NCBI GenBank assembly: GCA_001794435.1
Contig: MGJU01000014.1
Coordinates: 27,494 to 91,493, forward strand
From: Candidatus Yanofskybacteria bacterium RIFCSPHIGHO2_02_FULL_43_17
Lineage (GTDB): Bacteria > Patescibacteriota > Minisyncoccia > 2-02-FULL-40-12 > GWA2-44-9
Length of the DNA: 64,000 nt
Reading direction: 5' to 3'
In this document: one piece after another, positions 1 through 64,000 of the stretch
Position numbering within the stretch: position 1 is the first letter of the stretch
How the letters are laid out: each line of letters begins with the position of its first letter
Notes under the pieces: generated by a model
Told to the model about the DNA's origin: nothing
Seen by the model: only the letters and a program-made list of their open reading frames with translations
Database searches by the model: none
Made by a program: the position numbers and the translations under genes

Positions 1-46
1 CGCCGACCCGCCGTCTGGCGGGGAGGTGAATTTGACACTTCCCAGA

Positions 47-121
47 TGGCAGCGCTACGGGGAGTCGAACCCCGCTTCTCAGCTTGAAAAGCTGATGTCC
101 TAACCGATAGACGATAGCGCC
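47..121 (-). tRNA. tRNA-Glu (anticodon UUC)
   Basis: cloverleaf on minus strand; 7-bp acceptor with one G-U; anticodon loop UUUUCAA; CCA encoded. Confidence 0.8.
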
Positions 122-197
122 TCTACTACGCTAAAGCTCCGAAGAGCGCAGCATAATTGTTAAATTATCGCACAAAAATTGAAAAAAATCAATAAAA

Positions 198-1280
198 ATG
201 ATAAAATATTACCCTATGATGATACTTGGTATCGAAACATCCTGTGATGAAACGGCGATAGCCGTTCTTGAGATTAAAAACGGCAAAATTACGGTTCTAT
301 CTAATACCGTCTCATCTCAAGTTAAACTTCATGCGAAGTTCGGTGGCGTTGTGCCAAATCTCGCAGCAAGAGAACATGCTAAAAACATAGGACTCGTTTT
401 TAAGCTTTCTTTGAAAAAAGCGGGGGTTAAAGATTTTGGTAAGGAAATCCGCCTGATAACCGTAACTCGCGGTCCCGGGCTTGGTCCTTCCCTTTTAGTC
501 GGCTTGGCTTTTGCTAGAACTATCGCCTGGAAATATAACAAGCCTCTAATCGGAGTAAACCATTTGGAAGGACACATCTACTCCAACTGGCTAAAGCCAG
601 TTGGAGTAAACTCAACCCTTCGTAGTTTTAGCAAAGTAGGACCAGTCCTGAATCTTATTGTATCGGGTGGCCATACAGAGTTGGTACTGATGAAAGGACA
701 TGGAAAGTATAAGATTATCGGGGAAACCTTAGACGATGCTGTCGGCGAAGCATTTGACAAGGTCGCTAGACTTCTCGGGCTTGGTTATCCCGGCGGTCCG
801 ATGATTTCCAAAATTGCCGAGCGAGGTGACAGCACCCGCTTTCCCCTGCCGCGGCCGATGCTTAATTCAAAGAATTTTGACTTCAGTTATTCGGGACTTA
901 AAACAGCAGTCCTCTACCTCCTTCGGGACTTAAAAGAAAGCGGTGAGAAAATAAACAAGCAAACAAAAGCTGATATTGCCGCTTCATTTCAAAAAGCAGC
1001 CACGGACGTTCTGGTTTTTAAAACCATCAAAGCTGTTCAAGAATACAAAGTTAAATCACTATTCCTGTCCGGGGGTGTTTCCGCTAACAAAGAACTAAGA
1101 AAGCGGCTGGCAACAGAAGCAAAAAAGATAGGCATAAAATACTCGCAACCAGAGATGGAATATACCGGCGACAATGCTGCAATGATAGCGGTGGCCGGAT
1201 ATTTCAAAGTAAAAAGTAAAAATGAAAAAGTAAAAACCGATTGGGGGTCGATTAAGATGGATGCCAATCTGGGATTCTGA
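198..1280 (+). CDS. tsaD: tRNA N6-adenosine threonylcarbamoyltransferase TsaD (Kae1/Gcp family)
   Basis: N-terminal MMILGIETSCDETAIAV motif; length ~350 aa; likely true start at ATG 216/219. Confidence 0.9.
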   Translation: MIKYYPMMILGIETSCDETAIAVLEIKNGKITVLSNTVSSQVKLHAKFGGVVPNLAAREHAKNIGLVFKLSLKKAGVKDFGKEIRLITVTRGPGLGPSLLVGLAFARTIAWKYNKPLIGVNHLEGHIYSNWLKPVGVNSTLRSFSKVGPVLNLIVSGGHTELVLMKGHGKYKIIGETLDDAVGEAFDKVARLLGLGYPGGPMISKIAERGDSTRFPLPRPMLNSKNFDFSYSGLKTAVLYLLRDLKESGEKINKQTKADIAASFQKAATDVLVFKTIKAVQEYKVKSLFLSGGVSANKELRKRLATEAKKIGIKYSQPEMEYTGDNAAMIAVAGYFKVKSKNEKVKTDWGSIKMDANLGF

Positions 1281-3390
1281 TAGTATACAAGGAGTGGAAC
1301 TTCCAAAGACATACAACCCGCAAGAAACAGAGGACAGGATTTACAAACTCTGGGAAGAGAGCGGTTTTTTTACGCCGGAGAATTTGCCCCTTCGACAAGA
1401 TCAGGACAAGCCGGAAGAAGTAAGAAAATTTGTTACCTGTATCGCTCCCCCAAACATAACCGGCGAACTGCATATGGGACATGCTCTTGAACTTACAATG
1501 CAGGATATTTTGGTACGAATGAAAAGAATGCAAGGACACAAAACTTTATGGGTGCCGGGGATAGATCATGCTGGCATCGCCGCCCAAAATGTAGTGGAGA
1601 AACAACTCAAAAAGGAAGGCCTGACCCGCCATGACCTTGGTCGCGAAAAATTCGAACAAAGAGTCCGGGAGTGGAAAGAAAAATACGGAACCGCTATTCT
1701 TGGCCAGTTCAAGAAACTTGGTATTTCCGTTGACTGGTCTAGAACCCGCTACACTCGGGATGAAGAATACGAAAAAGCAGTCTGTAACGCATTCGACAAA
1801 TACAAAAAAGAGGGTTGGATCTATAAAGGCCTTAGGGTGGTTAATTGGTGTACCAGATGCGGAACCGGAATTTCCGACCTTGAAGTAAATTATGTTCCCG
1901 AAAAAACCAAACTTTACTTCATTAAATATGGCCCCTTTACTCTGGCCACCACCAGACCGGAAACAAAGCTCGGCGACACGGCCCTCGCAGTTCATCCCGG
2001 CGACGAACGCTATCGTGATTATGTGGGCAAAGAAATTGAGATCGAATCCGTGGATAACAATATTCCCCTTCTGGAAGAACCTAAGCTGAAAACAATAAAG
2101 ATAGAGGTGGTAGCCGATGAATCCGTGGACAAAGAATTCGGCACCGGAATAATCAAGGTAACGCCGGCTCACGATACCACCGATTTTGAGATCGCCCAAC
2201 GCCACAATCTGCCCTCGATCAAAATAATCGACGAACACGGAAAAATGAATAAGAATGCGGGACAAAGATATCAAGGCATGAAAACTGCCGAAGCCAGAGA
2301 ACAGATTGCCAAAGATCTCGAAGCCATCGGCTTGATGGGTAAGATTGAGGACTATGAACACAACATCGCCCGCTGTGACCGCTGCGACTCCGTGATCGAA
2401 CCCCTGCCTTCGGAACAATGGTTTTTAAAAGTGTCTGAACTTGCAAAGTTAGCCGATGAGGCGATCCGCAACAACGAAGTAGAGATATATCCCAAAAACT
2501 GGAAAGATGTCACGTTGAAATGGATAAACAATATGAGAGACTGGAATATCTCTCGCCAACTTTGGTGGGGACACAAAATACCGATCGAAGGCGAGGAAGA
2601 TGTTCTGGACACATGGTTTTCATCCGCTCTTTGGCCTTTCGCCGTCTTGGGTTGGCCGGAAGAAACAAAAGACATGCGAGAATACTATCCCACTCAATTT
2701 ATAACTTCGGATAGGGGTATTGTGTTTTTGTGGCAGATCCGGATGATATTTTCCGGAAAATATTTCACCGGCAAAGTCCCCTTCTCCGTAATTTATATTC
2801 ATCCCACGGTTTTAACAAAAGACGGCAAAAGAATGTCAAAATCACTTGGCACGGGCATTGATCCGGTCGGACTTATTGAGAAATATGGAGCTGACGCTCT
2901 GCGATTCGGCCTAGCCTATCAGAATACCGGGATACAAGACATGCGGTTCAATGAAGATGTCATACTCATGGGGAAAAAGTTCGCCAACAAATTGTGGAAC
3001 ATCGCCAGATATATTTTGATGAAAACGGGAGACAATTTTGAAGCCAAAAGAACTAACCATGAAATCATAAAAAAAATGGAGAGCACAGTCTCTTTGGTTT
3101 CAGAAAACATAAATTCATACAAATTCGGCGAGGCGGCCCACGAACTATATGATTTCATCTGGCACGATCTTGCCGACAAATACATAGAGGAGACCAAGGA
3201 TAAAGAAGATATCGAAACCAAACAAACACTAGCTTACGTTTTAATTAATTCCTTAAAACTTCTCCACCCTTTTATGCCTTTCGTGACTGAAGAAATTTGG
3301 TCAAAATTACCCACAAAAGACCCCGAAAAATCGCAAAGCGATCTCGGAGCAAGCAAGAAATTACTGCTTGTGGAAGAATGGCCTGCCTAA
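1261..3390 (+). CDS. valS: valyl-tRNA synthetase (short form lacking C-terminal coiled coil)
   Basis: PPNITGELHMGHA class-I motif, TTRPETKLGDTALAVHP editing-domain motif, KMSKSLGTGIDP. Confidence 0.9.
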   Translation: MPIWDSDSIQGVELPKTYNPQETEDRIYKLWEESGFFTPENLPLRQDQDKPEEVRKFVTCIAPPNITGELHMGHALELTMQDILVRMKRMQGHKTLWVPGIDHAGIAAQNVVEKQLKKEGLTRHDLGREKFEQRVREWKEKYGTAILGQFKKLGISVDWSRTRYTRDEEYEKAVCNAFDKYKKEGWIYKGLRVVNWCTRCGTGISDLEVNYVPEKTKLYFIKYGPFTLATTRPETKLGDTALAVHPGDERYRDYVGKEIEIESVDNNIPLLEEPKLKTIKIEVVADESVDKEFGTGIIKVTPAHDTTDFEIAQRHNLPSIKIIDEHGKMNKNAGQRYQGMKTAEAREQIAKDLEAIGLMGKIEDYEHNIARCDRCDSVIEPLPSEQWFLKVSELAKLADEAIRNNEVEIYPKNWKDVTLKWINNMRDWNISRQLWWGHKIPIEGEEDVLDTWFSSALWPFAVLGWPEETKDMREYYPTQFITSDRGIVFLWQIRMIFSGKYFTGKVPFSVIYIHPTVLTKDGKRMSKSLGTGIDPVGLIEKYGADALRFGLAYQNTGIQDMRFNEDVILMGKKFANKLWNIARYILMKTGDNFEAKRTNHEIIKKMESTVSLVSENINSYKFGEAAHELYDFIWHDLADKYIEETKDKEDIETKQTLAYVLINSLKLLHPFMPFVTEEIWSKLPTKDPEKSQSDLGASKKLLLVEEWPA

Positions 3391-3393
3391 AAA

Positions 3394-4149
3394 TTGTATA
3401 ATAGGGTTATGTCCCCCGTTTACGCGGCAACATTAGTAACCCTCGGCCTCGCGCCCAGTTTGGTGTGGCTTTCTTTTTACCTAAGAAGAGACTGCCATCC
3501 GGAACCAAAGCATCTCCTAACCAAAGCATTCTTAATGGGGATCATCATCTCCCCTCTCGCTATTTTGCTCCAGTTGGGATTTGCCGAGCTTAGAACCCTG
3601 ATCGGCTTAGAGATTTTCAGCCAGGGCACGCCCACGTTTTTTCTGTGGTCTTCGTTTGTGGAAGAATTTCTGAAATTTTTTGCCATTTATTTGGTGATTT
3701 TAAGGAGTCCGGAATTCGATGAACCGGTTGACGGGATGATATATATGATAACTGCCGCTCTAGGATTCGCCGCCATAGAGAACATACTGGTAATGTTAAA
3801 CCTCATTCCAAACGGCGCCGGTACCGCCCTCAATACGCTGGCCCTCCGATTCATAGGAGCAACACTTCTTCATGCGCTGGCTTCGGGGCTTATAGGTTAT
3901 TTCCTGGCTATGTCCTGGTTCTTTCAGGAACACAAAAAGAAATTGATAGTGTTCGGACTCGCCATCGCGACGCTTTTCCACGCGGCATTCAATATGCTTA
4001 TCGCTTTCGCGCAGGAATCAGCCAATCCCGTCGTCGGTCTGGTCTACACCACCTTCCTGTTAATAATTCTGGCCTTTTTAGTTTCCGTATTATTTGATAA
4101 AATAAAAGAGAGGCACATACATTCACAATCTCTAAATCCTAATTTCTAA
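3394..4149 (+). CDS. PrsW-like intramembrane metalloprotease (CAAX-protease-like)
   Basis: polytopic membrane protein with EEFLKF, FAAIEN and H motifs typical of the PrsW family. Confidence 0.6.
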   Translation: MYNRVMSPVYAATLVTLGLAPSLVWLSFYLRRDCHPEPKHLLTKAFLMGIIISPLAILLQLGFAELRTLIGLEIFSQGTPTFFLWSSFVEEFLKFFAIYLVILRSPEFDEPVDGMIYMITAALGFAAIENILVMLNLIPNGAGTALNTLALRFIGATLLHALASGLIGYFLAMSWFFQEHKKKLIVFGLAIATLFHAAFNMLIAFAQESANPVVGLVYTTFLLIILAFLVSVLFDKIKERHIHSQSLNPNF

Positions 4150-4207
4150 TCTCTAAATTTTTTGATACTTAAGATTGTTTAGAGATTAGGGTTTAGAAAT
4201 TAGAGAC
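4127..4207. promoter_or_regulatory. ~30-bp near-perfect inverted repeat spanning the prsW-like stop and the hsp20 5' region
   Basis: AATCTCTAAATCCTAATTTCTAATCTCTAAA ... TTTAGAGATTAGGGTTTAGAAATTAGAGAC; ends 10 nt before the hsp20 ATG. Confidence 0.5.
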
Positions 4208-4216
4208 TTTACACAG

Positions 4217-4651
4217 ATGGACGATTTTTTTTCTGATGACAACAATGAATTAGATCCGATCCTGGCAGTTTCCGAAAAGTCCGCCCCAAAGAAGCGAGAT
4301 CTCGCTCTTAACGAGGGTGATTTCGACGGCCAACTGACAGTTGACGTATACCAGACCGAGGATGACATCGTCGTCCAGTCAACCATAGCCGGAGTCGACC
4401 AGAACGATATAGATATAACCGTCACAAACGATATGGTTACAATAAGGGGCAAAAGAACAACGCCGGACAAGGTAAAATCGTCTGATTATTACTATCAGGA
4501 GCTATTCTGGGGGCCTTTTTCAAGATCAATAATCCTGCCCGAGGATGTTGATTCTGATAATTCAAGGGCATCAATGAAGAACGGGCTTTTGACCATACGC
4601 CTGCCCAAATTGGCCAAAACACGAACGAAAAAAATAAAAATATCGGGATAA
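4217..4651 (+). CDS. Hsp20/alpha-crystallin family small heat-shock protein
   Basis: alpha-crystallin domain pattern (GLLTIRLPK C-terminal strand). Confidence 0.85.
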   Translation: MDDFFSDDNNELDPILAVSEKSAPKKRDLALNEGDFDGQLTVDVYQTEDDIVVQSTIAGVDQNDIDITVTNDMVTIRGKRTTPDKVKSSDYYYQELFWGPFSRSIILPEDVDSDNSRASMKNGLLTIRLPKLAKTRTKKIKISG

Positions 4652-5817
4652 TGCCCAATTTATCAAAAAGCTTCATGCTATTTGTAAGCCGGTTATCTAT
4701 AGCCGGCGTTATTGTTTTAGGTGGCTTTCACTTCGGTTCCACTTTTTTTATAGCAAACACAACTGAGAAACTGGAAAAAGTAGAAGTAAAAAACTTAGCT
4801 GAAAAAATAAACGGCCAATCTGTCGACAATCTGGAGATCTATATCCAAAACAGCAAAATGGTCATACTTTCTGAAACTATAAAAAGTTGGCTTGAACCCT
4901 ATGTCAGAAATTACACGGGTAAAAAAGATATCAGAATATCGCCTGAAAGAGTGGGGGTATATCTTGCCTCGATAGCGCCGTTGGTAAACATTCAACCAGT
5001 AAACGCCAAGTTTATACTGGTCAACGGCAAAGCCGAGGAGTTCATCCCGGCTAAAAACGGACAAAACTTAAACCTTGATGCTTCTAAAAAACTTATTATA
5101 GACGCAATAACCAATGGGTATAAGGATGTGAATTTACCTGTTGAGATTATCGAGCCGGCCATAACCTTGGATAAAGTTAATGAATTGGGAATCATCACGC
5201 TTATCGGCCGGGGTGAATCTGACTTTAAAGGGTCGCCTCCTTCCAGAATTCATAATATAAAGATCGGTTCCGCCAAATACAACGGCACGATACTGAAACC
5301 GGGTGAAGAATTTTCTTTCAATTCAATTTTGGGAGAAGTCGATGAAAATAACGGTTACCAGCCGGAACTTACCATTAAGAACGGCAAACTGGTCTACGAA
5401 TACGGCGGCGGATTGTGCCAAGTTTCAACAACCTTATTCAGGTCAGCGATAATGGCCGGACTGCCGATACTGGAGAGAAAACCGCATTCTTTTCCGGTAA
5501 GGTACTACGACCCACAGGGTTATGATGCCACGATATATCCGGGAGTGGTGGATCTAAGATTTAAGAATGACACGCCTAACCACATCCTCATACAATCAAG
5601 GATAGAAGGCTCTAAACTGATATTCGATATTTACGGCTCGGGAGACGGAAGAAAAGTTGCGCTTAACGGGCCTTTTCAATATGATCAAAAAACAAACGGC
5701 TCCATGAAAGCGTATTTTGTCAGAAAAATTACTTCAGCCAACGGTTCCGTAAAAGAGGAGAGATTTGACTCAAACTACGGCGCGCCGGCTCCGCTTGAGA
5801 AGAATCCGTTGGAATAG
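4651..5817 (+). CDS. VanW family protein
   Basis: GGGLCQVSTTLFRSAIMAGLPILERKPHSFPVRYY VanW-domain core; N-terminal TM segment. Confidence 0.8.
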   Translation: MPNLSKSFMLFVSRLSIAGVIVLGGFHFGSTFFIANTTEKLEKVEVKNLAEKINGQSVDNLEIYIQNSKMVILSETIKSWLEPYVRNYTGKKDIRISPERVGVYLASIAPLVNIQPVNAKFILVNGKAEEFIPAKNGQNLNLDASKKLIIDAITNGYKDVNLPVEIIEPAITLDKVNELGIITLIGRGESDFKGSPPSRIHNIKIGSAKYNGTILKPGEEFSFNSILGEVDENNGYQPELTIKNGKLVYEYGGGLCQVSTTLFRSAIMAGLPILERKPHSFPVRYYDPQGYDATIYPGVVDLRFKNDTPNHILIQSRIEGSKLIFDIYGSGDGRKVALNGPFQYDQKTNGSMKAYFVRKITSANGSVKEERFDSNYGAPAPLEKNPLE

Positions 5818-5837
5818 TATAGTTTAGCGCTAGTATT

Positions 5838-5922
5838 GGGCGAGTGGCGGAACTGGAATACGCGCACGGCTTAGGACCGTGTTCCGAAAGGATTGAGGGT
5901 TCGACTCCCTCCTCGCCCACCA
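5838..5922 (+). tRNA. tRNA-Leu (anticodon UAG)
   Basis: long variable arm; anticodon loop CUUAGGA; CCA encoded. Confidence 0.85.
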
Positions 5923-5926
5923 TAAA

Positions 5927-5959
5927 CTCAAAATCCCCATCATGGGGATTTTGAGTTTT
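5927..5959. terminator. intrinsic terminator hairpin
   Basis: CTCAAAATCCCCAT-CAT-GGGGATTTTGAG followed by TTTT; sits between convergent tRNA-Leu and the pilin-like array. Confidence 0.6.
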
Positions 5960-5976
5960 ACTATCGATAACAAAGT

Positions 5977-6348
5977 TTAGGCGAAGAAGGATCGGGTAAT
6001 AAGTCCCGCCAATGTCTGCAGTATCACGCCGACACCCAGCACTACCGCCGCTCCGATCACACCGTTCCATATGGTCGATTGGGCCGATTTGACCTTTTCG
6101 TCGTCGCCTCTGGCTGCCATATACATAACTCCTCCCCAAATAATGAATATAACGGCGAGAATAACTGAAACAATTATCAAAAATTGCGCTATTCTTCTTA
6201 TCAATTCCTCAATCTCAAGTAGGGTTATTGCTGAGCCGGTGGTTGGAGGCGTCGGAGTTGGCAAGGTTCCCGCCAATACCAAAACAGGCATCAAAACCGC
6301 TATTATTGCCAACGCGACTAATGTTGTTCTGCTAATATTTTTTTTCAT
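5977..6348 (-). CDS. T4SS pilin-like (VirB2/TrbC-like) small membrane protein, paralog 1
   Basis: N-terminal signal/TM, PT-rich spacer, C-terminal two-helix hairpin module IIWGGVMYMAARGDDEKVKSAQ...GAAVVLGVGVILQT shared with four neighbouring genes. Confidence 0.55.
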   Translation of the reverse strand: MKKNISRTTLVALAIIAVLMPVLVLAGTLPTPTPPTTGSAITLLEIEELIRRIAQFLIIVSVILAVIFIIWGGVMYMAARGDDEKVKSAQSTIWNGVIGAAVVLGVGVILQTLAGLITRSFFA

Positions 6349-6688
6349 TCCTCCACCTCCCTTCCGCGAAATTTGCCCATGAGGAGTTGCTGAAAGCAGC
6401 CGAATAGCTGCAAATTTCAGCGTCCCGCTCTATCTGGAATCGAAGCTGCAGAATAATACTAGTCAAGACGAAGTCGGTAATTTCACAAAGTCCTGACTGG
6501 CCTATTGCTTTGACTCTAGATAGAGCGGGGTTCCTCGTGTTTTTAACTTACCTTCATTATATCAAATACAAATAAATTTGGTAGTAACCCCGCACCAATC
6601 TTATCCGCTGACCGCCATTAAGAAATGAGGCGGGATTGGAGCGGGGTTAAGTGTTTGTCGCCAATCGCTTCGCTCTTGGACAAACAAC

Positions 6689-7099
6689 TTAATAAATACA
6701 CGTTCCTATAATCGGAATCCTTACGGTACAGAAGAAGTCAAGGGTTATTACAGAAGCTATTGTCTGGATAATTACTCCGACACCGAAAATAATCGCCGCA
6801 CCGATAATACCGCTTCTCAGTCGCGCTTGGGCGGCCGTTACTTTGGTCGCATCATCTCCAGCATACATATATGTCACCCCGCTCCAGATGATGAATATCA
6901 CTGTCAACAAAGCGCTAACTGTGATGAAAAATGTGCTGACCCGAAATATTACATAATCCAAAACATCTAGGGTGATCGGATTGCCCGGAAGCAGGCCCTG
7001 ACTGCCGGCTCTGGAACTTGGAACATTTACAACCATCGCCGGCAATACGTAAGCCAGAAAAATGAATAGTGACGAAACTGTCCGTAATATTTTTTTCAT
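6689..7099 (-). CDS. T4SS pilin-like small membrane protein, paralog 2
   Basis: same C-terminal module (IIWSGVTYMYAGDDATKVTAAQ...GAAIIFGVGVIIQT); start taken at MKKILRT. Confidence 0.55.
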   Translation of the reverse strand: MKKILRTVSSLFIFLAYVLPAMVVNVPSSRAGSQGLLPGNPITLDVLDYVIFRVSTFFITVSALLTVIFIIWSGVTYMYAGDDATKVTAAQARLRSGIIGAAIIFGVGVIIQTIASVITLDFFCTVRIPIIGTCIY

Positions 7100-7213
7100 C
7101 CCGTTAGAAATAGTACAAAGCACCAACTACCACCGTGCGGTGCCATATACTATTATTTATTGTTTTATTGATATTAATATGATTCATACCCATTAGGGTT
7201 ATTTCTAACGGGA

Positions 7214-7558
7214 TTATTCGCAGCTCAACGGTATAAATAAAGTATAATCGGCGCCTAAAGAATTGGCAACCGTAGCAATTATAGTATAAGTTCCGAGTAT
7301 AACTAAAACGCCGACCAATCCCCACAAAAACGACTTTCTGGCTTCGGTCACCTTTGTCGGATCACCTTGCGACATCAAAAATTTCACTCCAAAATAAACA
7401 ACCGCCACCACCACCAAAACAAGGGCGACCCTTGTGATCCAGCAGGCAAGACCGGTTATTATTCCTAAAACATCCTGAATAGTTAAATCTATGCCCGGCG
7501 CAGTTCCGGTCACGCCGTATAATAAAGATCGGGAATTTGGAATTTGGAATTTCATCAA
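7214..7558 (-). CDS. T4SS pilin-like small membrane protein, paralog 3
   Basis: same module (VVYFGVKFLMSQGDPTKVTEARK...VGVLVILGTYTIIAT). Confidence 0.55.
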   Translation of the reverse strand: MMKFQIPNSRSLLYGVTGTAPGIDLTIQDVLGIITGLACWITRVALVLVVVAVVYFGVKFLMSQGDPTKVTEARKSFLWGLVGVLVILGTYTIIATVANSLGADYTLFIPLSCE

Positions 7559-7591
7559 GATTTGTTTAGAAATTAGGACTTACAAATTTAC

Positions 7592-8563
7592 TTAGGGCGT
7601 TCCTCCTAAGTTCAATATGCTCTCTATTAAAGTAATGAATCCTTTGCCTATCATTATTATAGCCAACCCCACCACGGCGTACACTAGTATCTGTCTGGCT
7701 TGAGTCACTTTAGCCGTATCGCCTCGAGAGGTCAAAAACATCACTCCCGCATAAACAATCATAGCTACGGCAATGGGAATGGCGAGGTTAAACAACCAAG
7801 TAGCGATGACATTTATCAATTCTATCAGATTATCCGCCAATATGGGATTAGTGATAGAAAAATTAAACGACTGCGTTGCACCAGGAGCTCCACCGCCTCC
7901 GCCACCACCACCGCCTCCGCCGCCACCGCCACCTCCAGGTGCTTGTTGGCCACAAATATTAACATTGATTTGCAAAGGAGTTCTTCCGGCACAAGCCGGA
8001 ACATCAGATAAATTCTGAAAATTCCCCGGACTGCAAGCGTAAGTGCCGTCACCAGCCACACAGGCCCATATCAATTCTCCGGTACCTACCGTAATCCTGA
8101 CCCTGGGAGACTCGATAACATTTGTATTGTAAATATAACCGGTATTTCCACACTCAATCAGCATATAGACATTTGCATCGGGTCCGCTCCAAGCCGGAAG
8201 TCTTGTTGATTGCGTAACCGATGTCTGAATGCTTTGCCCAGTACGCTGAAAACTCTGCGTACCGCTTGTCAAAACTTCGTCTTCTTCATTATTAAGATCC
8301 AGTTTCAAGCTCCAAACATAAGAACTAATATTATTGTCCCCACAATGCCTAGAATATGCGGCCAAATCTATAACACCCCTCATTGAAAAAGTGACCGGAT
8401 TATTTGGATTAACCACAAGAACTGGATTTGCAGTAAAACTACTGACAGTAAATCCGTTGGCGCTGATACCGCCTACAGTTCCAGCAAGAGCTAGATAATC
8501 AGTCGAAGGATTGATTATAACCAGAATAAAAACATAGAAAAATATGGTAATTTTTCTGATCAT
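7592..8563 (-). CDS. secreted Cys-containing domain fused via (Gly)16 tether to a C-terminal T4SS pilin-like module, paralog 4
   Basis: signal peptide, ~200-aa Cys-rich extracellular domain, G16 run, then MIVYAGVMFLTSRGDTAKVTQARQ...module. Confidence 0.55.
   Translation of the reverse strand: MIRKITIFFYVFILVIINPSTDYLALAGTVGGISANGFTVSSFTANPVLVVNPNNPVTFSMRGVIDLAAYSRHCGDNNISSYVWSLKLDLNNEEDEVLTSGTQSFQRTGQSIQTSVTQSTRLPAWSGPDANVYMLIECGNTGYIYNTNVIESPRVRITVGTGELIWACVAGDGTYACSPGNFQNLSDVPACAGRTPLQINVNICGQQAPGGGGGGGGGGGGGGGGAPGATQSFNFSITNPILADNLIELINVIATWLFNLAIPIAVAMIVYAGVMFLTSRGDTAKVTQARQILVYAVVGLAIIMIGKGFITLIESILNLGGTP
7879..7929 (-). repeat. imperfect (CCN)16 triplet tract encoding poly-Gly
   Basis: ccaccgcctccgccaccaccaccgcctccgccgccaccgccacctcc on the plus strand. 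Confidence 0.8.
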
Positions 8564-8622
8564 TTGTGTAATATGTTTTCCTTAAGTATTGGTATTGATG
8601 ATTTTTTATATCTGGACATCTT

Positions 8623-9294
8623 TCAATTTATTATACCTTGATCGAATTTATCGGTAAATTCGTTTTCCTGAATATGTTTTGCTTTTTCCCGTCTTCGCCA
8701 CACATACCACCCGCCAGCCGCCAGTATGGCAATGACCAGAGTAATTAATATTACCACGTTCGCAGATAAAAACCCCTTGTCCAAATTCGGCGGCGGCACA
8801 GGCACAGCACTTCGACAGTCATTAGGGCAAGTTTGTTCACTTTCCCCTCTGTCAGAATTGCACGTCCCGTCATCGTTGCAAAAGGAACTCTCGCTCACAA
8901 AAACTGTCAGAAGTATTTTCCCTTGCGAGTCATAGAAAACCGCTTTCTGGCCGTCAGGCGCATATGGCGCTTTGACCGAAATTTTACCTTTCAAAAAGTC
9001 GGGGTTGCCTCGTTTGGGATCAAACAAAAACTCCGCCGCCACCCCGTTCTTAAGGTTAATTATTTCTCCCTTAAAAGGGAATTGGGTATTGAACGTCTCG
9101 GGAGTGAATTCTTCTGGAATAACATCGTACTTGAACTCAAAATCCCTATCGGCAAACAACTGGCCGTTATCATAATAGAGATGAAAATTGTAAACATAAC
9201 TATCTTCTATCCTAATATCAGCCCAAGCTGGAAGTAAAAAAACAAACACAGCCACTGATACGAAGAAAAATATTTTAGAAACTAAATTAAACAT
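8623..9294 (-). CDS. secreted protein with C-terminal membrane anchor, Cys-rich segment, unknown function
   Basis: signal peptide MFNLVSKIFFFVSVAVFVFLLPAWA, CNDDGTCNSDRGESEQTCPNDC motif, C-terminal TM plus RRREK. Confidence 0.5.
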   Translation of the reverse strand: MFNLVSKIFFFVSVAVFVFLLPAWADIRIEDSYVYNFHLYYDNGQLFADRDFEFKYDVIPEEFTPETFNTQFPFKGEIINLKNGVAAEFLFDPKRGNPDFLKGKISVKAPYAPDGQKAVFYDSQGKILLTVFVSESSFCNDDGTCNSDRGESEQTCPNDCRSAVPVPPPNLDKGFLSANVVILITLVIAILAAGGWYVWRRREKAKHIQENEFTDKFDQGIIN

Positions 9295-11084
9295 TAAAAT
9301 ATGTTGGCATAACAATACTCGACTCTTGGAGCATACCTCCTTGTAAAAGCATAACTCGTCGGTCGGTCGGCATTACAGATATTATGCGAGTTGTTATCCC
9401 AAAGACACTCCCACCTTCTTGTTTCTCTCCCCTGGCCTCCACACACATCGCACCGTCCTCCGTCTGAAGCCGCAGACGGCCCACAGTTAGCACTAACTGA
9501 ACACGCACCAGCTCCTCCATTATATCCCGCCGCCAACTGTCTTGCATCGCAACCACAAGGACCGGCAATAGAATTCCTCAAATAAGTTGCCGCTATGCAG
9601 GCCTGCTCTTCTATTGTATCGCATCGATTGAGCCAGGCAAAATCAATGGTTTCAGTCACACCACATTGACTCTTATACAACGTAGCTACGTCAGGTTTAA
9701 GTTGGAAAAATCCGGCTGACTCCCCGTCTTCAGCAATAATACTACACCTACCCGACGACTCGTTTGCCGCAATGGATTTTAATAATTTTACTGTATCAAT
9801 TCCGCCGCAAACATTTATATTACCCACTCCAGCAATTATGGCTGCACTGTGAGTATTCACGGCAGAGGCAGCACAATTGCCACCCGGGTTAACTGGTGAA
9901 CAACTTAATGTGTCTGGAGCACCCCCAAAAGTACATGTTGATCCGGTACACAAATTACTCGTATTCGTTTGACTTACCACAATGGTAAAGTTCCTCCTCG
10001 AACTTCTTGTAGTTGGAGGTTCTTCTGTAAGCAAGATTTGGAAAGTAATAGTACCGGCCGTAGTGGGTGTGCCGGAAATAACCCCGGTTGAAGAATTCAA
10101 GTTAAGACCGGCCGGCAATGAACCGGAATATACTGCCCAACGATATGGAGGAGTTCCTCCGGTTCCGGTAATAGTTGTGGAGTAAGCTTGGCCGACTGTG
10201 GCGCCCGGAAGAGCGGCTGGAGTGGTGATAGATAAGGTACCCGTGCCGGTTCCCGCTATGACAATGGTAAAGTCTCTTGTTGCCGATTGCTGGGGCGTTG
10301 AGTTGTCGGTGACTCTGACGGTGAAAGTCGCCGTGCCAACAGCAGTAGGAGTTCCGGAGACAACACCAGAGGCAGTATTAAAACTTAAACCAGCAGGTGG
10401 AGAACCAGTCGTTGTCCAAGCATAAGGAGTTGTACCGCCAGAAACTTGAATTGTCTGAGAGTACTGCTGGCCCACCGTGCCGCCCGGAAGGTCGACGGTA
10501 ACAATGGATAACACTGCTCCCGGTGGTGGAATGGTCGATGTCGGAGTAGGAGTCGGTATTGGAGTGACAGGTGGCGGTGTGGCGGGTACTCTCTCAACAC
10601 AAGTGAACTGCCACCAATTGTCAGCATTGTCGTAGTTGGAACCGACGCTTTTTATCAAAGTGTTGGTTATCATCCACGCCGAAAGTATAATTATAATTCC
10701 GTAGAAAGTGTTTGTAAAAATTGTCCTTCCTTGCGCAACTAAGCCAGGATTGGCTCCGCCAAGCAGGATTAAAAAACCGGCCCATACAAAAAGTAAGACG
10801 GCCAGCACAGGCATCAAGGCGCCAACAGTAAAGTCGATAGTGTTTTTTAAAAGCCTAAAAAGATCGCAACGGCCACAGGATTGATAATAAGAATCATCGA
10901 GCACAACTTTGCCATCAGCTATTTCAGCGGGAGTGGGCCTTTCAAGGCCACAAGGCACCAACGGCCAGCCGGGAAGATCAACAGATTGCTGTCCTCCCAA
11001 GGCAAAGCCGGGGAAAAACAGTAAAATAACTAGCGAGATAAGTAGTAAATTCTTTCTTATCATTTTACTCTTTGATTTTTGCAT
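9294..11084 (-). CDS. chimeric surface protein: N-terminal pilin-like module, Pro/Thr linker, He_PIG-type Ig-like repeats, C-terminal lytic-transglycosylase-like (VirB1-like) domain
   Basis: N-terminus carries the LFVWAGFLILLGGANPGLVAQGR module; three repeats of LPxGxxGxxYSxxI..GGTxPYxW; C-terminus has ANESSG..GFFQL and AAGYNGG motifs reminiscent of the SLT catalytic region. Confidence 0.5.
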   Translation of the reverse strand: MQKSKSKMIRKNLLLISLVILLFFPGFALGGQQSVDLPGWPLVPCGLERPTPAEIADGKVVLDDSYYQSCGRCDLFRLLKNTIDFTVGALMPVLAVLLFVWAGFLILLGGANPGLVAQGRTIFTNTFYGIIIILSAWMITNTLIKSVGSNYDNADNWWQFTCVERVPATPPPVTPIPTPTPTSTIPPPGAVLSIVTVDLPGGTVGQQYSQTIQVSGGTTPYAWTTTGSPPAGLSFNTASGVVSGTPTAVGTATFTVRVTDNSTPQQSATRDFTIVIAGTGTGTLSITTPAALPGATVGQAYSTTITGTGGTPPYRWAVYSGSLPAGLNLNSSTGVISGTPTTAGTITFQILLTEEPPTTRSSRRNFTIVVSQTNTSNLCTGSTCTFGGAPDTLSCSPVNPGGNCAASAVNTHSAAIIAGVGNINVCGGIDTVKLLKSIAANESSGRCSIIAEDGESAGFFQLKPDVATLYKSQCGVTETIDFAWLNRCDTIEEQACIAATYLRNSIAGPCGCDARQLAAGYNGGAGACSVSANCGPSAASDGGRCDVCGGQGRETRRWECLWDNNSHNICNADRPTSYAFTRRYAPRVEYCYANIF

Positions 11085-11092
11085 TTTAAACC

Positions 11093-12427
11093 TTATCGAC
11101 TGCGTCGCGACCTTGCCATCAACACATTAACTTCCGATTCGGCGTTCTGGATTGCCTCTCTTACTGAAAGCCGACCAAAGTTAATGTCATCTATCATTTC
11201 GGCAAATATGGATTCTATCGCGGAATTGTCTATTTGATACCATGATTTTGCAGTAAGGGCTTGGTTGGCAAAAACACCTAATCGCAAATCGTTCTTCTGA
11301 AGATCTATAATATCGCGTCGCGCCGAAGGCCGCATCGTTTGGGCAAGATAGCTTGATGCTCCCTCTCTGGAAGCAAGGTAGGTCACGAACTTCCAGGCTT
11401 GATTGGAGACTAACGAGTTCTTTGAAACAGCGACGGCCCAATAGTTGGCGTAGTTTTTGATATCGCTCTCGCTTATCTGCGGCATGGACGCAACAGAATA
11501 ATTCAAGCGCGCGGCTTTTTGACTTAAAACTCCGGCCTGATGGGAATAGTTGAACATCATCGCAACTTTTCCGTCAACGAAGGCATCAATTGAATACGGC
11601 TGGGCATTGTTCCACGTATAGGTTCTTATATTGGGATTGGCAAAATCGGTGTAATATCTCAAAGCCACCTCGCCAATGGGAGTGTTGTTTACAGACCTTG
11701 CGAATGTGGCGCTAGTGTTGTTTATATCGGTCATTCTTGCGCCGCTTTGAAGCATAAGGGCCATAAGCACATCTGTTGACCTGTTAATATTTTCTGACGT
11801 GCCCATAGCCGCGCCTGATTGCATGATATTTCCCGAGGCATCGAGTTTGGTGAGTCGCTCGACTGCATTGTTGAATTCATCCCAATTTTTCGGAGGCGAA
11901 GTAATGCCGGCATTATTGAAAAGATCCCTGTTGTAGTAGAGAGCGAGGGTATCGACATATAAAGGCACCCCGTATATCTTGCCGCCGACGATTAAATCCT
12001 GAGTGGCAACTTCAACAAACTGGCTCTGAAAATCCTTTACGGACATCGGCGGACGGTCCAAACCGGAGATTTTCTCCGGAAGAGGCATAAGTTTGTCTAG
12101 ATGTTTTGGCAGCCAAGTCTGATGTATCATCCAAATATCAGGTCCCGTGCCGGCCGCAAGAGCGTTTACCACTTCCCTCTCGTAATCCTCGAATGAGAAT
12201 TGTCTATACACGACCGTAGTGCCAGGATTTTGAGTTTGGAATTCTCTGATAACCTTGTCGAAAACTGTCTTGTCGTCAAAAACGCCCCAGAACTCTACGG
12301 CAACTCTCGGACCAATGCCGCCCCCGCCGACATTGCGCAGGATTAAAATAAGCGTGAGAAAGACAAGTATCGCAATACCCGAAACGAGAATTATCATCAG
12401 TCTCTTGTTGTCTATCTGAATTGGCAA
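11093..12427 (-). CDS. ABC-transporter extracellular solute-binding protein (family 1, sugar-type), orphan
   Basis: N-terminal TM/signal; VEFWGVFDDKTVFDKVIREFQTQNPG...DIWMIHQTWLP pattern; no permease or ATPase nearby. Confidence 0.7.
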   Translation of the reverse strand: MPIQIDNKRLMIILVSGIAILVFLTLILILRNVGGGGIGPRVAVEFWGVFDDKTVFDKVIREFQTQNPGTTVVYRQFSFEDYEREVVNALAAGTGPDIWMIHQTWLPKHLDKLMPLPEKISGLDRPPMSVKDFQSQFVEVATQDLIVGGKIYGVPLYVDTLALYYNRDLFNNAGITSPPKNWDEFNNAVERLTKLDASGNIMQSGAAMGTSENINRSTDVLMALMLQSGARMTDINNTSATFARSVNNTPIGEVALRYYTDFANPNIRTYTWNNAQPYSIDAFVDGKVAMMFNYSHQAGVLSQKAARLNYSVASMPQISESDIKNYANYWAVAVSKNSLVSNQAWKFVTYLASREGASSYLAQTMRPSARRDIIDLQKNDLRLGVFANQALTAKSWYQIDNSAIESIFAEMIDDINFGRLSVREAIQNAESEVNVLMARSRRSR

Positions 12428-12446
12428 TGATTTATGTTTAAAGTTG

Positions 12447-13037
12447 TCAAGAATAAATATTCTTCTTAAATATCATTCCGAAGTGGAACTGCCCGGCATT
12501 GAAGACCTTATCGAATATCATCCCCTCACCAGTAGCAAGAGAACGCATGGCTTCATCATCAGTTCTTAATCTGTCAGGCGGACCGAATCCATTGGCGCCC
12601 TTTTTCCAATCAATAATTATAAGCGAGCCGTTGTCCCTCAATACCCTTTTTGCTTCTTTCACGATGTCTGATTTTTTATCGGACTGAAATAAAATATTCG
12701 CTAACAAAACAATGTCCTGCGACTGGTCAGCCAGACCGGAACTGCCCACAACCTCAAGATTGGTCCGGATCATCTCTACATTCTCAAGCCCGGCAGCTTT
12801 GGCTTTTTCCCTTACGCTATCAAGGGCGCTCTCCATAATATCTAAAGCATAAACCCGGCCTTCTTTGCCGGCCCTCTCGGCCATCAAAATAGTAAAGTAT
12901 CCTGCTCCCGAACCAAAATCGGCTATGTTCATTCCTTCTCTTACCCCAAATTCATTAACAATCGAGTCCGGATTCAAAAACCCGCCCGTACTAAGAGGGT
13001 TGCCAGAGCCGACTATTGGAGTAGCCGTCATTTCCAT
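12447..13037 (-). CDS. class I SAM-dependent methyltransferase
   Basis: DFGSGAGYFTILMA motif I, acidic post-I residue. Confidence 0.75.
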   Translation of the reverse strand: MEMTATPIVGSGNPLSTGGFLNPDSIVNEFGVREGMNIADFGSGAGYFTILMAERAGKEGRVYALDIMESALDSVREKAKAAGLENVEMIRTNLEVVGSSGLADQSQDIVLLANILFQSDKKSDIVKEAKRVLRDNGSLIIIDWKKGANGFGPPDRLRTDDEAMRSLATGEGMIFDKVFNAGQFHFGMIFKKNIYS

Positions 13038-13073
13038 ATATTAAATTTTACCACGACGAGAGAAATAAGTTAT

Positions 13074-15509
13074 CTACACTACCACAACCGACGCTATGCC
13101 GTCGCCGCTTTCAACTCTCATTATCCTTACTCCCTGCGTCGCCCGGCCTAAAACAGAGATGCTTGCAACTGAAGTCCTTATCACAACTCCCTTGCGAGAA
13201 ACAGCGATAAGTTCTTTATTTTCTTCCGAGGTCATGTGAGCTGAAACCAATTCACCCGTTTTCGGTGTTATTTTTGCAGTCATTATACCGCGACCTCCGC
13301 GTTTCTGAACCTTATACGCCTTAAGGTCGGTTCTTTTTCCATAACCGTTCTTAGTAACGGCCAAAACGTGAAGGCCCTTTTCAACTCCTGACGGAACAAC
13401 GTCGGCACCGACTACTTTTTGATCCTTATCCAGCCTGATCCCTATGACACCGGCGGCACTCCTGCCCATTGGCCTTACATCTTTTTCTTTAAACCTGATA
13501 GCATTCCCGCCCGAGGTAACAAGCATCATCTGGTCGTCGCCGGAAGTTGGAATGACCCAACCCAGCTCATCGCCCGCTCTCAACTTAATAGCAAGCATTC
13601 CGTTTTTCCTGACAGCATCAAGTGAATCCATATCAACCTTCTTTATAATCCCCTTGGTTGTAGCCATAAAAAGAAACATTCTTTTCTGTCCTTTTGGTAT
13701 GGGGACCACGGCGGTGATGACATCAGTTGGCGCGACTTGGAGAAAATTCACGATGGCTTTGCCTTTCGACTGGCGAGATGACTCGGGTACTTCATATGCC
13801 TTGGTCTGGAAAACTTTTCCCGAATTCGTAAAGAATAGCAAACTGTCGTGCGTATTCGCGACGAAGAACTGCGACACGACATCTTCTTCTTTTGTAGCTA
13901 TCCCAACCAAACCTTTCCCGCCCCTCTTTTGCGACTTTAATACGTCAGGAGGTATTCTTTTTATGTATCCGCCCCTTGTAAGCATAAAGAGTGAGTCCTC
14001 TTCGGGTACCAACTCCTCCTCTCCTATCTCTTTGAGAGGAGATTTGACCACTTTTGTCCTCCTCTCGTTGGCATGTTTGTCCTTTAAAGTCAGGAGTTCT
14101 TCCTTAACGACGCCCAAGATCTTCTTCGGGCTGGCCAAAAGGTCCTCAAGATGCGCTATGAGTTCCTTCTTCTCTTTGAGTTCATCGTTGATCTTTTTCC
14201 TCTCAAGACCAGCCAGGGCCTGCAATTTCATTTCCAATATTGCGTTGGTTTGTCTGTCTGAGAACTTGAATTTCTTTATCAAATTATTGAAAGCGTCTTC
14301 TTTTGAATCGGATTTTTTAATAATGGCGATTATTTCGTCGATGTGGTCCAAGGCCTTCTTCAGACCTTCCAAAATATGCGCCCGGTCTTTAGCTTTTTGC
14401 AAATCGTACTTGGCGCGTCTCGTCACTACTTCCTTGCGATGGTCTATGAATTTCTCAAGCAATCCTTTCAGTCCCAATATTTGAGGCTGAATGCCGTCCA
14501 CCAGAGCCAGCATATTAAAATGGAACGACTTCTGAAGTTCGGTGTATTTAAAAAGCTGGTTAAGGACTTTTCTCGGGAAAGCATCCTGTTTAAGATCTAT
14601 GGCAATTCTTAAACCGTCTTTATCCGACTCATCCCGTATATCCCTGATACCTTCCATTTTTTTATCTTTAACCAGATCGGCAATATGTTTTATCAATTCA
14701 GCTTTGTTTGTCTGATAAGGAACTTCAGTAACTATTATTTGAAAACCTCCGCCTCTGGCGGATTTGCCTTCAACGATCTCTGCCTTACCACGCATTAAGA
14801 TTGGGCCGCGGCCAGTAGCATACGCATTACGAATGTCGGTCTCGTTATAAATAATGCCGCCGGTCGGAAAATCCGGCCCTTTGACGAACCGCATCAGGTC
14901 ATCCACTTTGGCATCGCCGTTATCGGCTAAGTAGACGAGGGCGTCAAGCACCTCGGAGAGATTATGGGGGGGAATATTGGTGGCCATACCAACGGCTATG
15001 CCCATGGAACCGTTGATCAGAAGGTTGGGAACTTTGCTTGGAAGAACTTTCGGCTCTTGAGTTGACGCATCATAGTTATCTTGAAAACTAACGGTGTCTT
15101 TATCAATATCTGATAATAGTTCTTCGGCTATCGGGGCCATCCGGCATTCGGTATATCTTTGAGCCGCGGCTCCGTCGCCGTCAATCGAACCCCAATTGCC
15201 GAGTCCGTCAACCAACGGATATCGTAGGGAAAAATCCTGCGCCATTCGCACAATAGAATCGTAGATCGCCATATCGCCATGCGGGTGGAAGTTACCCATG
15301 CAAAAACCGACTACCTTCGCCGACTTCTGATACTTGGCACCCGGCCTCAAGCCCATCTCGTGCATCGAATAGAGTATCCTTCTGTGAACCGGCTTCAAAC
15401 CGTCCCTGACATCGGGAAGAGCGCGGGCAACGATGACGCTCATAGCGTACTCCAAGTACGACTGCTGCATCTCTTCGGTTATTTCTCGTTGTTTGATGTT
15501 TTTATCCAT
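13074..15509 (-). CDS. gyrA: DNA gyrase subunit A
   Basis: [28 protein letters not shown]-terminal signature; 811 aa with C-terminal beta-pinwheel repeats. Confidence 0.95.
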
Positions 15510-15609
15510 CTGGTTCTAATTACAAAATTACGCATTGCGAATTACGGATTAAATTTAATTCCTCAAAAAATCCGCAATTCGCAATACGCAATAAACTAAT
15601 TGAAGTTGG

Positions 15610-15957
15610 CTATTTATGTTCCGACAACGGTAATGTGTAAACTTTTCCGTTTTCGACTTGAATTTTGTCTTGCCTGTCTCTTGTCTCTTGTTTATTGTCT
15701 CCCAACAATCCCGACACCAGTCCTTTAACTTCTCCCGCCGACTGCCAAATATAACCGAACAGCGACGGCACGGATACGTTTTCGACGGCTAACGCTTTCT
15801 CTGCATCTTCTTCCGGATTCATCATTACATAAAGATTCTTTTGAAATGAACGGAACCACACCATTCCTACCAATAAGACGGTGATAAAGACTGAGAGGCC
15901 GAACATTATCTCTCTGGTATGTTGGGGTTGTTTTTTTATATCGTCGAGAAAAGACAT
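15610..15957 (-). CDS. small membrane protein, unknown
   Basis: single TM helix, no recognisable motif. Confidence 0.4.
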   Translation of the reverse strand: MSFLDDIKKQPQHTREIMFGLSVFITVLLVGMVWFRSFQKNLYVMMNPEEDAEKALAVENVSVPSLFGYIWQSAGEVKGLVSGLLGDNKQETRDRQDKIQVENGKVYTLPLSEHK

Positions 15958-15963
15958 GTCGGT

Positions 15964-16602
15964 TTAAAAGTTAAAAACGATTAATTTCACTTCTTCCGCG
16001 GGAAGATTTTTTTTGGCAATTTTGTACTTGTCGACTTTTTCGGGAGTCAGGCCCAGTTCTTTTATGAACTTGTCGGGTCCGTCTATGTCTATCTTCAGAT
16101 CTTTAACTTTATAATGCATCGGAATGACAACTTTCGGTTCTATTTGTCCCACCACCTCAATCGCTTCTTTGTAATCGACGGTGTATCTGCCTCCTATCGG
16201 GAGCATCAGTATATCAATGTCGCCTATATCATCAAGTTGATGTTCCTCAAATTTATCCTGACCGAAATCGCCCATGTGACACATCGTCATGTCTTCTGTT
16301 TTTATGACGTATATGGTATTGAGTCCTCTTTCCTGACCCTTACTCTTATCATGATACGAGAGAATGCCTCTTACGTACATACCCATTTTTTCATATTCCC
16401 CCGGACCGTCAACTATCATGGTCGTCTGAGAATCAGCGCCTTCAGTATTGTTGTGGTCATAGTGTTTGTGAGTCACTAAAACCAGATCGTCTTTTATCCG
16501 CGGCGGCTTTAATCCTATGTCTTTAGAAAACGGGTCGATGAGAATGCTTCCTTCTTTGGCCTCGATCCTGAAACAGCTTTGTCCAAACCAGGTGATGGTC
16601 AT
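15964..16602 (-). CDS. MBL-fold metallo-hydrolase
   Basis: HKHYDHNNTEGA (HxHxDH) motif. Confidence 0.75.
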   Translation of the reverse strand: MTITWFGQSCFRIEAKEGSILIDPFSKDIGLKPPRIKDDLVLVTHKHYDHNNTEGADSQTTMIVDGPGEYEKMGMYVRGILSYHDKSKGQERGLNTIYVIKTEDMTMCHMGDFGQDKFEEHQLDDIGDIDILMLPIGGRYTVDYKEAIEVVGQIEPKVVIPMHYKVKDLKIDIDGPDKFIKELGLTPEKVDKYKIAKKNLPAEEVKLIVFNF

Positions 16603-16763
16603 ATTGAAATCGTAGCAAAAAATTAGTTCAAAATCAACTTCGACACACCTCTACTGCTCGACCTTATGCCATAATGGCTGAGGCCTGAAGCAAAAGATGG
16701 GGAGGGGTGAGGAAACTACGAGTTGCATTGTCGAAAATAATAATGTATATTCTTCACGATATG

Positions 16764-16879
16764 GAATCCCGAACGAAATAGCCCTAATGGGTTCGGGAAT
16801 CAAATTAATAATTAACCGAACAGCTTGTTTTACAGATATAACTTATGTGTATAACTGTGAAACAGCTACTTCGTACGGG
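16764..16879 (+). repeat. 116-bp leader element (copy A) with conserved ends abutting the rpsA ATG
   Basis: 5' end AATCCCGAACGAAATAGCCCT and 3' end CAGCTACTTCGTACGGG immediately before ATG; paralogous copy at 55081-55196 before yidD. Confidence 0.6.
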
Positions 16880-17962
16880 ATGGAACTAGCGCAAAGCGAT
16901 ATAAAATCCATGAAAGAACTCCTGGCGAAGGAGGAATTTTATTTACCGAAGCCCGGAACTATACTGCAAGGCCAGATGATAAATGTCTCGAAGAACAACG
17001 TGATAGTCGACCTCGGTCAGGCCGGTATTGGCATAGTTTATCCGGGGGAATTCTACGATAATCCCGAAAGAATGCGCGCTCTTAAGCCGGGCGACATGGT
17101 TTCCGCTATGCTTATCGAGCTGGAGAACGAAGAGGGCTACCGAGAACTTTCTTTGAGGTCAGCCCAGATGACAACCGCTTGGCAGGATATTAAAGAAAAA
17201 ATGGACAAGGAAGAAATAGTAACCACCACCGTCATCAATATCAACAAAGGCGGTCTCATTGTTGAAGTAAGCGGAGTTCAAGGCTTCCTGCCCCTGTCCC
17301 AGCTCTCCCCCGAACACTACCCTAAAGTAGAGGGCGGCGACACGACCAGAATCGTCCAAGCGCTTCAAAAATTCAAAGGTCAGGAATTAATGGTAAAGAT
17401 AATAGGTTTCTCGGAAGCCGAAAATAAACTCATCGTTTCGGAAAAAGCGATACTAGAAGACCTTGCCAAAGAAGAGCTGAAAAAACTGACCGTCGGAGAT
17501 ATGGCGGAGGGTGAGATAACCGAAGTAACCGATTTTGGCGCTTTCGTAAGGCTAAGCGACAACCTTGACGCCCTGATACATTCTTCAGAGATTGACTGGA
17601 AGTTTATTGAAGACCCGCGAGAAGTTCTCCACATCGGAGACAAAATAAAAGCCAAGATAATAAATTTGGACGGCGGCAGAGTTTCGCTCTCCCTGAAAGC
17701 TCTGAAACCCGATCCATGGGAAACGGTTGAAGAAAAGTTCCAGGTCGGCCAGAAGATCAAAGGCAAAGTCATCAAGATCCGATCGAGCGGCGCATTCGTA
17801 GAATTATCAGACGACATCGTTGGATTTCTACCAGCAGAAGAAGTAATAAAAGACGGCAAACCTGCCCGAACGACTGACGTCGTTCAGTCAGGCGGAGAAT
17901 ACGATCTGGCCATCGTCAGTATAGACGCCAAAGATCACAAAATAGTTCTCACACTTGAGTAG
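16880..17962 (+). CDS. rpsA: 30S ribosomal protein S1
   Basis: four S1 domains (GQMINVSKNNVIVDLG, GIVQRKEG-like, EVTDFGAFVRL, GKVIKIRSSGAFVEL); start chosen at MELAQS, upstream ORF extension unlikely. Confidence 0.85.
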   Translation: MELAQSDIKSMKELLAKEEFYLPKPGTILQGQMINVSKNNVIVDLGQAGIGIVYPGEFYDNPERMRALKPGDMVSAMLIELENEEGYRELSLRSAQMTTAWQDIKEKMDKEEIVTTTVININKGGLIVEVSGVQGFLPLSQLSPEHYPKVEGGDTTRIVQALQKFKGQELMVKIIGFSEAENKLIVSEKAILEDLAKEELKKLTVGDMAEGEITEVTDFGAFVRLSDNLDALIHSSEIDWKFIEDPREVLHIGDKIKAKIINLDGGRVSLSLKALKPDPWETVEEKFQVGQKIKGKVIKIRSSGAFVELSDDIVGFLPAEEVIKDGKPARTTDVVQSGGEYDLAIVSIDAKDHKIVLTLE

Positions 17963-18037
17963 TCGCTCAAATATTATCCTCACTCTCAACCTTCGCTTCA
18001 AAATAATTCTTCTTCAACACACCTCTTGCCACTCGAA

Positions 18038-18243
18038 GCCATCCCCATTTTCATCACGGATTTCTCATAGAGCAATCGCGATTCGCTCCTAATTTTTCTG
18101 ACCGCCCGAAGCCACTTCCGTCAGGCCATGCGGTCCCGCCAAGGCGGGACCGTTCCTGACACCTTCGGCTCGGTTTCTCAGAAAAACAGCGTCGCTCATC
18201 TGCAACTGCTGTCTATTCGTCATAGTGATTCAAATAGGGATGG
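18038..18243. ncRNA. structured element copy 1 (candidate ncRNA, identity unknown)
   Basis: ~85% identical core to 56945-57147; central GGTCCCGCCAAGGCGGGACC hairpin; closing stem differs in sequence from copy 2 but keeps pairing (covariation). Confidence 0.45.
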
Positions 18244-18538
18244 CTCTTCGCTGGCTGGTTGACAAGTTAAGCTAAAACCTCCAGGGAGCAAGACCACCAG
18301 ACAATTTTTCTAGCGTTTACGCTTCTTTACTACAAATCCGAGATATTTGAGAGATAATGCGGTCCGCATTATGACCAAATATCGAAGGATTTGTTAACGA
18401 AGCGGAAGGCGTAAAAAATTGTCTGGCGGTCTCGCGACTGACCATAGCACACACCCCCCGACCTTGACTGAAGTTATATTTTACTATATACTATATTCAT
18501 CGTTTCGTTCCTTAACCAAGACAAGAAAGGACTGGGAA

Positions 18539-19246
18539 GTGGCGACAAAAAGAGCAGCCACCGTCGCAACCCTCGGGCCGGCAGTCCGGCTCGTAGTGTT
18601 CAAGTTTTTGATGAGAAGTGAGCTGGTGCCGGACTACATCCCCCGGTTGCCTAGCAACCGTTCCAGCGTTGCGCCGGCATATAACGGTACGCAGGTTTTG
18701 CCGTCCACGCCCGACGTGTGGCTGGCTGACCTGCGAGCCGGATTGCTCAACACCAAGGGCGACTACGCGTTCGTCGGCGCGAGAGTCGCCGATGAGAGAA
18801 CAAATACAAAGAGAAAGGTCAGGAGGGGAGGACTCGTTGAGATTGTCGAAGTCAAGATCAGCGATGTGCGATTCACATTCTGTCGCCGCCGGCATCTGAC
18901 CGACGATCCGCCTCCTCACGAGAACTTTGTGGAGAGGTTCAGTCAACTGGTTAACACCTTCGTTGACTTCACCAAGTCAAACCTCTGGATGACAGAGGCA
19001 TATCTCAATCCGTACCTGAACAAAGACGGCACTACCGGCAAAGGCAGCGTGCTGATGATTGACTGCGCCGGACGGAAATCGGCTGTCAATCCGGATGGTA
19101 CTCCGATCATGGTCTTCGAAGGTGGGCGAGAAAAATCGTCCGCTCCCGGTATGATCGGTCAGGGCATCGGCCCAAAGATTTCGATCCTGAACAAGGCCAG
19201 CGAATTGAAACTCGTCGGCAAGAATGTTCAGTTGATTACCAGATAA
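18539..19246 (+). CDS. hypothetical protein on GC-rich island 1
   Basis: GC ~60% ORF with GTG start after AAAGGA; no recognisable motif; followed by terminator. Confidence 0.5.
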   Translation: MATKRAATVATLGPAVRLVVFKFLMRSELVPDYIPRLPSNRSSVAPAYNGTQVLPSTPDVWLADLRAGLLNTKGDYAFVGARVADERTNTKRKVRRGGLVEIVEVKISDVRFTFCRRRHLTDDPPPHENFVERFSQLVNTFVDFTKSNLWMTEAYLNPYLNKDGTTGKGSVLMIDCAGRKSAVNPDGTPIMVFEGGREKSSAPGMIGQGIGPKISILNKASELKLVGKNVQLITR

Positions 19247-19279
19247 ATATTCGAGCGGATTATGTCCGCCGGCCCCTCA

Positions 19280-19315
19280 CCTTTCAGTAGAAAGGTGAGG
19301 GGCTTTAAAATTTTA
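19280..19315 (+). terminator. intrinsic terminator
   Basis: GCCCCTCACCTTTCAGTAGAAAGGTGAGGGGC followed by TTT. Confidence 0.7.
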
Positions 19316-19356
19316 GGAGGTTGACCCAGCTCTTGGGAAGCTTATATTATGCTCTT

Positions 19357-19626
19357 ATGTATTTTGTGTATGTATTATCTCTAAGCAACGGCCAGATTTA
19401 CATTGGTTTTACCAAAGACCTTAAGAAAAGAATTGAAGAGCATAATAACGGCAAGGTTTTTACTACTAGCAAGTATCTACCAATCAAACTTGTATACTAT
19501 GAATGCTATTTATCTAGAGAAGATGCCAAGATTAGAGAAACCATGATTAAAAAATTTGGTAGCACATACTCCCATCTTAAGAAAAGAATTTATTACTCTA
19601 TTAAAGCTTCCCAAGGGCGGGGTTGA
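19357..19626 (+). CDS. GIY-YIG domain nuclease (stand-alone, ~89 aa)
   Basis: YVLSLSNGQIYIGFTKDLKKRIEEHN GIY-YIG core; low GC unlike flanks. Confidence 0.75.
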   Translation: MYFVYVLSLSNGQIYIGFTKDLKKRIEEHNNGKVFTTSKYLPIKLVYYECYLSREDAKIRETMIKKFGSTYSHLKKRIYYSIKASQGRG

Positions 19627-19753
19627 CCCCGCTCTTGAAGAGAGGTTGCCTGTGGCAGAACCATCCCATTTATACGTTCTACTGATAAACACAGAATGAG
19701 TTGTTCAAAACTATTTTATTAAAAACATCCTCTCTTCAAGAGCGGGGTTGACA
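19611..19753. repeat. inverted-repeat element of the TTCAAGGGCGGGG-TTGAC family (arms 19611-19645 and 19729-19753, ~80-bp AT-rich spacer)
   Basis: arms CCAAGGGCGGGGTTGACCCCGCTCTTGAAGAGAGG / CCTCTCTTCAAGAGCGGGGTTGACA; right arm ends in a -35 hexamer. Confidence 0.7.
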
Positions 19754-19775
19754 AAATTTGTGAGAAGAGTATAAT
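19748..19775 (+). promoter_or_regulatory. sigma70-type promoter (TTGACA-16-TATAAT)
   Basis: perfect consensus hexamers with 16-bp spacer. Confidence 0.7.
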
Positions 19776-19967
19776 ACATTTAGAACATTAAATACTACCG
19801 GAGCAGAAAAGAGGCGACTTGAAGCCAATCTAGAAATGTCGAAATTATAGATACATCGATATTTTGGCCCCAAATCCCCTCTTTTCTGCAACCCGCTCCG
19901 TCACGAGCGGCGGAGCCAGGGAGGGGTTCGTCAACGACGTCAACGCCCACTGGGCAAAGGAGGCCAC

Positions 19968-20774
19968 ATGGCCACGAAGAAGGTTCGGAAGATGAAGAAG
20001 GACGAGATCCCGGTCACAGCCGGAGAACTCTCGGACATCGAGAAGCAAGACCTGGCGGCGACAGCGCCCGCCGACGACAAGGGCGACGGCGAAGCGAGCG
20101 ATCGCCTGCCGTACCACACGTTCGAGCCGGAAGTCTTCCAGCGCTGGACCCGACACGAGAACGGCCTCCACTTGGTCCCGAAGTACCGCTGGGACATGGT
20201 CGCACGGCTGAACGGCGGCCCGCTCTCGGTGGCCAACACCGAGCGGATCGTTCGGGTCGACCCGGCGCTGGGTCGGGCGACGTGCGGATTCCTCGGGCAT
20301 GGGAAGGAGTTCGTCGCCTATATGGTGGCGTTCATCCTGAACAAGCCGGGGCAGGAGGGTCAGCTGATGACTCGTGACAAGTACGTCACAACGGACAACC
20401 CCGAGGGGGTTGTCTACATGGGCTGCGTCGTCCGCGTCAAGGACGAGAACAACCACGTGGTTCCTCTCACGTGCTGCCCCGAGCACGTGGAAGCGGCCCA
20501 GAACGCCGTCGAGCTGGCCTCGGCCCGTCGCGACAAGGACGGAAAGATCGTCGAGCGCGGCTTCCGTCCGCCGGCCCAGTCGATGGGCCAAGCCCTCATC
20601 GACATCCAGGCCATTGTGACCAAGGCCGAACAGCGCCGCGACGAGACCCAGAAGGCCGTCGAGGCCTACGGTGGCAAGCGGCGAGAGTTCGGTGGGAGTC
20701 CCCACATGGCAACCAGCGGCCGCCAGGGCCGCGAGCGCGACCCGCGCGAGCGGAGCATCGGGAACCGCGGCTAA
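19968..20774 (+). CDS. hypothetical protein on GC-rich island 2
   Basis: AAAGGAGG RBS then ATG; GC ~62%; Cys/His cluster CGFLGHG...CCPEH; no known domain recognised. Confidence 0.5.
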   Translation: MATKKVRKMKKDEIPVTAGELSDIEKQDLAATAPADDKGDGEASDRLPYHTFEPEVFQRWTRHENGLHLVPKYRWDMVARLNGGPLSVANTERIVRVDPALGRATCGFLGHGKEFVAYMVAFILNKPGQEGQLMTRDKYVTTDNPEGVVYMGCVVRVKDENNHVVPLTCCPEHVEAAQNAVELASARRDKDGKIVERGFRPPAQSMGQALIDIQAIVTKAEQRRDETQKAVEAYGGKRREFGGSPHMATSGRQGRERDPRERSIGNRG

Positions 20775-20794
20775 CCCCGCGTTCCCGAGCACGC

Positions 20795-20850
20795 AACCCG
20801 GAAGGAGGGTGGAGGCACAACCTCCTTCCCTTCTTCCGGGTCGTTTTAAT
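20795..20850 (+). terminator. intrinsic terminator
   Basis: CCCGGAAGGAGGGTGGAGGCACAACCTCCTTCCCTTCTTCCGGG then TCGTTTT. Confidence 0.6.
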
Positions 20851-21132
20851 ATTTACCCGAGCGCAACGAAGTGAGCACGGTTGTAAATATTAACCCCGCA
20901 CTAATTTTGCCGACTACTCTGATAAGAATATTGAGCTAAGGACTACTTATTTAACACTCGCAAAGCGCGAGGGCCGAATAGGCCCACCCCTTATGGGCGC
21001 AGCACTTTGCCATAATAAAATCACAAAATTATTGCTGGGGTAATAAGTATTTACTAATGAAATTTTAAAACAAAGATTTTATTAGCTAGTACTTATACAA
21101 TCGGGAAGAGAACGGGAAGGGAAGGAGGCTAA

Positions 21133-22599
21133 GTGAAGACCACGAGGAGTTGGTACCGCCAGCTTGGCGAGTACCGGACGAACAAAGCTGGAAAGAAAAT
21201 TAGAGGCGTCATTGGCACCACGATGCATTTGTTCCGCATTTGCGGAAAGAATATCATCATTGAATGCGGCATCGGCTTTGACAGGAACGGTGAGTTTCAG
21301 GCCCAGTACGTACCCGATGGCAACTGGCTTATCGGAACTCATATTGATTTGATCATCCTCACCCACAAGCACCTGGATCATTCGGGGGCAATTCCCCGTC
21401 TTGTGTGGCATCACCCGGAAGCGCTGGTGTTGATGTCGGCCAAATGTTTTGACGGCACAGTGATAGCCGTTGAAGATTCTTTGAAGATCTGGCGCAACGA
21501 GGCGAATAACGCCGAGCGGAATGGTTTGCCCGTTCCGGAGCCGATCTTCACAGAAGAAATGGCTGAAGCGTTTTTCAATAACCCCAACTTGAGGGTGTTC
21601 AATCCTCCTTACTGGCTTGATCCGCAGGAAGACCTTCGCGGTCAGTGGCCGGGATGGGAAATTGGATTCTACGGTGCCGGTCACGATACCGGCGCAGTAT
21701 CTGTCTACATGATCCGACCGGATGGTAAGTATCTCTATCTGACCGGCGATATTGCCAGCCATGACGGAGAGAACGCCCGCGGTGTTCTTCTGCCGCCTGA
21801 CGACTTCCTTGGCGACTTCTTTGACCGTCCCGGAACGATGGTCACCGAAGCGACCAACGGCGGCCGCCGGATGGAAAAGCCGCGCAGTCAACTGGATGAA
21901 GAGCTCAACCGATTTATCAAGTCGGTTGATGCAAAAGGGGGCATTCTCCTGTGCGCCGAATTCGCGGGCACCAAAAGCGGCAACATGATGGTCAAGCTGA
22001 ATAATCTTGGCTACAAAGTTGTCGTTGACGGACTTGCCCGCCGGCATATCCGGGTTGAGGTTCCGGATGTTGACCAGAGGATCAGGGACGGCCGAGTCGT
22101 GTTCATTGAAGAACGCGACCAAGAGCTCGCGTGGAAACAGCGGGCCGACTACGCCGCCGGCGTTCACGGCTTTGTGTCCATAATCGCCGCGTCGGGTTCT
22201 ATGGATCAGGGCTTTGCCGCATCGGCATACGGGCCCGTGATCCTTGAGGGTGAGAAAAACGCTGTTGTCTTCACAAGCCATATCTTTGATGACTCCACCA
22301 CGCAACGACTGCTCAATATCAAGCGTGGTCGGACGATTAAGATGAAAAAGTTCGTCAACGGACGGCTCGAGCCGATTCGAGTCAATGTCCGTTGTGAAGT
22401 TAGACATTTCGGCTACTCGTCGCATGATTATCAGGACGGGTTAGTCGAGCGAGTCCGGCTCGCAAGACCGGAGGAGACGCTCATTGTCCACCACTGCCCG
22501 GGCAAGGCAACGTTTGACGCCTTTGCCGAACGAGTGAATTCCCTGCCCCCTCCCCCGAAAACAATCTGGGGACTCAATGGCAGAAAGATATTTATTTAA
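21133..22599 (+). CDS. MBL-fold hydrolase, beta-CASP-like putative nuclease (GC-rich island 2)
   Basis: THKHLDHSG HxHxDH motif, later GAGHDTGAV and YSSHD motifs; AGGAGG RBS then GTG start. Confidence 0.6.
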   Translation: MKTTRSWYRQLGEYRTNKAGKKIRGVIGTTMHLFRICGKNIIIECGIGFDRNGEFQAQYVPDGNWLIGTHIDLIILTHKHLDHSGAIPRLVWHHPEALVLMSAKCFDGTVIAVEDSLKIWRNEANNAERNGLPVPEPIFTEEMAEAFFNNPNLRVFNPPYWLDPQEDLRGQWPGWEIGFYGAGHDTGAVSVYMIRPDGKYLYLTGDIASHDGENARGVLLPPDDFLGDFFDRPGTMVTEATNGGRRMEKPRSQLDEELNRFIKSVDAKGGILLCAEFAGTKSGNMMVKLNNLGYKVVVDGLARRHIRVEVPDVDQRIRDGRVVFIEERDQELAWKQRADYAAGVHGFVSIIAASGSMDQGFAASAYGPVILEGEKNAVVFTSHIFDDSTTQRLLNIKRGRTIKMKKFVNGRLEPIRVNVRCEVRHFGYSSHDYQDGLVERVRLARPEETLIVHHCPGKATFDAFAERVNSLPPPPKTIWGLNGRKIFI

Positions 22600-22618
22600 C
22601 GGCATTTGCCGCAAACCA

Positions 22619-22644
22619 CCCCCGACCGCAAGGTCGGGGGTTTT
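22619..22644 (+). terminator. intrinsic terminator
   Basis: CCCCCGACCGCAAGGTCGGGGG then TTTT. Confidence 0.7.
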
Positions 22645-22647
22645 AAC

Positions 22648-22778
22648 TTGACCCCGCCCTTGAAGTCAGAATCTAAAGATTTTTTCTTGATCATGTTGCT
22701 ATTTATTAAATAGTCATAATTTGTTTGAAGAAAATAGTATTTGCTGGAAGCAATCTGACTTCAAGGGCGGGGTTGACC
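22648..22778. repeat. inverted-repeat element of the TTCAAGGGCGGGG-TTGAC family (arms 22648-22670 and 22754-22778)
   Basis: TTGACCCCGCCCTTGAAGTCAGA ... TCTGACTTCAAGGGCGGGGTTGACC; right arm gives TTGACC-17-TGTAAT promoter. Confidence 0.7.
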
Positions 22779-22823
22779 AACAAATCAATTTATGTAATAA
22801 TACTTTCAAGGAGGGCCGAGCTA

Positions 22824-23693
22824 ATGGCCAGATGGGGAAAACCCAAAACAGTTGACTGGAGAGGAGTACCGTCTTCTCCGACGTCATTTTGTATCTTTCC
22901 AATTAGAGACGCGGCATTCTCGCCGGAATTGAATATTTGGCTGGTTTATAATCATGCCGATAAAGGCAGAAAAAACCCGTTGGCTCAACTTTTAGGATTC
23001 GATCCCCAACAACAAGGGGGTGGTAGAAAAAAGGGCAAGCCGGCCGCTTACGGAATGCCCGGAGGCGGACTCAATCCGGAATGGCTTGAGACGGCAGAAG
23101 GTGCTGCCGTCAGAGAAGGCAGTAACGAAAGCGGGGTAAAGGTCATCCGGGCCCGTTTAATTCCTGTTCCGGGGGAAAAGAACAAGGCCCTGATATTAAA
23201 CAAGAAGACCGGCGAACGGACTCGTCCGGAGATAATGTATGCGGATGGACAACAGGTTCACATTGAACTAATGCCGAACGAGAAACTTCTTCTAAATCCG
23301 ATGAACTACTACCTCGCCGAAGTTGATTGGTTCAACTCAAAGGTCAGAGAATTTCTTCTCAACCTTAAGAATAACCTTATTGCGGAAGGCGCCTGCACCG
23401 CAGAAGATATCGCTCGCGAAGGAATCAGTATAAATACCCTCACCCGAGAAGAGCTTCTCGCGCTTGGAGTGGATGAGGAGGAAGTGGGTAAGATAAGCGA
23501 CCCCGAAGAAGTGTGTGAAATTGGCGGATTCGCTCTTCTGCCGGTAAGCTTGCTCCGCGATATGTGGGAGAGCAAGCGGTTCTACTTGAACCCCGAAGAA
23601 GACCGGGAAAATCCTTTGGATCCGACTACGTATGTGTACTACAGCCACGTAAAGCGAATCCTGGAAGGCCTAGACCTAATGGGCGTTGCCTGA
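22824..23693 (+). CDS. hypothetical protein
   Basis: AAGGAGG RBS then ATG at 22824 (MARWGKP); upstream ORF extension overlaps the promoter element; terminator at 23716-23745. Confidence 0.5.
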   Translation: MARWGKPKTVDWRGVPSSPTSFCIFPIRDAAFSPELNIWLVYNHADKGRKNPLAQLLGFDPQQQGGGRKKGKPAAYGMPGGGLNPEWLETAEGAAVREGSNESGVKVIRARLIPVPGEKNKALILNKKTGERTRPEIMYADGQQVHIELMPNEKLLLNPMNYYLAEVDWFNSKVREFLLNLKNNLIAEGACTAEDIAREGISINTLTREELLALGVDEEEVGKISDPEEVCEIGGFALLPVSLLRDMWESKRFYLNPEEDRENPLDPTTYVYYSHVKRILEGLDLMGVA

Positions 23694-23778
23694 CCCTGTC
23701 GTTTTTTTTCAAAAATAAGGAGCACGCAACGCTCCTTCTTTTTATAACTAAGCCCGTTGTGTTAAAATAAAAAATCAA

Positions 23779-25587
23779 ATGAAAACTATTCTAAAATATA
23801 TTCTTATCGTATTTGTATCGCTATTTGTTCTGGCGGCTTTGGTGTCTTTGTTTGAATCTCCCGAAAAATCAGTCATTCCCCTTTCAGAACTGGTGAATAA
23901 GATAAACCGAGGAGAAGTGGAGAGCGTGACTCTCAAAGAAAATTTGCTTGAGATAAAAACTGTCAGCGGCGAGTTGTTGGAAACAAAGAAAGAAACATCC
24001 GTATCCGCTTTCGAGACACTCGCTAATCTTGGCGCCGAGAAAGACAAGCTATCGGCAATACGAGTTGAGGTCAAAGATGCCAGCGGATTTGCGGTAATTC
24101 TCAGATCGGTATTACCCATAGTTCTGCCGTTTCTTCTGATACTTTTTATCTTTTGGTTTATGTTCAGCAAAGCCCAGCAAGGTTCAATGCAGGCATTGTC
24201 CTTCGGAAAAACAAAGGCGCGGCTGGCAAACATGATCGGCAAAAGAAAAGTTATGTTCAAGGATGTGGCCGGACTGACAGAAGCGAAGGAAGAGATATCG
24301 GAAGTGGTTGAATTTTTGAAAGATCCCCAGAAATTCCACAAACTCGGCGCAAGAATACCGCGAGGCATTATGCTTGTCGGTTCTCCGGGAACCGGAAAAA
24401 CTCTCCTAGCCAAAGCCGTCGCCAATGAAGCCGATGTTCCCTTTTATTTCGTTTCGGGTTCGGAATTCGTAGAAATGTTCGTTGGCGTGGGCGCAAACAG
24501 GGTAAGAGACACCTTTGAGCTGGCCAAGAAAACATCGCCTTCGATCATCTTCGTAGATGAGATAGACGCCGTAGGCCGTCACAGAGGCGCGGGTCTTGGC
24601 GGAGGCCACGACGAAAGAGAGCAGACATTGAATCAAATACTGGTTGAGATGGATGGTTTTGATACCAACGACGCCGTGATTGTAATGGCCGCGACAAACA
24701 GACCCGATATTCTTGACCCGGCCCTTTTAAGACCGGGTCGTTTTGACAGGAGAATAATCTTGGATGAGCCGTCAATGAGAGACCGCGAAGACATATTAAA
24801 GATCCACTCGCTGGGCAAACCAGTATCACCAAGCGTAAACCTTAAAATAGTTGCGGAAAGAACACCGGGATTTTCCGGAGCCGATCTGGCAAACTTAGCC
24901 AACGAAGCAGCGATACTGGCGGCAAGAAAGGGTCGAGCTCAGATAAATCAGGACGACTTCTTTCAAGCAATAGAAAAGGTCATTCTCGGTCCGGAGAGAC
25001 GAAGCCATATACTTTCAAAAAAGGAAAAAGAGATAACCGCTTATCATGAGGCCGGGCACGCCTTAGTTGCCGTATCGATTCCCCACTCCGATCCGGTACA
25101 CAAGGTCTCTATTATATCCCGGGGACGAGCGGGCGGATACACTTTGAAGTTGCCAAGCGAGGACAAACACATGAGATCTAAAGCAGAATTTGAATCGGAG
25201 CTGGCTGTGCTTCTCGGCGGCTATGCCGCGGAGAAAGCCATATTCAAAGACACAACTACGGGAGCAACCAACGACCTAAGAGTAGCTTCCGATCTTGCCA
25301 GAAAGATGGTAACCCAATTCGGTATGTCGGAAAAATTGGGACCGATAACCTACGGCGAGAAAGACGAGCTGGTGTTTCTTGGCAAAGAGATGGGACACAC
25401 CAAAAATTACTCCGAAACAATCGCCTACCAAATAGACAACGAGGTTAAAAAACTTGTCTCAAAAGGTCTGGCAACCGCTAAAAAAGTACTCACTCAAAAA
25501 ATAGGTGCTCTCCACAAAATCGCTAAAGAACTCCTGACCAAAGAAACTCTCGAACAAAAAGAATTCTATTCTCTGGTCAGAGGGTAA
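23779..25587 (+). CDS. ftsH: ATP-dependent zinc metalloprotease FtsH
   Basis: [15 protein letters not shown] Walker [11 protein letters not shown] Walker [10 protein letters not shown] zinc site, N-terminal TM. Confidence 0.95.
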
Positions 25588-25635
25588 AGTTGTCAACTCG
25601 TACTAACGAATATCTTATGATATAATCGTCAGTAC

Positions 25636-26304
25636 ATGGCACGAGTTAAAGACAGACGTCTAGCAATTAAGTTGCGGGAGCAAGGCAAAAGTTGGACTGA
25701 GATAAGAAGCGTACTTACTGTAAGTAAGGACACTTTATCTCGTTGGTTAAAAGACGCTTGCCTCACAGAAGAACAGAGACAGAAAATAGTCCTCGAAGGA
25801 AAAACTAGGCGGATAGAAAACTATATTCTGTCTACCAAAGCAAGAAGAAAAAGAATTGATGAAACGTACCTTCAAAATAAAGCCCGGGAGTTTGGCAAAG
25901 TAAACAAGCGAGACTTTCTTGTGGCGGGGTTGTTTTTATATTTAGGTGAGGGGGCCAAGTCAACTAGGTCACGCATACAAATTACCAATAGTGATCCCTC
26001 GATTATTCAATTTTCTATCTACTGGCTAACAAAAATACTAAAAATTCCTTATCGAAAAATAAAAGTTCAACTGCACTTATATACAGATATGGCTATTGAG
26101 AGAGAAATTGATTTTTGGCAAAAAATTACTATGCTAAATAGAGATCAGTTCATTAAACCCTATATAAAGAGGACATCTTCTTTACGAATTGATCACCCAA
26201 GTTTCGGTCACGGAACTTGCTCGATATATTATCATAATGCGAAAATAAAAGACGAAATTATGGCAGGAATAAAGGTTATAATGAATTCAGCAACGCGCCT
26301 GTAG
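25636..26304 (+). CDS. LAGLIDADG-type homing endonuclease-like protein with N-terminal HTH
   Basis: LAGLFLYLGEGAK single LAGLIDADG motif; N-terminal resolvase-like HTH; immediately upstream of tRNA pair. Confidence 0.55.
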   Translation: MARVKDRRLAIKLREQGKSWTEIRSVLTVSKDTLSRWLKDACLTEEQRQKIVLEGKTRRIENYILSTKARRKRIDETYLQNKAREFGKVNKRDFLVAGLFLYLGEGAKSTRSRIQITNSDPSIIQFSIYWLTKILKIPYRKIKVQLHLYTDMAIEREIDFWQKITMLNRDQFIKPYIKRTSSLRIDHPSFGHGTCSIYYHNAKIKDEIMAGIKVIMNSATRL

Positions 26305-26370
26305 CTCAGTTGGTAGAGCACACGACTTATAATCGTGCGGTCCCTGGTTCGAGTCCAGGCAGGCGCACCA
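26295..26370 (+). tRNA. tRNA-Ile with unmodified-type anticodon UAU (reads AUA)
   Basis: canonical cloverleaf, all stems Watson-Crick; anticodon loop CUUAUAA; CCA encoded. Confidence 0.7.
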
Positions 26371-26374
26371 GAAC

Positions 26375-26450
26375 GGGCGGTTAGCTCAGTTGGTAGAGCG
26401 CTTCCTTTACACGGAAGATGTCGAGGGTTCGAGTCCTTCACCGCCCACCA
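26375..26450 (+). tRNA. tRNA-Val (anticodon UAC)
   Basis: anticodon loop UUUACAC; CCA encoded. Confidence 0.85.
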
Positions 26451-26579
26451 GAATTTGACTTTCAGTCAGCCAGCCGGCGGATTGCCCGACCGATTCGGCC
26501 GCGCGAAGCGCGTCTTCAAAACTTGCAATTTCCTTATTGGTGCGCTATTTTTAATCACAAGATCAAGGATTAATTTGTT

Positions 26580-26906
26580 TTGATAATTCATATGGATCAA
26601 AAAGGATTTGCCAATATGGCGTTAGTTGTTTTGGTTGGGGTGGCTGGATATTTTGCTTTGAATAATCGTTCGACAACACCCGCACCAACGCCTTCTCCCA
26701 CACCAACCCCGTCCGTAAATCTATTGAAGGTCTGCCCCGAAGAATGGTATGTCAATCAAATGCCCGGCACAGTGGGATTAGAAACAGATCAAAACAAAAT
26801 CCCAAACGAATATTTTATTTACAAAGGCATACGACGAGAACTTTCAGAGTTTGATATTAATTGGGTAAAAACTAATTGTTCAGTAAGGCCTCAGGTCGTC
26901 TATTAA
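26580..26906 (+). CDS. small secreted/membrane-anchored hypothetical protein with PT-rich linker
   Basis: TM/signal then TPAPTPSPTPTPS. Confidence 0.4.
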   Translation: MIIHMDQKGFANMALVVLVGVAGYFALNNRSTTPAPTPSPTPTPSVNLLKVCPEEWYVNQMPGTVGLETDQNKIPNEYFIYKGIRRELSEFDINWVKTNCSVRPQVVY

Positions 26907-26967
26907 GCATGTAGGCGCCGCATTTCCGTCCAAACTAGTTCAAGAATAGACTATGAGGATTTAACTT

Positions 26968-27306
26968 ATGTCTACAGTGGAAAAATTGAAGCCGTCGACA
27001 ACAGAAAAACCCAAACCGGAAAAACCGGCTGATATTAGTGATTTTGAATCGGTCAAAAAGAAGAAGCGATTATGGGAAGCGCGGCGGGCAGATACAAGCT
27101 CGGTGCTAGCTGACGCTCTTGAATTGGTCCGAGAAAGCCAGCTCTCGGATGCAGAGATAGACGAACTCCGCTCTATTACCAACGATGAAAAAACACTTCT
27201 GAAAACGGTGTCCGACTTATTTACGCGTTTGAGAAATAACAACCAAGAAATAGAAGAACTTCGAGAACTGATCGGACAAATCAAACAAAAATTAGGCGAA
27301 GAATAA
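26968..27306 (+). CDS. hypothetical coiled-coil protein
   Basis: charged, helical, no motif. Confidence 0.4.
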   Translation: MSTVEKLKPSTTEKPKPEKPADISDFESVKKKKRLWEARRADTSSVLADALELVRESQLSDAEIDELRSITNDEKTLLKTVSDLFTRLRNNNQEIEELRELIGQIKQKLGEE

Positions 27307-27308
27307 TT

Positions 27309-28052
27309 ATGGATGTAGGTATTGTTTATGAAGACGGCGATATTTTAGTCTTGAACAAGCCCGCTGGCCTTATAACTCACCCGAAGAACATAAGCGATAC
27401 CCAAGACAGCGTAACCGGTTGGCTGATAGAAAAATTTCCAAACATCAAAAACGTCGGCGAACCTTTCGTTGCCTCCGGGAAGGAAGTTCCCCGCGCCGGC
27501 GTTGTTCATCGCCTAGACAAAGATACTTCGGGACTACTGATAGTCGCCAAGAATAACGAGGCTTTTTTTTATTTAAAAAAACTGTTTCAGAACAGAAAGA
27601 TAAGAAAATATTATTTGGCTTTAGTGAATGGCAGACCCAAAGAGCCGAAAGGAGTGATTTCAGCTCCTCTGGGCAGGGTAGGCCTAAAAAGAACGGCTCG
27701 CCTAACCGGTAAAAAGTTAGTAGACAAGAAAGAGGCGCTAACCGAGTATCGAACCCTAAAAGAGTTCAAACATCACACCCTTCTGGAAGTATCCCCGCAT
27801 ACCGGCCGAACCCACCAAATAAGAGTCCATCTCAACTCCATAGGCACGCCCGTTTCTGGAGATAAGATTTATGGATTCAAAAGGGTCAAATCACCGTCCG
27901 GGTTGATGAGATTATTCCTGCACGCTTACAAGTTGGAATTTACGGCTCCCTCCTTCGCTAAAGCTTCGGAGGGCAGACCTGATGGTAAAAACCTGGTGCT
28001 GGAGGCAGATCTGCCGGAAGAGTTGCAAAACACGTTAAATATGCTAGAATAA
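27309..28052 (+). CDS. RluA-family pseudouridine synthase
   Basis: HRLDKDTSGLLIVAKN catalytic Asp motif. Confidence 0.85.
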   Translation: MDVGIVYEDGDILVLNKPAGLITHPKNISDTQDSVTGWLIEKFPNIKNVGEPFVASGKEVPRAGVVHRLDKDTSGLLIVAKNNEAFFYLKKLFQNRKIRKYYLALVNGRPKEPKGVISAPLGRVGLKRTARLTGKKLVDKKEALTEYRTLKEFKHHTLLEVSPHTGRTHQIRVHLNSIGTPVSGDKIYGFKRVKSPSGLMRLFLHAYKLEFTAPSFAKASEGRPDGKNLVLEADLPEELQNTLNMLE

Positions 28053-28062
28053 ACTACTAATT

Positions 28063-28425
28063 ATGGACAAACTGTCGTTATTCAACCAGAACAATTCCGG
28101 TCAAAACCCTTCCGCCAGTTGGCGGACCGAACTGAAGACGGGATGGACGGTCAAGGTTTACCAAAAGATAAAAGAGGGCGATAAGTCCAGAGTTCAGGCA
28201 TTCGAAGGCATCATTATAGCCAAGAAGCACGGCAATGAACCCGGGGGAACAATAATCGTAAGGAAGGTTTCCGGTGGTATTGGAGTTGAGAAGACCTTTC
28301 CGCTTCACCTGCCCACAATCACGAAAATAGAAGTCGTGAAGAAATCCAGCACCAGAAAATCAAAACTCTATTACTTGAGAGACAAGTCTGCCAGAGAAAC
28401 AAGAAAGAAGATGAGAGCAGCTTAA
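28063..28425 (+). CDS. rplS: 50S ribosomal protein L19
   Basis: KIKEGDKSRVQAFEGIIIAKKHG...VRKVSGGIGVEKTFPLHLP. Confidence 0.9.
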   Translation: MDKLSLFNQNNSGQNPSASWRTELKTGWTVKVYQKIKEGDKSRVQAFEGIIIAKKHGNEPGGTIIVRKVSGGIGVEKTFPLHLPTITKIEVVKKSSTRKSKLYYLRDKSARETRKKMRAA

Positions 28426-28432
28426 ACTATTC

Positions 28433-28519
28433 GCGCGGGTGGCGAAACTGGCAGACGCACTACCTTGAGGTGGTAGCGGGGGCAACCCCATGGAGGTTCA
28501 AATCCTCTCCCGCGCACCA
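28433..28519 (+). tRNA. tRNA-Leu (anticodon GAG)
   Basis: long variable arm; anticodon loop UUGAGGU; CCA encoded. Confidence 0.85.
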
Positions 28520-28683
28520 ATAAGGGTACCATTAAAAAACTTCTGTTCTGTTTCTGTTGACAAAAGGACCGTTGGCCGACCAACGTATTCAAATTACCAT
28601 GGCGTGTGTATCGTCAGATGCGGAACAGTTGCAATACAGAGGAAATTGTCATATTTAAGTGAAATTTATTGCAATAAAATTCT

Positions 28684-28761
28684 GCGCGCGTAGCTCAGTT
28701 GGTTTAGAGCGACCGATTGACGTTCGGTAGGTCCCTGGTTCGAGTCCAGGCGCGCGCACCA
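28684..28761 (+). tRNA. tRNA-Val (anticodon GAC)
   Basis: anticodon loop UUGACGU; extended D-loop; CCA encoded. Confidence 0.8.
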
Positions 28762-28773
28762 AAATAGTAAATT

Positions 28774-28845
28774 GCCGGAGTAGCTCAGTGGTAGAGCGCA
28801 GCCCTGAAGAGGCTGGCGTCCGGTGTTCGATTCACCGCTCCGGCA
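28774..28845 (+). tRNA. tRNA-Phe (anticodon GAA)
   Basis: anticodon loop CUGAAGA; CCA not encoded. Confidence 0.8.
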
Positions 28846-28870
28846 CAAGGGTGTTATAATTTTTACGACT

Positions 28871-28941
28871 GCGGGTGTAGTACAGTGGTAGTACGCGACC
28901 TTGCCAAGGTCAAGACGAGGGTTCGATTCCCTTCACCCGCT
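28871..28941 (+). tRNA. tRNA-Gly (anticodon GCC)
   Basis: hallmark ACCUUGCCAAGGU anticodon arm; short tRNA; CCA not encoded. Confidence 0.85.
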
Positions 28942-29066
28942 CCGAGTCATACTCGGCTGCGCCCGAGGATGACGAGAGCCGAGTTGGACTCGGCCCATCG
29001 TCTCTGTTATATAAATATAAAATAATAATTTGAGTTGCGAAGTCTGACTTCGCAACGAATTTAGCT

Positions 29067-29222
29067 ATGAAAAGATATTACGTTTACATACTTTTATCTC
29101 TCAAGGATAACAAGCTATACACTGGATTTACCACAAATCTCAAGAAACGCCTCCAAGAGCATGCAAGAGGCGGAGTTAAATCTACTCAAAACTATATCGT
29201 CCGTTCAAGCCTGACTTTTTGA
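29067..29222 (+). pseudogene. truncated GIY-YIG nuclease gene fragment (51 codons)
   Basis: MKRYYVYILLSLKDNKLYTGFTTNLKKRLQEHARGG matches the N-terminal half of the GIY-YIG fold, then terminates. Confidence 0.55.
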
Positions 29223-29654
29223 AATAATACTCAGGCTCTCTCATGTTTATGACGTCCTATCCTCATAAACATAAGGCAAAGCCAATAATTCTCAATATTC
29301 CGCTACCTATCGGGCGGAATCAGTATGCTTATTATCAGACAGCTTCGATTTGACTTTTGGTTTCTAGGAGAGTATATTTAGGCTATTAACAAGTAAATAT
29401 AATTGCAAACGCATCATTACGAAGGACTAGTAGGTTACATAATCTAAGGCAAAAGCGAGCCTGGGGCGGTGAAAGCCAGGACCTGAAAAGTAACTGAACA
29501 CGTCTTCGGAGCGGTTAGCGAGAATGCCAGAATTGGCACAAGCTAAACGGTAGTCACTCTATCGTGAACTAGATAATTAAGTGCTCGGATTTCCTGAATA
29601 AGGCGTCTGAGAATAAGGATGGAACCACGGGATTCTCTTACTATCTAAGACTCT

Positions 29655-29715
29655 CGTTCCTTTTTTGCTATTCGAAAGAATAGTTATCAAGGAACGGGAG
29701 TCTTTTTGTTTAAAA
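29655..29715 (+). terminator. strong nested hairpin followed by T-tract
   Basis: GACTCTCGTTCCTT...AAGGAACGGGAGTC then TTTTTGTTT. Confidence 0.55.
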
Positions 29716-29795
29716 ACTTCCCGTAGAAGGAGGCAAAGGCCATGAATCACATCGGCTTCAGCCTTGGAGGTGCGGGTCCGCACCTCCTTCGTATG

Positions 29796-29868
29796 GTCCT
29801 GGTAGCTCAATAGAAGAGCGGTGCCCTGTGAAGGCATTGGTTGCGGGTGCAAGTCCCGTCCAGGACCC
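29796..29868 (+). tRNA. tRNA-His-like (anticodon GUG, G-1:C73) with atypical D- and T-loops
   Basis: 7-bp acceptor plus extra 5' G pairing with C73; anticodon loop CUGUGAA; D-loop AAUAGAA lacks GG; T-loop UGCAAGU lacks U55. Confidence 0.5.
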
Positions 29869-29988
29869 ATGAGTTATAAAAATAAGAAATTGCAGAAGAG
29901 TAAATTTAATCAGTTCAAGTATAGATTTGGACTTATTAAACTTGCTCTTATCAAGAGGGCAAGAGCTCTTTTCCAAAAGGAGGGTCGA

Positions 29989-30789
29989 ATGAGACTACAA
30001 CAAGTTGCTAGAATCATGGAGTCTCTAAGACTCCGCAATAAGGGACTTCGTCCAAACAATCAGAAGATTGATGAGTGGGTAGATAACTATATCCAACAAT
30101 GTATTCTGAAAGGTCAAAAGGTAGATATCTTAACTCAATGGTGTTTGTCTAAAGACCTGGAGACTAGATATCAAGTTCAGGGCAATAGATTCGAACCGCT
30201 ACAAGCTGAGATAGATTTACTGCAAAGAGAAATACCCCAAATCTTAAAAGTCTTTACTGACAATGGGGTGGGAGTTAACTGGTGGGTTACATTTAACGGA
30301 GCCTTTCTCGACAGAGGCAGAATTTCCAAAGAACCAACAAAAGAATATGCCGATATGTTAAGAGGTATTAGTACTTCTCCTGAGTTAATTCTGATGGACT
30401 GGGAAGAAGAGATACTCGGAGGCAATAGACCACAGCCGAGTCAAAAAGTTTTGGATGATTTCTTTGGCATAGTTCCAAGAAAGGCCTTCGACTTGGACTT
30501 TTCGAATTTGCTTGAACGGGTAAAGAAATATCCAGAATTTTCTAAAACAGAAGAAGAGTTAAAGAAGGAGTCACAATATAAGATTGCCTGCGAAGCTGAG
30601 GAGGGCAGGTTTCTGTTTAGTCCTGACTCACCATTTCCGTGTGGGCAGTTCATTCTGGTACCTTTGGAATTTCCCGAGAGATATATTTTCTTTGCTGTTT
30701 TGGCTCCTGAGTTCAAGAAGAGGATAGCTTCGATAGTAAAGTCATATCCGTGGAGAATGGATGCAGATAGCCTAAGCTACGAGCTCTAA
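29989..30789 (+). CDS. hypothetical protein
   Basis: AAGGAGG RBS 5 nt before ATG 29989; upstream in-frame extension would overlap the tRNA. Confidence 0.5.
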   Translation: MRLQQVARIMESLRLRNKGLRPNNQKIDEWVDNYIQQCILKGQKVDILTQWCLSKDLETRYQVQGNRFEPLQAEIDLLQREIPQILKVFTDNGVGVNWWVTFNGAFLDRGRISKEPTKEYADMLRGISTSPELILMDWEEEILGGNRPQPSQKVLDDFFGIVPRKAFDLDFSNLLERVKKYPEFSKTEEELKKESQYKIACEAEEGRFLFSPDSPFPCGQFILVPLEFPERYIFFAVLAPEFKKRIASIVKSYPWRMDADSLSYEL

Positions 30790-30800
30790 GGTAGAGCTTG

Positions 30801-30845
30801 CAAGCGGTGCGATAACCTCGCCCGCTTTTTCTTTTTTCAAAAACC
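30801..30845 (+). terminator. intrinsic terminator
   Basis: AAGCGG...CCCGCTT then TTTTCTTTTTT. Confidence 0.55.
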
Positions 30846-31000
30846 CTTGTTTTATAAGGGTTTTCTCATTTTTGGTGAGGGGTTTGTTGAAGAGGTTAAA
30901 ACTTCATGTAATGAGCGACGCTCGCCCCGAAAGGACGGCCCGCTCTTATGACGTCCTTAAAATACCGCTGTTTTTATTCTCAAGCCGCTATCAAAAACTC

Positions 31001-32866
31001 TTAGAAAAGATATCTTAAGATTGAAGGGATTGATAAGTGAAGAAAATCTTTATTGGTTTTCATGTTTGCCATTTTCAGATATGTGCGGAAATTGTTGCCA
31101 AATTTAACAGTTCTCGGCAAAGTTGATGCTAAATTTGACGTTGATACAGGTGAAAGCGTAAGATCGCCGGATACATACCAATTGGGATCAAAATTGACAT
31201 CCAGCTCAAAATCCATCAAACGAAATATGAAATCTTGATTAAACGCAGTCCCCTGATTGGCTCCATTTCCAATATTAGGCGAACTATCGTACCCGTTGGC
31301 AGCATACGCCCACGTTCCAGCGCCATCCAACACCAGATCCTGCGCTGTAGGATTGCCTTCAGTGTTATTGTTGTTCCAAATTTTTACATAACTTGTACCA
31401 ACGGCGCCATGTCGCCAGCTCCATTGAAGATTAGACCACTGTCCAACCGGCAAAGAAACGGTTGCGGTATCAGTATAATGATTAATATTTCTTTGCAGTG
31501 TGAAACACACATTGGCAGTATCCGTCCCGCCACAATTTGAACCGCTTTCCAAAAAACCTATGACCCGATTACCGGAACCAGCGCTACCAATATGCCAAAT
31601 GAAAAACTTAAGTTGGCGCCTAGTATCGCCTCCGGGGGCAACACTTATTGGGTTTTCAATATATATTCTCATTCTTCCATAAAAGGGCCCATTAGCTGGC
31701 CAAGAAGAATAAGCAGGTCTTGAATTGCTTTCTATCCAACCGGCGAGTTCTGAATTTTGGCCAGATTGAGACACGTCAAAATCACACCACTTGTATTGAG
31801 TGTATCCTCTATTACTCCAACCGCCGGAATTAAAATGAGTATTTTGCCAATAAACCCCGTTAGCGCATGTGCCTGACGGACGAACCTCTGAAAGGTTTCT
31901 CCATTGGCTGTTGGGGCTCCAATACATCTGATATGGGGTTGATTGAAATGGGATTCTGATTAAAACGTTGGTGCTTGGTGTTGGAGTCGGAGTTGGCGTA
32001 GGTGTCAGAGTAGGAGTCGGTGTTGGAGTAGGCGTTGGAGTCGGGGTAACGCTTGGTGTCGGAGTCGGAGTTGGTGTTGGTGTTGGGGTCGGAGTTGGTG
32101 TCGGCGTTGGAGTGGGTGTGGGTGTCGGTGTAACTCCTCCCCTATCAGAGATAGCCCTTATTTTGAAAAAATCGTATCTTGGGTCATTATCGTTGTCTGC
32201 TGCTCGTCCGCCAATACCAGACTGAATGTGGACCGCGTCATCAAGCCTTGCGGTATTAGTATCGGTAAAAGTTCCGTTGGGTGACCCATTAATACCTATC
32301 CATCCCGGGTCAGAGGGTTTGACGGAACCGTGATTCACAACCCATGCATTTAATACTACGTTAGCTCCTACTGCTCCGGAAGCCGATAATCGCACGGTAT
32401 AAAAATTACCTGATGTCACGGTAACACCGCTTACTATTGCTCCAAGAATCGTTCTTACGCCGGCATTGTAACGCGCGAGTTGGAGAGTCCTTGTAGACGC
32501 TTCAAGATAAACGGCGTAAAAGTCGTTTCTGCCGGCATCTTGAACTCGCACAGCGGTCATTGGGGTACGAGTAGCTGTTGCGGCTCCGGTTATCTGAGCC
32601 TCATGTTCTATGCTGCCGGGATTACTTACAGAATAGCGAAACAATGATGTAAGAGCCGTGTTGCCGTCTAAATCGAGGGTGGTGGCATCCCAAACAGCAG
32701 AGCCGAGGTTTATGGTCCAGCGAGATGGAGAAAATGGATTGGTGTCGAAGTTGTCTGAAGATTCAAAAGCAACGGCAAATTGCGGATTTATTAAAGACAC
32801 TGCGAAAATAGCAACAAAGAACGCTACGACCCTAAGTCTAAAATTAAAATATTTGTTATTTTTCAT
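31001..32866 (-). CDS. large secreted protein with (TP)n linker and jelly-roll/lectin-like domains
   Basis: signal peptide; ~50-residue TPTPTP linker; Trp/Asn/Gly-rich beta-type domains; function unknown. Confidence 0.5.
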
Positions 32867-32993
32867 AAGAGAAAATATACCACAAGAAATTTTAAGCGCC
32901 AAATTTGTTGATGAGGGGCGGGATAACTGTCCTGTTTTTAATAACCAAAACCCCGCACGGAGGCACTGTCGGGGTTCGGATAAAATTGTCTAT

Positions 32994-35831
32994 TTATTGT
33001 ATGGCATCCCCCTCCGTCCACGAATCCAGCTCCGTCTGATTTACGGGAGAAACATGTTGCCAGTTGTAACCATTGCGGTCAAAAGCTTCTTTGGTTTGGA
33101 TCCAATGTCGTCGGTTGTTTTGTATAAGATAGACCCTGGAATCCCCCGATACTCGGATAAGAGTGTTGTCGTCGATAAGAGATAGCTCAGACGGTTCAAC
33201 TTCTACAACATCGCTGAATCTGTTGCCGTAGGACAGGAATACATCTGCAGTCGGTATCCAGCGTTTTAATCCTGTTTCTGTTATGTAGTATACTTTCGTG
33301 TCTCCTCTGGCCCTGAGAAGGTTTGCGCGTGAATAGTTACGCTCTTCCGAGTTGGAACGCTTTTCGATCTTGGTCCAATCCAGGTTAAGAGAATTAAAGA
33401 TGCTGGGGTTGGTAATCCATTTTATTTTTTCTCCGATGACTATGTATACCTTGGGGCTGCCTTCAAAGGTAACAACCTTGGGTTTAGGTGTGGGTGTGGG
33501 TTTGGGAGTAGGTGACGGATGTGGACACCAACCTTCGGCTGGTTCAGGAGGAAGACATCTGGGACCGGAAATGGCATCGAGACAAGCCGGGCGAACTACA
33601 CAAGTGGGTGTGGGTGTGCGAGTTGGTGTGGGCGTCGGAGTCGGTGTAGGCGTACGAGTTGGCGTAGGTGTCACGGTTGGCGTCGGAGTAGGCGTGCGGG
33701 TTGGTGTGGGCGTAGGCGTCGGAGTAGGAGTCGGAGTCCTGGATGGCGTGGGTGTTGGAGTTGGAGTCGGCGTCGGCGTAGGAGTCGGGGTTGGTGTAGG
33801 GGTTGGTGTGGTCGTGCCAGTTCCAATATATGAGGTGCTGATTTTAACATCGTCATAGTAGATGTCTTGATTATGCGAGGGAACGCCTTCGGTCAAATAA
33901 TCCGAAATCATCGCAAAGTTGGTGCCTTTAGTGAAATCATCGCCATAAGTTCCGTTCCAAGGCACACGCCATCTGATGTTACTGTAATCCGCCACCTGCT
34001 GACCGTTAATCCACATCTGGAAAATTCCATTATCCTGACTTGGATCATTTAATCTGCGGCGAGCTTCAATCGTATACCATTGACCAGATTGCACTCTGTA
34101 TGGGTTGGCGGTCCTATTATATCCCGCCAAATTCGGACCTACCCAAAACCACTGACCGCTAGCCGCTTGTTTATTATTGCCTTCTGCTCCAAAGTTACCG
34201 TCATAACTTTGAACTATCAAATAATGCGAAACCCACGGATTACAGCAAGGACTGTCATGTCTTCTTGAGTCTTGGGTGCCGATAATGAATTGTTTCGGGT
34301 TAGCATTAAAATCAAATCCCGGGGAATAATATACTTTCCATTGAACATAGACGTCATTATAGCGGTTACCCTGTCCGGAACTCCAGACTGGGCCGGCGAT
34401 TGAATCGCCGAAATGCTGGGTACCAAAACTTGTCTGATCACCGGTCTGACCCGCGGTTAACGCATGCCTTAGAGCATAATTACCACTATTACGAACAGTG
34501 GTCTGGACAGTGAATTGATTACTGCTTTGAAGACTACCCTGACTGGCACTATTAAACGACCCTGCCTTGCTACCTGATTCCCAGCCTTCGTTGAAGAAAA
34601 TACCCGCTCCGGGTGTGGGCGTAGGAGTCAGCGTCGGTGTAGGAGTAGGAGTCGGTGTCAATTGAGTCCTGAATGTCTGATTAGCAGAAGTGGCTAGATT
34701 GTTTGACGCATCTCTTGATCTGACCCTGTATGTATAGAGGGTGTTGGGAAGAAGGGTGGATACATTGATAGAATGGGAGGTTCTGGTTCCGGCTACTAGC
34801 GGTGTAAGACAATTAGTAGTTCCCGGGCAGACGCCATTCATGAATTCTACTTGAGAATTTGCTCCTTCGTTGGTGGTCCAGTTAATAGTGGCGCTGTATT
34901 GGCCAAGATTAGTTACATTGATGCCTGAGATGACTGGAGGAGTTGTGTCGGGTGTTGGAGTAGGCGTCGGTGTAGGAGTCGGGGTTGGTGTTGGCGTTGG
35001 TGTTGGTGTGGGGGTTGGTGTGGGGGTTGGAGTGCTACCCGTTACAAACCCTGCCGGAGGGTTTGGCCTTGTCTGCGTTACCATGATACGGCCAATGTCA
35101 ATATATGCACCTGCCGAACCCCCGGAAGTCTGTTCAATATAGGCGAGTAATCGCGCGACATCCCATGTTGTGCTCCATGACCTGGTATCACTATTTGAGA
35201 TATGACCTGCGATGGATCCGTCCTGGCTGTAAATCCATAATTCCGTATGGTCGTTCACAAGTCCCATAATCACATAATACCATTGGTTGTGTCCGCCGGG
35301 CGCCTCCTGATATCGGTGATTACTACCTAAACTATTTTGGTTGTTACCAAATTCATCGCGACATCCATCTCCGTTGGCATTTGTACAAGTTAAGAAAGTG
35401 CGATGCCCCACTGCCTGCCAGTTAAAAATAGTCGGCCGAAATGGCACGCCTCCCCCGGCATCAGTAACAGGGTAAAACATTGCAAACTTGAATTCACCGC
35501 CTACATGAGAGCTAGTCCATGTGGGGCCTACCCGCATGATAAATGATGTGTATATGCTGTTGGTTCCAGTATTCGGGTGATTGAGCGAATATCCGTCGTC
35601 ATCCTCACCCTGAGATACTGTGGTCCATCTGTAGTAACCTTCAGAACCGTTCCAAGATCCATCAGTGCGCCACTGACGCGTAAAATGAGGGTTGTTTGTG
35701 CCAGGGATCTGCGCATCGTGTTGGGCTTGAGTAGAGACAAGTTCTCCCCATCCAATGGCCATAGCCGTTGTCGGAAATATTACGATGCTTATTGCAAAAA
35801 CAAGTCCTGTCAAAAAATTGCGGTATTTCAT
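32994..35831 (-). CDS. giant secreted multidomain protein (FN3-like domain, concanavalin-like domain, several PT linkers, C-terminal duplicated KVYxI..WI motif)
   Basis: signal peptide [25 protein letters not shown]; FN3-like block [14 protein letters not shown]...YTYRVRSRD; four PT/TPTP linkers. Confidence 0.5.
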
Positions 35832-36148
35832 ATGTTTAATATTAGTAGTTAAAAATAAATACGAGTAATAATTTCCAGCAACAACTATCTTGCCCTGCCT
35901 AGAGCGCAATAATCATGTTGCCGAAATTTTTACCTCTATTTATATAAATTATACGCAACTTAATTATACACAATTACGATACGGAGCAACAATGGTCAAA
36001 AAACCGATAGATATCCACAACCCGTACCAAGGAACACGCGGGCTTTGCGGGCGGCGGCAGAGCACTTGTCTGCCGATAGGTAGGGCTTTCTCGGTTCAAA
36101 AATTTTTGATAAGGTATGTCCTAGCTAAGCTGTAAGCATACTGCGACC

Positions 36149-36622
36149 ATGTTTATTCTGAATATTTTCTCAAGGATGCACAAATCGATAAGACACAAGG
36201 TTACTACCCAAGAACCCGGTCTTTATGTTTCTCTGATATTTCCCATTGCCGTCGCCTTCTTGCTTACATTTACGGTTGCCAGAGTTATCAGTTATCTTGT
36301 CCCCTCTCTTGGTGTATTTATAAACGACTTCAGAGTTCATCATTTTACTTGGGGTATTTTTATTTTGGCTGTTTCTGGCTATCTGGCATTGGTATTTGAC
36401 GAAGCCAGGGCCAAATATCTCATCTCGCTTCTTTATGGCTTCGGTTTGGGCCTTACCTTTGACGAATTTGCTTTTTGGCTTAAGTTAACCGATGACGATC
36501 CGGCGCGTTGGAGTTACGACGGATTTCTTTTAGTTGCCGGCTTTTTATTCTTGATCATCTCGGCAAAATCCGGAGTAAAAATGCTCAAAAAACTGTGGCC
36601 CTTTAGGGGGTTGACTTTTTGA
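36149..36622 (+). CDS. hypothetical membrane protein
   Basis: three to four TM helices. Confidence 0.45.
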   Translation: MFILNIFSRMHKSIRHKVTTQEPGLYVSLIFPIAVAFLLTFTVARVISYLVPSLGVFINDFRVHHFTWGIFILAVSGYLALVFDEARAKYLISLLYGFGLGLTFDEFAFWLKLTDDDPARWSYDGFLLVAGFLFLIISAKSGVKMLKKLWPFRGLTF

Positions 36623-36735
36623 CTCGAATCTGCTATACTTATAGCATAACCTCAAGAAGGGTCTAAATACAAAGAGATGGCTTGCTAAGCCGTTTTTTTG
36701 TACCCAAATTAATCCTTTCCAGAGGCAAAAATATG

Positions 36736-37263
36736 AATAAAAAACTAAGGTATACGGTGGTTCTTTTTATCCTAATTTCAGCGTTCTCAAGCGGCATTGA
36801 TGCCAAGGCCGGATTGTTCGACTGGATCAACGGCGGAAATACAGAGTGGACATTCGAAAACATTTACGAAAATATTGCCAGCCAAACCGACAAGTCGAAT
36901 CCCGCTATTCAGGAGGTTGTCGTTTTGGAGTCCAAAAACCCCATAACACCGGCCAGAACTAAAACCGACTCCGTGAAGGAATATGTCGTTACCGCAACGG
37001 CTTACTCTTCTACGGTTGACCAGACGGACGATACCCCGTTCATAACCGCTTCGGGAACATATGTAAGAGATGGTATTGCTGCAGCAAACTTCTTGCCGTT
37101 CGGTACTGTGTTCAAAATACCAGATCTATACGGTGACAAAATATTCATCGTTGAGGACAGGATGAACAAAAGATACTGGCACCGGGTAGACATCTGGTTC
37201 CCAGAAAGACAGATGGCCAGAGAGTTCGGAGTCAAACAGATCCGGATCGAGATCGTCTCATAA
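36736..37263 (+). CDS. 3D-domain (MltA C-terminal-like) secreted protein
   Basis: signal peptide; VTATAYSS...DDTPFITASGT...GTVFKIPDLYGDKIFIVEDRMNKRYWHRVDIW 3D-domain pattern. Confidence 0.7.
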   Translation, partial: NKKLRYTVVLFILISAFSSGIDAKAGLFDWINGGNTEWTFENIYENIASQTDKSNPAIQEVVVLESKNPITPARTKTDSVKEYVVTATAYSSTVDQTDDTPFITASGTYVRDGIAAANFLPFGTVFKIPDLYGDKIFIVEDRMNKRYWHRVDIWFPERQMAREFGVKQIRIEIVS

Positions 37264-37291
37264 CCATTCGACGAGTCACAACCAACAACCT

Positions 37292-37320
37292 AAAACCCGC
37301 AAAAGCGGGTTTTAGGTTTT
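37292..37320. terminator. bidirectional intrinsic terminator
   Basis: AAAACCCGCAAAAGCGGGTTTT between convergent genes. Confidence 0.7.
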
Positions 37321-37930
37321 ATAGTTGTGGCCTATATTTTGTGTTGTTGCGCATAAGTCCGGCTATTTCCTCAAGACGCTCTTTAGGTACCGTCACGCCT
37401 ATTGATCTGGTCTGATCATGGGTTGATAACCCCTCCTCATGATCGAAAAAAAGTAGACCGTTTTTTTCTGCCAGGTCTTTGGCTTTTCTGGCATTAGTTT
37501 CAAATTCAGCTTGAAATCTCTTTTCTTCCTCTTCGTCTTCAACACCATAGATATCTTTTAATCCTGTGTTATCTATTCCGAAAAATATGTCCACCGAACT
37601 ACCGTCTTCTGCAATACTAATCGGAATTTCAGGCAAATCGTACTCTTTCAAACTTCCTTCGCGAATCAAGATCCTTATCAATACATCGTTTTTATCTAGA
37701 CCTAGCTTTTTACCTATTTCCAAGAGTTTTAAATGAGCCCTGTGTTTTTCTTTATTTACAAAGGCAAGCATCCGCTGCCGTTCAAAATCATTTGAGCCGC
37801 CCCTTCTCCCTTTTTCTATGTCCCTTATCTCTTGGACAAGCCCCCAATATTCTCCGATCAGTCTATTAAACAGAGACTTAATCTCATAATTTGGAACCTC
37901 CGGTCTAAATCTAAATGGACCCTTTTTCAT
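37319..37930 (-). CDS. hypothetical protein
   Basis: soluble, acidic C-terminus; no motif recognised. Confidence 0.45.
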   Translation of the reverse strand: MKKGPFRFRPEVPNYEIKSLFNRLIGEYWGLVQEIRDIEKGRRGGSNDFERQRMLAFVNKEKHRAHLKLLEIGKKLGLDKNDVLIRILIREGSLKEYDLPEIPISIAEDGSSVDIFFGIDNTGLKDIYGVEDEEEEKRFQAEFETNARKAKDLAEKNGLLFFDHEEGLSTHDQTRSIGVTVPKERLEEIAGLMRNNTKYRPQL

Positions 37931-38066
37931 ATTGCCATTGTATTAATAGATTTAATAATGGTGTCACTTTTTTATGGAATCCTCGATAACCTTGTCCAGT
38001 ATTCTTGAAATAGTGCGAACCGTTTTCGCCCCGCCACGACGGGGCGAGGCATTGACTTTTCCAACG

Positions 38067-38142
38067 TGGTGCGCCCACCAGGGCTCGAACCTGGGACAAA
38101 TCGATTAAGAGTCGATTGCTCTACCAACTGAGCTATGGGCGC
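38067..38142 (-). tRNA. tRNA-Lys (anticodon CUU)
   Basis: anticodon loop CUCUUAA; CCA encoded; GC hairpin terminator downstream at 38020-38050. Confidence 0.85.
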
Positions 38143-38166
38143 ATATCGTTTGATTTTATCAAATTC

Positions 38167-38241
38167 TGGTGCCCCCGCCAGGGCTCGAACCCGGAATTCG
38201 ACGTCCGAAGCGTCGCGTGATATCCATTTCACTACAGGGGC
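38167..38241 (-). tRNA. tRNA-Arg (anticodon UCG)
   Basis: anticodon loop CUUCGGA; CCA encoded. Confidence 0.8.
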
Positions 38242-38284
38242 ATGACTACGGGATTATTATACCAGAAAATCCGGATTTTTCAAT

Positions 38285-39568
38285 TTATTTTTTGTATCTC
38301 TTTTTGAGGTCTTGAATTATTTTAGGAAGCACTTTGAGAACATAGTCTATGTCCTTTTTTGTTGTTTGTCTGCCCATAGAAAATCTTAGGGCTCCGTTAA
38401 TGTATTTTTTATCCAACCCTATGGCCTTGAGTACATGAGACGGCTCAACGGCATGAGAGGTGCAGGCTGAACCGCTTCCGGCACATATTCCGTATTTATC
38501 GAGTTCCAACAAAAGCACTTCACTCGTCAGGTCTGGAACCGATATGTTCACATTATTCGGCAACCTGTTGATAATCGACTTCGCAAGTCGATTATCAACA
38601 GGTCCGTTAATTTTAACGTCCGGTAACAAGGCGCCCACTTTTTCGATAAGGTCATCCCTCAAGCCAGCAAGCCGTTCGCCTTCTTGTTCTTGCCCTGAGC
38701 TTGTGGATTCGACAGGCTCACCACCCTGAGGCTTTGTCGAATGGGTCGAATGAGTATCTATGTTATCTAAAGCCACAGCCAATCCGCCGATAGCCATCAG
38801 GTTCTCGGTCCCGGCTCTCAGGCCAGCCTCTTGCTCTCCACCTAACATAATAGGAGAAAGCTTAACCCCCCTCCTTGCATACAAAACACCTACTCCTTTC
38901 GGGCCATATATTTTGGAACCGTTAAAAGTAAGCAGGTCAACACCAAGATGGTTGACGTTCATATCCAGATATTCCGTCGCCTGACAAGCGTCGACATGAA
39001 AAATTGGAAATTTTTCATGTCGTATATTTCGAAATTTCGATATGTCGGCATACTCTTCACGAAAATCTCGAATTATTTTCGAGATTTTCGTGATCGGTTC
39101 AATGGTGCCTATTTCGTTATTGGCATACATTACCGACACCAGAACCGTACGGGAGTTTAGCTTGTTTTTTAGATCATTTAAATCCACCAGCCCATTTTGG
39201 TCTACTCTGACGAATTTAATTTCCCATCCTTTTTGCTTTAAAAACTTCAACGGCCTGAGTATTGACGGGTGTTCAATGGGAGTAGAGATTATCTCTCTTC
39301 GACTACGTTTAGAACAAGCATGGGCCAGTCCGAAAATGGCTAAGTTATTAGCTTCTGTACCGGAAGCAGTGAAAATTATCTCGTCCGAATGTGCCCCTAG
39401 AAATCTTGCCACCTTCAATCGAGCCCGTTCTGTATATTCCCGCGCTTCCCTACCACGGTCGTTGTAAGAAGACGGGTTGCCATACAGTTTAGTGACTTTG
39501 ACTATTTCTGCGACGACGTTTTCATCTATCGGAGTAGAGGCGGCGTTGTCTAAATAAACTTTTTTCAT
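38285..39568 (-). CDS. cysteine desulfurase (IscS/NifS-like aminotransferase class V) with low-complexity insertion
   Basis: MKKVYLDNAASTP N-terminus, SGTEANNLAI, PLP-fold pattern; insertion STHSTKPQGGEPVESTSSGQEQEGE. Confidence 0.8.
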   Translation of the reverse strand: MKKVYLDNAASTPIDENVVAEIVKVTKLYGNPSSYNDRGREAREYTERARLKVARFLGAHSDEIIFTASGTEANNLAIFGLAHACSKRSRREIISTPIEHPSILRPLKFLKQKGWEIKFVRVDQNGLVDLNDLKNKLNSRTVLVSVMYANNEIGTIEPITKISKIIRDFREEYADISKFRNIRHEKFPIFHVDACQATEYLDMNVNHLGVDLLTFNGSKIYGPKGVGVLYARRGVKLSPIMLGGEQEAGLRAGTENLMAIGGLAVALDNIDTHSTHSTKPQGGEPVESTSSGQEQEGERLAGLRDDLIEKVGALLPDVKINGPVDNRLAKSIINRLPNNVNISVPDLTSEVLLLELDKYGICAGSGSACTSHAVEPSHVLKAIGLDKKYINGALRFSMGRQTTKKDIDYVLKVLPKIIQDLKKRYKK

Positions 39569-39942
39569 ACGAACCTTTTCCTCTCGGGCCAAAAGAAAAG
39601 AGATAAGAACCCCCCTATAAGGCCCACGTCTCTGATAACAACCTCATTTATGCCAAAAGTAAACAAAATAGCGACCAGAAACATCAGCGCCAAAAAAGAG
39701 AATGTCTTTATGAAAATATTACTCAAAACACTTGCACCTACCAATAACTCAAAAACGCCGCTGGCATAGACAACGTCCATCCCACCGAGACCCGCCTTTG
39801 AAGCAACCGACAAAATTCCTTGGGAAATCCAGGCACTAAGCCAATACTGGGGATTCAGGAATTTATCCACTCCGAACCAAATGAAAACCGTCGCCAGACC
39901 GAGACGTAAAAACAGATTGGAATAACGAAGGGACTGAAACAT
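39565..39942 (-). CDS. DoxX-family membrane protein
   Basis: four TM helices; LGLATVFIWFGVDKF N-terminal pattern. Confidence 0.5.
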   Translation of the reverse strand: MFQSLRYSNLFLRLGLATVFIWFGVDKFLNPQYWLSAWISQGILSVASKAGLGGMDVVYASGVFELLVGASVLSNIFIKTFSFLALMFLVAILFTFGINEVVIRDVGLIGGFLSLFFWPERKRFV

Positions 39943-39944
39943 AA

Positions 39945-39976
39945 TGGTATATTGACAAAGACTAAAAATTAGTGTA
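39945..39976 (+). promoter_or_regulatory. consensus sigma70-type promoter TTGACA-17-TATAAT with no downstream ORF
   Basis: tattgacaaagactaaaaattagtgtataatac. Confidence 0.65.
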
Positions 39977-39981
39977 TAATA

Positions 39982-40232
39982 CAGATATCCTTAACTAGAG
40001 TCCGTACTGGCGACTTCGTATTTACACGGCATAAAATCTTCACCCCGTTTTACGGGAAGTGAAAATTCATTACTCTTCTATTATACAGAAGAATAGGCTT
40101 GCCGCAACAAGTATCGGGTCGCTGGTTCACCCCGCACTTAACGAGGGTCGGCAAAAACAGCCGTTAAGAGCTTGTCCTCGTTAAGTGCGGGGTTCAAACA
40201 AAAACTGTCGCTTCAAGCGACAGTTTTTGTTA
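39982..40232 (+). ncRNA. candidate small RNA (ORF-free transcript between consensus promoter and terminator)
   Basis: no ATG-initiated ORF; 17-bp perfect stem CCCCGCACTTAACGAGG/CCTCGTTAAGTGCGGGG; ends at AAAAACTGTCGCTTCAAGCGACAGTTTTTGTT. Confidence 0.4.
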
Positions 40233-41537
40233 TGCAGAGCAGTGGGATTCGATATACTCCAAAGCTTTCTCATTCACTATCCTTGACGCTATATTCTCTT
40301 TTATCTTTAGTGGATTGATGTCGGCTTGGCTGGTCTCACCGGCTATGATGGCCGACTGAATAGCCTGATCAGCCAACCCCTCGATTTCTTCTTGAGATGC
40401 TTTGATGCCAAGTTCCTTGGCCAACTTTCTTAGTATCAAGGATGTTTTAACCTGTTTTACAGCATCTTTGGTCCAGTCGTTTTTCAGTTCTTCCTGGGTC
40501 TTTCCTATTTTTGCCAAGTATAAACCGAGTTCCAGGCCTTTTCCGTGAAGAGTGTGATCAAAGTCAGAGACCATTATGTCGAGTTGTCTGTTGAGCAAGC
40601 TGTCGGGGACCTCTATTTTAGAACGGTCAATGATGTTATCCAAGATCTCCAGACGCAGTTTTTGGCTTTCTTTAGTTTTTTTCTCCTGAGTCAAGCCTTC
40701 TTTTAAGCTTTCTCTTAATTCCGTAAGGCTAGCGAAACGGCCCAAGGATCTGGCAAAATCATCGCTAATTTCCGGCCTTATAACTTTCTTGATATCACTC
40801 ACTTTAACATTGAAGTCCAAATTTTTACCGGCAATGTCTTTATGAAAATAGTCTTCAGGAGCGGTAAGAGAAAAGGACTTCTCATCCCCTCTCTTCATTC
40901 CCACCAACTGATCTTCAAACCCCGGGATGAAATTTCGGCCGCCTATTATAAGGGGGTGGCTCTTGCTTATGCCCCCTTCAATGATCTGACCGTCTTTCTT
41001 CACTTCAAAATCAACCTCGACCCTGTCTCCTTCTTCTGCTGTCTCGTTGTCGTCTTTGCTGATAAAGTTGGCCCTTGAGTTTTTGATAAATTCTATGGCA
41101 TCATCCACTTCTTTTTCTTCCACTGTTACGTCCTGCCTTTTTACTTTTATCTTGCTAAGATCGGTAAGTTCCACACCCGGAAACAAGTCTAGCAGTATCG
41201 AATACTTGAATTGGGCCGATTCGTTGCTTTCTATTGACAATTGGGATGTGTCAAGAACATCGAGAGAATTATCCTTGATAACATCAGACAAACTTTCTTC
41301 TACCGCTATTTCAAGGGCTAGTGTTCTTACCTGTTCTTGATCAAGATGTTTTTTAAGCAATTCTTTGGGAGCCTTTCCTTTTCTGAATCCCTTTACCTCA
41401 AGGTTGACGCCCAACGCACTCTCGGCTTTATTTAAGTATCTCTGGAGATCTTCCCGATCAAGTTCCACAGTCGCCTTGACTTGATTATTGTTCAGTTTCT
41501 TGAGGTTGTGTTTCATTTTTTTCGGAAGTTTGATCAA
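40230..41537 (-). CDS. tig: trigger factor
   Basis: N-terminal ribosome-binding domain GFRKGKAPK, FKBP-type PPIase core; start may be at 41516. Confidence 0.9.
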   Translation of the reverse strand: MIKLPKKMKHNLKKLNNNQVKATVELDREDLQRYLNKAESALGVNLEVKGFRKGKAPKELLKKHLDQEQVRTLALEIAVEESLSDVIKDNSLDVLDTSQLSIESNESAQFKYSILLDLFPGVELTDLSKIKVKRQDVTVEEKEVDDAIEFIKNSRANFISKDDNETAEEGDRVEVDFEVKKDGQIIEGGISKSHPLIIGGRNFIPGFEDQLVGMKRGDEKSFSLTAPEDYFHKDIAGKNLDFNVKVSDIKKVIRPEISDDFARSLGRFASLTELRESLKEGLTQEKKTKESQKLRLEILDNIIDRSKIEVPDSLLNRQLDIMVSDFDHTLHGKGLELGLYLAKIGKTQEELKNDWTKDAVKQVKTSLILRKLAKELGIKASQEEIEGLADQAIQSAIIAGETSQADINPLKIKENIASRIVNEKALEYIESHCSA

Positions 41538-42744
41538 AATCTACCGCCTCTCTGGGTGATCTGACATCGATCTTCCACCCGGTAAGTTTGGCCGCGAGAC
41601 GAACGTTTTGTCCCCTTTTGCCTATAGCCAACGAGAACTGATCATCGGATACTTCAACAAGAGCATGTTTTTTATCCTCATCCAAAACCTTAACATCCAG
41701 GATTTTTGCGGGAGAAAAAGAATTGGCTATAAACTCTGCTACCTTGTCGCTCCACAAGATTATGTCTATCTTTTCACCAGCTAGTTCGTTTATGACTGTC
41801 TGCACTCTGACGCCCTTCTGCCCGACAAGTGAGCCGATCGGATCAACCCCGTTTTCTTTTGAAGTTACCGCTATCTTTGTCCTAGATCCCGCTTCTCTGG
41901 CAATGGCCTTGACTTCAACTGCTCCACTGTCTATCTCCGGAACTTCCATCCCAAATAAGCCGTAAACTAGTCTAGGATGAGACCTCGATAATACCACTAC
42001 CGGGCCCCTGGGAGTTTCATCAACTTTCAATATCAAAAACCGCAACCGAGAACCTATCCTGTAGTTTTCTTCCGGAACTTGCTCTGCGACTGTAAGTATC
42101 CCATTCGTTTTTCCGATATCAATAAAGACGAGCGGTCCTTCTTTTCTTTGAACGATGCCGCTAATTATCTCGCCTTCCTTCTTTTTGAACTCTTCATAAA
42201 CAGCGCTTCTCTCGGCTTCCCTTAACCGCTGTATGACAACTTGTTTGGCTGTTTGAGCGGCAATGCGTCCGAATTCAGTATGGGTTTCCAGCTCGGTTAT
42301 AAGTTCATCGCCTACTTTTATCTTCTTGTTGATCTTTTTAGCATCGTCGAGAAGAATATGTTTTTCTGGGTTGAATTTTACTTTAAATTCTCCCTCCTCT
42401 TCTTTCTCGGTTTCTTCTTTTTCTGTAGTTCCTGTCTCTCTGCGTCGTGATCTTCCCTCCATATCGGCAAAATCAGATTTTTCTTCCATCAGCTTTAAGG
42501 GTAGCGGTCCCGTTATATTTTCCTCTTCGTCCACGCCCTCAACGACGTAATGAACTTGGGACACCTTTATATCTCCTGTTTCCGGATCAAGCTTGGCCCT
42601 CACTATCTGGCCCTTTTTGCCGTAATCTCTTTTATAGGCAGCCGCAATAGCCGCTTCAACGGTTTCTAAAACACTCCCTTCAGGTATGCCCTTTTCCTCG
42701 GCAATCTGCTTTATTGCCACTAAGAATTGTTTTACATCAAGCAT
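41485..42744 (-). CDS. nusA: transcription termination/antitermination factor NusA
   Basis: N-terminal domain, S1, two KH domains; acidic insertion. Confidence 0.9.
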   Translation of the reverse strand: MLDVKQFLVAIKQIAEEKGIPEGSVLETVEAAIAAAYKRDYGKKGQIVRAKLDPETGDIKVSQVHYVVEGVDEEENITGPLPLKLMEEKSDFADMEGRSRRRETGTTEKEETEKEEEGEFKVKFNPEKHILLDDAKKINKKIKVGDELITELETHTEFGRIAAQTAKQVVIQRLREAERSAVYEEFKKKEGEIISGIVQRKEGPLVFIDIGKTNGILTVAEQVPEENYRIGSRLRFLILKVDETPRGPVVVLSRSHPRLVYGLFGMEVPEIDSGAVEVKAIAREAGSRTKIAVTSKENGVDPIGSLVGQKGVRVQTVINELAGEKIDIILWSDKVAEFIANSFSPAKILDVKVLDEDKKHALVEVSDDQFSLAIGKRGQNVRLAAKLTGWKIDVRSPREAVDFDQTSEKNETQPQETEQ

Positions 42745-42917
42745 GCTGGCTTACAACTTACGACTTACAACCTACAACTTTTTGTTGTTGGTAATTAGTA
42801 GTTGGTCGTTGATTAAAGAAGAAGCCCGCCACTCAGCGGACTTATCAGTATGTTTAAATGATATCAAATTTTTAAAAAAGCGTCAACCCCTCGTCTCTTA
42901 TCCACAAATTTTACTTT

Positions 42918-42990
42918 ACCCCGCTCTTGAAAAGAGTTAGAAGAGATTAGTTTTGTAAACAAGGGTTTAATAACTTTTCAAGGACGGGGT
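42918..42990. repeat. short member of the TTCAAGGGCGGGG inverted-repeat family
   Basis: ACCCCGCTCTTGAAAAG ... CTTTTCAAGGACGGGGT with ~40-bp spacer, between divergent nusA and pilB. Confidence 0.55.
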
Positions 42991-43140
42991 TTACAAAAAG
43001 GTTGGTCAGTTAGAGTCCTGTTTATAGTCTTGGTTATAAGAAATGTTAAAGTTTAGTTATGCTGAGTAGTAGATTTTTCGGCTACGGCTTAGCGGTAACC
43101 AAGTCAGATTATTTTTTAACTGCAAAAATCACTATCTAGT

Positions 43141-44814
43141 ATGCCTGAAGACAAATCAACAAAAAAAGAGGAGGAGCTGGAGAAAAAACTCTTAGATATG
43201 AGAGGGCGGGCGGAAGAAGACAAATATAAAGCTCTTGCCCAACAGTTGAACCTTCCCTACTCCAATCTTATATCAATTCCCATCGATACTGATGCGCTAT
43301 CTTTATTAAGCGAAGAAGAAGCTCGCTCAGCCAGTATCGCCCCAATATTCCAAAAGGACTCAAAAATCATTGTAGTAACAGTGGACCCTACCAACCCCGT
43401 GACTCAAAAGGTTATTTCCAGACTGAAAGAGAACAGCGAGGTTGATGTGATTTTGACAAATCCTCGATCCCTTCAAAACATTCTGAAAAGGTACCGGGAC
43501 ATAAAAAAGGCGGATGTTTTTGAGGTCGGAGCAATAGAAATACGAGAGAAAGAGTTAGACCGGCTTGAAGGTGAGATAAAAAACATCTCAGATATAAAAG
43601 AGCGAATGAAAAAAATGTCCGCCACAAGCCTGTTAGAAATGATCGTGGCTGGAGCCTTAAAAACAGAGGCATCGGATATACACCTGGAACCCGAATCGGA
43701 CAAGATCCGGCTGAGATACCGACTCGACGGTCTTTTGCATGACATAGCCTCTTTAGATGAACCGTCTTATGAGAAGGTGTTGAATAGAATAAAGGTTTTG
43801 TCGAAAATCAAACTTAATATTCACAACACCCCCCAAGATGGACGATTTACCATACGTCTGAAAACCGTATCTATAGAGGTGAGGGTGTCGGTCTTACCAA
43901 GCGAATTCGGCGAAACCGTCGTAATACGGCTTCTTGATCCAAGAACAATTAAAAGAAGCCTCGAAGAGCTGGGGATGAGAGACGACTTGCTAAATAAGGT
44001 TAAGGAAGTCCTGAAAAAACCGACGGGAGCCATCTTTACGACCGGTCCAACCGGTTCCGGTAAAACAACGATGCTATATGCTTTCGTCAGCTACCTTAAC
44101 TCACCCGAAACCAAAATAGTAACAATAGAGGATCCGATAGAATACCACATCGAGGGTATATCCCAGACCCAAGTTGACACCCATAAAGGATATACTTTTG
44201 CCAACGGCTTAAGGGCCATCGTTAGACAAGACCCTGACATTATCCTTGTAGGAGAGATAAGGGATGCCGAAACGGCCAATATCGCTTTACAATCCGCCCT
44301 TACGGGGCACTTAGTACTGTCAACTATCCACACAAATGACGCCGCCGGCACCATTCCCCGCTTGATAGATCTCGACATAAGGCCTCAAATAATAGCCCCT
44401 GCCATAAATGTGGCGATGGCCCAGCGCCTAGTCAGAAAATTGTGTCCCAACTGCAAGAAAATGGAAAAGATCGAGACAGAAGACTTGAAAAAAATAAAAG
44501 CACTATTAGAACCATTGTCGAAATTTCGAAATATCGATATGTCAAAATATCCGAAGCTAGACGCCAGTTTGGAGATAGGCACCCCTGGAAAATGCACAGA
44601 ATGCAATGATTCGGGCTACAAAGGGCGTATCGGTGTCTTTGAAGCGTTTGAGATGTCGCGGGAAATGGAGAAATTAATATTGAGATCGCCGGCAATGTCG
44701 GAGGTAAGGGATCTAGCTATAACCGAGGGCATGGTAACAATGCTGCAAGATGCGTACATCAAGCTGATCAACGGAGTAACATCGATGGAAGAAATAGACA
44801 GAGTGTTAGGATAG
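43141..44814 (+). CDS. pilB: type IV pilus/type II secretion assembly ATPase (PilB/GspE family)
   Basis: GPTGSGKTT Walker A, IEDPIEY, ILVGEIRD, tetra-Cys zinc motif CPNC...CTEC. Confidence 0.9.
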   Translation: MPEDKSTKKEEELEKKLLDMRGRAEEDKYKALAQQLNLPYSNLISIPIDTDALSLLSEEEARSASIAPIFQKDSKIIVVTVDPTNPVTQKVISRLKENSEVDVILTNPRSLQNILKRYRDIKKADVFEVGAIEIREKELDRLEGEIKNISDIKERMKKMSATSLLEMIVAGALKTEASDIHLEPESDKIRLRYRLDGLLHDIASLDEPSYEKVLNRIKVLSKIKLNIHNTPQDGRFTIRLKTVSIEVRVSVLPSEFGETVVIRLLDPRTIKRSLEELGMRDDLLNKVKEVLKKPTGAIFTTGPTGSGKTTMLYAFVSYLNSPETKIVTIEDPIEYHIEGISQTQVDTHKGYTFANGLRAIVRQDPDIILVGEIRDAETANIALQSALTGHLVLSTIHTNDAAGTIPRLIDLDIRPQIIAPAINVAMAQRLVRKLCPNCKKMEKIETEDLKKIKALLEPLSKFRNIDMSKYPKLDASLEIGTPGKCTECNDSGYKGRIGVFEAFEMSREMEKLILRSPAMSEVRDLAITEGMVTMLQDAYIKLINGVTSMEEIDRVLG

Positions 44815-44862
44815 CCACTAGCCAATAGCGATTAGCCACCCCGCCAGGGCGGGGTCGCTAAT
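44813..44862. repeat. GC-rich extended hairpin immediately after the stop codon (family of three)
   Basis: GCCACTAGCCAATAGCGATTAGCCACCCCGCCAGGGCGGGGTCGCTAAT; paralogs at 54674-54730 and 55429-55485. Confidence 0.6.
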
Positions 44863-44867
44863 TAGAA

Positions 44868-45031
44868 GAACCCTTATAATCTGTAGGCAAAACCCGAGCC
44901 ATAAAAACACGGGGGCAGGATAATTCCGAGGAGTAAGCCAGTCGAAACCAACTTATCCAAACTAAGATAGCATCCCGGTTGGACCTACGTATTAAAATAC
45001 TCAATCCAATTGCCTACAGATTATAATGGTT
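44868..45031. repeat. 164-bp element bounded by 22-bp inverted repeats
   Basis: AACCCTTATAATCTGTAGGCAA ... TTGCCTACAGATTATAATGGTT; internal ORF-free. Confidence 0.55.
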
Positions 45032-45135
45032 CTTTACGCTATATTTTAAGTTAAAAAATAGCGAATGTCAACCCCGCCCTTGAAATAGGGTGGCCCCAGC
45101 AATAATCAAAATTATCGCAATAAATTACAAATTCT

Positions 45136-46284
45136 ATGGAAGCAGATAACAAACACGACAATCATTCTTCAAATACCGCTCTCAAGGACGGGGTCAATCA
45201 CTCAAACTTAACCCCCAAAGCCGCTATGGACGACCAGGTCCTGGACAATGCACTCCGGCCCAAGACATTTGGCGAATATGTCGGGCAGGACAAGATTAAG
45301 GAAAATCTGAGAATAGTCATCGGGGCGGCGAAGAAAAGACGGGAACCCGTGGAACACCTGCTGTTTCATGGCCCTTCCGGGCTTGGAAAGACAACTCTCG
45401 CTTATTTGGTGGCAAAAGAACTGGGAGCTGACATCAGGATAACTTCGGGCACAGCCCTTGAAAAAGCCGGAGATGTCGGTTCAATCCTGACCGGCCTTAA
45501 TGACGGCGATGTTATCTTTATCGACGAGGTGCATCGCCTTAACAAAGCCGTTGAGGAAGTGATATATCCGGCTATGGAGAACTTCAAGCTGGATATAGTC
45601 ATTGGAAAAGGCAATTCCGCAAAGACACTACAAATAGATCTTCCTCGTTTCACTCTTATTGCCGCCACAACTAAAATCTCAATGCTTTCAGCCCCCTTTA
45701 GATCAAGGTTTGGGGTTAATTTCCGGCTCGACTTCTACAACCAAGAGGACATCGAAGAAATCATATCAAGGTCAGCACATCTGCTTGGCGTAGATATCAA
45801 AAAAGAAGCCGTCAAAGAGGTAGCTCTTGCTTCAAGATTCACGCCCAGAGTTGCAAATCGTCTTCTGAAGAGAGTCCGTGACTTCAGCCAAATGAATCCA
45901 GTTAGAGGTAAGACGCCCCTCAAAGAGGGGTCGTCTGCCGACCACGCCATTGCGGCGGGTCGGACCTCTAACGGGATGAATGACACTTATATCACTGCTG
46001 AAACCGCCAAAAGTGCTTTAAAAATGCTTGAGATAGACGACAAAGGACTCGAGGAAACAGACAGAAAAATTCTGTTAGCCATAATCAACAACTTCGATGG
46101 CGGTCCTGCCGGTCTCAAATCTATTGCTGCATCTATTTCAGAAGAAGAAAGTACAATAGAAGATGTTTACGAACCGTACTTGATGCAGATGGGATTTCTC
46201 GCAAGAACTCCGAAAGGAAGGATTGTCACCTCCCGAGGATTTGAGCACTTAGGACTAAAAAACAATAAACCGAAGTTGTTATGA
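45136..46284 (+). CDS. ruvB: Holliday junction branch migration helicase RuvB (N-terminal extension and internal insertion)
   Basis: LRPKTFGEYVGQ, GPSGLGKTTLA Walker A, IFIDEVHRL Walker B. Confidence 0.9.
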   Translation: MEADNKHDNHSSNTALKDGVNHSNLTPKAAMDDQVLDNALRPKTFGEYVGQDKIKENLRIVIGAAKKRREPVEHLLFHGPSGLGKTTLAYLVAKELGADIRITSGTALEKAGDVGSILTGLNDGDVIFIDEVHRLNKAVEEVIYPAMENFKLDIVIGKGNSAKTLQIDLPRFTLIAATTKISMLSAPFRSRFGVNFRLDFYNQEDIEEIISRSAHLLGVDIKKEAVKEVALASRFTPRVANRLLKRVRDFSQMNPVRGKTPLKEGSSADHAIAAGRTSNGMNDTYITAETAKSALKMLEIDDKGLEETDRKILLAIINNFDGGPAGLKSIAASISEEESTIEDVYEPYLMQMGFLARTPKGRIVTSRGFEHLGLKNNKPKLL

Positions 46285-46784
46285 GTGGCCATAGTCGCTG
46301 GTCGCAAATAAAACACAAAAAATCGTTAACTGACCAAAAACGGGGTCAGATATTTTCTAAGCTTTCAAAAAACATAACTCTTGCCGCTCGCAAAGGCACT
46401 GACCCGAAAAACAATATTGTTCTTCAAAACGCCATTGAACAAGCGCGGCGGGAAAATATGCCGAATGATAATATTGAACGAGCTATTAAAAAAGCGTCGG
46501 AAAAAGACGGCGCGCAATTGGAAGAGATAATGGTAGAAGCAATTGGGCCCGCGGGAGTCGCTTTGAGAATAAAGGGGGTTACCGACAACAAAAACCGCAC
46601 CATCTCGGAAATTAAGAAAATCCTTTCAACTCACGAAGCAAAAATGATCCAACCCGGAAGTATCGGCTGGATGTTCAACACTTCAGTCCAAGTTAGTGAC
46701 CAGACGCAGCAGAATCTTGCTAAATTATTCGGCGTACTAAATGACAATCCTGATGTTATTGATATAATTTCAAATTTGAACTGA
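46281..46784 (+). CDS. YebC/PmpR-family protein, C-terminally short (167 aa)
   Basis: MSGHSRWSQIKHKK N-terminal signature; ends about 70 aa before typical family length. Confidence 0.7.
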   Translation: MSGHSRWSQIKHKKSLTDQKRGQIFSKLSKNITLAARKGTDPKNNIVLQNAIEQARRENMPNDNIERAIKKASEKDGAQLEEIMVEAIGPAGVALRIKGVTDNKNRTISEIKKILSTHEAKMIQPGSIGWMFNTSVQVSDQTQQNLAKLFGVLNDNPDVIDIISNLN

Positions 46785-46831
46785 AACTAAATTACTTCAT
46801 TACGTATTTCGCATTACGCATTAAATCAAAC

Positions 46832-46866
46832 TAATCCGTAATCCGTAATCCGTAATCCGTAATCCG
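46832..46866. repeat. (TAATCCG)5 tandem heptamer repeat
   Basis: perfect five-unit tandem array; flanked by ATTACGCATT motif shared with 15531 and 51353. Confidence 0.85.
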
Positions 46867-46870
46867 TTAA

Positions 46871-47338
46871 TTGATTACACTAGGTATTGACCCAGGCACA
46901 ACTCGTATCGGCTATGGCGTAGTGCGACAAGATAAGAATCGTTTTGTTTGTGTTGACTATGGAATTTTAAAAGTTGGCAGTGATAAATTTACCGGATTTA
47001 AAGAAGCATCTCGAGAGTTGAAGAAACTTATCACAAAATATAAGCCTGATCAGGCGGGCATTGAAAAGCTCTTCTTTTTCAAAAATCATAAGACCGTGAT
47101 GGCTGTAAGCGAGATGCGCGGAGTATTGCTTCTTACGCTTGCCGAAAATAACATCCCTATTCAGGAATTCACCCCTCTTCAGGTAAAACAGAGCATAAGC
47201 GCTCATGGCCGCGCGGAGAAAGCCCAAATGCAAAGAATAGTCCAGTTGCTGTTGGGTCTAAAAGAGCCAATAAAGCCGGATGATGCCGCTGACGCTCTGG
47301 CTATTGCAATTTGTTGTACAAATAATAGAATGTTTTAA
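46871..47338 (+). CDS. ruvC: crossover junction endodeoxyribonuclease RuvC
   Basis: ITLGIDPGTTRIGYGV N-terminal catalytic Asp region; TTG start. Confidence 0.85.
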   Translation: MITLGIDPGTTRIGYGVVRQDKNRFVCVDYGILKVGSDKFTGFKEASRELKKLITKYKPDQAGIEKLFFFKNHKTVMAVSEMRGVLLLTLAENNIPIQEFTPLQVKQSISAHGRAEKAQMQRIVQLLLGLKEPIKPDDAADALAIAICCTNNRMF

Positions 47339-47384
47339 GTTTTAAATTTGGTCGAAAACAAACATAATACAAACCGCAAACAAT

Positions 47385-47540
47385 ATGTCTATGAATGAAG
47401 GAATTGTTTATTTTGACGAGGCAGACGAAGTTGTCGCAAACGACGACGCGAAAGACCTCGAAGATGACGAATTAGAGGATGACGAGAACGACGAAGATGA
47501 AAAAGACGAAGAAGATGACAGCGAAGAAGAAACCGTCTAG
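47385..47540 (+). CDS. small highly acidic protein (51 aa)
   Basis: MSMNEGIVYFDEADEVV...DDENDEDEKDEEDDSEEETV; followed by terminator; below ORF-track cutoff. Confidence 0.3.
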   Translation: MSMNEGIVYFDEADEVVANDDAKDLEDDELEDDENDEDEKDEEDDSEEETV

Positions 47541-47546
47541 TAAAAT

Positions 47547-47568
47547 AAAACGCCCTGCAGGGCGTTTT
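47547..47568. terminator. bidirectional intrinsic terminator
   Basis: AAAACGCCCTGCAGGGCGTTTT between convergent small ORF and tyrS. Confidence 0.75.
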
Positions 47569-48901
47569 ATTTTACTCTTACGAATTTCTTAGGACCTATC
47601 TGAAGCACATCGCCTTTGTTAGTTTGTCTGTCCCATTCTTTAACCACTTCGTCATTAATTCGAACTGCCCCTTGGTCTATCAACCTCTTGGCTTGAGTTG
47701 AACTGACTCCGCCGCTTGCCTCAACTACATCAACCAGCCTGCCTCCTTCAACTTCTTCCATCTCGCTGGGCAACTCACCCCTGGAAAACACCCTATCCCA
47801 TTCTTGCCAAGCCTTCACGGCTTCCTTCTCGTCATAATACATCCTGACGAGTTCAGAAGCGAGTTCTTTTTTAAAATCATACGGTTCGCTTCTTTTTTTG
47901 TCTTCTATCCACTCTGTGGGTTTTTCGGTACAAAGACGAAATACTAATTCTATCATTTCGTCCGGTACGGTTTTCATTGTTTTGCCGAACATGTCTTGAG
48001 GAGAATCAGACAAGGATATCAGTCCCCCTTCCGTCTTGCTCATTTTTTTGCCTGATTCAGCGTTCACCAACAATTTGGTGGCAAAAACCAATTTGTCCTT
48101 GTTCAATAGTTTCTTTTCCAAGTCCCTGCCAACTAACATATTGAATGTCTGGTCGTTCCCTCCAACTTCTCCATCTATCTTCATAGCCACAGAGTCATAG
48201 CCCTGCATTAACGGGTAAAGGAATTCGTTGAGTCCTATTGGTCTTAGCTCAGTTTCTGAAAAGATAGCCTTCTTTTCAAGAGGAACAATCTGACCACAAT
48301 GCGAGCACTTAGTTGAGTTGTCTTGCATCATGGCGGTATCATAAGCTTCCTGTGTACCGAATTGGATTTGTGAATGTGAAACTTTTTTACAATTTGGACA
48401 TTTCCACTTCCAAAGACGCCTCTGAAACATCTCTCTCTGGAGCATCTGCTGAACCGTGACGTGGCTCGCCAGTTCCACTAAATCCTGGAACGACATTTTA
48501 GAAAGCCATGAACCATTATATTTAACTTCAAAAGAACCCTTGGGTAGAATCTTATAAACCTGCCCGAGATAATTTATCATATTATTTTTTACTTCCTTTT
48601 CGGTAAGAGATTTGCGAGCTGTTTCTTTACCAGTAGGATCCCCTATTCTGGCGGTAAAGTCGCCTATTAACAAAACTGGCTTGTGACCTAATTCTAAAAG
48701 CTGTTTTAAAAACAATAACGGTATTGTGTGGCCAAGATGAAGGTGGGGGCCGGTAGGGTCTATTCCAAGATACACCCTTAATTCTTTGCCCTCCTTGAAC
48801 CTTTTCTCCGCTTCCTCTTTGGACGGAAAAACCGCCTCGATCCGGCGAGTTAACAACTCTTCTATTTTTTGTTCGTCTGTGACTGTTTTACTTCCAAACA
48901 T
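47567..48901 (-). CDS. tyrS: tyrosyl-tRNA synthetase with Zn-ribbon insertion and C-terminal S4 domain
   Basis: HLHLGHTIPL (HIGH), KKMSKT (KMSKS), C-terminal STQAKRLIDQGAVRIN S4 motif; CPNC...CSHC insertion. Confidence 0.85.
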   Translation of the reverse strand: MFGSKTVTDEQKIEELLTRRIEAVFPSKEEAEKRFKEGKELRVYLGIDPTGPHLHLGHTIPLLFLKQLLELGHKPVLLIGDFTARIGDPTGKETARKSLTEKEVKNNMINYLGQVYKILPKGSFEVKYNGSWLSKMSFQDLVELASHVTVQQMLQREMFQRRLWKWKCPNCKKVSHSQIQFGTQEAYDTAMMQDNSTKCSHCGQIVPLEKKAIFSETELRPIGLNEFLYPLMQGYDSVAMKIDGEVGGNDQTFNMLVGRDLEKKLLNKDKLVFATKLLVNAESGKKMSKTEGGLISLSDSPQDMFGKTMKTVPDEMIELVFRLCTEKPTEWIEDKKRSEPYDFKKELASELVRMYYDEKEAVKAWQEWDRVFSRGELPSEMEEVEGGRLVDVVEASGGVSSTQAKRLIDQGAVRINDEVVKEWDRQTNKGDVLQIGPKKFVRVK

Positions 48902-48980
48902 ATTCTAAATAATACCACAAAACAATCATCTTGAAAGTGCTGGATTTTTGAGGTCTTTCATGGTATTGTAAAGCATCTAA

Positions 48981-51029
48981 ATGAGCAAAAAACGAAAACT
49001 ATCCAAGATAGCCCGAGCATTACCTATGCTTTTTTTGTGGCTGATCGTGGTCGGAATTATATCGTTTTTAGTCCTGTTCATATACATAGAATTGACTCTC
49101 CCGGCTCCCGAATCAATAGCCGTACGCAAGATCACTGAATCAACCAAGATATACGATAAGACCGGCGAGATTCTGCTTTACGATATTCACGGTGAAGAAA
49201 AAAGAACCATCATCCCATGGGACCAGATACCTGAATCGGCCAAGGAAGCAACTCTCGCTTCCGAAGATGCTGAATTCTATGACCACAAAGGACTTGATCT
49301 CAGGGGTATCGCGAGAGCACTTCTAAAAGATCTGCGAGATTTTGATCTGTCTCAAGGCGGCTCTACAATAACTCAGCAACTGGTCAAAAAAACACTCTTG
49401 GGTGACGAGAAAACGATCACCAGGAAACTAAAGGAAGCACTTTTATCTATAGAGGTCGAGAAAAGATACACCAAGGGTGAGATACTCTGGATGTATTTGA
49501 ACCAAATCCCCTACGGTTCTAACGCTTACGGTATAGAAGCTGCTTCAAAAACATTCTTTGGCAAAACCGCATCAGCATTGACTGTAAATGAGGCTGCGAT
49601 ACTTGCTTCCCTTATCAAAGCCCCCTCATACTACTCCCCTTATGGCAACCATGTCGATGAGTTGGCGGTAAGAAAGAACTCTCTTCTTGAGCGGATGGCG
49701 GCTTTGAATTTTATAACACCGGAAGAGTATGAGGAAGCTGTCAACGAAAAACTTGTATTCGGGTCTAATGTTGAGAAAATCCAGGCTCCCCACTTCGTGA
49801 TTATGGTCAAAGAATATCTTGAGAACAAATATGGACGAGGTGCGGTTGAAAGTGGGGGTCTGAAAGTTATAACCACCCTTGACGCCGAACTTCAGACCCT
49901 AGCAGAAGAAACGGTCAGTAAGTACGCCGAGATAAACAAAGAAAGATATAAAGCATCCAATGCCGCCCTTATTGCAATCGACCCAAAGACCGGAGAGATA
50001 CTGTCTCTCGTCGGTTCTGTCGATTATTTTGATATCGAAAATGAGGGCAACTTCAATGTTGCAACCGCAAAAAGACAGCCGGGTTCGGCTTTCAAACCAT
50101 TTGCTTATGCCGCTGCTTTCCAAAAAGGATATCCCGACTTTACTGTTTTGTTTGATGTGAAAACCGAGTTCAATCCGAATTGTTCCCCGGATACAGAGCA
50201 AGAGAAAGATCAGTACGGTCTTGATTGCTACCATCCAAGAAACTACGACGGAAGATTTAGGGGTCCTGTCACAATGAGACAAGCGCTTGCTCAATCACTA
50301 AACGTGCCTTCGGTTAAGACATTATATTTAGCCGGTGTGAACGACACTCTGGATCTCGCCGAAAAAATGGGCATCACCACACTTCAGGATCGGTCAAGGT
50401 TCGGATTATCTCTCGTACTTGGCGGAGCAGAAGTCAGATTGATTGATCTCGTTTCAGCATATAGCGTTTTTGCCAATGATGGCATAAGAAATCCCTGGCA
50501 TTTCATAAAAGGAGTTGAGTCGGCAGACGGAATGGTCTTGGAAAATAACGCTCCGGACCCGAAAAGAGTGCTCGATTCTCAAATAGCGAGACTTGTTTCG
50601 GACGTTATGTCGGACAACAGTGCTAGAGCGCCGGTATTCGGCTATTCAAGCTCTCTTTATTTTCCAGGCAAATCAGTTGCAGCCAAAACAGGAACCACTC
50701 AAGAAAACAGAGATGCCTGGGTTATTGGTTACAGCCCAACAGTAGCAATCGGGGTTTGGGTTGGAAACAACAGACAAGAGTCAATGACACAGGAAGGGGC
50801 CGGCATAAGCGCTGCTGGTCCTATGTGGCATGAATTTATGGCAAAAGCCGTTGAAAAGCTCCCGAGAGAAGAGTTCGTTAAGCCCGACTTGGTCTCCTCT
50901 TCCAAACCGATGCTTAATGGAATTTACGACGGTTCCGACCCTCACAATATACTTTATTACGTTGATGGGAACAGTGATCAGTTTAAGAACTGGGAGTGGT
51001 CAGTGCGCAGGTTTTTTGGACTAAATTAA
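48981..51029 (+). CDS. class A penicillin-binding protein (glycosyltransferase plus transpeptidase)
   Basis: N-terminal TM; GT51 motifs EDAEFYDHKG, GGSTITQQLVK; transpeptidase SAFKPF (SxxK), KTGT. Confidence 0.9.
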   Translation: MSKKRKLSKIARALPMLFLWLIVVGIISFLVLFIYIELTLPAPESIAVRKITESTKIYDKTGEILLYDIHGEEKRTIIPWDQIPESAKEATLASEDAEFYDHKGLDLRGIARALLKDLRDFDLSQGGSTITQQLVKKTLLGDEKTITRKLKEALLSIEVEKRYTKGEILWMYLNQIPYGSNAYGIEAASKTFFGKTASALTVNEAAILASLIKAPSYYSPYGNHVDELAVRKNSLLERMAALNFITPEEYEEAVNEKLVFGSNVEKIQAPHFVIMVKEYLENKYGRGAVESGGLKVITTLDAELQTLAEETVSKYAEINKERYKASNAALIAIDPKTGEILSLVGSVDYFDIENEGNFNVATAKRQPGSAFKPFAYAAAFQKGYPDFTVLFDVKTEFNPNCSPDTEQEKDQYGLDCYHPRNYDGRFRGPVTMRQALAQSLNVPSVKTLYLAGVNDTLDLAEKMGITTLQDRSRFGLSLVLGGAEVRLIDLVSAYSVFANDGIRNPWHFIKGVESADGMVLENNAPDPKRVLDSQIARLVSDVMSDNSARAPVFGYSSSLYFPGKSVAAKTGTTQENRDAWVIGYSPTVAIGVWVGNNRQESMTQEGAGISAAGPMWHEFMAKAVEKLPREEFVKPDLVSSSKPMLNGIYDGSDPHNILYYVDGNSDQFKNWEWSVRRFFGLN

Positions 51030-51302
51030 CAGTTTTCTGAAGATAATTCCCTCATTTCTCAATTCGTTCTCCAGGATTCTTATTTTTAAGGCAATCTCTT
51101 GAGCGATCAGTTTATTATCCAGCTCTATTTTAATAATACCCTTGTTGATTGTATAAGAAAGGTGGTAATCCAGATCTGTTTTTTTAAGAACCTCTTCTTT
51201 TACGAATCTGGCGAACACTTCGTCAATTTTTAACTTCATACTTAACTCGTCCTCAATTGACTTTCTTTTTCTTAAAAAAAACCCTGTCGTATTTTTAAAC
51301 AA
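51021..51302 (-). CDS. small protein downstream of dnaN (DUF721/DciA-like position)
   Basis: 93 aa, basic; position conserved relative to dnaA-dnaN; no motif confirmed. Confidence 0.35.
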   Translation of the reverse strand: MFKNTTGFFLRKRKSIEDELSMKLKIDEVFARFVKEEVLKKTDLDYHLSYTINKGIIKIELDNKLIAQEIALKIRILENELRNEGIIFRKLLI

Positions 51303-51304
51303 AT

Positions 51305-51332
51305 TTACGTATTACGTATTACGTATTACGTA
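51305..51332. repeat. (TTACGTA)4 tandem heptamer repeat
   Basis: four perfect units, each containing the palindrome TACGTA. Confidence 0.85.
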
Positions 51333-51374
51333 TTTTTAGTTCCAATACGCAACCCGAAATGCGTAATTAAATAA

Positions 51375-52499
51375 TTAACTTCTAAGAGGCATTATAAGAT
51401 AGGTGAGATCTTTGTTGTTGTCGTGAGGTTTTATTATCAACGGATTACCATTACCGGTGAATTCAAGTACAACCTTCTCGCTGTCCATTATCTTCAGTCC
51501 GTCCAATAAGTAGTGGTAATTGACTGAAATTTCAAATGGATCATTCTTCAATACGGCGGGAATAGTTGTTTCTATCTCGCCCTTATCAGAATTTTTGGAT
51601 TTTATAACAATCTCGTCTTTTGAACATAGGAGTTTGATGTCAGAAATATTCGAGGAAAACAATCCTGCCAGACGGATATCTTTTTCAAGGTCATCTTTCT
51701 GCACAAGTATGCGAGATAAGAATTTACTCGGTATTACTTTCTTGTAGTCAGGGTAGTTCCCGTCAATAAGACGCGAAACGAGTTCGAAATCATTATTGTA
51801 AAATAAAATCTGGTTATCTCCTATTTTTATTTCTATGTCTCCCTCAATATCGTTTGTTATCCTTATCAACTCCATAACAGTATTTCTAGGTATTATCACG
51901 CTATATTGACCGGAGTTTTTTGTGTCAAAACTTACTTCCGATAAACGAAAACTGTCAGTAGCAGCAAAGGTTAACTTCTTATCATTAACACTAGCATAGA
52001 CACCTGCTAACTCCGGCCTTGTCTCAGATAAAGCAATTGCGTCAGCGACAGAATAAAGCATATTTCTCAATATTTTTGACGATACCAGAGTAATTGGGTC
52101 TTCTTTTAATTTAGGAATAATTGGGAAATCTTTAGGATCAAACCCCAATATTTGTGTCTTGTATTTATCGGAGTTGATGAATAAAATGTTGTTTTTGGTA
52201 TGTAATGTGATTTTTTCGTCGGATATATTATTTATAAAATCTGAAGATACTCTTGCTGGTATAGCTATTTCCCCCACCTCGTCTATCTTCGCTCCGATTG
52301 TACAATTGATGCCAATCTCTAAATTCGTTGAAGATACTCTTAAACGACCATTGTCGGTTTTTATAAGTATATTATTCAATATTGGCAGAGATGGATTTCT
52401 CGAAACTATTTTTTCAACCAAACCCAAGGCTCGTCTAAGATTTTTTTGATTTACTGTAACTTTCATTTTATTAGAAGTAGTCCCGCCAAAGTCATTCAA
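51375..52499 (-). CDS. dnaN: DNA polymerase III beta sliding clamp
   Basis: MKVTVNQKNLRRAL N-terminus, three-domain length, position after dnaA. Confidence 0.9.
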   Translation of the reverse strand: MNDFGGTTSNKMKVTVNQKNLRRALGLVEKIVSRNPSLPILNNILIKTDNGRLRVSSTNLEIGINCTIGAKIDEVGEIAIPARVSSDFINNISDEKITLHTKNNILFINSDKYKTQILGFDPKDFPIIPKLKEDPITLVSSKILRNMLYSVADAIALSETRPELAGVYASVNDKKLTFAATDSFRLSEVSFDTKNSGQYSVIIPRNTVMELIRITNDIEGDIEIKIGDNQILFYNNDFELVSRLIDGNYPDYKKVIPSKFLSRILVQKDDLEKDIRLAGLFSSNISDIKLLCSKDEIVIKSKNSDKGEIETTIPAVLKNDPFEISVNYHYLLDGLKIMDSEKVVLEFTGNGNPLIIKPHDNNKDLTYLIMPLRS

Positions 52500-52813
52500 A
52501 CTCGCAACAGAGTTGCGATCAACACTTACAGCGGAGTTAGTATTTATTATAATTTAATTAAATAGGTTATTACTTATTATTATAGTAGCCGATTTTGTTG
52601 ATAATTTATACTTATATCTTAAAAAACCAGATTTAAAAGGATTAATCTAATCTATAGTTTAAAAACAAACTGTGCACAAATTATTCATTAACTAAGGAAT
52701 AATAGTTGAATACTTGGGATAATTTCCCTATCTCGGTAATTTTAAACTTTCAACCAACTCGATATCAACTAACCTTCAACAGGTTTAGGATAGCCCCGAA
52801 CCAGTCGAACAGA
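52500..52813. other. AT-rich dnaA-dnaN intergenic region (candidate oriC / DNA unwinding element)
   Basis: ~75% AT, 314 bp, one near-consensus DnaA box TTGTGCACA (on minus) at ~52672. Confidence 0.4.
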
Positions 52814-54187
52814 CTACTTTTCAAAAGAATTATAAACACGTTCTCTAATAAGAACCAACTCCTGTTTTAACGGCTCATCAACCGATAATTCGGACTTTAT
52901 TTTTTCGCAAGCATGAATAACAGTTGAATGATCTCTTCCTCCCAATTTCTGGCCTATCTCTGGAAAAGATAATTTTGTTTCCTCCCTCAATAAGAACATA
53001 GCGATCTGACGAGGTTTAACAACTTCTTTCTTGCGACTTCTTTTGATAAGGTCACTACCTGAAATACTGTAAAAATCCGCTACCGCTTTAAGTATCGACT
53101 GCGGGGACGTCTTTCTATAAGGACTGCTTAGGTAAGTGTTTAAGATATTCTTAACTTCTTTTATATCAGGTATCCTGTTATAGATTTGACTGAAAGCGCC
53201 GACTCGGTTCAAAGCGCCTTCTAATTCCCTCACATTATTCTGTATATGAGTAGCGATGTAAGTAAGGGTTTCTTCGTCAAAATCATAATTTTTTTCGTTA
53301 CTTTTCTGCTTAAGTATAGCCAGACGTGTCTCAAAATCAGGAATACCTATGTCCGCTATCATACCGCCTTCAAAGCGCGATCTCAGACGTTCTTCCAAAG
53401 CCGGGATTGCTTGTGGCGGCCTGTCTGAAGAAAGGACTATTTGTTTATTTCTTCCGTAAAGTTCATTAAATGTCGAGAATATTATATCTTGGGTCTTTTC
53501 TTTGCCGGCTATGAATTGGATGTCGTCGATCATTAGCAGATCCAGCTGGGAATATTTGGATTTGAGGTCTTCTATTGTTCTATGAACAAGTGCCTCCAAA
53601 ATACTTGCCGTAAACCTTTCAGCCGATATATAGAGGATACTTTTTGGATTACCCTCTATCAAGAGCTTATTTCCCATCGCCTGAAGGAGGTGGGTTTTAC
53701 CTAATCCTACTCCGCCATAGAGAAACAAGGGGTTATAAAGCTTGCCCAAGCTCTTCGTTACAGCCAAACACGCCGCATGGGCCAACTCGTTATTCGATCC
53801 GACAATGAACGACTCAAAAGTATATTTTTTGTTTAAGTTGGTGGCTTTGTCTACGTCTTTATCCACTTCAATATTGGACCTGGACTCGAGTTCCCTTTCC
53901 AGTATGACGTTGGAAAAATCATGTTTCGCCAGCTCTATTTTAGGACGGCCTATGGTGTAGCGGATCTCTCTTATTTCCGGACTCTGGTTTCTAATTGACT
54001 CAAGGATTTTTTTATTAAACTTGTTTTCGAGCCATTCTTTAATAAAGCCGTTAGGCACACTAACTATCACCGCGTTCTTGTCTTTTGACAAAACAGAGGT
54101 GTTTTTAAACCAAGTAGTGAAATTGGCCCGCGTAAGGGACAGTTCCATTTCTCCAAGCACCGCTTTCCAAAGCTCCTCATTAGTCAT
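52814..54187 (-). CDS. dnaA: chromosomal replication initiator DnaA
   Basis: AAA+ Walker A GGVGLGKTHLL, DDIQF box, C-terminal DNA-binding helix. Confidence 0.95.
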   Translation of the reverse strand: MTNEELWKAVLGEMELSLTRANFTTWFKNTSVLSKDKNAVIVSVPNGFIKEWLENKFNKKILESIRNQSPEIREIRYTIGRPKIELAKHDFSNVILERELESRSNIEVDKDVDKATNLNKKYTFESFIVGSNNELAHAACLAVTKSLGKLYNPLFLYGGVGLGKTHLLQAMGNKLLIEGNPKSILYISAERFTASILEALVHRTIEDLKSKYSQLDLLMIDDIQFIAGKEKTQDIIFSTFNELYGRNKQIVLSSDRPPQAIPALEERLRSRFEGGMIADIGIPDFETRLAILKQKSNEKNYDFDEETLTYIATHIQNNVRELEGALNRVGAFSQIYNRIPDIKEVKNILNTYLSSPYRKTSPQSILKAVADFYSISGSDLIKRSRKKEVVKPRQIAMFLLREETKLSFPEIGQKLGGRDHSTVIHACEKIKSELSVDEPLKQELVLIRERVYNSFEK

Positions 54188-54331
54188 ACTAGGTAATTAA
54201 TTTTGCAGTTAGCAGTTAATTTAGTACGCGATTCGATCGCTGTCGGGTCGTAGCTGGGAAATCTGCTGTTCGACATAAAAAGAATTATAGCTGATTAAAA
54301 TTTTAAAACGAATACTGTTTTTAGTTGATAT

Positions 54332-54340
54332 ACTGTGTAT
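54332..54340 (-). promoter_or_regulatory. consensus DnaA box TTATACACA
   Basis: TGTGTATAA on the plus strand, ~145 bp upstream of dnaA. Confidence 0.5.
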
Positions 54341-54365
54341 AACAAGTGGAAAAATAAAGACAATA

Positions 54366-54493
54366 TTGACCCCGCCCTTGAAAAGCAGTGTAATAGTTAA
54401 CCAGCCATCAAAAAATACTTTTAGGAATATTTTATTTAGTTTGAAATAAAATTTCTACAAATCCTGGGCTGCTTTTCAAGGGCGGGGTTGACC
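54366..54493. repeat. inverted-repeat element of the TTCAAGGGCGGGG-TTGAC family between divergent dnaA and rpmH
   Basis: TTGACCCCGCCCTTGAAAAGCAG ... CTGCTTTTCAAGGGCGGGGTTGACC; left arm TTGACC-17-TGTAAT, right arm TTGACC-17-TAAATT. Confidence 0.7.
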
Positions 54494-54525
54494 AGGATGC
54501 TAAATTTTTGTAAATTATATACTAT

Positions 54526-54672
54526 ATGACATTATCAAAAGCACTAACATATCGGCCAAAAAAGAAAAAAAGAAAGAGAAAACACGGCTTTCTGGCAAGG
54601 TCAAGCTCAAGATTTGGTAAAAGAGTTTTAACAAAAAGAAGGAGAAAAGGCAGAAAACGGCTAACGGTGTAG
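54526..54672 (+). CDS. rpmH: 50S ribosomal protein L34
   Basis: 48 aa [25 protein letters not shown]...[11 protein letters not shown]; below ORF-track cutoff. Confidence 0.9.
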
Positions 54673-54673
54673 T

Positions 54674-54730
54674 TAGCGACTAGCGACTAGCCAATAGCGA
54701 CCCCGCCTTGGCGGGGTGGCTAGGGGCTAT
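54674..54730. repeat. GC-rich post-stop hairpin (family member)
   Basis: GCGACTAGCGACTAGCCAATAGCGACCCCGCCTTGGCGGGGTGGCTAGGGGC. Confidence 0.6.
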
Positions 54731-54748
54731 TAACTAGTAGCTAGTTGT

Positions 54749-55081
54749 GTGGCTTTACCAAAGAAGAACAGACTATCCAACAAGAAAGACATAGACCGCG
54801 TTTTCAAGAACGGCAGGACTGTTAAGGGCAGTTTTTTATTTATCAAGTTGTCAGACAATCCGAGAGGATATTCAAGGTTTGCTTTCATTGTTCCGTCAAA
54901 ATATGTTCCCATCGCCGCAGACAGGAACAGAATAAAGAGAGTATTTTCTGAAGAGGTAAGGAATGGCCAGATTTTATCCGGAAAAAGCCGCGATGTGATT
55001 GTGTTTGCTTGTAGAAAAATAACCCGAAGCGAACTCGACAATTTAACAAAAGATTTGAGAGGACTTTTGTCAAAGATATGA
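54749..55081 (+). CDS. rnpA: ribonuclease P protein component
   Basis: KKNRLSNKKDIDRVF...RNRIKRVFSE pattern; position after rpmH. Confidence 0.85.
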   Translation: MALPKKNRLSNKKDIDRVFKNGRTVKGSFLFIKLSDNPRGYSRFAFIVPSKYVPIAADRNRIKRVFSEEVRNGQILSGKSRDVIVFACRKITRSELDNLTKDLRGLLSKI

Positions 55082-55196
55082 ATCCCGAACGAAGTAGCCC
55101 TAGCGGGTTAAACGAGCGGGGCATAGATTAACAACAATAGTTGTTCTACGCACGTAATGGTCGTTCCATAACTGCGCAGCAGCTACTTCGTACGGG
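55081..55196 (+). repeat. 116-bp leader element (copy B) abutting the yidD ATG
   Basis: AATCCCGAACGAAGTAGCCCT ... CAGCTACTTCGTACGGG then ATG. Confidence 0.6.
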
Positions 55197-55427
55197 ATGA
55201 AAGAAATAATTTTGGGAACGATAGTCGTCTACAAAAAATTATCGTTGGGCCTTAGAATTGCACGAGTGCCTATTTTTATATATACCGACTGCAAATATTA
55301 TCCTTCTTGCTCAGATTACGCGGTTGAAGCGATAAACAAGCACGGGGTTTTAAGGGGTTTGATAAAATCGTTTCTGCGTATTTTGAAGTGTTCCCCCGTT
55401 TCAAAAGGGGGAGTAGATATGCCGTAA
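55197..55427 (+). CDS. yidD: membrane protein insertion efficiency factor YidD
   Basis: YYPSCSDYAVEAINKHG...RILKCSP conserved Cys pattern. Confidence 0.85.
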   Translation: MKEIILGTIVVYKKLSLGLRIARVPIFIYTDCKYYPSCSDYAVEAINKHGVLRGLIKSFLRILKCSPVSKGGVDMP

Positions 55428-55428
55428 G

Positions 55429-55485
55429 TAGCCACTAGCCAATAGCCACCCCGCCAAGGCGGGGTCGCTAGTGGCTAGTCGTTAG
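55429..55485. repeat. GC-rich post-stop hairpin (family member)
   Basis: TAGCCACTAGCCAATAGCCACCCCGCCAAGGCGGGGTCGCTAGTGGCTAGTCG. Confidence 0.6.
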
Positions 55486-55493
55486 TCATTAGA

Positions 55494-56198
55494 TTGTTTA
55501 ATCTCTACAACGAAATCCTATATCGACCCCTATTCAATGCTATGGTCTATCTCCAGGGCATAATTCCTGGTGGCGATTTGGGGCTGACTATTATTATCCT
55601 AACCGTAGTGATAAGGGCGTTGTTTGCGCCTCTCTCTTTGAAAACCATCAAATCTCAGCGATCACTCAGAGAGTTAGCTCCCAAGATCGATGAGGTAAAA
55701 GCGAAATTAAAGAATGACACCGCCGCTCAATCAGCCGCAATACTGAAACTTTATAAAGAAAACAACGTCAACCCTCTGGCCGGATGCTTGCCTCTTTTGG
55801 TACAGATACCGATATTGATAGCCTTGTACCAAGTCTTTATAAAGGGAATAACTCCGGAAAGCTTAACCCTCCTTTACAGCTTCATTTCCACGCCGGAGCT
55901 TACTGACCACAATTTTCTGGGCTTGCTTGATGTTACTAAAAACAACAGGCTCCTTACGATTATTGCCGGAGGGCTTCAGTTTATTCAGTCCAAGCAGGCG
56001 GCGGCTTTACAGGGCGATAGCGGGTCTCCGCCAGCTGGTGGAAAAGAACTGGCGGCTATCAGCAAGCAAATGTTGTATTTTTTCCCCGTTATGATTATAA
56101 TTATTGGTTGGAATTTGCCGGCCGGCCTTATCCTTTATTGGGTAACGACAACGGTTTTTTCAATGTTTGAGCAGTATTTCATTAAGACAAAGAAATAA
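55494..56198 (+). CDS. yidC: membrane protein insertase YidC (short form)
   Basis: five TM helices; C-terminal LILYWVTTTVFSMFEQY pattern. Confidence 0.85.
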   Translation: MFNLYNEILYRPLFNAMVYLQGIIPGGDLGLTIIILTVVIRALFAPLSLKTIKSQRSLRELAPKIDEVKAKLKNDTAAQSAAILKLYKENNVNPLAGCLPLLVQIPILIALYQVFIKGITPESLTLLYSFISTPELTDHNFLGLLDVTKNNRLLTIIAGGLQFIQSKQAAALQGDSGSPPAGGKELAAISKQMLYFFPVMIIIIGWNLPAGLILYWVTTTVFSMFEQYFIKTKK

Positions 56199-56458
56199 GT
56201 AGTTGTCCAAGAGGACGAGCGTTTTACGCGAAGTCCGATTGGCTACAAGTACTTACCCCGCCCTAACTTTGCTATCGAAAACAAGAAAATCAATAGTATA
56301 AAGTATAGAGCATTGTACACGAAAGCGCGGCGGACCCTGAATAAGGGATTCCGCCAAAAGCGGAATTGGCTATTCGCCACCGCTGGCGCCGTCAATTCAA
56401 TGGCAAAGTTAGAGCGGGGTGGTAAGTTTGTAGCTATTCGCTTCGCTCATAGACAAAT

Positions 56459-56935
56459 ATGGCACAAAAATTAGACAAGGACGATGTTTTAAGAGCCGTA
56501 ACGAAAGTGGCTGGTTTTATGAATATTGAATGTCAAATTGAAGCGAAAGAAGAACCTGCCGATAAACACGGAGAAGGAGCTGTTGTTGTGTCTGTTCAGA
56601 CGCTTGATAACGCCAGATTTTTAATTGGCAAGAACGGCCAAAACCTGAAGGCTTTGGAACATGTTCTTAGGGCTATGCTGGTTAAAGACGGGAAAGAAGG
56701 CACCATCGTTTTAGATGTGAATGACTATAGGAAGTCCCGAGCTACCTATCTTGTTGATGTGGCTAAACAAACAGTTGCAAGAGTAAGGAATACGCAGAAA
56801 GCCGAAGCCTTGTTTCCAATGTCGGCTTATGAAAGGCGGATAGTCCATATGGAGCTTGCGGCTTATCCTGATATTGCTACAGAAAGTGTCGGCGCGGAAC
56901 CGCAAAGAAGGGTTATAATCAAACCGTATCCATAG
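56459..56935 (+). CDS. jag: Jag/KhpB-type RNA-binding protein (KH plus R3H)
   Basis: IGKNGQNLKALEHVL KH motif; R3H-like YERRIVHMEL. Confidence 0.8.
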   Translation: MAQKLDKDDVLRAVTKVAGFMNIECQIEAKEEPADKHGEGAVVVSVQTLDNARFLIGKNGQNLKALEHVLRAMLVKDGKEGTIVLDVNDYRKSRATYLVDVAKQTVARVRNTQKAEALFPMSAYERRIVHMELAAYPDIATESVGAEPQRRVIIKPYP

Positions 56936-56944
56936 AGATCGCTC

Positions 56945-57147
56945 ACCCCAGCTACTCTTTTCTCACGAACTCCTCATAGAGCAGTTACGATTCGCTCCTA
57001 ATTTTTCTGACCGCTCGGGGTCACCCCTGTCAGGCCATGCGGTCCCGCCAAGGCGGGACCGTTCCTGACATCCCCGACTCGGTTTCTCAGAAAAATGTCG
57101 TCGCTCATCTGCAACTGCTAACTACTCGTCATCAAGTGAGAAAAGAG
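56945..57147. ncRNA. structured element copy 2 (paralog of 18038-18243)
   Basis: shared core with compensatory stem changes; 12-bp closing stem CTCTTTTCTCAC/GTGAGAAAAGAG. Confidence 0.45.
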
Positions 57148-57451
57148 AAGCAAGGGTTTCGCTCCTTGTCATTTAAATCTGAGCAACACCTATCGCAATT
57201 TTATCACTTGACGAGCCCGCCAAAGTTTTCCAATGGAAAATTTAGGCGGGCGAGTCAAGAAAACTTATGAGAGTGAGGCGGATTTTATCTGAAATCATAG
57301 GTCGAACGCCCAGCCCCTCTTTTCAGAGAAAAGAGGGGCTGGGAGGCAAGAGAGGGTTACCTGTGATTTTAGAACATAAACCCTGCTCTATCTTGAGTAA
57401 GTTTTTGAAGGTGAGGAATCGTGATAAAATTGCGATAGAAGTTGCGAGCGA

Positions 57452-58516
57452 CTATTTAATTTTCAGAGCATACAGCTTGTCGTCTATCTCATTGAGTATG
57501 TAAATAACATCTCCTAGCGGGCCAAGAGCCATCTCTTTAGTAAGCAGATTAATGCTTGGTACCGAAACCAGTATTTTAGAACCATCGGCCACGCTTATTC
57601 TGTAAAATTCGTCCTTGAGTTGGGTTTGGTTTTTAACTCCGCAAATAACCTCATCCCTATTTAACCAGGCGCACTTTGAAGCGTTAGAATTTACATCCAG
57701 AGAAACGATTGCGTCATTGTTAGCAATATCTATGTAAAACAGGCGTTCAGAACCAGTGCCATTTTTGGCAGAAAATAATATTTTTTCGCCATCGGGCGAC
57801 CATTTTACGCCAAGATCGTATTGATAGGACAGTATTTTATTGAGGGCGCCTTCTTCTTTTAGAACAAGCAGATCGCCATACCCGTCTTTATCGTAGGATA
57901 CTATGGATATAAAATCATCCCTTGGCCAGCTGACTGTTACGGCGCCGAGCCGTGTTTTAAGGGCACGCTTAATGATTTTCCCGGCTTTGGATATGAGCAA
58001 CTCTCCCACCCCGTCGTTAACAAGCAGATACGTCGCTTGATCGCCGTGAGGAGAGAAAGCAGCCGACCTTAAATTACCCGCCAAGTTTGATTTTTCGCCT
58101 GTTTTTAAATTTAAATAAACCGTTTTTCTGTTGTTCCCAGCGTCATAAAAAGAGTAGATAACAGAGTCGCCTGTCGGCGATAGCAGTACTTCCGATATAT
58201 CGGTTCGACCCAAAGAGGCCAGAACTTTTTCTCTGATATTGGCCGCATCTATTTCAATAATATCACCATTCTTGTCTACGGCTATTATATTTTCAGAACC
58301 AAGGCTGACAAACGAAACAAGCCTTCTGGAGCTAAGGGGCAGTGTTTTTGGAATTGTGGTTTCAAGCAACTCCGCCTTAGTGTTGCTATTGAATCTTTGT
58401 ATCAATGAATTGCTTTGGGTGCCGAGCCCGCCTCCTAGAGTTAAAAGACGGCCGGATAAAAAGGCAATAGCTCCTAATGTTATGAATATTGAAACCAATA
58501 ATATTTTTTTCTCCAT
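57452..58516 (-). CDS. membrane-anchored TolB-like beta-propeller protein
   Basis: N-terminal TM; repeated hydrophobic-Asp/Gly blades (LLSPTGDSVIYSFYD, ILFSAKNGTGSERLFYIDI). Confidence 0.45.
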   Translation of the reverse strand: MEKKILLVSIFITLGAIAFLSGRLLTLGGGLGTQSNSLIQRFNSNTKAELLETTIPKTLPLSSRRLVSFVSLGSENIIAVDKNGDIIEIDAANIREKVLASLGRTDISEVLLSPTGDSVIYSFYDAGNNRKTVYLNLKTGEKSNLAGNLRSAAFSPHGDQATYLLVNDGVGELLISKAGKIIKRALKTRLGAVTVSWPRDDFISIVSYDKDGYGDLLVLKEEGALNKILSYQYDLGVKWSPDGEKILFSAKNGTGSERLFYIDIANNDAIVSLDVNSNASKCAWLNRDEVICGVKNQTQLKDEFYRISVADGSKILVSVPSINLLTKEMALGPLGDVIYILNEIDDKLYALKIK

Positions 58517-58517
58517 A

Positions 58518-59210
58518 TTATGCGATTCCCGTTTCTCCGGTTGCTTCCAAAACCGAATCCGACGCTTCCCTTGCGTTTTTATAGCTCTCTTTTTCTGCTC
58601 TATAGCTTAACCAAATTCCAACCAGCATCCAGGGAACAAGCGCCAGAAAAGGCACCAGATTTAAAGTACCGGCCGCCACGGATCTCAATATTGGGCTTTT
58701 GGCGCTTTTGGCTACTCCTCTTAAAGCCACTCTCGCTCGCCTTACGGTTCTCAAATGAAGTTTACGGTATAGCTGTTTTGCTCCCGGAATTTTGCGGCTT
58801 AATCGGGCCACTCTTAAAATGTTTCTTTCAGCATTGGCTATGCGCGCCACTAAGGCGTCAATTTTTTTCTGGATATTTTCAGCATACTCATCTGCTCTTT
58901 TTTGTTTTGTATTGGTGAACCAGAAAATAAGGATTATAACTGCCGAAACGGCGAAAGAAATTATCCTCCCAACGATTGCGCCCAGACCGGTTAGGTCAAT
59001 AAAATCAACGATATCAACTATCACTGCCAATGATGCGAGGATTGAGTATTTGAATAACGAGGGGCGATGATATGTTTGTCCTTGGTTATATAATTCCACT
59101 GCTTCAGCTTGCGCGGCATAAAGCTCTTGTTCTGCGGCAAGCTCGTCGGCATACTGCTCCTCTTCGGCTACCTCTTCGTCAGTATTTCTAGTTGTTTGTT
59201 CTTCGGGCAT
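58518..59210 (-). CDS. membrane protein of T4SS-like module, unknown role
   Basis: acidic N-terminus, 2-3 TM helices, basic central segment. Confidence 0.4.
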   Translation of the reverse strand: MPEEQTTRNTDEEVAEEEQYADELAAEQELYAAQAEAVELYNQGQTYHRPSLFKYSILASLAVIVDIVDFIDLTGLGAIVGRIISFAVSAVIILIFWFTNTKQKRADEYAENIQKKIDALVARIANAERNILRVARLSRKIPGAKQLYRKLHLRTVRRARVALRGVAKSAKSPILRSVAAGTLNLVPFLALVPWMLVGIWLSYRAEKESYKNAREASDSVLEATGETGIA

Positions 59211-59260
59211 TAGATAAAAATTTACGAAATCCTCCCCACCTTAAACTTGTTGAGAAGCTT

Positions 59261-61009
59261 TTAGCTTCTCAACTTTGCCCACTCTTCCTTGGCTTTTTCT
59301 ATTTCAAGTATCTGTCTCGGATCGGAGGTTATTATCTGGTCTTCGGCATAAGATGCCAGAACTCTGATGCCGATGTGGTTTTGGCCGACAAAGAAAAGTC
59401 CGAAACCGACCCTTGCTTCAAGCAGATAATATTTCTCTCCGTCAGTAAGGTTAAATGTTTTCTGGACTATATCTATCGCCGCAGGCGACTGCTTCATCAG
59501 AATTTGCATAGACGAGTTGGTTACGATGCTTTTGCCTTTGTCGGTGGAAAGCATGTCGTTGATGTCCTGCGATATCGTGGTCAGGCCGAGATAATATTTT
59601 CTGGCTCGTTTTGCAATGTTGGACAGAAAGTCCGCGCCGATATCGTATTTCATAAGCCACCACGCCTCATCGACTATCAAAAGCCGCTTCTTCTGGACTC
59701 TTCTTACGGATGTCCATATGTGATTGAGTATCGAGTACATTGCAATCGGCCTTAGCTCTTCTTCCATGTCTCTGATACTGAATACAACAAGGTTATTGTC
59801 CAATAAAACATTGGTCGGCATGTTTAAAAATCCAGCAAAAGTACCTTCAGTATATTTTTTAAGCCGTATCGCCATTGATTCGGCTCCGGTAAGCCCTTCA
59901 AGTATGTTTTGGAGGTCGGATAAGACCGGAGGCGTGGCATTGGTGAAATTGGAATCCGGGGTTATGTCTTTTATCGCGTATGTTTGTATCAGCGCCTCGT
60001 CGAGTATTGAATTTTCTTCCGGTGTCAGTTCCCCGAGCATCAGCCGCAGAAGACCAGTAAGGTCTAAAATATGCGATTTGAACACATCAGCCGGCGACTC
60101 GTCTTGTTTTGGAACAGGAAGGTCCAGGGGGTTTATATGTTGGTCGGAAGTGATGGATATTTTAATGGGTGAGCCGCCAACTGTCTCGGCTAGGTATTTG
60201 TACTCGTCCTCGGGGTCGATGATCAATACTTGGGTACCGAATATCAAACTTCTCAAGATTTCCAGCTTTACCGTGTAACTCTTCCCCCCACCTGATTTTC
60301 CAAAAACAACGGCATTGTAGTTTTCTAGTTGGAATCTGTCGAACAAAACCAAGGAGTTGTTGTGAGTGTTGATGCCATAGAGTATACCGTCATGAGAGGT
60401 CAGGTCAAAAGAAACAAACGGGAAAATCGACGATAAGGGCTCAGTATTGAGAGAAGTATGAATATTGAGACGGTCATCGTTTATGGGCAGTGTAGAGATG
60501 AATCCCTCCAGCATTCTGAATGTTGCCACTTTTGGAAAGACGAGCTGGTATTCCAACATGCCTCGTAATTTGTTTTCCGTCTCATCCAGTTCTTTTAAGC
60601 TGTTTTCGTAGATTGTTATGTACACGCCTAGCTCGAAAAATTTATCTGTTCCTTGCTGAAGCCGGTCTCGCAAGTTCTCTATGTCCTGAATGGCTGTCTC
60701 CAGAATGGGGTCTCTGACTTTTCCCTTAGCCGCTTCTTCCATGGTTTGGGACTCAAGGCGGCTAAGCTGGTCGCGAAGCTGTTTTAAAACCGTTGTCGTG
60801 TTTTTGGGCAGTACGAATATCGAAATATCGAAAACTCTGTCCAGGTTTATAACTGGAGAAAACCACTTTGTCTGCAAATACCTTGGATATGTCGCTAGAA
60901 AAATAGTTCGGGCAAACTTATCCCCCACCTGAATGTAAGAAGGAGCGATATTAAATGCTCCCGGTGCAAGATATTCTGACATTTTATTTTTCTGTTGCTC
61001 AGCAGCCAT
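59261..61009 (-). CDS. VirB4/TrbE/CagE-family conjugative-type ATPase (C-terminal ~3/4 of a split gene)
   Basis: Walker A VVFGKSGGGKSYTV, Walker B LLIVDEAWWLM, family-typical N-terminal IAPSYIQVGDKFARTIFLATYP. Confidence 0.8.
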   Translation of the reverse strand: MAAEQQKNKMSEYLAPGAFNIAPSYIQVGDKFARTIFLATYPRYLQTKWFSPVINLDRVFDISIFVLPKNTTTVLKQLRDQLSRLESQTMEEAAKGKVRDPILETAIQDIENLRDRLQQGTDKFFELGVYITIYENSLKELDETENKLRGMLEYQLVFPKVATFRMLEGFISTLPINDDRLNIHTSLNTEPLSSIFPFVSFDLTSHDGILYGINTHNNSLVLFDRFQLENYNAVVFGKSGGGKSYTVKLEILRSLIFGTQVLIIDPEDEYKYLAETVGGSPIKISITSDQHINPLDLPVPKQDESPADVFKSHILDLTGLLRLMLGELTPEENSILDEALIQTYAIKDITPDSNFTNATPPVLSDLQNILEGLTGAESMAIRLKKYTEGTFAGFLNMPTNVLLDNNLVVFSIRDMEEELRPIAMYSILNHIWTSVRRVQKKRLLIVDEAWWLMKYDIGADFLSNIAKRARKYYLGLTTISQDINDMLSTDKGKSIVTNSSMQILMKQSPAAIDIVQKTFNLTDGEKYYLLEARVGFGLFFVGQNHIGIRVLASYAEDQIITSDPRQILEIEKAKEEWAKLRS

Positions 61010-61028
61010 TGTTGTAAGCTAAAGGTTT

Positions 61029-61646
61029 CTAGTCGTCCTTGGTTGGATTATAGAGCTGATAATACAAGTTCTTAAGTTCCTCGTCCTCAAGCTGGGTTAT
61101 CTGAAGGCCTAATCCGGCAAGGCCGCCGTAAACCAGCTCGGCTCTTTGGAGCAACTGGTTTTTGTAAGAGTTGAATTGTTCGCCCGTCAGTTCTTTGGGT
61201 ATGGTCTGGGGACTCAATATTCCCTTTAAGCTTCGGATCAACCCCGTGGCTTCCGGTTTTTCGTAGATGTAAAAAGGAACCGCGATATAGAACCTCTTAG
61301 ACATTATGTTGGACAAACTCGAGAGTTCTTTTATAAATCTTGAATATTCTGAGGCTTGGATCTTCATAAGTTCGTTGGTTGTCGACTCGACAATCTCGCC
61401 CACGATCTTAAGATAGCCGCTTATGTCCAGTTCTCTGGAGCTGACAATGATTTGAAGAGGAAAATCAACGGAATTGAGAAAATTTTGAAAACCCTGAAGT
61501 ATCGCTACTTGTTCATCGGCGGATCTTAACTCAAAATTTATAGCCGAAATCTCTAAAACCATCCTGAGAGAGCCATTCTTAAGAACAACCACCCCTTCAC
61601 GGATATCAGAAATAGGGACTAAATTTTCGGTGGATTGGTTGGGCAT
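61029..61646 (-). CDS. VirB4 N-terminal-domain-like protein (upstream part of split VirB4)
   Basis: PISDIREGVVVLKNGSLRMVLEISAINFELRSADEQVAILQGFQNFLN resembles the VirB4/TcpF N-domain; stops 19 nt before the ATPase ORF. Confidence 0.55.
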   Translation of the reverse strand: MPNQSTENLVPISDIREGVVVLKNGSLRMVLEISAINFELRSADEQVAILQGFQNFLNSVDFPLQIIVSSRELDISGYLKIVGEIVESTTNELMKIQASEYSRFIKELSSLSNIMSKRFYIAVPFYIYEKPEATGLIRSLKGILSPQTIPKELTGEQFNSYKNQLLQRAELVYGGLAGLGLQITQLEDEELKNLYYQLYNPTKDD

Positions 61647-61750
61647 GTTTCAAATTAAAAAGTAAAATTGAAAATCTAAAAACGACAACTAAAAAGTTAA
61701 AACTGGAGAAGTTGTCTTAGTTTTTAATTTTACACTGCCGTTTTTCATTT

Positions 61751-62059
61751 TTAGATTCTAGTTTTTAAATTATTATCCTCGTCTTTTCTGAATATGTATC
61801 GTTTAGGGTTTAATAAATATGAAAGTAGATACGCGATGTAATTGATTAACGGCATCCCGTCTATTTTCAGGAAAGCAAAAGCCAGAAATATCGCCGCTAT
61901 CGGTACTCCGGCGGCGAAGAATATAAATCCACCCTGCGTAGTCGTAAACAGAAGAAATAGTATCGACACTCCGCCGGCTACCCACAGAAACTGCTTCAAA
62001 GTAAGCGGGCCGACCAATTTCGTCTCTGTTTCTATGAATTGTGGTAATTGAAACCTCAT
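61751..62059 (-). CDS. VirB3/PrgI-like small two-TM protein
   Basis: 102 aa, two adjacent TM helices, located directly upstream of VirB4 as in Gram-positive-type T4SS. Confidence 0.45.
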   Translation of the reverse strand: MRFQLPQFIETETKLVGPLTLKQFLWVAGGVSILFLLFTTTQGGFIFFAAGVPIAAIFLAFAFLKIDGMPLINYIAYLLSYLLNPKRYIFRKDEDNNLKTRI

Positions 62060-62532
62060 TGATTTTGTTTACGTAGATCTATCACATTGCTTTGCTCTGC
62101 GTTTGTGTTCTGTGATGACTGCTGGCTTTGGTTGGATCTGTTTTGCGCTATTCTGTCTTTAAATTTTTCTCTTTGCATATTTTTAATATCCTCTATCGCC
62201 AGAGCGAATAGTTCGCTGACTATTTTGTTGGCAATTTGATTTGCGATGCTCGCCTCAACTCCCAGCTTTGAAGATATTAATGCAGGGAAGTCGCTCAAGA
62301 AAGCGTCGGCAAGAAGGACGTCTCTTACTATCCGCGATAAGTCGGAAGATTGATTCTGGTCCAAGCCAACTTTTTTAGAAAGAAATTCTAAGTAGTAATC
62401 AGTTGTAGCAGAAGTCATAACATCTTTCACCTTAAGTGGTAATTTTATAAATTTATTCGCGAAAATATCCCAGTCCTTTTTGACTAGTAGTAATTCCTCT
62501 AGGTCCACTTGGGAAGGACTATATATATTCAT
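62056..62532 (-). CDS. hypothetical soluble protein of T4SS-like module
   Basis: 158 aa, Gln/Ser-rich tail, no motif. Confidence 0.4.
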   Translation of the reverse strand: MNIYSPSQVDLEELLLVKKDWDIFANKFIKLPLKVKDVMTSATTDYYLEFLSKKVGLDQNQSSDLSRIVRDVLLADAFLSDFPALISSKLGVEASIANQIANKIVSELFALAIEDIKNMQREKFKDRIAQNRSNQSQQSSQNTNAEQSNVIDLRKQNQ

Positions 62533-62544
62533 CTTAAGGGGGTT

Positions 62545-64000
62545 TTAAGGGATTGTTAAAGCAAAAATCTGTGCCAAACTTCTTGTGTCCGTTGCATTAT
62601 CTTGCAGTCCTTTCTTGAACCTCTCGCCACCACCAGGCTTGGGCATAATCGGAGGACCCCCTGGAGTTGTGGGCGGTCCACCGGGGATAGAAGGTTCAGA
62701 TGTTTGAAGTGCATTTATCTTTGCTTGAACCGCATTGACAAAATCCGGGTTTCCCCAACCGCCGTCATAGCCTATTTCTGCCAAAGCATCAGCTTTCATT
62801 CTCGTTACTCTAAAATTAAGAACCGCTCCCCTGGTTGCTAGCGGAGTTCCAGCGGCATCTCGCACTACTCCAAGAGCAGCTTTGGCGTCGACGGTAGCCA
62901 TGAAGTTCTTTTTCTCAGCTTTTTCTAGGAATTTGATTTTTTCAGCATCATTAGCATACAAGTTGGCAGCGGCCGCAAGCGCCGGCGCGGTCATCATGCT
63001 CGGGTCACCTTTTTCAGCCATTACTTCAGCTGACTTTCTTTTTACCTCATTATCAGGAGCATTGTTGTACCACGTTTGTCTATCTGTTTGAGATAGATTT
63101 TCGAAGTCAACCTTTGTGCCAAAATCAACCGCTTCTTTAGATCCAGCTCTGTACATACTATAAGTGTCAAACATCTCAGCGCCAGTCAAAGCACCTCTTT
63201 CTGCTAGAATTTCTCTAACAGCCAGTTTTTCTTGGTCGCTTCCTGTAGTCATGAGACCGCGCAGTGTCGTATTATCAGTAATGCGTCTGGCAGCTTTTTT
63301 AAGAAAGTTTGCTTTTTCTCCTGGTAAGGCATATAACGACTGAGCTCTTTGAATAGAATCGACGGTATCAAACTCGCCCTTCTCAGCCATAACTTCGGCA
63401 ACTTTTCTCTTAGCTTCTACGTCTGTCAGGTCTTTGTACCAATCCCCTCTATCCGTGCTGGAAAGTTTACCGTAGTCAATGCTTTTAGCGAACTGTCTGC
63501 CGGCCAGCGTGTTGTTGCCGCCGTACAGTTCGAATGTCTTTCTGTAATCATCGCTGGTTAATAATCCTCTATCCTTCATCACTTCTCTGGCAGCCAACTG
63601 GTTTCTAAGCGGACCTTTGTCCATCAACTTTCTAAGTTCTGCTGGGTCGGTAATTCTTTCAAATCTCTTCTTGATTTCCCCGATATCTTTAGCTTGTTGT
63701 TCTTCCAAAAATCCGACCTTGCCGCCGGTAATACGGCCAAGGGCATCTCTCATATATCCTGTTTGTCGCGCTATTCTGGCCTCTTCTTTTTCCCCAAGTT
63801 CGTCAAACCTTCCTTTCACCGCTCTGCCGGCAGCTGTCCACCCTATCCTATTTGCCACCCTATCTCTTCCCCATTTTGCCACTTGCACTACTCCCGTTCC
63901 GGAAAACGTTCCGGCACTCATTGCCACTTTTGTGCCGCCTATCATAAAGATGGCCACAAGAAAATAGTAAAATATCAGTCCAAAAGTAAAATCGGATTGC
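62545..64000 (-). CDS. membrane-anchored protein with two ~100-aa internal repeats and Pro/Gly-rich C-terminus (5' end runs past the window edge)
   Basis: tandem repeats ...LTSDDYRKTFELYGG..VEAKRKVAEVMAEKGEFD / ...LTGAEMFDTYSMYRAG..NEVKRKSAEVMAEKGDPS; frame stays open to position 64000. Confidence 0.45.
   Translation of the reverse strand, partial: QSDFTFGLIFYYFLVAIFMIGGTKVAMSAGTFSGTGVVQVAKWGRDRVANRIGWTAAGRAVKGRFDELGEKEEARIARQTGYMRDALGRITGGKVGFLEEQQAKDIGEIKKRFERITDPAELRKLMDKGPLRNQLAAREVMKDRGLLTSDDYRKTFELYGGNNTLAGRQFAKSIDYGKLSSTDRGDWYKDLTDVEAKRKVAEVMAEKGEFDTVDSIQRAQSLYALPGEKANFLKKAARRITDNTTLRGLMTTGSDQEKLAVREILAERGALTGAEMFDTYSMYRAGSKEAVDFGTKVDFENLSQTDRQTWYNNAPDNEVKRKSAEVMAEKGDPSMMTAPALAAAANLYANDAEKIKFLEKAEKKNFMATVDAKAALGVVRDAAGTPLATRGAVLNFRVTRMKADALAEIGYDGGWGNPDFVNAVQAKINALQTSEPSIPGGPPTTPGGPPIMPKPGGGERFKKGLQDNATDTRSLAQIFALTIP

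Follow-up and report, generated by a model that had tools for sequence, protein, structure and literature searches.

What would make a few adjoining genes differ so sharply in base composition from the DNA around them? The window analyzed here, a 64-kb stretch of a Candidatus Yanofskybacteria genome with a GC content of 44.5%, holds such genes between a gene for an S1-domain protein and ftsH. An initial annotation took them for one acquired block, which could be what is left of a phage or plasmid, or else a module for defence or anti-defence. Are these genes newcomers, or have they been inherited in place? If the latter, what keeps their composition so distinct, and what might their products do?

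Composition and coding content

16697-17962, + strand: S1-domain protein (rpsA-like), the kept left flank of the block; normal GC3 (0.495)
18539-19246, + strand: ORF235, 235 aa, GTG start, lineage restricted; GC 0.552, GC3 0.669
19968-20774, + strand: ORF268, the "slot" gene, 268 aa, no family match; GC 0.662, GC3 0.866
21133-22599, + strand: beta-CASP metallo-beta-lactamase nuclease of the CPSF73/aCPSF1 type, 488 aa, starting at GTG; GC 0.541, GC3 0.628
22824-23693, + strand: ORF289, a divergent member of the Nudix family, extended at the C terminus by ~150 aa; GC3 0.52, near normal
23779-25587, + strand: ftsH (Pfam AAA and Peptidase_M41), the kept right flank; normal composition, GC3 0.479

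In a 300-nt sliding window, GC is 0.59 at 18500-18800, 0.62-0.70 at 19850-20900, and 0.51-0.59 at 21200-22550, with a dip to 0.37 over a GIY-YIG gene; when all 64 kb are divided into 1-kb bins, 20001-21000 is the sole outlier (GC 0.637). The window has 56 ORFs that are 100 aa or longer (mean GC3 0.455, standard deviation 0.07), and among them GC3 exceeds 0.6 only at the ORF235, ORF268, and beta-CASP loci. ORF268 uses AAG for 17 of 17 Lys codons (31% AAG in the bulk genes of the window), CGN for 25 of 25 Arg codons with no AGA/AGG (62% AGR in bulk genes), and ATA for 0 of 9 Ile codons (47% in bulk genes). Given that AGA is favored for Arg by both the ribosomal protein L19 gene and the bulk genes, the bias of ORF268 is not ordinary expression bias. 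Sliding GC, GC3, and codon counts all bear out the anomaly in composition and codon usage first described. The picture of two ~60% GC islands in a ~40% background stands as to the islands; the background is ~44%, however, and only ORF268 reaches 60% or more, the other two genes lying at 54 to 55%. Bimodality in GC across the genome, which the initial annotation had also named as contrary to transfer, is not seen over the 64 kb of this genome that the GC3 outlier count and the composition comparison cover; further GC3 outliers may lie elsewhere in it.

The 488-aa protein, proposed from the outset to be a beta-CASP/MBL nuclease, is one by several measures: it matches Pfam Lactamase_B and RMMBL, its family retains every catalytic motif (invariants H78, H80, D82, H83, H184, D206, E239, H431, and H454), and the family profile matches archaeal/eukaryotic CPSF, Cas14, and IntS11 over its full length (E 1e-30 to 1e-24), with NCBIfam matches to aCPSF1 and Cas14 below threshold. 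ORF289 appears, from its sequence, to belong to a divergent Nudix family; this fourth block gene is absent from the initial annotation. Of 27 cluster representatives of its family, 24 match Pfam NUDIX (best E 3.7e-14), the Nudix box invariants being G77, G81, G82, E98, E102, and G104. The ORF289 of the window itself falls under the Pfam threshold (16.9 versus 21.1 bits), and its best PDB profile match is Bacillus subtilis RppH (4jzu; E 6e-5), in the Nudix box only.

ORF235 starts at the GTG at 18539, and its orthologues likewise open with MA(K)T..TLGP; it has no family in Pfam, PHROG, NCBIfam, or PADLOC, and its confidently predicted structure has no detectable fold relative. The N terminus of ORF268 is basic and is followed by an Ala/acidic linker, a central domain that evolves fast, a long helix, and a tail rich in Arg and Gly; the Cys/His cluster noticed earlier is indeed present in the central domain and conserved in part (alignments A10 and A14). 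ORF268 has no match in Pfam or PDB and only 4 detectable homologues among 5.8 billion proteins searched, and its AlphaFold2 model is unusable (pLDDT 41); the coding frame is backed by a GC3 > GC1 > GC2 ordering and by divergence at position 3.

Gene order between the S1 gene and ftsH

The order gyrA–h115–MBL_B3–S1–ORF235–slot–beta-CASP–ORF289–ftsH is present in the relatives L007, L009, L011, and L014 to L018, and 24 metagenome loci have the same gyrA-to-ftsH order too, with local inversion in a few. This gyrA-to-ftsH order recurs in ~15 nonredundant loci from Yanofskybacteria, Terrybacteria, and relatives, and all recovered relatives have the four-gene block of ORF235, the ORF268 slot, beta-CASP, and ORF289 at the site bounded by rpsA (S1) and ftsH. 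The S1 protein (Pfam S1 domains matched on the identical L001 protein) has 84 to 85% amino acid identity with the L007, L009, and L015 proteins, and FtsH has 86 to 89% with those of close relatives. At synonymous sites, the GC3-rich genes have diverged about as much as their flanking genes. For ORF268 and its L009 orthologue, identity at four-fold sites is 0.56 versus a random expectation of ~0.35, so the divergence of ORF268 is as old as that of its flanks.

These observations argue strongly against acquisition. The ORFs are lineage-conserved genes at the same S1–ftsH site, a pattern that the initial annotation had itself named as contrary to its proposal; the GC3 excess is kept in the orthologues; neither an integrase nor an island border was detected around the block; and IMG/VR, PHROGs, and PADLOC returned no match to the block and no phage, plasmid, or defence signal. 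Thus, we are highly confident that this is a conserved, vertically inherited block rather than a recent island.

What, then, of the insertions in and beside the block?

18037-18245 and 18288-18435, no strand: two long, strain-specific, hairpin-forming insertions in the S1–ORF235 spacer (inverted repeats I4 and I6; RNA fold z = -8.8)
19321-19627, + strand: MITE-like element with the GIY-YIG gene (called gene 19333-19626); GC 0.33 (gene, 0.333)
19623-19752, no strand: empty MITE-like element with inverted repeats CCCCGCTCTTGAAGAGAGG / CCTCTCTTCAAGAGCGGGG (I2) and TTGAC at 19623-27 and 19748-52
22648-22777, no strand: second empty element of the MITE-like kind, flanked by direct TTGAC repeats (I5)

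The GIY-YIG product is a catalytic domain alone of ~97 aa (PF01541, E 2.4e-13), and its element has terminal inverted repeats at 19326-19343 and 19604-19622 (I3) and a direct TTGAC repeat on either side (19321-19325 and 19623-19627; D1). The element is absent from the ORF235–ORF268 junction of L009, L015, and L007; in L009 and L015, the junction is intact and reads terminator-GGGGC/TTGACA-promoter, which agrees with the original view of the cassette as a later interruption. L016 has a homologue of the GIY-YIG gene next to a tRNA gene, and the inverted repeats there are similar. The MITE-like repeat motif occurs in 9 copies in the window versus 0.21 expected, and a TTGAC or TTTAC duplication flanks each copy in the family alignment. 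The right TTGAC of the first empty element serves the ORF268 promoter as its −35 box, and the right end of the second supplies a putative promoter-like site for ORF289 (TTGACC-N17-AATAAT). The S1–ORF235 spacer is only ~110 nt in L009, and the 18037-18245 insertion is found again at 56945-57157. Both the GIY-YIG gene and the hairpin repeats came in later, as MITE-like insertions specific to this strain, and their target was the TTGAC that makes up the −35 box of ORF268.

Transcripts and the persistence of the GC excess

18464-18492, + strand: putative promoter-like site of ORF235, TTGACT-N17-TATACT, 10/12 consensus matches
19255-19303, + strand: ORF235 terminator, two hairpins, GCGGATTATGTCCGC and GCCCCTCACCTTTC…GAAAGGTGAGGGGC, then a T-rich run (inverted repeat I9)
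19748-19775, + strand: ORF268 promoter, TTGACA-N16-TATAAT, 12/12; no other site in the region is perfect by consensus scan
19783-19967, + strand: conserved, structured 5' leader of ORF268, fold z = -5.4
20796-20841, + strand: ORF268 terminator, long GC-rich stem, then a T-run (inverted repeat I15)
20846-21115, no strand: AT-rich untranscribed spacer between ORF268 and beta-CASP, GC 0.39
22618-22641, + strand: intrinsic terminator of the beta-CASP gene, 10-bp stem with 8 G-C pairs, then TTTT

As first described, each of the three GC-rich ORFs ends in a canonical terminator (hairpin and T-run at 19272-19303, 20796-20841, and 22618-22641). The strong AGGAGG-type ribosome-binding sites ascribed to all three are found at ORF268 (AAAGGAGG-N5-ATG) and beta-CASP (GGAAGGAGG-N4-GTG), but ORF235 has a weaker AAGGA. 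The ORF235 terminator arrangement (GCGGAC..GTCCGC plus GCCCCG..CGGGGC) occurs also in L009 and L015; the ORF268 terminator is kept as well, and L015 and L014 carry compensatory changes in it (alignment A11); and the TTGAC…GAGTATAAT promoter arrangement is kept in orthologous loci. The leader, which matches no Rfam family, contains P1, a long helix whose tip varies (GCAGAAAAGAGG / CCTCTTTTCTGC); 10 of its 17 pairs show compensatory changes across 12 loci. Beyond P1 lie short hairpins, a hairpin directly 5' of the Shine-Dalgarno sequence, and a GGCC-ACAU-GGCC hairpin that covers the start codon; the one next to the Shine-Dalgarno sequence folds in most of 14 loci, and its stem sequence differs among them. 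We read the perfect promoter, structured leader, and long terminator as sequence signs that ORF268 is strongly expressed and regulated.

How old is the GC excess, and where does it end? Across the ~15 nonredundant loci, nearly all of them GC3 rich at the slot, slot gene GC3 is 0.58-0.88 versus 0.36-0.54 in gyrA, S1, ftsH, and MBL, and it is usually raised in the beta-CASP gene and ORF235 as well. When four-fold sites of conserved residues are compared, the window shares an identity of 0.47-0.57 with L009 and of 0.26-0.33 with L016, L018, L011, and L017, the latter close to the 0.27 expected at random. Terminator parts have a GC of 0.55-0.68, but the spacers beyond them, in 9 loci, have 0.26-0.39, like background intergenic DNA (0.39). 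Gene order and GC3 excess are both kept across lineages with saturated synonymous sites, and the excess ends with the transcripts; the composition is therefore an inherited, actively maintained feature of the block genes rather than the trace of a recent transfer. The AT richness of the spacers may simply reflect promoters held there.

Local RNA structure, scored against synonymous-codon shuffles, gives z values of -4.0 for ORF268, -4.25 for ORF235, -6.9 for beta-CASP, and -3.7 for ORF289, and of -3.0 to -4.3 for four orthologous slot genes; 30 control genes have a mean of -1.0 (standard deviation, 1.5), two reaching ~-3.6 to -4.7, and such negative values may be inflated since the shuffling evens out GC heterogeneity within genes. 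We think it probable that selection acting on the transcript keeps GC high: mRNAs that are GC rich and structured to an unusual degree would be favored for stability, for escape from an AU-preferring nuclease, or for autoregulation. Biased gene conversion could add to the excess (PMC4450053). ORF268 and the beta-CASP gene evolve much faster than their flanks, and their allele classes are incongruent in close relatives (beta-CASP groups the window with L007 against L009 and L015; ORF268 groups the window with L009), which points to recombination of the kind to which gene conversion is linked.

A possible role in RNA processing

Could the four genes act together? We tentatively posit an RNA decay module built on the Nudix and beta-CASP proteins, a proposal we hold to be somewhat less probable than its negation. 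In this model, the block would serve RNA 5'-end-dependent processing or decay: ORF289 would deprotect RNA 5' ends in the manner of RppH, after which the CPSF73-type nuclease would cleave or degrade the deprotected RNA. ORF268, being strongly promoted, leader controlled, basic tailed, and fast evolving, might be an RNA-binding or adaptor partner, and ORF235 an additional partner with a new fold. Each of the four genes has its own promoter-like site and its own terminator, so operon structure lends no support to a shared function. Furthermore, the fast evolution and incongruent allele classes of ORF268 and beta-CASP fit loci that are in conflict or recombine better than they fit housekeeping RNA decay.

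Taken as a whole, a vertical four-gene block with maintained GC and an RNA-processing role is the best explanation we can offer, at slightly better than even confidence. The block spans Candidatus Yanofskybacteria and neighboring Paceibacteria-type lineages, which are ultra-small bacteria, and its genes have kept a foreign-looking, GC-rich codon usage for much longer than would be expected under neutral evolution.

A conserved, vertically inherited block between S1 and ftsH

Parts of the stretch between the S1 (rpsA-like) gene and ftsH differ sharply in composition from the rest of the window, which has a GC content of 44.5%. Measured in a 300-nt sliding window, GC peaks at 0.59 at 18500-18800, at 0.62-0.70 at 19850-20900, and at 0.51-0.59 at 21200-22550, with a dip to 0.37 across 19250-19850; 20001-21000 (GC 0.637) is the single outlier among the 1-kb bins of the 64 kb. 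The anomaly is strongest at the third codon position, as the GC at those positions (GC3) illustrates.

Genes of the block and of its flanks, with GC3
18539-19246, ORF235, GTG start, GC3 0.669
19968-20774, ORF268, GC3 0.866
21133-22599, beta-CASP gene (488 aa), GTG start, GC3 0.628
22824-23693, ORF289 (Nudix family), GC3 0.52
Flanking genes S1, gyrA, and ftsH, GC3 0.48-0.51

Among the 56 window ORFs of at least 100 aa (mean GC3 0.455, sd 0.07), values above 0.6 are limited to ORF235, ORF268, and the beta-CASP gene, and thus the genome is not bimodal in GC, at least across these 64 kb. Codon choice in ORF268 follows suit: all 17 lysines are encoded by AAG (31% in bulk genes), all 25 arginines by CGN and none by AGA or AGG (AGR accounts for 62% in bulk genes and for 7 of 8 arginines in the ribosomal protein L19 gene), and isoleucine never by ATA (47% in bulk genes). 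ORF268 reads as coding in the + frame, with GC3 > GC1 > GC2, position 3 the most diverged, and a ribosome-binding site, AAAGGAGG; a longer antisense ORF at 19845-20792 was rejected as a chance product of the GC-rich stretch. Behind each GC-rich gene lies a T-run-terminated hairpin (19272-19303, 20796-20841, and 22618-22641). The initial annotation, made from the sequence alone, was thus correct in describing GC-rich segments with deviant codon usage and a terminator at the end of each of the three ORFs.

Its proposal that the segments form an acquired block did not survive comparison with related loci. The window proteins are identical to hypothetical proteins of Candidatus Yanofskybacteria metagenome-assembled genomes, and an assembly artifact is excluded because the same contig was assembled from 11 samples. 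Wherever a beta-CASP homologue sits on a long contig, one gene order is found: gyrA, a 115-aa ORF, an MBL_B3 protein gene, S1, ORF235, the slot gene (that is, the gene at the ORF268 position, between ORF235 and beta-CASP), beta-CASP, ORF289, and ftsH. This order is kept in the related loci L007 (Yanofskybacteria, GCA_016185505.1) and L009/L010; in L011/L012, but without ORF235; in all six GTDB species representatives that carry the beta-CASP family (three Yanofskybacteria, one "Patescibacteria group," one Terrybacteria, and one contig labeled Saccharibacteria); and in 24 metagenome loci, a few of which carry the segment from ORF235 through the slot gene to beta-CASP in the opposite orientation to the flanks. 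In the inverted loci (L027, L030, L036, and L041), the segment still adjoins S1/gyrA and ftsH/ORF289. Conservation of this kind is what the initial annotation itself had named as evidence against transfer.

The compositional anomaly recurs with the genes. Across ~15 nonredundant loci, the slot gene has a GC3 of 0.58-0.88 versus 0.36-0.54 for gyrA, S1, ftsH, and MBL of the same locus, and the excess is positive in every locus with the slot upstream of beta-CASP, typically by +0.3 to +0.4; Terrybacteria differ in that their GC-rich gene (GC3 0.79) is found on the downstream side of the nuclease. GC3 of beta-CASP and ORF235 is usually raised by 0.05-0.24 in related loci, and that of ORF289 is not raised. 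How old is this arrangement? At conserved residues, four-fold-site identity between the window and loci L016, L018, L011, and L017 is 0.26-0.33; these sites are saturated, because random expectation is 0.27. Identity to L009 is 0.47-0.57, and the same-class ORF268 alleles of the window and L009 are 0.56 identical at four-fold sites (random expectation, ~0.35), a relative divergence about the same as that of the flanking genes. The slot genes of the deeper, saturated lineages nonetheless still have a GC3 of 0.69-0.84. A transferred gene would have drifted to host composition long ago, and so GC3 must be held up by an ongoing force. In total, these observations and the spacer composition described below show that the block is conserved and vertically inherited and that its GC-rich composition is maintained and bounded by transcripts.

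Like an acquired genomic island, the block has a sharp local deviation in GC and codon usage; unlike one, it is not patchy but occupies the same site, with the same deviation, in all relatives recovered, and it has been diverging for as long as the flanks. No empty site between rpsA and ftsH was seen in any relative recovered; the block genes are present there throughout. There is no integrase among the window ORFs, and the block is bordered by S1 and ftsH, with neither a tRNA gene nor a direct repeat marking its ends (the closest tRNA gene lies at 26295); the GIY-YIG and MITE-like elements are internal to the block and strain specific. The idea of a phage remnant fared no better: profile scans of IMG/VR with beta-CASP and ORF235 found no viral relatives, ORF235 and ORF268 have no family in Pfam, PHROGs, NCBIfam, or PADLOC, and no copy of the block outside its syntenic context was found in genome, metagenome, or viral collections. 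Literature searches returned no paper describing the block or a GC anomaly in Yanofskybacteria.

The GIY-YIG gene is, as first proposed, a later interruption: in L009 and L015, the junction is uninterrupted. This later event says nothing about the origin of the GC-rich genes. The gene lies in one of a set of MITE-like elements of ~125 nt with terminal inverted repeats CCCCGCYCTTGAAR / YTTCAAGRGCGGGG; the motif CTTCAAGRGCGGGGT occurs in 9 copies in the window versus 0.21 expected.

MITE-like copies in the window
19321-19752, two copies in tandem, of which 19321-19627 holds the GIY-YIG gene between its repeats and 19623-19752 is empty
22648-22777, one copy
42913-42995, one copy
54366-54493, one copy
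45071-45085, a single arm

A pentamer is repeated directly on either side of each element (TTGAC for three copies, TTTAC for the fourth); from its sequence, it looks like a target-site duplication of a −35-like sequence. The last TTGAC of the tandem pair is the −35 box of the ORF268 promoter, and element right ends give −35 hexamers to the downstream ORF268 and ORF289. The encoded protein (~97 aa) matches PF01541 (E 2.4e-13, residues 13-78) and comprises the catalytic domain only. The label of homing endonuclease therefore holds in part: the GIY-YIG catalytic domain is there, but there is no separate DNA-binding domain (TIGR01453, 20.8 bits versus 56), and the gene sits between TTGAC-flanked inverted repeats rather than inside an intron or free-standing in a phage. 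At 12575-12885 of L016, a GIY-YIG gene 52% identical to that of the window is bounded by inverted repeats CCCCTCACTTGGAAAGGAT / ATCCTTTCCAAGTGAGGGG and abuts the 5' end of a tRNA gene, with GGGGCGGTTAGC repeated on both sides; the cassette therefore appears mobile in other lineages too. The locus thus yields a MITE-like family that apparently targets −35 boxes and includes one copy with a minimal GIY-YIG nuclease gene.

Other elements of the window deserve mention in their own right. A hairpin, CCCCTCACC…GGTGAGGGG, follows ORF235 in the window (19272-19303) and is inserted after the slot stop codon in L007 (~6205-6240) and L019; perhaps it is a small, mobile hairpin of terminator type. A structured element of ~200 nt occurs twice (18037-18245 and 56945-57157), with an exact 34-nt core shared by the copies (18127-18160 and 57036-57069) and arms that differ yet stay complementary (GAAGC/GCTTC versus GGGGT/ACCCC), the outer stems both ending TCAC…GTGA. 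Rfam has no match for it, and no other locus fetched contains it; a small RNA gene and a palindromic mobile element are both conceivable. Separately, the S1-ORF235 spacer (17963-18538; fold z = -8.8; ~110 nt in L009) contains a long hairpin at 18288-18435 with 22-nt arms that are 91% complementary and 104 nt apart. Directly upstream of tRNA-Ile(TAT), a low-GC (0.37) gene at 25636-26304 encodes 222 aa with an HTH_23 domain, has weak relatives at other positions in L007 and L011, and may be another mobile gene. The ORFs at 31001-35909 (minus strand) and 9294-11084 are large, with high position-2 GC (0.52-0.56), and the two at 31001-35909 contain long imperfect tandem repeats of the GTTGGT type (31967-32131, 33603-33806, and 34939-35033); these ORFs probably encode repetitive surface proteins.

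The proteins of the block and what they may do

The 488-aa protein had been read as an MBL/beta-CASP nuclease-like enzyme, and its motifs and family matches agree. It matches Pfam Lactamase_B (E 1e-7) and RMMBL PF07521 (24 bits; cut-off, 21.6), PF10996 Beta-Casp is on record for many of its homologues, and a 28-member alignment shows MBL motifs 1 to 4, including HxHxDH (H78, H80, D82, H83, H184, and D206), and beta-CASP motifs A (D/E), B (H), and C (H) (E239, H431, and H454) to be invariant. Its homologues form a small family of ~40 members with 35-79% identity, found only in Patescibacteria; below these come RNases of the generic beta-CASP kind (23-25%). Searches with the family profile gave full-length matches to archaeal CPSF, CPSF73, Cas14, and IntS11 (E about 1e-30 to 1e-24) and a match to the bacterial CPSF-like RNase TTHA0252 (E 1e-19); the alignment of this profile to RNase J in the PDB is limited to the first ~80 residues. 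Scores against named families fall far below their cut-offs: 80.2 bits versus 580.2 for the aCPSF1 equivalog (TIGR03675), 20 versus 400 (TIGR00649) and 17 versus 820 (NF047419) for RNase J, and 60.8 versus 800 for Cas14 (NF045584). With its motifs intact and its CPSF-type profile matches running the full length, the protein is predicted to be an active-looking CPSF73-type nuclease that has no KH domains and belongs to a separate family. That is, its MBL and beta-CASP core aligns from end to end, with all motifs, to CPSF73, IntS11, aCPSF1/FttA, and TTHA0252, but it lacks the N-terminal KH domains of aCPSF1/FttA (the match begins at about residue 185 of the archaeal proteins), and at ~25% identity it stands as a family separate from the CPSF73/aCPSF1 group. 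Cas14 of type VII CRISPR-Cas (PDB 8yhd) is similar to about the same degree over the catalytic core; however, the window has no array-like tandem repeats and no other cas genes, and the neighbors of the nuclease are ORF268 and the Nudix protein.

ORF289 is assigned to the Nudix family by its relatives. Among 27 family representatives, 24 match Pfam NUDIX PF00293 (best E 3.7e-14), and G77, G81, G82, E98, E102, and G104 of the Nudix box are invariant. The window protein itself scores below threshold (16.9 bits; cut-off, 21.1): judged against GX5EX7REUXEEXGU within a Nudix fold, its box has Asn at the first Glu of the EE pair and a spacing off by two residues. The best solved relative of the family profile is Bacillus subtilis RppH (4jzu; E 6e-5, Nudix box only). 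In B. subtilis, the Nudix RNA pyrophosphohydrolase RppH and the beta-CASP enzyme RNase J act in 5'-end-dependent mRNA decay, and by analogy we infer that the Nudix and beta-CASP pairing of the block may parallel that system. The parallel lies in the pairing of a Nudix enzyme with an MBL/beta-CASP ribonuclease and in the best match of the ORF289 profile. The differences are that the block nuclease is of the CPSF73/aCPSF1 type rather than RNase J, that the Nudix protein has an extra C-terminal region of ~150 aa, and that the genes of these two predicted enzymes are adjacent and travel with two orphan genes. Thus, the CPSF73-type nuclease and the Nudix enzyme are of known kinds; what is novel is a conserved block that joins them to two orphans.

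The first orphan, ORF235, has 33 homologues, all in this lineage. Its AlphaFold2 model is confident (pLDDT 87, pTM 0.83), and a Foldseek search of BFVD found no fold relatives. For the second, ORF268, only 4 homologues are detectable among 5.8 billion proteins. Slot proteins share an architecture of basic N-terminus, Ala/acidic linker, variable core, long helix, and Arg/Gly-rich tail, with at least four types of core. The Cys/His cluster noted earlier in the 268-aa protein is present (C…H…CC.EH in the window; CxxC…H…C in one core type), but its conservation is partial, extending to three of the at least four core types. A structure model of ORF268 from a 4-sequence alignment reached a pLDDT of 41 and was not used for fold searching. 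The basic Arg/Gly tail of ORF268, its possible zinc site, and its signals for strong expression make it a plausible RNA-binding or adaptor subunit, and ORF235 would be a partner in the proposed RNA-processing block.

ORF235 and ORF289 evolve only moderately fast. Among the window, L007, L009, and L015, core proteins are 80-95% identical; the beta-CASP proteins of these four loci fall into two classes, {window, L007} at 79% and {L009, L015} at 87%, with 54-59% identity between classes. For ORF268 the classes are {window, L009} at 76% and {L007, L014} at 60%, with L015 apart. The groupings differ; the two genes thus change quickly and show reassortment of their allele classes, which does not fit a housekeeping role well.

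How might these pieces fit together? We speculate that selection on transcripts keeps the GC-rich, structured synonymous composition across an order-level or deeper radiation; that the Nudix protein and the CPSF73-type beta-CASP RNase form a system that its own mRNAs have to evade or that regulates them; that ORF268 is an autoregulated RNA-binding subunit with a leader mimicking the duplex of Shine-Dalgarno sequence and 16S 3' tail; and that ORF235 has a previously unseen fold. Taken jointly, this reading is tentative, and we would put low confidence in its holding as a whole.

Fast evolution and reassortment also lead us to keep open a reading of the block as a conflict system, despite the lack of PADLOC, PHROG, viral, or CRISPR signal. 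Here the block would be a module under diversifying selection at a fixed locus, serving defense, anti-defense, or action on the host of these episymbiotic or parasitic bacteria, with the nuclease and Nudix enzyme as effectors and the hypervariable ORF268 as a specificity or decoy component. The scarcity of ORF268 homologues, the multiplicity of its central-domain types, the beta-CASP classes so far apart amid well-conserved core proteins, and the reassortment of the two would all fit, as would the about equal scores of the nuclease against Cas14 and CPSF73. Parasitism on methanogenic archaea has been reported for members of Ca. Yanofskyibacteriaceae (PMC10936435, PMC9600506), which favors such a reading. 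Several observations pull the other way: searches with the block proteins gave no meaningful PADLOC match (best E 0.028, to a type I specificity subunit), there is no PHROG family, no CRISPR array in the window, and no relative on viral contigs, and no signal peptides are evident in the sequences as read. Defense islands are usually patchy, whereas this position between core genes is strictly kept in very small genomes of at least two candidate phyla-level groups. The moderate pace of ORF235 and ORF289 is likewise unexpected under conflict, and the GC3 excess is not accounted for by it alone. The defense or anti-defense role raised in the initial annotation was thus not borne out, and we regard the conflict reading as possible but doubtful.

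Forces on synonymous composition

Because GC3 is kept past synonymous saturation, some gene-specific force must hold the synonymous composition. Does that force act on the transcript or on the region? Leader, coding sequence, and terminator are all rich in GC (0.55-0.68 in the terminator parts). From the slot terminator to the beta-CASP ribosome-binding site, the untranscribed spacer has a GC content of 0.26-0.39 in nine loci, which is the level of intergenic DNA in the background (0.39), with the caveat that such spacers must hold AT-rich promoters. RNA structure was measured as summed local folds of 120 nt against synonymous-codon shuffles, which remove within-gene GC heterogeneity; on this measure, z is -4.0 for ORF268, -4.25 for ORF235, -6.9 for beta-CASP, -3.7 for ORF289, and -3.0 to -4.3 for four orthologous slot genes, versus a mean of -1.0 (sd 1.5, minimum -4.7) for 30 control genes, two of which are also low. 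Taken together, the spacer composition and the extra RNA structure favor selection on RNA over a regional neutral process. GC-rich, structured mRNAs could shield the block transcripts from an AU-preferring nuclease or could tune regulation.

Could the excess instead be a neutral by-product? GC-biased gene conversion at a long-lived recombination hotspot centered on ORF268 is a live rival because exactly these genes show recombination: alleles are reassorted and mosaic in the GC-rich genes themselves, GC3 is graded around ORF268 (ORF235, 0.67; ORF268, 0.87; beta-CASP, 0.63; ORF289, 0.52), and the near-identical leader and terminator around the variable ORF268 could act as recombination anchors. 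Across bacteria, the GC content of genes is reported to be positively related to evidence of recombination (PMC4450053), and the raised GC3 of the recombining block genes resembles that pattern, but the block excess is very large, concerns one to three genes only, and is absent from the untranscribed spacers. Those spacers, lying between the GC-rich genes and as AT-rich as background, are hard to reconcile with a regional process; moreover, the shift of arginine codons from AGR to CGN, the uniform AAG for lysine, and RNA structure beyond that of synonymous shuffles suggest constraint at the level of the sequence. Our impression is also that a difference of +0.3 to +0.4 in the GC3 of one gene is far larger than the effects reported for bacterial biased gene conversion. 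A neutral hotspot is thus unlikely to be the explanation. One candidate piece of hotspot evidence was dropped: L004 (ERZ27254752 k141_1231047) is identical to window 11133-24164 up to 23059, inside ORF289, and ~80% identical from there to the contig end, and this switch could be a recombination breakpoint between co-occurring strains or equally an assembly chimera.

Still less probable, to the point of being very unlikely, is descent from a GC-rich donor, either by a single ancient transfer into the common ancestor with adjustment to host composition incomplete or by repeated allele replacement from an unseen GC-rich pool (phage, plasmid, or another lineage). The codon usage of ORF268 does resemble that of an organism of ~65% GC, the family is confined to a narrow set of lineages, and the distribution of alleles is incongruent. 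Slow adjustment, however, cannot explain slot GC3 values that persist at fully saturated four-fold sites, and repeated replacement sits poorly with same-class alleles as diverged at those sites as the flanking genes. Nor did any collection, genomic, metagenomic, or viral, contain a copy off the syntenic site, and the 5.8 billion proteins included no GC-rich donor homologue, the next-best beta-CASP matches being the generic ones. Selection on the transcripts is the reading that we carry forward.

The ORF268 leader and the meaning of the locus

Upstream of ORF268 are two regulatory features.

Promoter of ORF268, TTGACA-N16-TATAAT, a perfect consensus
19783-19967, 5' leader of ORF268, ~185 nt, fold z = -5.4

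The leader recurs in 12-14 loci (besides the window, L007, L009, L015, L016, L018, L019, L027, L029, L033, L036, and L039) with the conserved start AGAACATTAAT. It forms a long helix, P1, of 17 pairs, 10 with compensatory changes and with tips variable in length, followed by a short variable hairpin and then by a hairpin immediately 5' of the Shine-Dalgarno sequence. Judged from per-sequence folds rather than from a consensus structure of the alignment, this last hairpin folds in most of 14 loci, with differing stem sequences. In Rfam 15, the leader and the hairpin elements have no family: only tRNAs reach the gathering score, and a permissive scan added only generic hairpin (miRNA precursor) matches far below threshold. 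Motif searches for further leader copies in the window returned only a terminator palindrome at 57315-57337. We consider the leader a candidate for a new cis-regulatory RNA. It resembles the autoregulatory leaders of ribosomal-protein and RNA-binding-protein genes in being a structured, conserved leader of the 150-220-nt class before a basic-protein gene and in having a hairpin beside the Shine-Dalgarno sequence, but it has no Rfam match and, within the window, occurs at this locus only.

At the other end of the gene, the stop-codon region and long terminator stem are near-identical in the window, L007, and L009 despite diverged synonymous sites, and the stem carries compensatory changes in L015 and L014. 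A perfect 13-nt pairing between the 3' arm of this terminator and the beta-CASP ribosome-binding site occurs in no other locus and was set aside as incidental. Just upstream of that ribosome-binding site (window ~21093-21110), most loci, among them L007, L009, L011, L014, L016, L019, L027, and L029, have a motif, (G)CGAGTTCTTATACAA, part of which matches, as reverse complement, the TAGAACATTAA at the start of the leader of ORF268; in L007, L009, and L015, ORF235 is preceded by a related GTTAGTTCGTTAACCCC. Such a motif might mark transcription starts in the block or act as its shared operator.

The P1 helix offers a lead on what the leader might imitate, although only a lead: its 5' strand resembles an extended Shine-Dalgarno sequence, and its 3' strand, AUCCCCUCUUUUCU, agrees at 12 of 14 bases with the 16S 3' end AUCACCUCCUUUCU, which is the textbook sequence, the organism's own 16S gene lying outside the window. 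Together with the position next to rpsA, Lys/Arg-rich termini like the tails of ribosomal proteins, and the structured, conserved leader, this match might suggest that the lineage-specific ORF268 protein is associated with the ribosome or the Shine-Dalgarno helix and is autoregulated by its leader, and that the block serves ribosome function or maturation rather than general RNA decay; that is highly improbable, since the core of ORF268 is hypervariable whereas ribosomal proteins evolve slowly, type 2 leaders match the 16S tail less well, polypyrimidine-polypurine helices can mimic the Shine-Dalgarno/anti-Shine-Dalgarno pair by chance, and ORF268 has no structural or sequence relative among ribosomal proteins.

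Compositional islands are routinely read as horizontal transfer, and this syntenic, vertically inherited block is a counter-example. The surprising part is evolutionary: a "foreign" codon usage is kept by descent, with a slot GC3 of up to 0.88, on a background of 0.35-0.5, after synonymous saturation. The locus therefore offers a compact natural test of selection on mRNA versus biased gene conversion in bacteria. To our knowledge, RNA metabolism in Patescibacteria is essentially unstudied, and the block gives these ultrasmall, host-dependent bacteria a lineage-specific set in which a predicted CPSF73-type nuclease and a divergent Nudix enzyme are joined by a basic protein that is hypervariable and by another for which no fold relative is known.

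What the first reader, a model, noticed from the sequence alone, without database searches (positions are those of the whole stretch)
19357..19626. Stand-alone GIY-YIG nuclease genes at island/tRNA junctions (second, truncated copy at 29067-29222)
An 89-aa GIY-YIG protein sits between the two GC islands. Its last codons (QGRG-stop) are encoded by the left arm of an inverted-repeat element. A 51-codon GIY-YIG N-terminal fragment lies just after the Leu/Val/Phe/Gly tRNA cluster. Small free-standing GIY-YIG ORFs next to tRNAs and foreign DNA resemble homing-endonuclease cassettes.
Basis: partly seen in the sequence, partly recalled or inferred. Interest (0 to 1): 0.5.

Follow-up and report, generated by a model that had tools for sequence, protein, structure and literature searches.

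The report
Nuclease gene inside mobile hairpin repeat
The small GIY-YIG nuclease gene is the only protein-coding member of a family of hairpin-ended mobile DNA repeats in ultra-small groundwater bacteria, which insert by duplicating four bases, usually the start of a promoter's -35 box.

Summary
Both GIY-YIG ORFs are real. The 89-aa gene (19357-19626) is intact. The 51-codon one (29067-29222) is a frameshifted, truncated remnant of a different subfamily.

The "homing-endonuclease cassette" reading is only partly right. The 89-aa gene sits inside a 298-bp element (E1, 19325-19622). E1 is bounded by 18-19-bp inverted repeats (CCCCGCYCTTGA plus 7 locus-specific complementary bases) and by a 4-bp direct repeat (TTGA). 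Five gene-less elements with the same ends lie in the window (E2-E6). At least 118 more stretches were found in groundwater metagenomes.

- The same arms flank all 13 distinct homologous loci held from GTDB genomes and the window (>=58% identity; 16 with three further contigs), in non-syntenic places.
- 65 of 102 mini elements carry perfect 4-bp flanking duplications; 12.4 are expected by chance.
- Relatives show precise empty sites for E6 and E4.
- Mini element E3 recurs at 94% identity in an unrelated locus.
- No other gene type occurs between such arms in 1.1 Mb.
- 31 of 41 TTGA-type mini elements abut a TTGACA-N16-18-TATAAT promoter.

The closest known system is the Ssn nuclease with its SRM/NTS hairpin repeats (2025), which resembles RAYT/REPIN. 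I rate this a new variant of that kind. That the nuclease itself moves the elements is inferred, not shown.

The parts
19321..19324 (+). Left copy of the 4-bp target duplication TTGA of E1. With the element's first C it reads TTGACC, a -35-like hexamer.
19325..19622 (+). E1, the gene-bearing hairpin-ended element (298 bp). Left arm is 19325-19343, CCCAGCTCTTGGGAAGCTT. Right arm is 19604-19622, AAGCTTCCCAAGGGCGGGG.
   Evidence: Inverted repeat I3. The same arms flank homologs in every one of the 13 distinct loci with >=58% identity (window plus GTDB genomes), and in 3 further contigs.
19343..19348 (+). TATATT, a -10-like hexamer 16 nt after TTGACC. It would give a leaderless or near-leaderless mRNA for the nuclease gene (inferred).
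   Evidence: 10 of 12 promoter match.
19357..19626 (+). 89-aa single-domain GIY-YIG nuclease gene of the Ssn-like type. The last four codons lie in the right arm. The stop codon TGA comes from the duplicated TTGA.
   Evidence: Pfam E 1.6e-13. Invariant Y15, G17, R25, H29 and near-invariant E49, R60, E61. 38% identity to an SRM-flanked Azospirillum GIY-YIG.
19623..19626 (+). TTGA shared by E1 (as its right duplication) and E2 (as its left duplication).
19627..19747 (.). E2, a gene-less mini element (121 bp) in tandem with E1.
   Evidence: I2 arms are 96% complementary. The ssDNA fold is -29 kcal/mol, z -7.6.
19748..19775 (+). TTGACA-N16-TATAAT promoter of the downstream 268-aa gene. Its TTGA is the right duplication of E2.
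   Evidence: 12 of 12 match.
22652..22772 (.). E3, a mini element (121 bp) with TTGA on both sides. It lies between a terminator hairpin and the promoter of the next gene.
   Evidence: It is 93.8% identical over exactly 130 bp to copies in unrelated contigs L089/L110/L129. The orthologous site in L038 holds a gene-bearing element.
42919..42989 (.). E4, a short mini element (71 bp) with duplication TTTA, between nusA and pilB.
   Evidence: The site is empty in relatives L165 and L170. The element is partly deleted in L166.
45072..45193 (.). E6, a mini element (122 bp) with duplication TCAA. It is inserted into what is the 5' end of ruvB in relatives.
   Evidence: Removing the element plus one TCAA gives a gapless alignment across the junction with L166 and L165.
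54370..54487 (.). E5, a mini element (118 bp) with duplication TTGA, in the dnaA upstream region next to a TTGACC-N17-TAAATT promoter-like site.
   Evidence: The orthologous site in L165 holds a hairpin element with different arms but the same TTGA flanks.
29067..29222 (+). Decayed N-terminal fragment of a different small GIY-YIG subfamily. It is frameshifted near 29195 and truncated, has no arm motif, and is preceded by an unrelated 11-bp-stem palindrome at 29034-29056.
   Evidence: It is absent from the closest relative.

Best explanation
The 89-aa ORF encodes a single-domain GIY-YIG nuclease of the Ssn type. It is carried inside the only protein-coding member (E1) of a family of hairpin-ended mobile elements in Yanofskybacteria, Azambacteria and other Parcubacteria (CPR).

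SHOWN:
- Every element ends in C-CCCGCYCTTGA ... TCAAGRGCGG-G, followed inward by 7 locus-specific but mutually complementary bases. This gives a 19-bp stem on single-stranded DNA.
- Insertion duplicates 4 bp, most often TTGA or its complement TCAA.
- There are two size classes: about 119-bp gene-less mini elements and about 296-bp elements that carry only the GIY-YIG gene.
- TTGA-type mini elements abut functional-looking promoters, so the right-hand TTGA is the start of a TTGACA -35 box.

INFERRED:
- The nuclease recognises the stem formed by the two ends on single-stranded DNA and cuts at its foot, next to the GTCAA/TTGAC flank. Ssn enzymes do this at CGTC-tagged hairpins.
- The nuclease thereby mobilises its own element and, in trans, the mini elements.
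- Rejoining would need a host ligase or repair function, because GIY-YIG enzymes form no covalent intermediate.
- In E1 the left-hand TTGA plus the element's C gives TTGACC. The arm fills the 16-17-nt spacer, and an internal TATATT gives a hybrid promoter and a leaderless mRNA.
- The right-hand TTGA supplies the stop codon and keeps the downstream gene's promoter intact.
For: - Arms flank the gene in the window and in L004/L015, L012/L022, L016-L021, L023, L024, L032, L038 and L071, in unrelated gene contexts.
- L019 shows a compensated change inside the conserved part of the arms, CCGTTG with CAACGG.
- The window holds 5 further mini elements. The motif is enriched, 13 against 2.0 expected.
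- 65 of 102 mini elements have a perfect 4-nt direct repeat; permuted partners give 12.4 +/- 3.0, maximum 22.
- The stem extension beyond the conserved 11 nt is exactly 7 nt in 63 of 109 mini elements, with 77 distinct inner 7-mers.
- Precise empty sites exist for E6 (L165, L166) and E4 (L165, L170).
- E3 is 93.8% identical over exactly 130 bp to copies in contigs that share no other similarity. Two copies with different duplications lie in one contig, L075.
- The site orthologous to E3 holds a gene-bearing element in L038.
- Of 164 arm pairs in 1.11 Mb, 123 span 100-139 bp and 33 span 280-310 bp, all of the latter GIY-YIG. No other gene type lies between arms.
- 31 of 41 oriented TTGA mini elements have a -10 box 16-18 nt after the right-hand TTGAC(A), against 13% of 844 control TTGAC sites.
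- Link to Ssn: the protein is a single domain of 89 aa. It is 38% identical (pairwise E 4e-14) to an Azospirillum GIY-YIG, and hhalign gives 97.6% probability to a Shinella one. Both of those genes are flanked on both sides by exact matches to the published SRM motif.
- Ssn biochemistry and its IS-like NTS-ssnA-NTS layout are described in PMC11893778.
Against: - No experiment and no direct computational test links this protein to cutting or moving the elements. Association is the only evidence.
- GIY-YIG nucleases hydrolyse DNA and cannot rejoin it. A 4-bp duplication is what DDE transposases typically leave, so an unseen transposase could be the mobiliser.
- The published SRM pattern finds nothing in the window or the CPR loci.
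- Each flank here is a half-palindrome rather than a complete local hairpin. The flanking tags are direct repeats, not inverted ones.
- Mini-element interiors show no similarity to the gene, so they are not recognisable deletion derivatives.
- The gene is stably syntenic within Azambacteria. The window's E1 left arm carries 2 mismatches, so this copy may no longer move.
- Assignment to CDD cd10448 could not be checked.
Confidence: 0.62

Rival explanations
1. The mini elements are MITEs mobilised by some other transposase, for example a DDE enzyme that makes 4-bp duplications, encoded elsewhere in these genomes. The GIY-YIG gene would then be a passenger captured by one element. Alternatively it is a host-domesticated nuclease that merely uses the repeats as recognition sites, for example to restrict incoming single-stranded DNA as Neisseria SsnA does.
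For: A 4-bp duplication with terminal inverted repeats is classic DDE behaviour (general knowledge). GIY-YIG enzymes lack a strand-transfer activity. The gene is single-copy and syntenic within Azambacteria. Neisseria SsnA modulates transformation rather than transposing (PMC11893778).
Against: In 1.11 Mb carrying 164 arm pairs, no other gene type lies between arms. The ORF is interlocked with the element: its tail is encoded by the arm, its stop codon by the duplication, and its -35 by the junction. This holds across lineages with 58-91% protein identity. Homologs of this protein type are known to bind and cut their own flanking hairpins.
Confidence: 0.25
2. It is a free-standing GIY-YIG homing endonuclease cassette. 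The nuclease would cut an empty allele, and the gene would be copied in by double-strand-break repair.
For: The protein has the GIY-YIG fold. There are weak hits to group I intron and homing endonuclease models: TIGR01453 at E 2e-4, below its cut-off, and phrog_5123 at E 4e-3. Placement among relatives is non-syntenic.
Against: The protein has no DNA-binding domain and is only 89 aa. The element has terminal inverted repeats, a 4-bp target duplication and abundant gene-less copies. Homing leaves no duplication and needs long homologous flanks.
Confidence: 0.04
3. The hairpins are ordinary host regulatory modules, such as terminator or insulator hairpins upstream of promoters, and the GIY-YIG gene is a housekeeping gene that happens to carry them.
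For: 76% of TTGA-type mini elements abut a promoter. E1 and E3 follow upstream terminators.
Against: Close relatives have precise empty sites. The same 130-bp element occurs in unrelated loci. E6 is inserted inside the 5' end of ruvB. Content varies between genomes with 87-92% identical core proteins.
Confidence: 0.04

Closest known systems
Ssn nucleases with NTS/SRM hairpin repeats (Chenal et al., Nat Commun 2025, PMC11893778; CDD cd10448; CGTC-tagged REPs of Di Nocera et al. 2013, PMC3733652)
   Same: Both have a single-domain GIY-YIG protein of about 90 aa. In both, the gene is bracketed by inverted, hairpin-forming G+C-rich repeats containing CCCGC/GCGGG, with a GTCA-type tag beside the stem. 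In both, the same repeats are dispersed through the genome, and the gene-plus-repeats layout looks IS-like. The window protein is 38% identical to an SRM-flanked Azospirillum homolog.
   Different: The published SRM pattern does not match here. Here the gene lies inside one long-range hairpin, with half a palindrome on each side, rather than between complete local hairpins. The flanking tags are 4-bp direct repeats that behave as target duplications; empty sites are shown, which the paper does not report. The mini elements have a fixed length of about 119 bp with an 11+7-bp stem, and they sit on promoter -35 boxes. The host is CPR/Patescibacteria, which the paper's main text does not mention.
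RAYT/REPIN systems (REP-associated tyrosine transposases, IS200/IS605-like)
   Same: Both have a single-copy nuclease gene flanked by inverted copies of a repeat that is dispersed as gene-less doublets of about 100 bp. Both are mostly inherited vertically, with occasional turnover.
   Different: The enzyme here is a GIY-YIG hydrolase, not an HUH/Y1 transposase. REPINs and IS200/IS605 leave no target duplication, whereas these elements duplicate 4 bp.
IS/MITE pairs (for example Correia elements, IS5- or IS630-type MITEs)
   Same: Both show terminal inverted repeats, short target duplications, an autonomous and a non-autonomous size class, and preferred target sequences.
   Different: The only coding partner is an 89-aa nuclease with no transposase fold. 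The inner 7 bp of the arms differ between copies yet stay complementary. Mini-element interiors are unrelated to the coding element.
UPF0213 / COG2827 proteins (E. coli YhbQ type; PDB 1zg2 BH0048, 1ywl EF2693)
   Same: These are the closest solved structures by sequence, at E 3e-7 and 5e-6. They are small stand-alone GIY-YIG domains.
   Different: To my knowledge no repeat association is described for those proteins. Similarity is limited to the catalytic core.

Membership tests
GIY-YIG nuclease superfamily (Pfam PF01541) | Sequence match above the curated threshold, including both Tyr motifs, Arg, His/Lys and the metal-binding Glu | tested here: met
   The 89-aa ORF scores 51.2 bits against a cut-off of 22.6. 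Y15, G17, R25 and H29 are invariant, and E49, R60 and E61 are near-invariant. The 29067 fragment scores 38.8 bits but lacks the Glu half.
Ssn family (PMC11893778) | Single-domain protein of about 90-100 aa with no extra DNA-binding domain | tested here: met
   The protein is 89 aa, and Pfam covers residues 1-66 with nothing else detected.
Ssn family (PMC11893778) | Assignment to CDD cd10448 (GIY-YIG_unchar_3), or a BLASTP hit to N. meningitidis SsnA (CAX49033.1) at E<1e-10 with 75% coverage | not testable with these tools
   Neither CDD nor the SsnA sequence was available. As a proxy, the protein is 38% identical over 72 aa to an Azospirillum GIY-YIG flanked by near-canonical NTS, and hhalign gives 97.6% probability to the Shinella one.
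Ssn family (PMC11893778) | At least one SRM (HGTCWYN(0-2)YYVSBRHN(0-5)WNVSBRGN(0-2)RNCYNB) within 500 bp on both sides of the gene | tested here: not met
   The pattern has 0 matches in the window, L004 and L012. It has 4 matches each around the Azospirillum and Shinella genes. The CPR arms are related in style (GTCAAC-CCCGCC against CGTCAT-TCCCGCG) but fall outside the published pattern.
Ssn family (PMC11893778) | Flanking hairpin-forming inverted repeats that are also dispersed in many copies in the genome | tested here: met
   Arms lie on both sides of the gene. There are 5 further elements in 64 kb. The stems fold with z -7.6 to -10.
Ssn family (PMC11893778) | Site-specific cleavage of single-stranded DNA next to the hairpin, with no activity on duplex DNA or RNA | not testable with these tools
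   This needs purified protein.
Free-standing GIY-YIG homing endonucleases (Seg / I-TevI type) | Nuclease domain joined to a DNA-binding domain, with insertion that leaves no terminal repeats and no target duplication | tested here: not met
   There is no second domain. Inverted repeats and a 4-bp duplication are present. TIGR01453 scores 21 bits against a cut-off of 56.
MITE / insertion-sequence type transposable element | Terminal inverted repeats, target-site duplication, presence/absence polymorphism, and the same element at unrelated loci | tested here: met
MITE / insertion-sequence type transposable element | The autonomous partner encodes a recognised transposase (DDE, HUH, serine or tyrosine) | tested here: not met
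   The only gene found between arms is the GIY-YIG nuclease.
RAYT/REPIN | HUH/Y1 transposase and no target duplication | tested here: not met
   The protein has a GIY-YIG fold, and a 4-bp duplication is present.

The most novel reading that the evidence does not exclude
These are a new class of prokaryotic transposable element whose sole enzyme is an 89-aa GIY-YIG hydrolase. The nuclease would cut at the foot of the hairpin formed by the element's ends and at TTGA(CA) targets. Host ligation or repair would then complete a move that duplicates 4 bp. Because the preferred target is the -35 hexamer and its duplication restores it, the element would spread through promoters without silencing them, and would borrow the duplicated -35 for its own expression. 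If so, the same mechanism would explain how CGTC-tagged REPs, Neisseria NTS/dRS3 and Rickettsia-type palindromic elements multiply.
Probability: 0.3. Interest if true: 0.85.

Novelty: new variant of a known kind. Interest (0 to 1): 0.62.

Why it matters
How Ssn-associated hairpin repeats (CGTC-tagged REPs, Neisseria NTS) multiply is an open question. The 2025 Ssn paper only speculated that the gene-plus-repeats unit is IS-like.

This CPR variant gives clean signs of movement that make the question testable:
- defined ends
- a 4-bp target duplication
- empty sites in close relatives
- identical mini elements at unrelated loci
- a single candidate enzyme of 89 aa

It also shows a mobile element that lands on the -35 box of promoters and regenerates it. 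That matters for promoter evolution and for gene annotation in streamlined CPR genomes. For example, ruvB is mis-annotated here as starting inside E6. If the nuclease cuts single-stranded DNA at an 11+7-bp stem whose inner 7 bp vary freely, it may be a partly programmable ssDNA nuclease.

Tried and rejected
- Rfam on the whole window and on both loci found no intron or known RNA at either GIY-YIG. It found only tRNAs and a sub-threshold T-box.
- NCBIfam gave only sub-threshold group I intron endonuclease hits. PHROGs gave weak endonuclease hits.
- I tested whether mini elements are internal-deletion derivatives of the gene-bearing element. Their interiors show no significant similarity to the gene or, within the window, to each other.
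- I looked for a second dispersed repeat tied to the 29067 fragment. The palindrome at 29034-29056 is unique in the window. More distant GIY-YIG subfamilies (P0019, P0023) show no flanking arms.
- The arm motif CCCCTCACCTTT, from a relative's element at the E5 site, occurs only once in the window, as the hairpin at 19272-19303.
- An exact-sequence look-up of the 51-aa fragment found nothing on record.
- The first attempt to scan genomes with the broad alignment A1 failed for lack of conserved columns.
- MAFFT misplaced the large gap at E6. I replaced it with an explicit reconstructed-empty-site alignment.
- The two GC-rich flanking ORFs have no family match, so the 'island' idea could not be evaluated further.

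Full report
**Source.** The window matches a contig of a groundwater metagenome-assembled genome, Candidatus Yanofskybacteria bacterium RIFCSPHIGHO2_01_FULL_43 (GCA_001794145.1). This follows from exact protein look-ups and from the source names of its RuvB and L19 proteins.

**Observation.**
- ORF 19357-19626 encodes 89 aa and matches Pfam GIY-YIG at E 1.6e-13.
- ORF 29067-29222 encodes 51 aa and matches only the N-terminal half of the domain (E 1.1e-9).
- After ...KSTQNY the family sequence continues in the +2 frame (YRPFK...) and then stops. No C-terminal half exists in any frame.
- tblastn finds only these two copies in the window.
- The fragment follows the tRNA-Leu/Val/Phe/Gly cluster.
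One correction applies: the QGRG-stop codons lie in the right arm of the gene's own inverted repeat (partner at 19325-19343). The neighbouring inverted-repeat element starts one base after the stop codon.

**Anatomy around the intact gene.** Reading together gives this layout:
- terminator-like hairpin at 19272-19303
- TTGA (19321-19324)
- E1 (19325-19622)
- TTGA (19623-19626)
- E2 (19627-19747)
- TTGA (19748-19751), followed by CA

E1 starts CCCAGCTCTTGGGAAGCTT and ends AAGCTTCCCAAGGGCGGGG. E2 starts CCCCGCTCTTGAAGAGAGG and ends CCTCTCTTCAAGAGCGGGG.

The left TTGA plus the first C of E1 reads TTGACC. Sixteen bases on lies TATATT (a 10-of-12 promoter match), which ends 8 nt before the ATG. This predicts a leaderless or nearly leaderless mRNA. 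The last TTGA starts a perfect TTGACA-N16-TATAAT promoter (12 of 12) for the downstream 268-aa gene. The gene's stop codon TGA lies in the middle TTGA.

**The arms travel with the gene.** Homologs at 58-91% identity were found in Azambacteria, Yanofskybacteria, other Parcubacteria and MAGs labelled Saccharibacteria.
- Their gene neighbourhoods are unrelated. The window copy lies between two unknown ORFs. The Azambacteria copy lies between sodA and fmt. The L012 copy lies between a 615-aa and a 204-aa unknown ORF. Others differ again.
- Every one of the 13 distinct loci with >=58% identity (window plus GTDB genomes) has the same arms at the same distance. Three further contigs (L032, L038, L071) also have them.
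- The outer 11-12 nt are conserved (CCCCGCYCTTGA / TCAAGRGCGGGG). The next 7 nt differ between loci but stay complementary within a locus.
- L019 even carries a compensated change in the conserved part, CCGTTG with CAACGG.
- The conserved C-terminal SQGRG of the proteins is the translation of the right arm.
- Within Azambacteria the locus is syntenic across two protein clusters, so the element is not hyper-mobile.

**Gene-less copies.** The window contains five more elements with the same ends:

| Element | Coordinates | Flanking 4-mer |
|---|---|---|
| E2 | 19627-19747 | TTGA |
| E3 | 22652-22772 | TTGA |
| E4 | 42919-42989 | TTTA |
| E6 | 45072-45193 | TCAA |
| E5 | 54370-54487 | TTGA |

- The arm motif is enriched, with 13 hits against 2.0 +/- 1.4 in shuffles.
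- As single-stranded DNA, E2, E3 and E5 fold into 19-22-bp terminal stems (z -7.6 to -10). E4 and E6 are weaker.
- Among 109 distinct mini elements, the perfect stem extends exactly 7 nt beyond the conserved 11 in 63 cases. There are 77 different inner 7-mers. Arms taken from different elements almost never match that far.
- Lengths cluster at 117-121 bp.
- In all 1.11 Mb held, 164 arm pairs fall into two main size classes: 123 at 100-139 bp and 33 at 280-310 bp. Seven are shorter, and one 1,971-bp pair in L075 is probably a mis-pairing of arms from separate elements.
- Twelve of the 13 distinct 280-310-bp elements printed show the GIY-YIG ORF as their longest. In L024 a reverse-strand ORF was longer, but tblastn finds the GIY-YIG there. 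No other gene type lies between arms.
- In the 808 kb of contigs selected for carrying mini elements, only one arm-flanked GIY-YIG gene occurs. This resembles the one-gene-many-repeats ratio of RAYT/REPIN systems.

**Evidence that the elements are insertions.**
1. 65 of 102 mini elements have a perfect 4-nt direct repeat immediately outside the terminal C...G. Permuting the partners gives 12.4 +/- 3.0, with a maximum of 22. The repeats are TTGA (22), TCAA (20), TTTA (8), TGAA (4), TAAA (3), TTAA (3) and a few others.
2. Empty sites. Relatives L165 (GCA_016185505.1) and L166 have 87% identical RuvB and keep the order nusA-pilB-ruvB...dnaA. Removing E6 plus one TCAA from the window gives a sequence that aligns without gaps across the junction with L166 (107 bp) and L165. 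In those genomes the site is codons 3-4 of ruvB (MDVNHS...). The window's ruvB must start at a downstream ATG (45226). The public annotation instead starts it inside E6 (382 aa, P0028).
3. E4 is absent from L165 and from the closest relative L170 (L19 92% identical), again with gapless junction alignments. In L166 its right part is deleted.
4. The same element occurs at unrelated places. E3 is 93.8% identical over exactly 130 bp, from TTGAC to GTTGAC, to copies in L089/L110/L129. The only other match between those contigs and the window is 84 bp inside ruvB. L075 holds two related copies with different duplications.
5. Site turnover. In L038 the nuclease is 91% identical to the window's, and the gene-bearing element occupies the site orthologous to E3. 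The window's gene-bearing copy lies 3.3 kb away.
6. At the E5 site, L165 carries a hairpin element with other arms (CCCCTCACCTTTTAGTCAG) but the same TTGA flanks.

**Target.** I oriented the 41 TTGA/TCAA mini elements so that the duplication reads TTGA.
- The base after the right-hand copy is C in 33 and the next is A in 26, which reads TTGACA.
- 31 of 41 have a TATAAT-like box 16-18 nt further on, against 13% of 844 control TTGAC sites in the same contigs.
- Reading inward from the left copy, a -10 box is found less often (13 of 60), though more often than in the control orientation (5 of 60).
- Gene-bearing elements are almost always oriented so that TTGA, not TCAA, precedes the gene. That orientation supplies both a -35 and a stop codon.
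- Whether this reflects enzyme specificity for TTGA(CA) or survival of only promoter-neutral insertions cannot be decided here. E6, inside ruvB, shows that promoters are not obligatory targets.

**What is known.** The literature search found Chenal et al. 2025 (PMC11893778).
- Ssn proteins are about 94-aa single-domain GIY-YIG nucleases (CDD cd10448).
- They bind hairpin repeats (NTS/SRM, CGTC-tagged) on single-stranded DNA and cut just upstream.
- Their genes are typically flanked by these repeats, which occur in hundreds of copies.
- The authors note the IS-like layout and the analogy to RAYT/REP, but report no mobility evidence. The paper's main text mentions neither CPR nor target sites.

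I tested the link as follows.
- tblastn of the window protein against plasmids found GIY-YIG genes wedged between sufB and sufC (Azospirillum) and elsewhere (Shinella, Sphingomonas).
- The Azospirillum and Shinella genes are flanked on both sides by exact matches to the published SRM pattern. The Azospirillum repeat, CGTCATCCCCGCGAAGGCGGGGATCCAG, is almost the Neisseria NTS.
- The window protein is 38% identical to the Azospirillum protein (pairwise E 4e-14). The family profile matches the Shinella protein with 97.6% probability.
- The SRM pattern itself finds nothing in the window or the CPR loci.
- The nearest solved structures are UPF0213 proteins.
- The E1-type clade is narrow: 2 clusters at E<=1e-30, inside a very large family of 13,499 representatives at E<=1e-3.
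- Membership in cd10448 could not be tested.

**Mechanism.** The following points are shown:
- hairpin-ended elements
- a 4-bp duplication
- two size classes
- the GIY-YIG gene as the only coding content
- the promoter association

The following points are inferred:
- The nuclease recognises the 19-bp stem on single-stranded DNA. This would explain why the inner 7 bp need only be complementary.
- It cuts at the stem foot next to the GTCAA/TTGAC tag, as Ssn enzymes do.
- This drives movement of E1-type elements and, in trans, of mini elements, with host functions doing the joining.

The main rival is that another transposase moves the mini elements and the nuclease is a passenger or a domesticated host enzyme. 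A homing-endonuclease cassette and a purely regulatory hairpin each get about 0.04.

**The fragment at 29067.**
- It belongs to another subfamily; its best match is 57% identity to P0023-type proteins.
- It has no arm motif, and it is preceded by a unique palindrome.
- It has no counterpart in the closest relative, where the tRNA-Gly flank carries serine-recombinase islands instead.
- It is a decaying remnant in a variable tRNA-flanking region.

**Verdict.** The finding as written, two small GIY-YIG ORFs, is ordinary. What lies behind the intact one is not. It is a CPR variant of the Ssn/hairpin-repeat system with unusually clear signs of transposition and a promoter-box target. I rate it a new variant of a known kind, with interest 0.62.

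Noticed in passing
window 29405-29868 and 29869-30789: There is a T-box leader here (RF00230, 74.7 bits, below the gathering score of 93, E 2e-16). Its specifier position after the conserved GAA reads CAC (His). It is followed by a terminator-like hairpin, then tRNA-His(GTG). At the very next base starts a 306-aa ORF with no Pfam or PHROG match. A His T-box in front of a tRNA gene and an unknown protein is unusual.
   Followed up: partly
window 44868-45030 (also L165 9735-9895, L166 9820-9970): A noncoding block of about 160 nt lies between pilB and ruvB. It is closed by the inverted repeat TTATAATCTGTAGGCAA...TTGCCTACAGATTATAA and is highly conserved in three genomes whose flanks diverge. It has no Rfam match and may be a small RNA.
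   Followed up: partly
window 45136-46284: The public annotation of ruvB (382 aa, 'hypothetical protein') starts at an ATG inside mini element E6 and reads through its right arm. Relatives start ruvB at MDVNHS..., exactly where E6 is inserted. The real start here is probably 45226.
   Followed up: yes
window 54188-54730: Mini element E5 sits in the dnaA upstream region, on the probable replication-origin side, next to rpmH-rnpA-yidC. In relative L165 the same spot holds a hairpin element with different arms (CCCCTCACCTTTTAGTCAG) and the same TTGA flanks.
   Followed up: partly
window 19272-19303: The terminator-like hairpin GCCCCTCACCTTTC-AGTA-GAAAGGTGAGGGGC just left of E1 uses the same arm motif as the L165 element at the E5 site. 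It may be a micro-element of a second hairpin family. It occurs only once in the window.
   Followed up: partly
window 18539-19246 and 19968-20774: Two ORFs flank E1/E2, with 51% and 64% GC in a genome of about 44% GC. Neither has a Pfam family, and the only PHROG hit is negligible. Their origin is unknown.
   Followed up: partly
window 38561-38602: This is an 18-bp-stem palindrome, CCTGTTGATAATCGACTT-CGCA-AAGTCGATTATCAACAGG, about 320 bp from the tRNA-Lys/Arg pair. It is unrelated to the arm motif.
   Followed up: no
L004 6260-6880; L032 1520-1940: In Azambacteria the promoter at the right end of the GIY-YIG element (TTGACA-N16-TATACT) reads into a GC-rich stretch of 400-600 nt. The stretch has no ORF call and no Rfam match, and its length varies between strains. 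It may be an uncharacterised RNA gene.
   Followed up: partly
L012 5749-5788 (= L022 2710-2749): A 26-nt micro-hairpin, CCCCGCCCTTG-CCGG-CAAGAGCGGGG, is flanked by TGGA/TGGA and lies 260 bp upstream of that genome's gene-bearing element. It is either a minimal element or a footprint.
   Followed up: partly
L159 1379-1890 (Azospirillum lipoferum plasmid AZO_p3); L157 (Sphingomonas paeninsulae): Ssn-type GIY-YIG genes are wedged inside conserved operons: sufB-[gene]-sufC and rnc-[gene]-era. The Azospirillum copy has a REPIN-like SRM doublet on each side.
   Followed up: partly
L168-L170 6219-7727 and 12470-14086: The closest relative carries large serine recombinase genes next to rluA/rplS and tRNA-Gly. 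This marks the tRNA-flanking region that holds the GIY-YIG fragment in the window as an integration hot spot.
   Followed up: no

Follow-up and report, generated by a model that had tools for sequence, protein, structure and literature searches.

The DNA around positions 19,357 to 19,753 raises the question of what the inverted repeats are that recur beside -35 hexamers in the window (the whole stretch of DNA analysed, 64,000 nucleotides). The earlier note had described them as a genome-specific family made of full pairs, one short pair and solo arms. A search for the motif TTCAAGGGCGGGG (at most two mismatches) gave 15 sites in the 64-kb window against 1.8 expected, an 8-fold enrichment in which none of 100 shuffles reached 15. 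Sequence reading and an inverted-repeat scan recovered the full pairs at 19627-19747, 22652-22772 and 54370-54487 and the short pair at 42919-42989. Both supposed solo arms have partners: the one at 19319-19340 pairs with 19604-19628 (25 nt, 84% complementary), with a GIY-YIG ORF between them, and for the one at 45067-45084 the partner is a degenerate arm at 45181-45193. The elements of the window and the features that adjoin them are listed in Table 1.

Table 1. Hairpin elements, nuclease gene, promoter and unoccupied target in the window
Feature	Coordinates	Strand	Parts	Loop and surroundings	Basis
E6, nuclease-bearing	19321..19626	+	TTGA 19321-19324; core CCCAGCTCTTGGG 19325-19337; N6 aagctt 19338-19343; N6' 19604-19609; core CCCAAGGGCGGGG 19610-19622; TTGA 19623-19626, common to E1	Loop follows N6; in tandem with E1, one TTGA in common	Sequence reading, inverted-repeat scan
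GIY-YIG ORF, 89 aa, single-domain	19357..19626	+		In E6 loop	Pfam PF01541, E=1.6e-13
E1	19623..19751	+	121 nt between TTGA repeats; core 19627-19639; N6 gagagg; N6' cctctc; core 19735-19747; TTGA 19748-19751	Loop 83 nt, starts TTGCC-TGTG-GCAG; ssDNA fold -29 kcal/mol, z=-7.6	Inverted-repeat scan
Promoter adjoining E1	19748..19775	+	-35 TTGACA 19748-19753; 16-nt spacer; -10 TATAAT 19770-19775		
E2	22648..22776	+	TTGA; core 22652-22664; N6 gtcaga; N6' tctgac; core 22760-22772; TTGA	Loop 83 nt, TTGCY..CTTTAGAT subfamily, inverted orientation; intrinsic terminator 22620-22645 just upstream; downstream TTGACC, then extended -10 TGTAATAAT	Inverted-repeat scan, ssDNA fold, loop subfamily
E3, dnaA/rpmH intergenic	54366..54491	+	Core 54370-54382; N6 aagcag; N6' ctgctt; core 54475-54487; TTGA 54488-54491	Loop 80 nt, starts with TGTAAT; downstream TTGACC-17-TAAATT, then rpmH	Inverted-repeat scan, ssDNA fold, orthologs
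E4, short (71 nt), decaying	42915..42993	+	Flanks TTTA/TTTA; cores 42919-42931 and 42977-42989	Between nusA (minus strand) and pilB (plus strand)	Inverted-repeat scan; ortholog L050 3470-3549
E5 (122 nt), decaying	45068..45197	-	Cores 45072-45084 and 45181-45193; minus-strand flanks TTGA/TTGA	Minus strand TTGACA-17-TAAAAT, directed leftward	Sequence reading; orthologs in L050, L055, L081
Diverged member	40129..40193	-	Arms ACCCCGCACTTAACGAGG / CCTCGTTAAGTGCGGGGT	Core substitutions compensated on opposite arm	Ortholog of canonical element L050 6585-6647
Unoccupied (or deletion-remnant?) target	36596..36640	+	Single GTTGAC -35 box, 17 nt, then TATACT		

The description of the family rests on 53-56 non-redundant elements, drawn from the window, from 12 loci in CPR genomes and from 39 metagenome contigs. 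They share one layout, which reads TTGA, CCCCGCCCTTGAA, N6, loop, N6', TTCAAGGGCGGGG, TTGA C. The 13-nt core is nearly invariant across the 53-56 elements, while the six positions that follow it towards the loop use all four bases and are paired in 87-96% of elements; the arms, previously put at 17-25 bp, thus consist of a fixed 13-nt core and exactly 6 variable, complementary base pairs. Covariation along the stem was strong, with 96.3% of cells paired and double-sided changes numbering 145, where shuffles gave 42 and 0/500 reached that count, and pairing collapsed when the partner was slid by one column. Position 20 was paired in only 8% of elements, below the ~33% that we estimate from base composition for chance, and its left side never carries G. 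These results showed that the arms pair with each other over a fixed stem length.

The loops range from 3 to 270 nt across the family. Element lengths cluster at ~121, 60, 30 and 300 nt, and the non-coding copies have short loops of ~83, 22 or <10 nt. All-vs-all blastn of the loops revealed no general similarity, which bears out the earlier observation that the ~80-bp spacers are unrelated, and the short loops had no similarity to the nuclease gene. A derivation of the short copies as MITEs, by internal deletion of a GIY copy, was dropped on this account, since loops unlike the nuclease gene mean that simple internal deletion is not their origin. As every copy has its own N6, they also did not arise recently from a single master. 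Of 53 elements, 16 contain a loop subfamily (TTGCY-N3-4-RGCAA...CTTTAGAT), which runs one way in 10 and the opposite way in 6 with respect to the TTGA/-35 direction; E1 and E2 carry it in opposite orientations. The sharp 6-bp limit, the mismatch enforced after 6 bp and the discrete loop classes have no mechanistic account in the model proposed below.

The family extends far beyond this genome. The exact 18-mer TTCAAGGGCGGGGTTGAC, together with the matching left arm, was found in MAGs of Saccharibacteria, Parcubacteria and Wolfebacteria, whereas matches to the 18-mer in non-CPR genomes were isolated, lay inside coding sequence of high-GC organisms and lacked the left arm; viral contigs gave no exact match to it. 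A metagenome search with a flank-neutral gapped pattern (core-N70-100-core) returned 48 contigs, of which 39 carry the family and ~9 are unrelated. The latter, from the human gut, belong to a different family of paired hairpins (arm extension AAGGGCGGATA, flank GGTGGTGGGTTAG) and were left out; many of the family-bearing contigs come from groundwater metagenomes. The hairpin family is structured, widespread and CPR-specific. The label "genome-specific" does not withstand its occurrence in other genomes and metagenome contigs.

We then turned to the sequences on either side of the elements. The flanking 4-mers were identical direct repeats in 38/56 elements and inverted in 1/56. The two flanks covary (TTGA/TTGA 32, TTTA/TTTA 5, mixed 0; Fisher p=2e-6), and at least four of the TTTA/TTTA pairs are independent loci. 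These results showed that the 4-bp flanks behave like a target-site duplication, and the elements have what characterises MITEs, namely terminal inverted repeats (arms of 19-20 bp) within direct, covarying 4-mers. To the right of the element the consensus reads TTGACa, followed at positions 24-29 by T-A-t-a-a-T, a -10 box at 17-nt spacing. A -10 at this spacing scored at least 5/6 in 24/56 copies (43%) compared to 7% of shuffled flanks. The elements target TTGA(C) within a sigma-70-type -35 hexamer, and because the right-hand TTGA stays in register with the host -10, the promoter survives. The association with -35 hexamers and operon boundaries that had been proposed is thus real and backed by the statistics on the family flanks, and the perfect TTGACA-16-TATAAT claimed at 19748 is present (19748-19775).

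The left end behaves differently. The claimed -10 downstream of a left-arm TTGACC exists at 54366-54394 (TTGACC-17-TGTAAT), but it does not hold as a rule: across the family, the mean -10 score after the left arm (TTGACC plus loop start) was 3.14 compared to 3.07 in shuffles, and this shuffle-level score gives no support to a general internal promoter formed by the left TTGACC and a loop-start -10. A -10 after the left arm is confined to a subset, with TGTAAT in E3 and its orthologs (the rpmH copies) and TATATT and TTATTA in two nuclease-bearing copies. Divergent promoters are ruled out, because TTGAC at either end lies on one strand only. E2 and E6 each have an intrinsic terminator directly upstream, and their left arms are preceded by no promoter. 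The copies occur singly beside housekeeping genes such as rpmH, ruvB and nusA/pilB, and two copies lie inside a pilin coding region. The GC-skew profile was too noisy over 64 kb to relate the orientation of the elements to replication.

To follow the elements at orthologous sites, we compared the window with five syntenic contigs (L034, L050, L055, L079 and L081; ~70% nucleotide identity) and with L093, which represents a closer strain. The E2 site is empty in L093 (..gcacTTGACggataaactaacttaTGTAATAAT.., a single TTGAC and no element), whereas the window reads ..aacTTGA[121 nt]TTGACcaacaaatcaatttaTGTAATAAT.. ahead of the same gene; the promoter that remains in L093 is cTTGAC-15-TGTAATAAT. This is a presence/absence of the MITE type, with an empty site holding one target. 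Three further polymorphisms were found, one of them possibly a deletion remnant. The nuclease-bearing element of L050 (299 bp) is 74% identical to E6 and lies at a different locus, inserted at a promoter TTGA; the orthologous promoter of the window (36610-36640, GTTGAC-17-TATACT) has one -35 box. L055 has an additional 60-nt element beside its E3 ortholog, and the element at L050 6790-6889 is without counterpart in the window. Copies are thus present or absent at orthologous sites. Upstream of the window site at 36610, 18 nt faintly resemble fused arm ends and may be a deletion remnant (36596-36616).

Internal orientation is independent of flank orientation, since both the loop subfamily and the GIY-YIG gene occur in either orientation. 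Such independence is expected if TTGA derives from the target.

The recurrent cargo of these elements is the GIY-YIG gene, which the arms enclose in five genomes, namely those of the window, of L021, of L050, of Azambacteria (L082-L091) and of Saccharibacteria (L114), with one copy in one context per organism. The ORFs encode 84-97 aa with PF01541 as sole domain, and the catalytic Y, Y, G, R, H and E columns are invariant. In E6 the right arm and TTGA supply the codons for the C-terminal ..SQGRG and the stop, and the right arm codes for a C-terminal SQGRG and stop in three genomes. Relative to the flank, the gene is codirectional in Parcubacteria and reversed in Saccharibacteria L114. The window nuclease shares 74% identity with an Azambacteria protein, and its homologs point to Parcubacteria. 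Between Parcubacteria and Saccharibacteria the nucleases are 67% identical and the arms identical, which points either to transfer between lineages or to strong constraint.

The closest described enzymes are those of the Ssn type (Neisseria SsnA), ~94-aa single-domain GIY-YIG enzymes that bind the NTS/SRM hairpin repeat (Chenal et al. 2025, PMC11893778). With its 84-97 aa (~90-100 aa being typical of the Ssn enzymes), its single GIY-YIG domain and its intact catalytic residues, the CPR protein matches this description, and its gene is flanked on both sides by a dispersed cognate repeat with 5 further copies in the 64-kb window. It is 41% identical (6e-12) to a Shinella plasmid homolog, around which a search with the published SRM pattern placed four SRM hairpins, and profile-profile comparison (hhalign) with the Rhizobiaceae family gave a probability of 98.3%. 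The UPF0213 proteins (best solved structures) are about as similar to it (E~2e-5) as the plasmid-borne homologs are. When the Shinella homolog was used as query with Neisseria SsnA as the aim, the matches listed were all Rhizobiaceae.

Covarying pairing, direct flanks, empty sites and both orientations together argue for REP/MITE-like insertion at TTGA with duplication of TTGA. The explanation we consider probable is that these are palindromic, REP/MITE-like elements found Patescibacteria-wide, which insert at the TTGA of the -35 box and whose folded ssDNA arms are acted on by an Ssn-type nuclease. By analogy with Ssn, the predicted nuclease would be a structure- and sequence-specific ssDNA nuclease. 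Whenever the DNA becomes single-stranded, in replication or transformation, the arms would snap into the 20-bp stem, and where the strand that folds is the one opposite the promoter, an unpaired (T)GTCA tag and a CAA tail would be exposed, in the layout of the CGTC/TGTC hairpins that Ssn enzymes bind. Once a cut at the foot of the stem is repaired or ligated by the host, the element could be excised or inserted at TTGA sites, and nuclease activity on folded arms may lie behind the spread or maintenance of the family. That the nuclease drives this mobility is our inference; against it stands that GIY-YIG enzymes act by hydrolysis of DNA and are not known to transfer strands. Insertion into a -35 box would be tolerated as duplication of TTGA gives the host -10 a TTGAC in the proper register again, and the association with -35 and -10 boxes would reflect target choice and the survival of harmless insertions rather than the binding site of a regulator. 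Paired sites for a regulator or nucleoid protein, as suggested in the earlier note, leave unexplained the six variable but complementary base pairs, the covarying direct 4-bp flanks, the empty orthologous sites and the nuclease gene in the loop. The suggestion that the repeats bound something mobile, on the other hand, pointed in the right direction.

A bolder form of this explanation is possible, but we hold it only tentatively: the ~300-bp unit (TTGA, 19-bp arm, 89-aa GIY-YIG gene, 19-bp arm, TTGA) may be an autonomous ssDNA transposon that uses a hydrolytic nuclease and host repair and homes to the -35 box, with non-coding derivatives in a large share of CPR promoters. If this reading is true, no smaller autonomous mobile element would be known, prokaryotes would have their first DNA transposon powered by a GIY-YIG enzyme, and the CGTC-tagged REP superfamily would gain its missing "transposase".

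The main rival reading, unlikely in our judgement, is a host promoter module, in which the hairpin, a cruciform or an arm-bound protein would be a functional and vertically inherited part of CPR promoters (for instance one that insulates the promoter from the terminator or senses supercoiling) and the GIY-YIG gene a homing-type invader of some copies. Such a module would agree with the constant position between an intrinsic terminator and the -35 box, with the identical motif across CPR phyla, and with the conservation of single copies. E3 is kept in four genomes (the window, L034, L055 and L079), with compensatory N6 changes (aagcag / gagtag / gaatag), and E5 is also kept in four. Several copies, E3 and E5 among them, have perfect arms at orthologous sites although the genomes and genes around them are only ~70% identical. 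A purely selfish, decaying repeat accounts for this less well than selection at the host level or concerted evolution would; arms that stay perfect in such old copies may owe this to a function for the host, to concerted evolution or to correction templated by the hairpin. However, elements are present or absent at otherwise intact orthologous promoters, the 4-bp flanks are direct repeats that covary in the manner of target duplications, the loop is oriented regardless of which way the promoter points, and two copies reside within the pilin coding region. E4 (kept in two genomes) and E5 are, moreover, decaying in both lineages, and with a loop of 80 nt the extrusion of a cruciform from duplex DNA is very unfavourable.

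We regard as very unlikely a transcribed structured RNA, in which the 20-bp stem would be an RNA helix (such as an RNase III processing site or sRNA scaffold) around a variable domain. The stem mismatches (G.T 15, A.C 12, other 20) have no strand-specific wobble bias, intrinsic terminators stand just upstream of E2 and E6 with no promoter preceding the left arm, and the loop is found in both orientations. Strong covariation and a fixed helix of about two turns would suit an RNA, as would the UNCG-like tetraloop hairpins (TTGCC-TTCG-GGCAA) with which many loops start. The TTGA/TTGA flanks could likewise pair on the plus strand (U-A, U.G, G.U, A-U), but their variants TTTA/TTTA are direct repeats and not compensatory pairs. 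A search of Rfam 15 at the gathering score yielded tRNAs only from the window and no family for the element, and at E<=1 the element gave only sub-threshold miRNA-hairpin matches. Folding of E1-E3 as ssDNA gave -29 to -33 kcal/mol (z -7.6 to -9.8). This fold, the unbiased mismatches, the terminators upstream of E2 and E6 and the lack of an Rfam match favour a DNA hairpin over an RNA hairpin.

Integron attC-like sites, or tyrosine/serine-recombinase sites bounding gene cassettes, have next to no chance of being the answer: attC sites do have a similar size (60-130 bp), conserved ends, a variable middle and an ssDNA hairpin logic, and TTGA could act as a crossover core, but the elements stand singly beside housekeeping genes and form no cassette arrays, their ends (GTCAAC / GTTGAC(C)) do not fit the attC cores R'' RYYYAAC / R' GTTRRRY, and no copy adjoins an integrase or linked IntI, the sole recurrent cargo being the GIY-YIG nuclease.

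Insertion of a REP/MITE-like element with an Ssn-type nuclease, the reading we prefer, places the family among several known systems. Ssn enzymes cut ssDNA beside the hairpin and on one strand only; their genes typically have the repeat on both sides, and the authors liken the unit to an insertion sequence, its mobility being hypothesised only (PMC11893778). The CPR unit resembles it in its ~90-aa single-domain GIY-YIG protein, in the repeat on both sides of the gene and dispersed in intergenic DNA, in the 41% identity to the SRM-flanked Shinella homolog, and in an unpaired GTC-bearing 5' tag that gives polarity (CGTC followed by ATTCCCGCG.. in Ssn, (T)GTCA followed by ACCCCGCCC.. in CPR). The hairpin loop is dispensable for Ssn cleavage, two half-oligos being sufficient (PMC11893778), which fits the any-length loops of the CPR elements. 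The CPR flanks differ in that they are two halves of one 20-bp stem with the gene inside the loop, whereas Ssn flanks are two self-contained 8-9-bp hairpins, and the inner six stem base pairs are free to vary. The published SRM pattern (HGTCWYN0-2YYVSBRHN0-5WNVSBRGN0-2RNCYNB) had 0 matches in the window compared to 4 around the Shinella homolog. The likeness between SRM and the CPR repeat is limited to the GTCA tag and a C-rich stem start. Target duplication, empty sites and -35 targeting, seen in CPR, are unreported for Ssn/NTS, and the Ssn study sampled RefSeq, with CPR genomes outside its sampling and never mentioned in its text (PMC11893778).

The same repeats as those of Ssn form the CGTC/TGTC-tagged REPs, which have an 8-9-bp stem and a CCA tail, are described as "lacking a dedicated transposase" (Di Nocera et al. 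2013, PMC3733652) and make up a superfamily that takes in dRS3 and Rickettsia RPE-4/6 (PMC3733652). Opposite the promoter strand, the CPR arm reads (T)GTCA, then ACCCCGCCC...GGGCGGGGT, then CAA, which is the tag-stem-tail layout of these REPs; shared features are the tag, a stem starting with A, a C-A-type tail, intergenic location and occasional in-frame residence in genes (RPEs on one side, the CPR pilin leader on the other). The REPs have stems of 8-9 bp and loops of 4-5 nt and lie mostly downstream of genes, whereas the CPR elements have a 20-bp stem and loops of 3-270 nt and abut -35 boxes.

REP/BIME and REPtron systems likewise have one "domesticated-looking" enzyme gene between inverted hairpin repeats and many non-coding copies, and tetranucleotide-specific sites as well as ssDNA hairpin recognition (which for CPR is presumed) would be common to both. 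RAYT, however, is an IS200/IS605-type HUH tyrosine transposase and the CPR enzyme a GIY-YIG hydrolase; the CPR elements are flanked by a 4-bp duplication and IS200/IS605 makes none; and the CPR arms pair with each other, whereas each REP is a palindrome. MITEs such as the Neisseria Correia elements, ERIC and RUP share with the CPR elements a size of ~60-130 bp, terminal inverted repeats, a short target duplication, intergenic location, interplay with promoters and both orientations. MITE interiors are normally conserved within a family, whereas in CPR only the arms and short loop-end motifs are; the CPR partner is not a DDE transposase, and the inner six base pairs of its arm covary rather than being conserved.

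The -35 hexamer is an unusual target. Elements of the family mark a considerable fraction of the promoters in Patescibacteria, which offers a practical handle for promoter annotation. To our knowledge, almost no promoters have been mapped experimentally in this group. The split 20-bp hairpin with its free 6-bp segment suggests a partly programmable recognition between nuclease and substrate that may be of interest for ssDNA tools. Two questions are left by the earlier papers, namely what spreads the CGTC-tagged hairpins and whether the repeat-nuclease-repeat unit of Ssn is mobile (PMC11893778, PMC3733652). Target duplication, an empty site, a nuclease copy at different loci in relatives and the occurrence of both orientations make the CPR family the first to give comparative signs of movement for a repeat-nuclease-repeat unit. 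Judged by their sequences, the CPR elements are probably a variant of Ssn/SRM and CGTC-REP-like systems.

The 89-aa GIY-YIG nuclease encoded in the loop of the nuclease-bearing copy of the main family, the hairpin elements found at -35 boxes, has more distant homologs in Roizmanbacteria-type contigs (L102-L113). Aligned with the window protein, these show 46-48% identity, and main-family arms were absent beside their genes. A series of 7-bp hairpins, CCATGTC-GGAT-GACATGG and others like it, came before these homologs, which had an intact tRNA on one side, Gly-GCC or Lys-TTT according to anticodon loops read by eye, and, in L108, a duplicated tRNA 5' half on the other. An identical GIY-YIG protein recurred on these contigs, with no fewer than four distinct contexts downstream of it.

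A further repeat, on contigs mostly from human-gut metagenomes (L036, L044, L048, L049, L053, L054, L061, L063, L069 and L071), was rejected as unrelated to the main family. It consists of paired self-contained hairpins, CCCCGCCCTTGAAAAGGGCGGATA.., adjoining a conserved GGTGGTGGGTTAGC motif, and the 13-mer that it has in common with the main family is shared by chance of design.

Within the window, two further sets of hairpins were found to share their stem base with main-family arms (Table). The three short hairpins lie at gene 3' ends in similar flanks (ctagccaatagc...gctag..) and could act as terminators or represent a short-form repeat. Both long hairpins carry the same ACCCCGC/GCGGGGT base on different arm sequences, and each is followed by the motif GTTTGTnGC..TCGCTTCGCTC..GACAAA (6648-6690 and 56421-56458); they look like a related second family of hairpins.

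Features of the window and of comparison contigs L078 and L039
Feature	Sequence	Coordinates	Strand	Remarks
~210-nt element, copy 1	window	18037-18245		
~210-nt element, copy 2	window	56945-57157		
Inverted repeat, 25-nt arms	window	44866-45034	minus	96% complementary, arms 119 nt apart
Short hairpins ACCCCGCC-NN-GGCGGGGT (n = 3)	window	44838-44855, 54700-54717, 55448-55465		
Long hairpins, ACCCCGC/GCGGGGT base	window	56255-56420, 6587-6647		
Main-family element over 5' end of type IV pilin-like gene	L078	1612-1732		
Main-family element over 5' end of type IV pilin-like gene	L039	196-314	minus	

Rfam searches returned no match for three features. The first, the inverted repeat with 25-nt arms, lies directly downstream of the outward promoter (TTGACA-17-TAAAAT) of main-family copy E5, is followed by the hairpin ACCCCGCCAGGGCGGGGT and shows ~76% conservation in syntenic relatives; the region is a candidate ~200-nt non-coding RNA. 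The second, the ~210-nt element, is about 86% identical between its two copies over an interior of ~180 nt that includes the GC-rich hairpin GGTCCCGCCAAGGCGGGACC, and its closing stems are complementary without conservation of the sequence itself; neither copy matched a family, and the element could be a structured RNA not described before, or could belong to another repeat family. The third is a ~550-nt GC-rich region in Azambacteria (L083 3290-3880), into which the promoter abutting the nuclease-bearing element is directed. This region is apparently non-coding; short ORFs are called in it in some loci, and its distance to the next called gene varies by sample (fmt at 3703 vs 3882, a 179-bp difference).

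Additionally, the window was compared with L093, a closer strain in which the E2 site is empty. Window positions 18000-24000 have a GC content of 52.5%, compared with 44% overall, and contain ORFs without Pfam matches. Identity to L093 was 93% until about 20850 and ~75% beyond, a drop that suggests a mosaic or recombination boundary. Upstream of the empty E2 site, the terminator is replaced in L093 by a perfect palindrome, cctgtggataaacgacttcgcaagtcgtttatccacagg (4330-4372), with a DnaA-box-like TTATCCACA on each arm; another TTATCCACA lies at window 42896-42906, just left of E4.

Finally, both main-family elements overlapping pilin-like genes hold the start codon inside the loop. The loop and right arm encode a leader peptide, ..NSRAG, immediately ahead of the FTLIE processing motif, whose Phe-Thr codons are covered by the TTTA flank. 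These elements reside in frame within a gene, as do some of the Rickettsia RPE repeats of the CGTC/TGTC-tagged REP superfamily.
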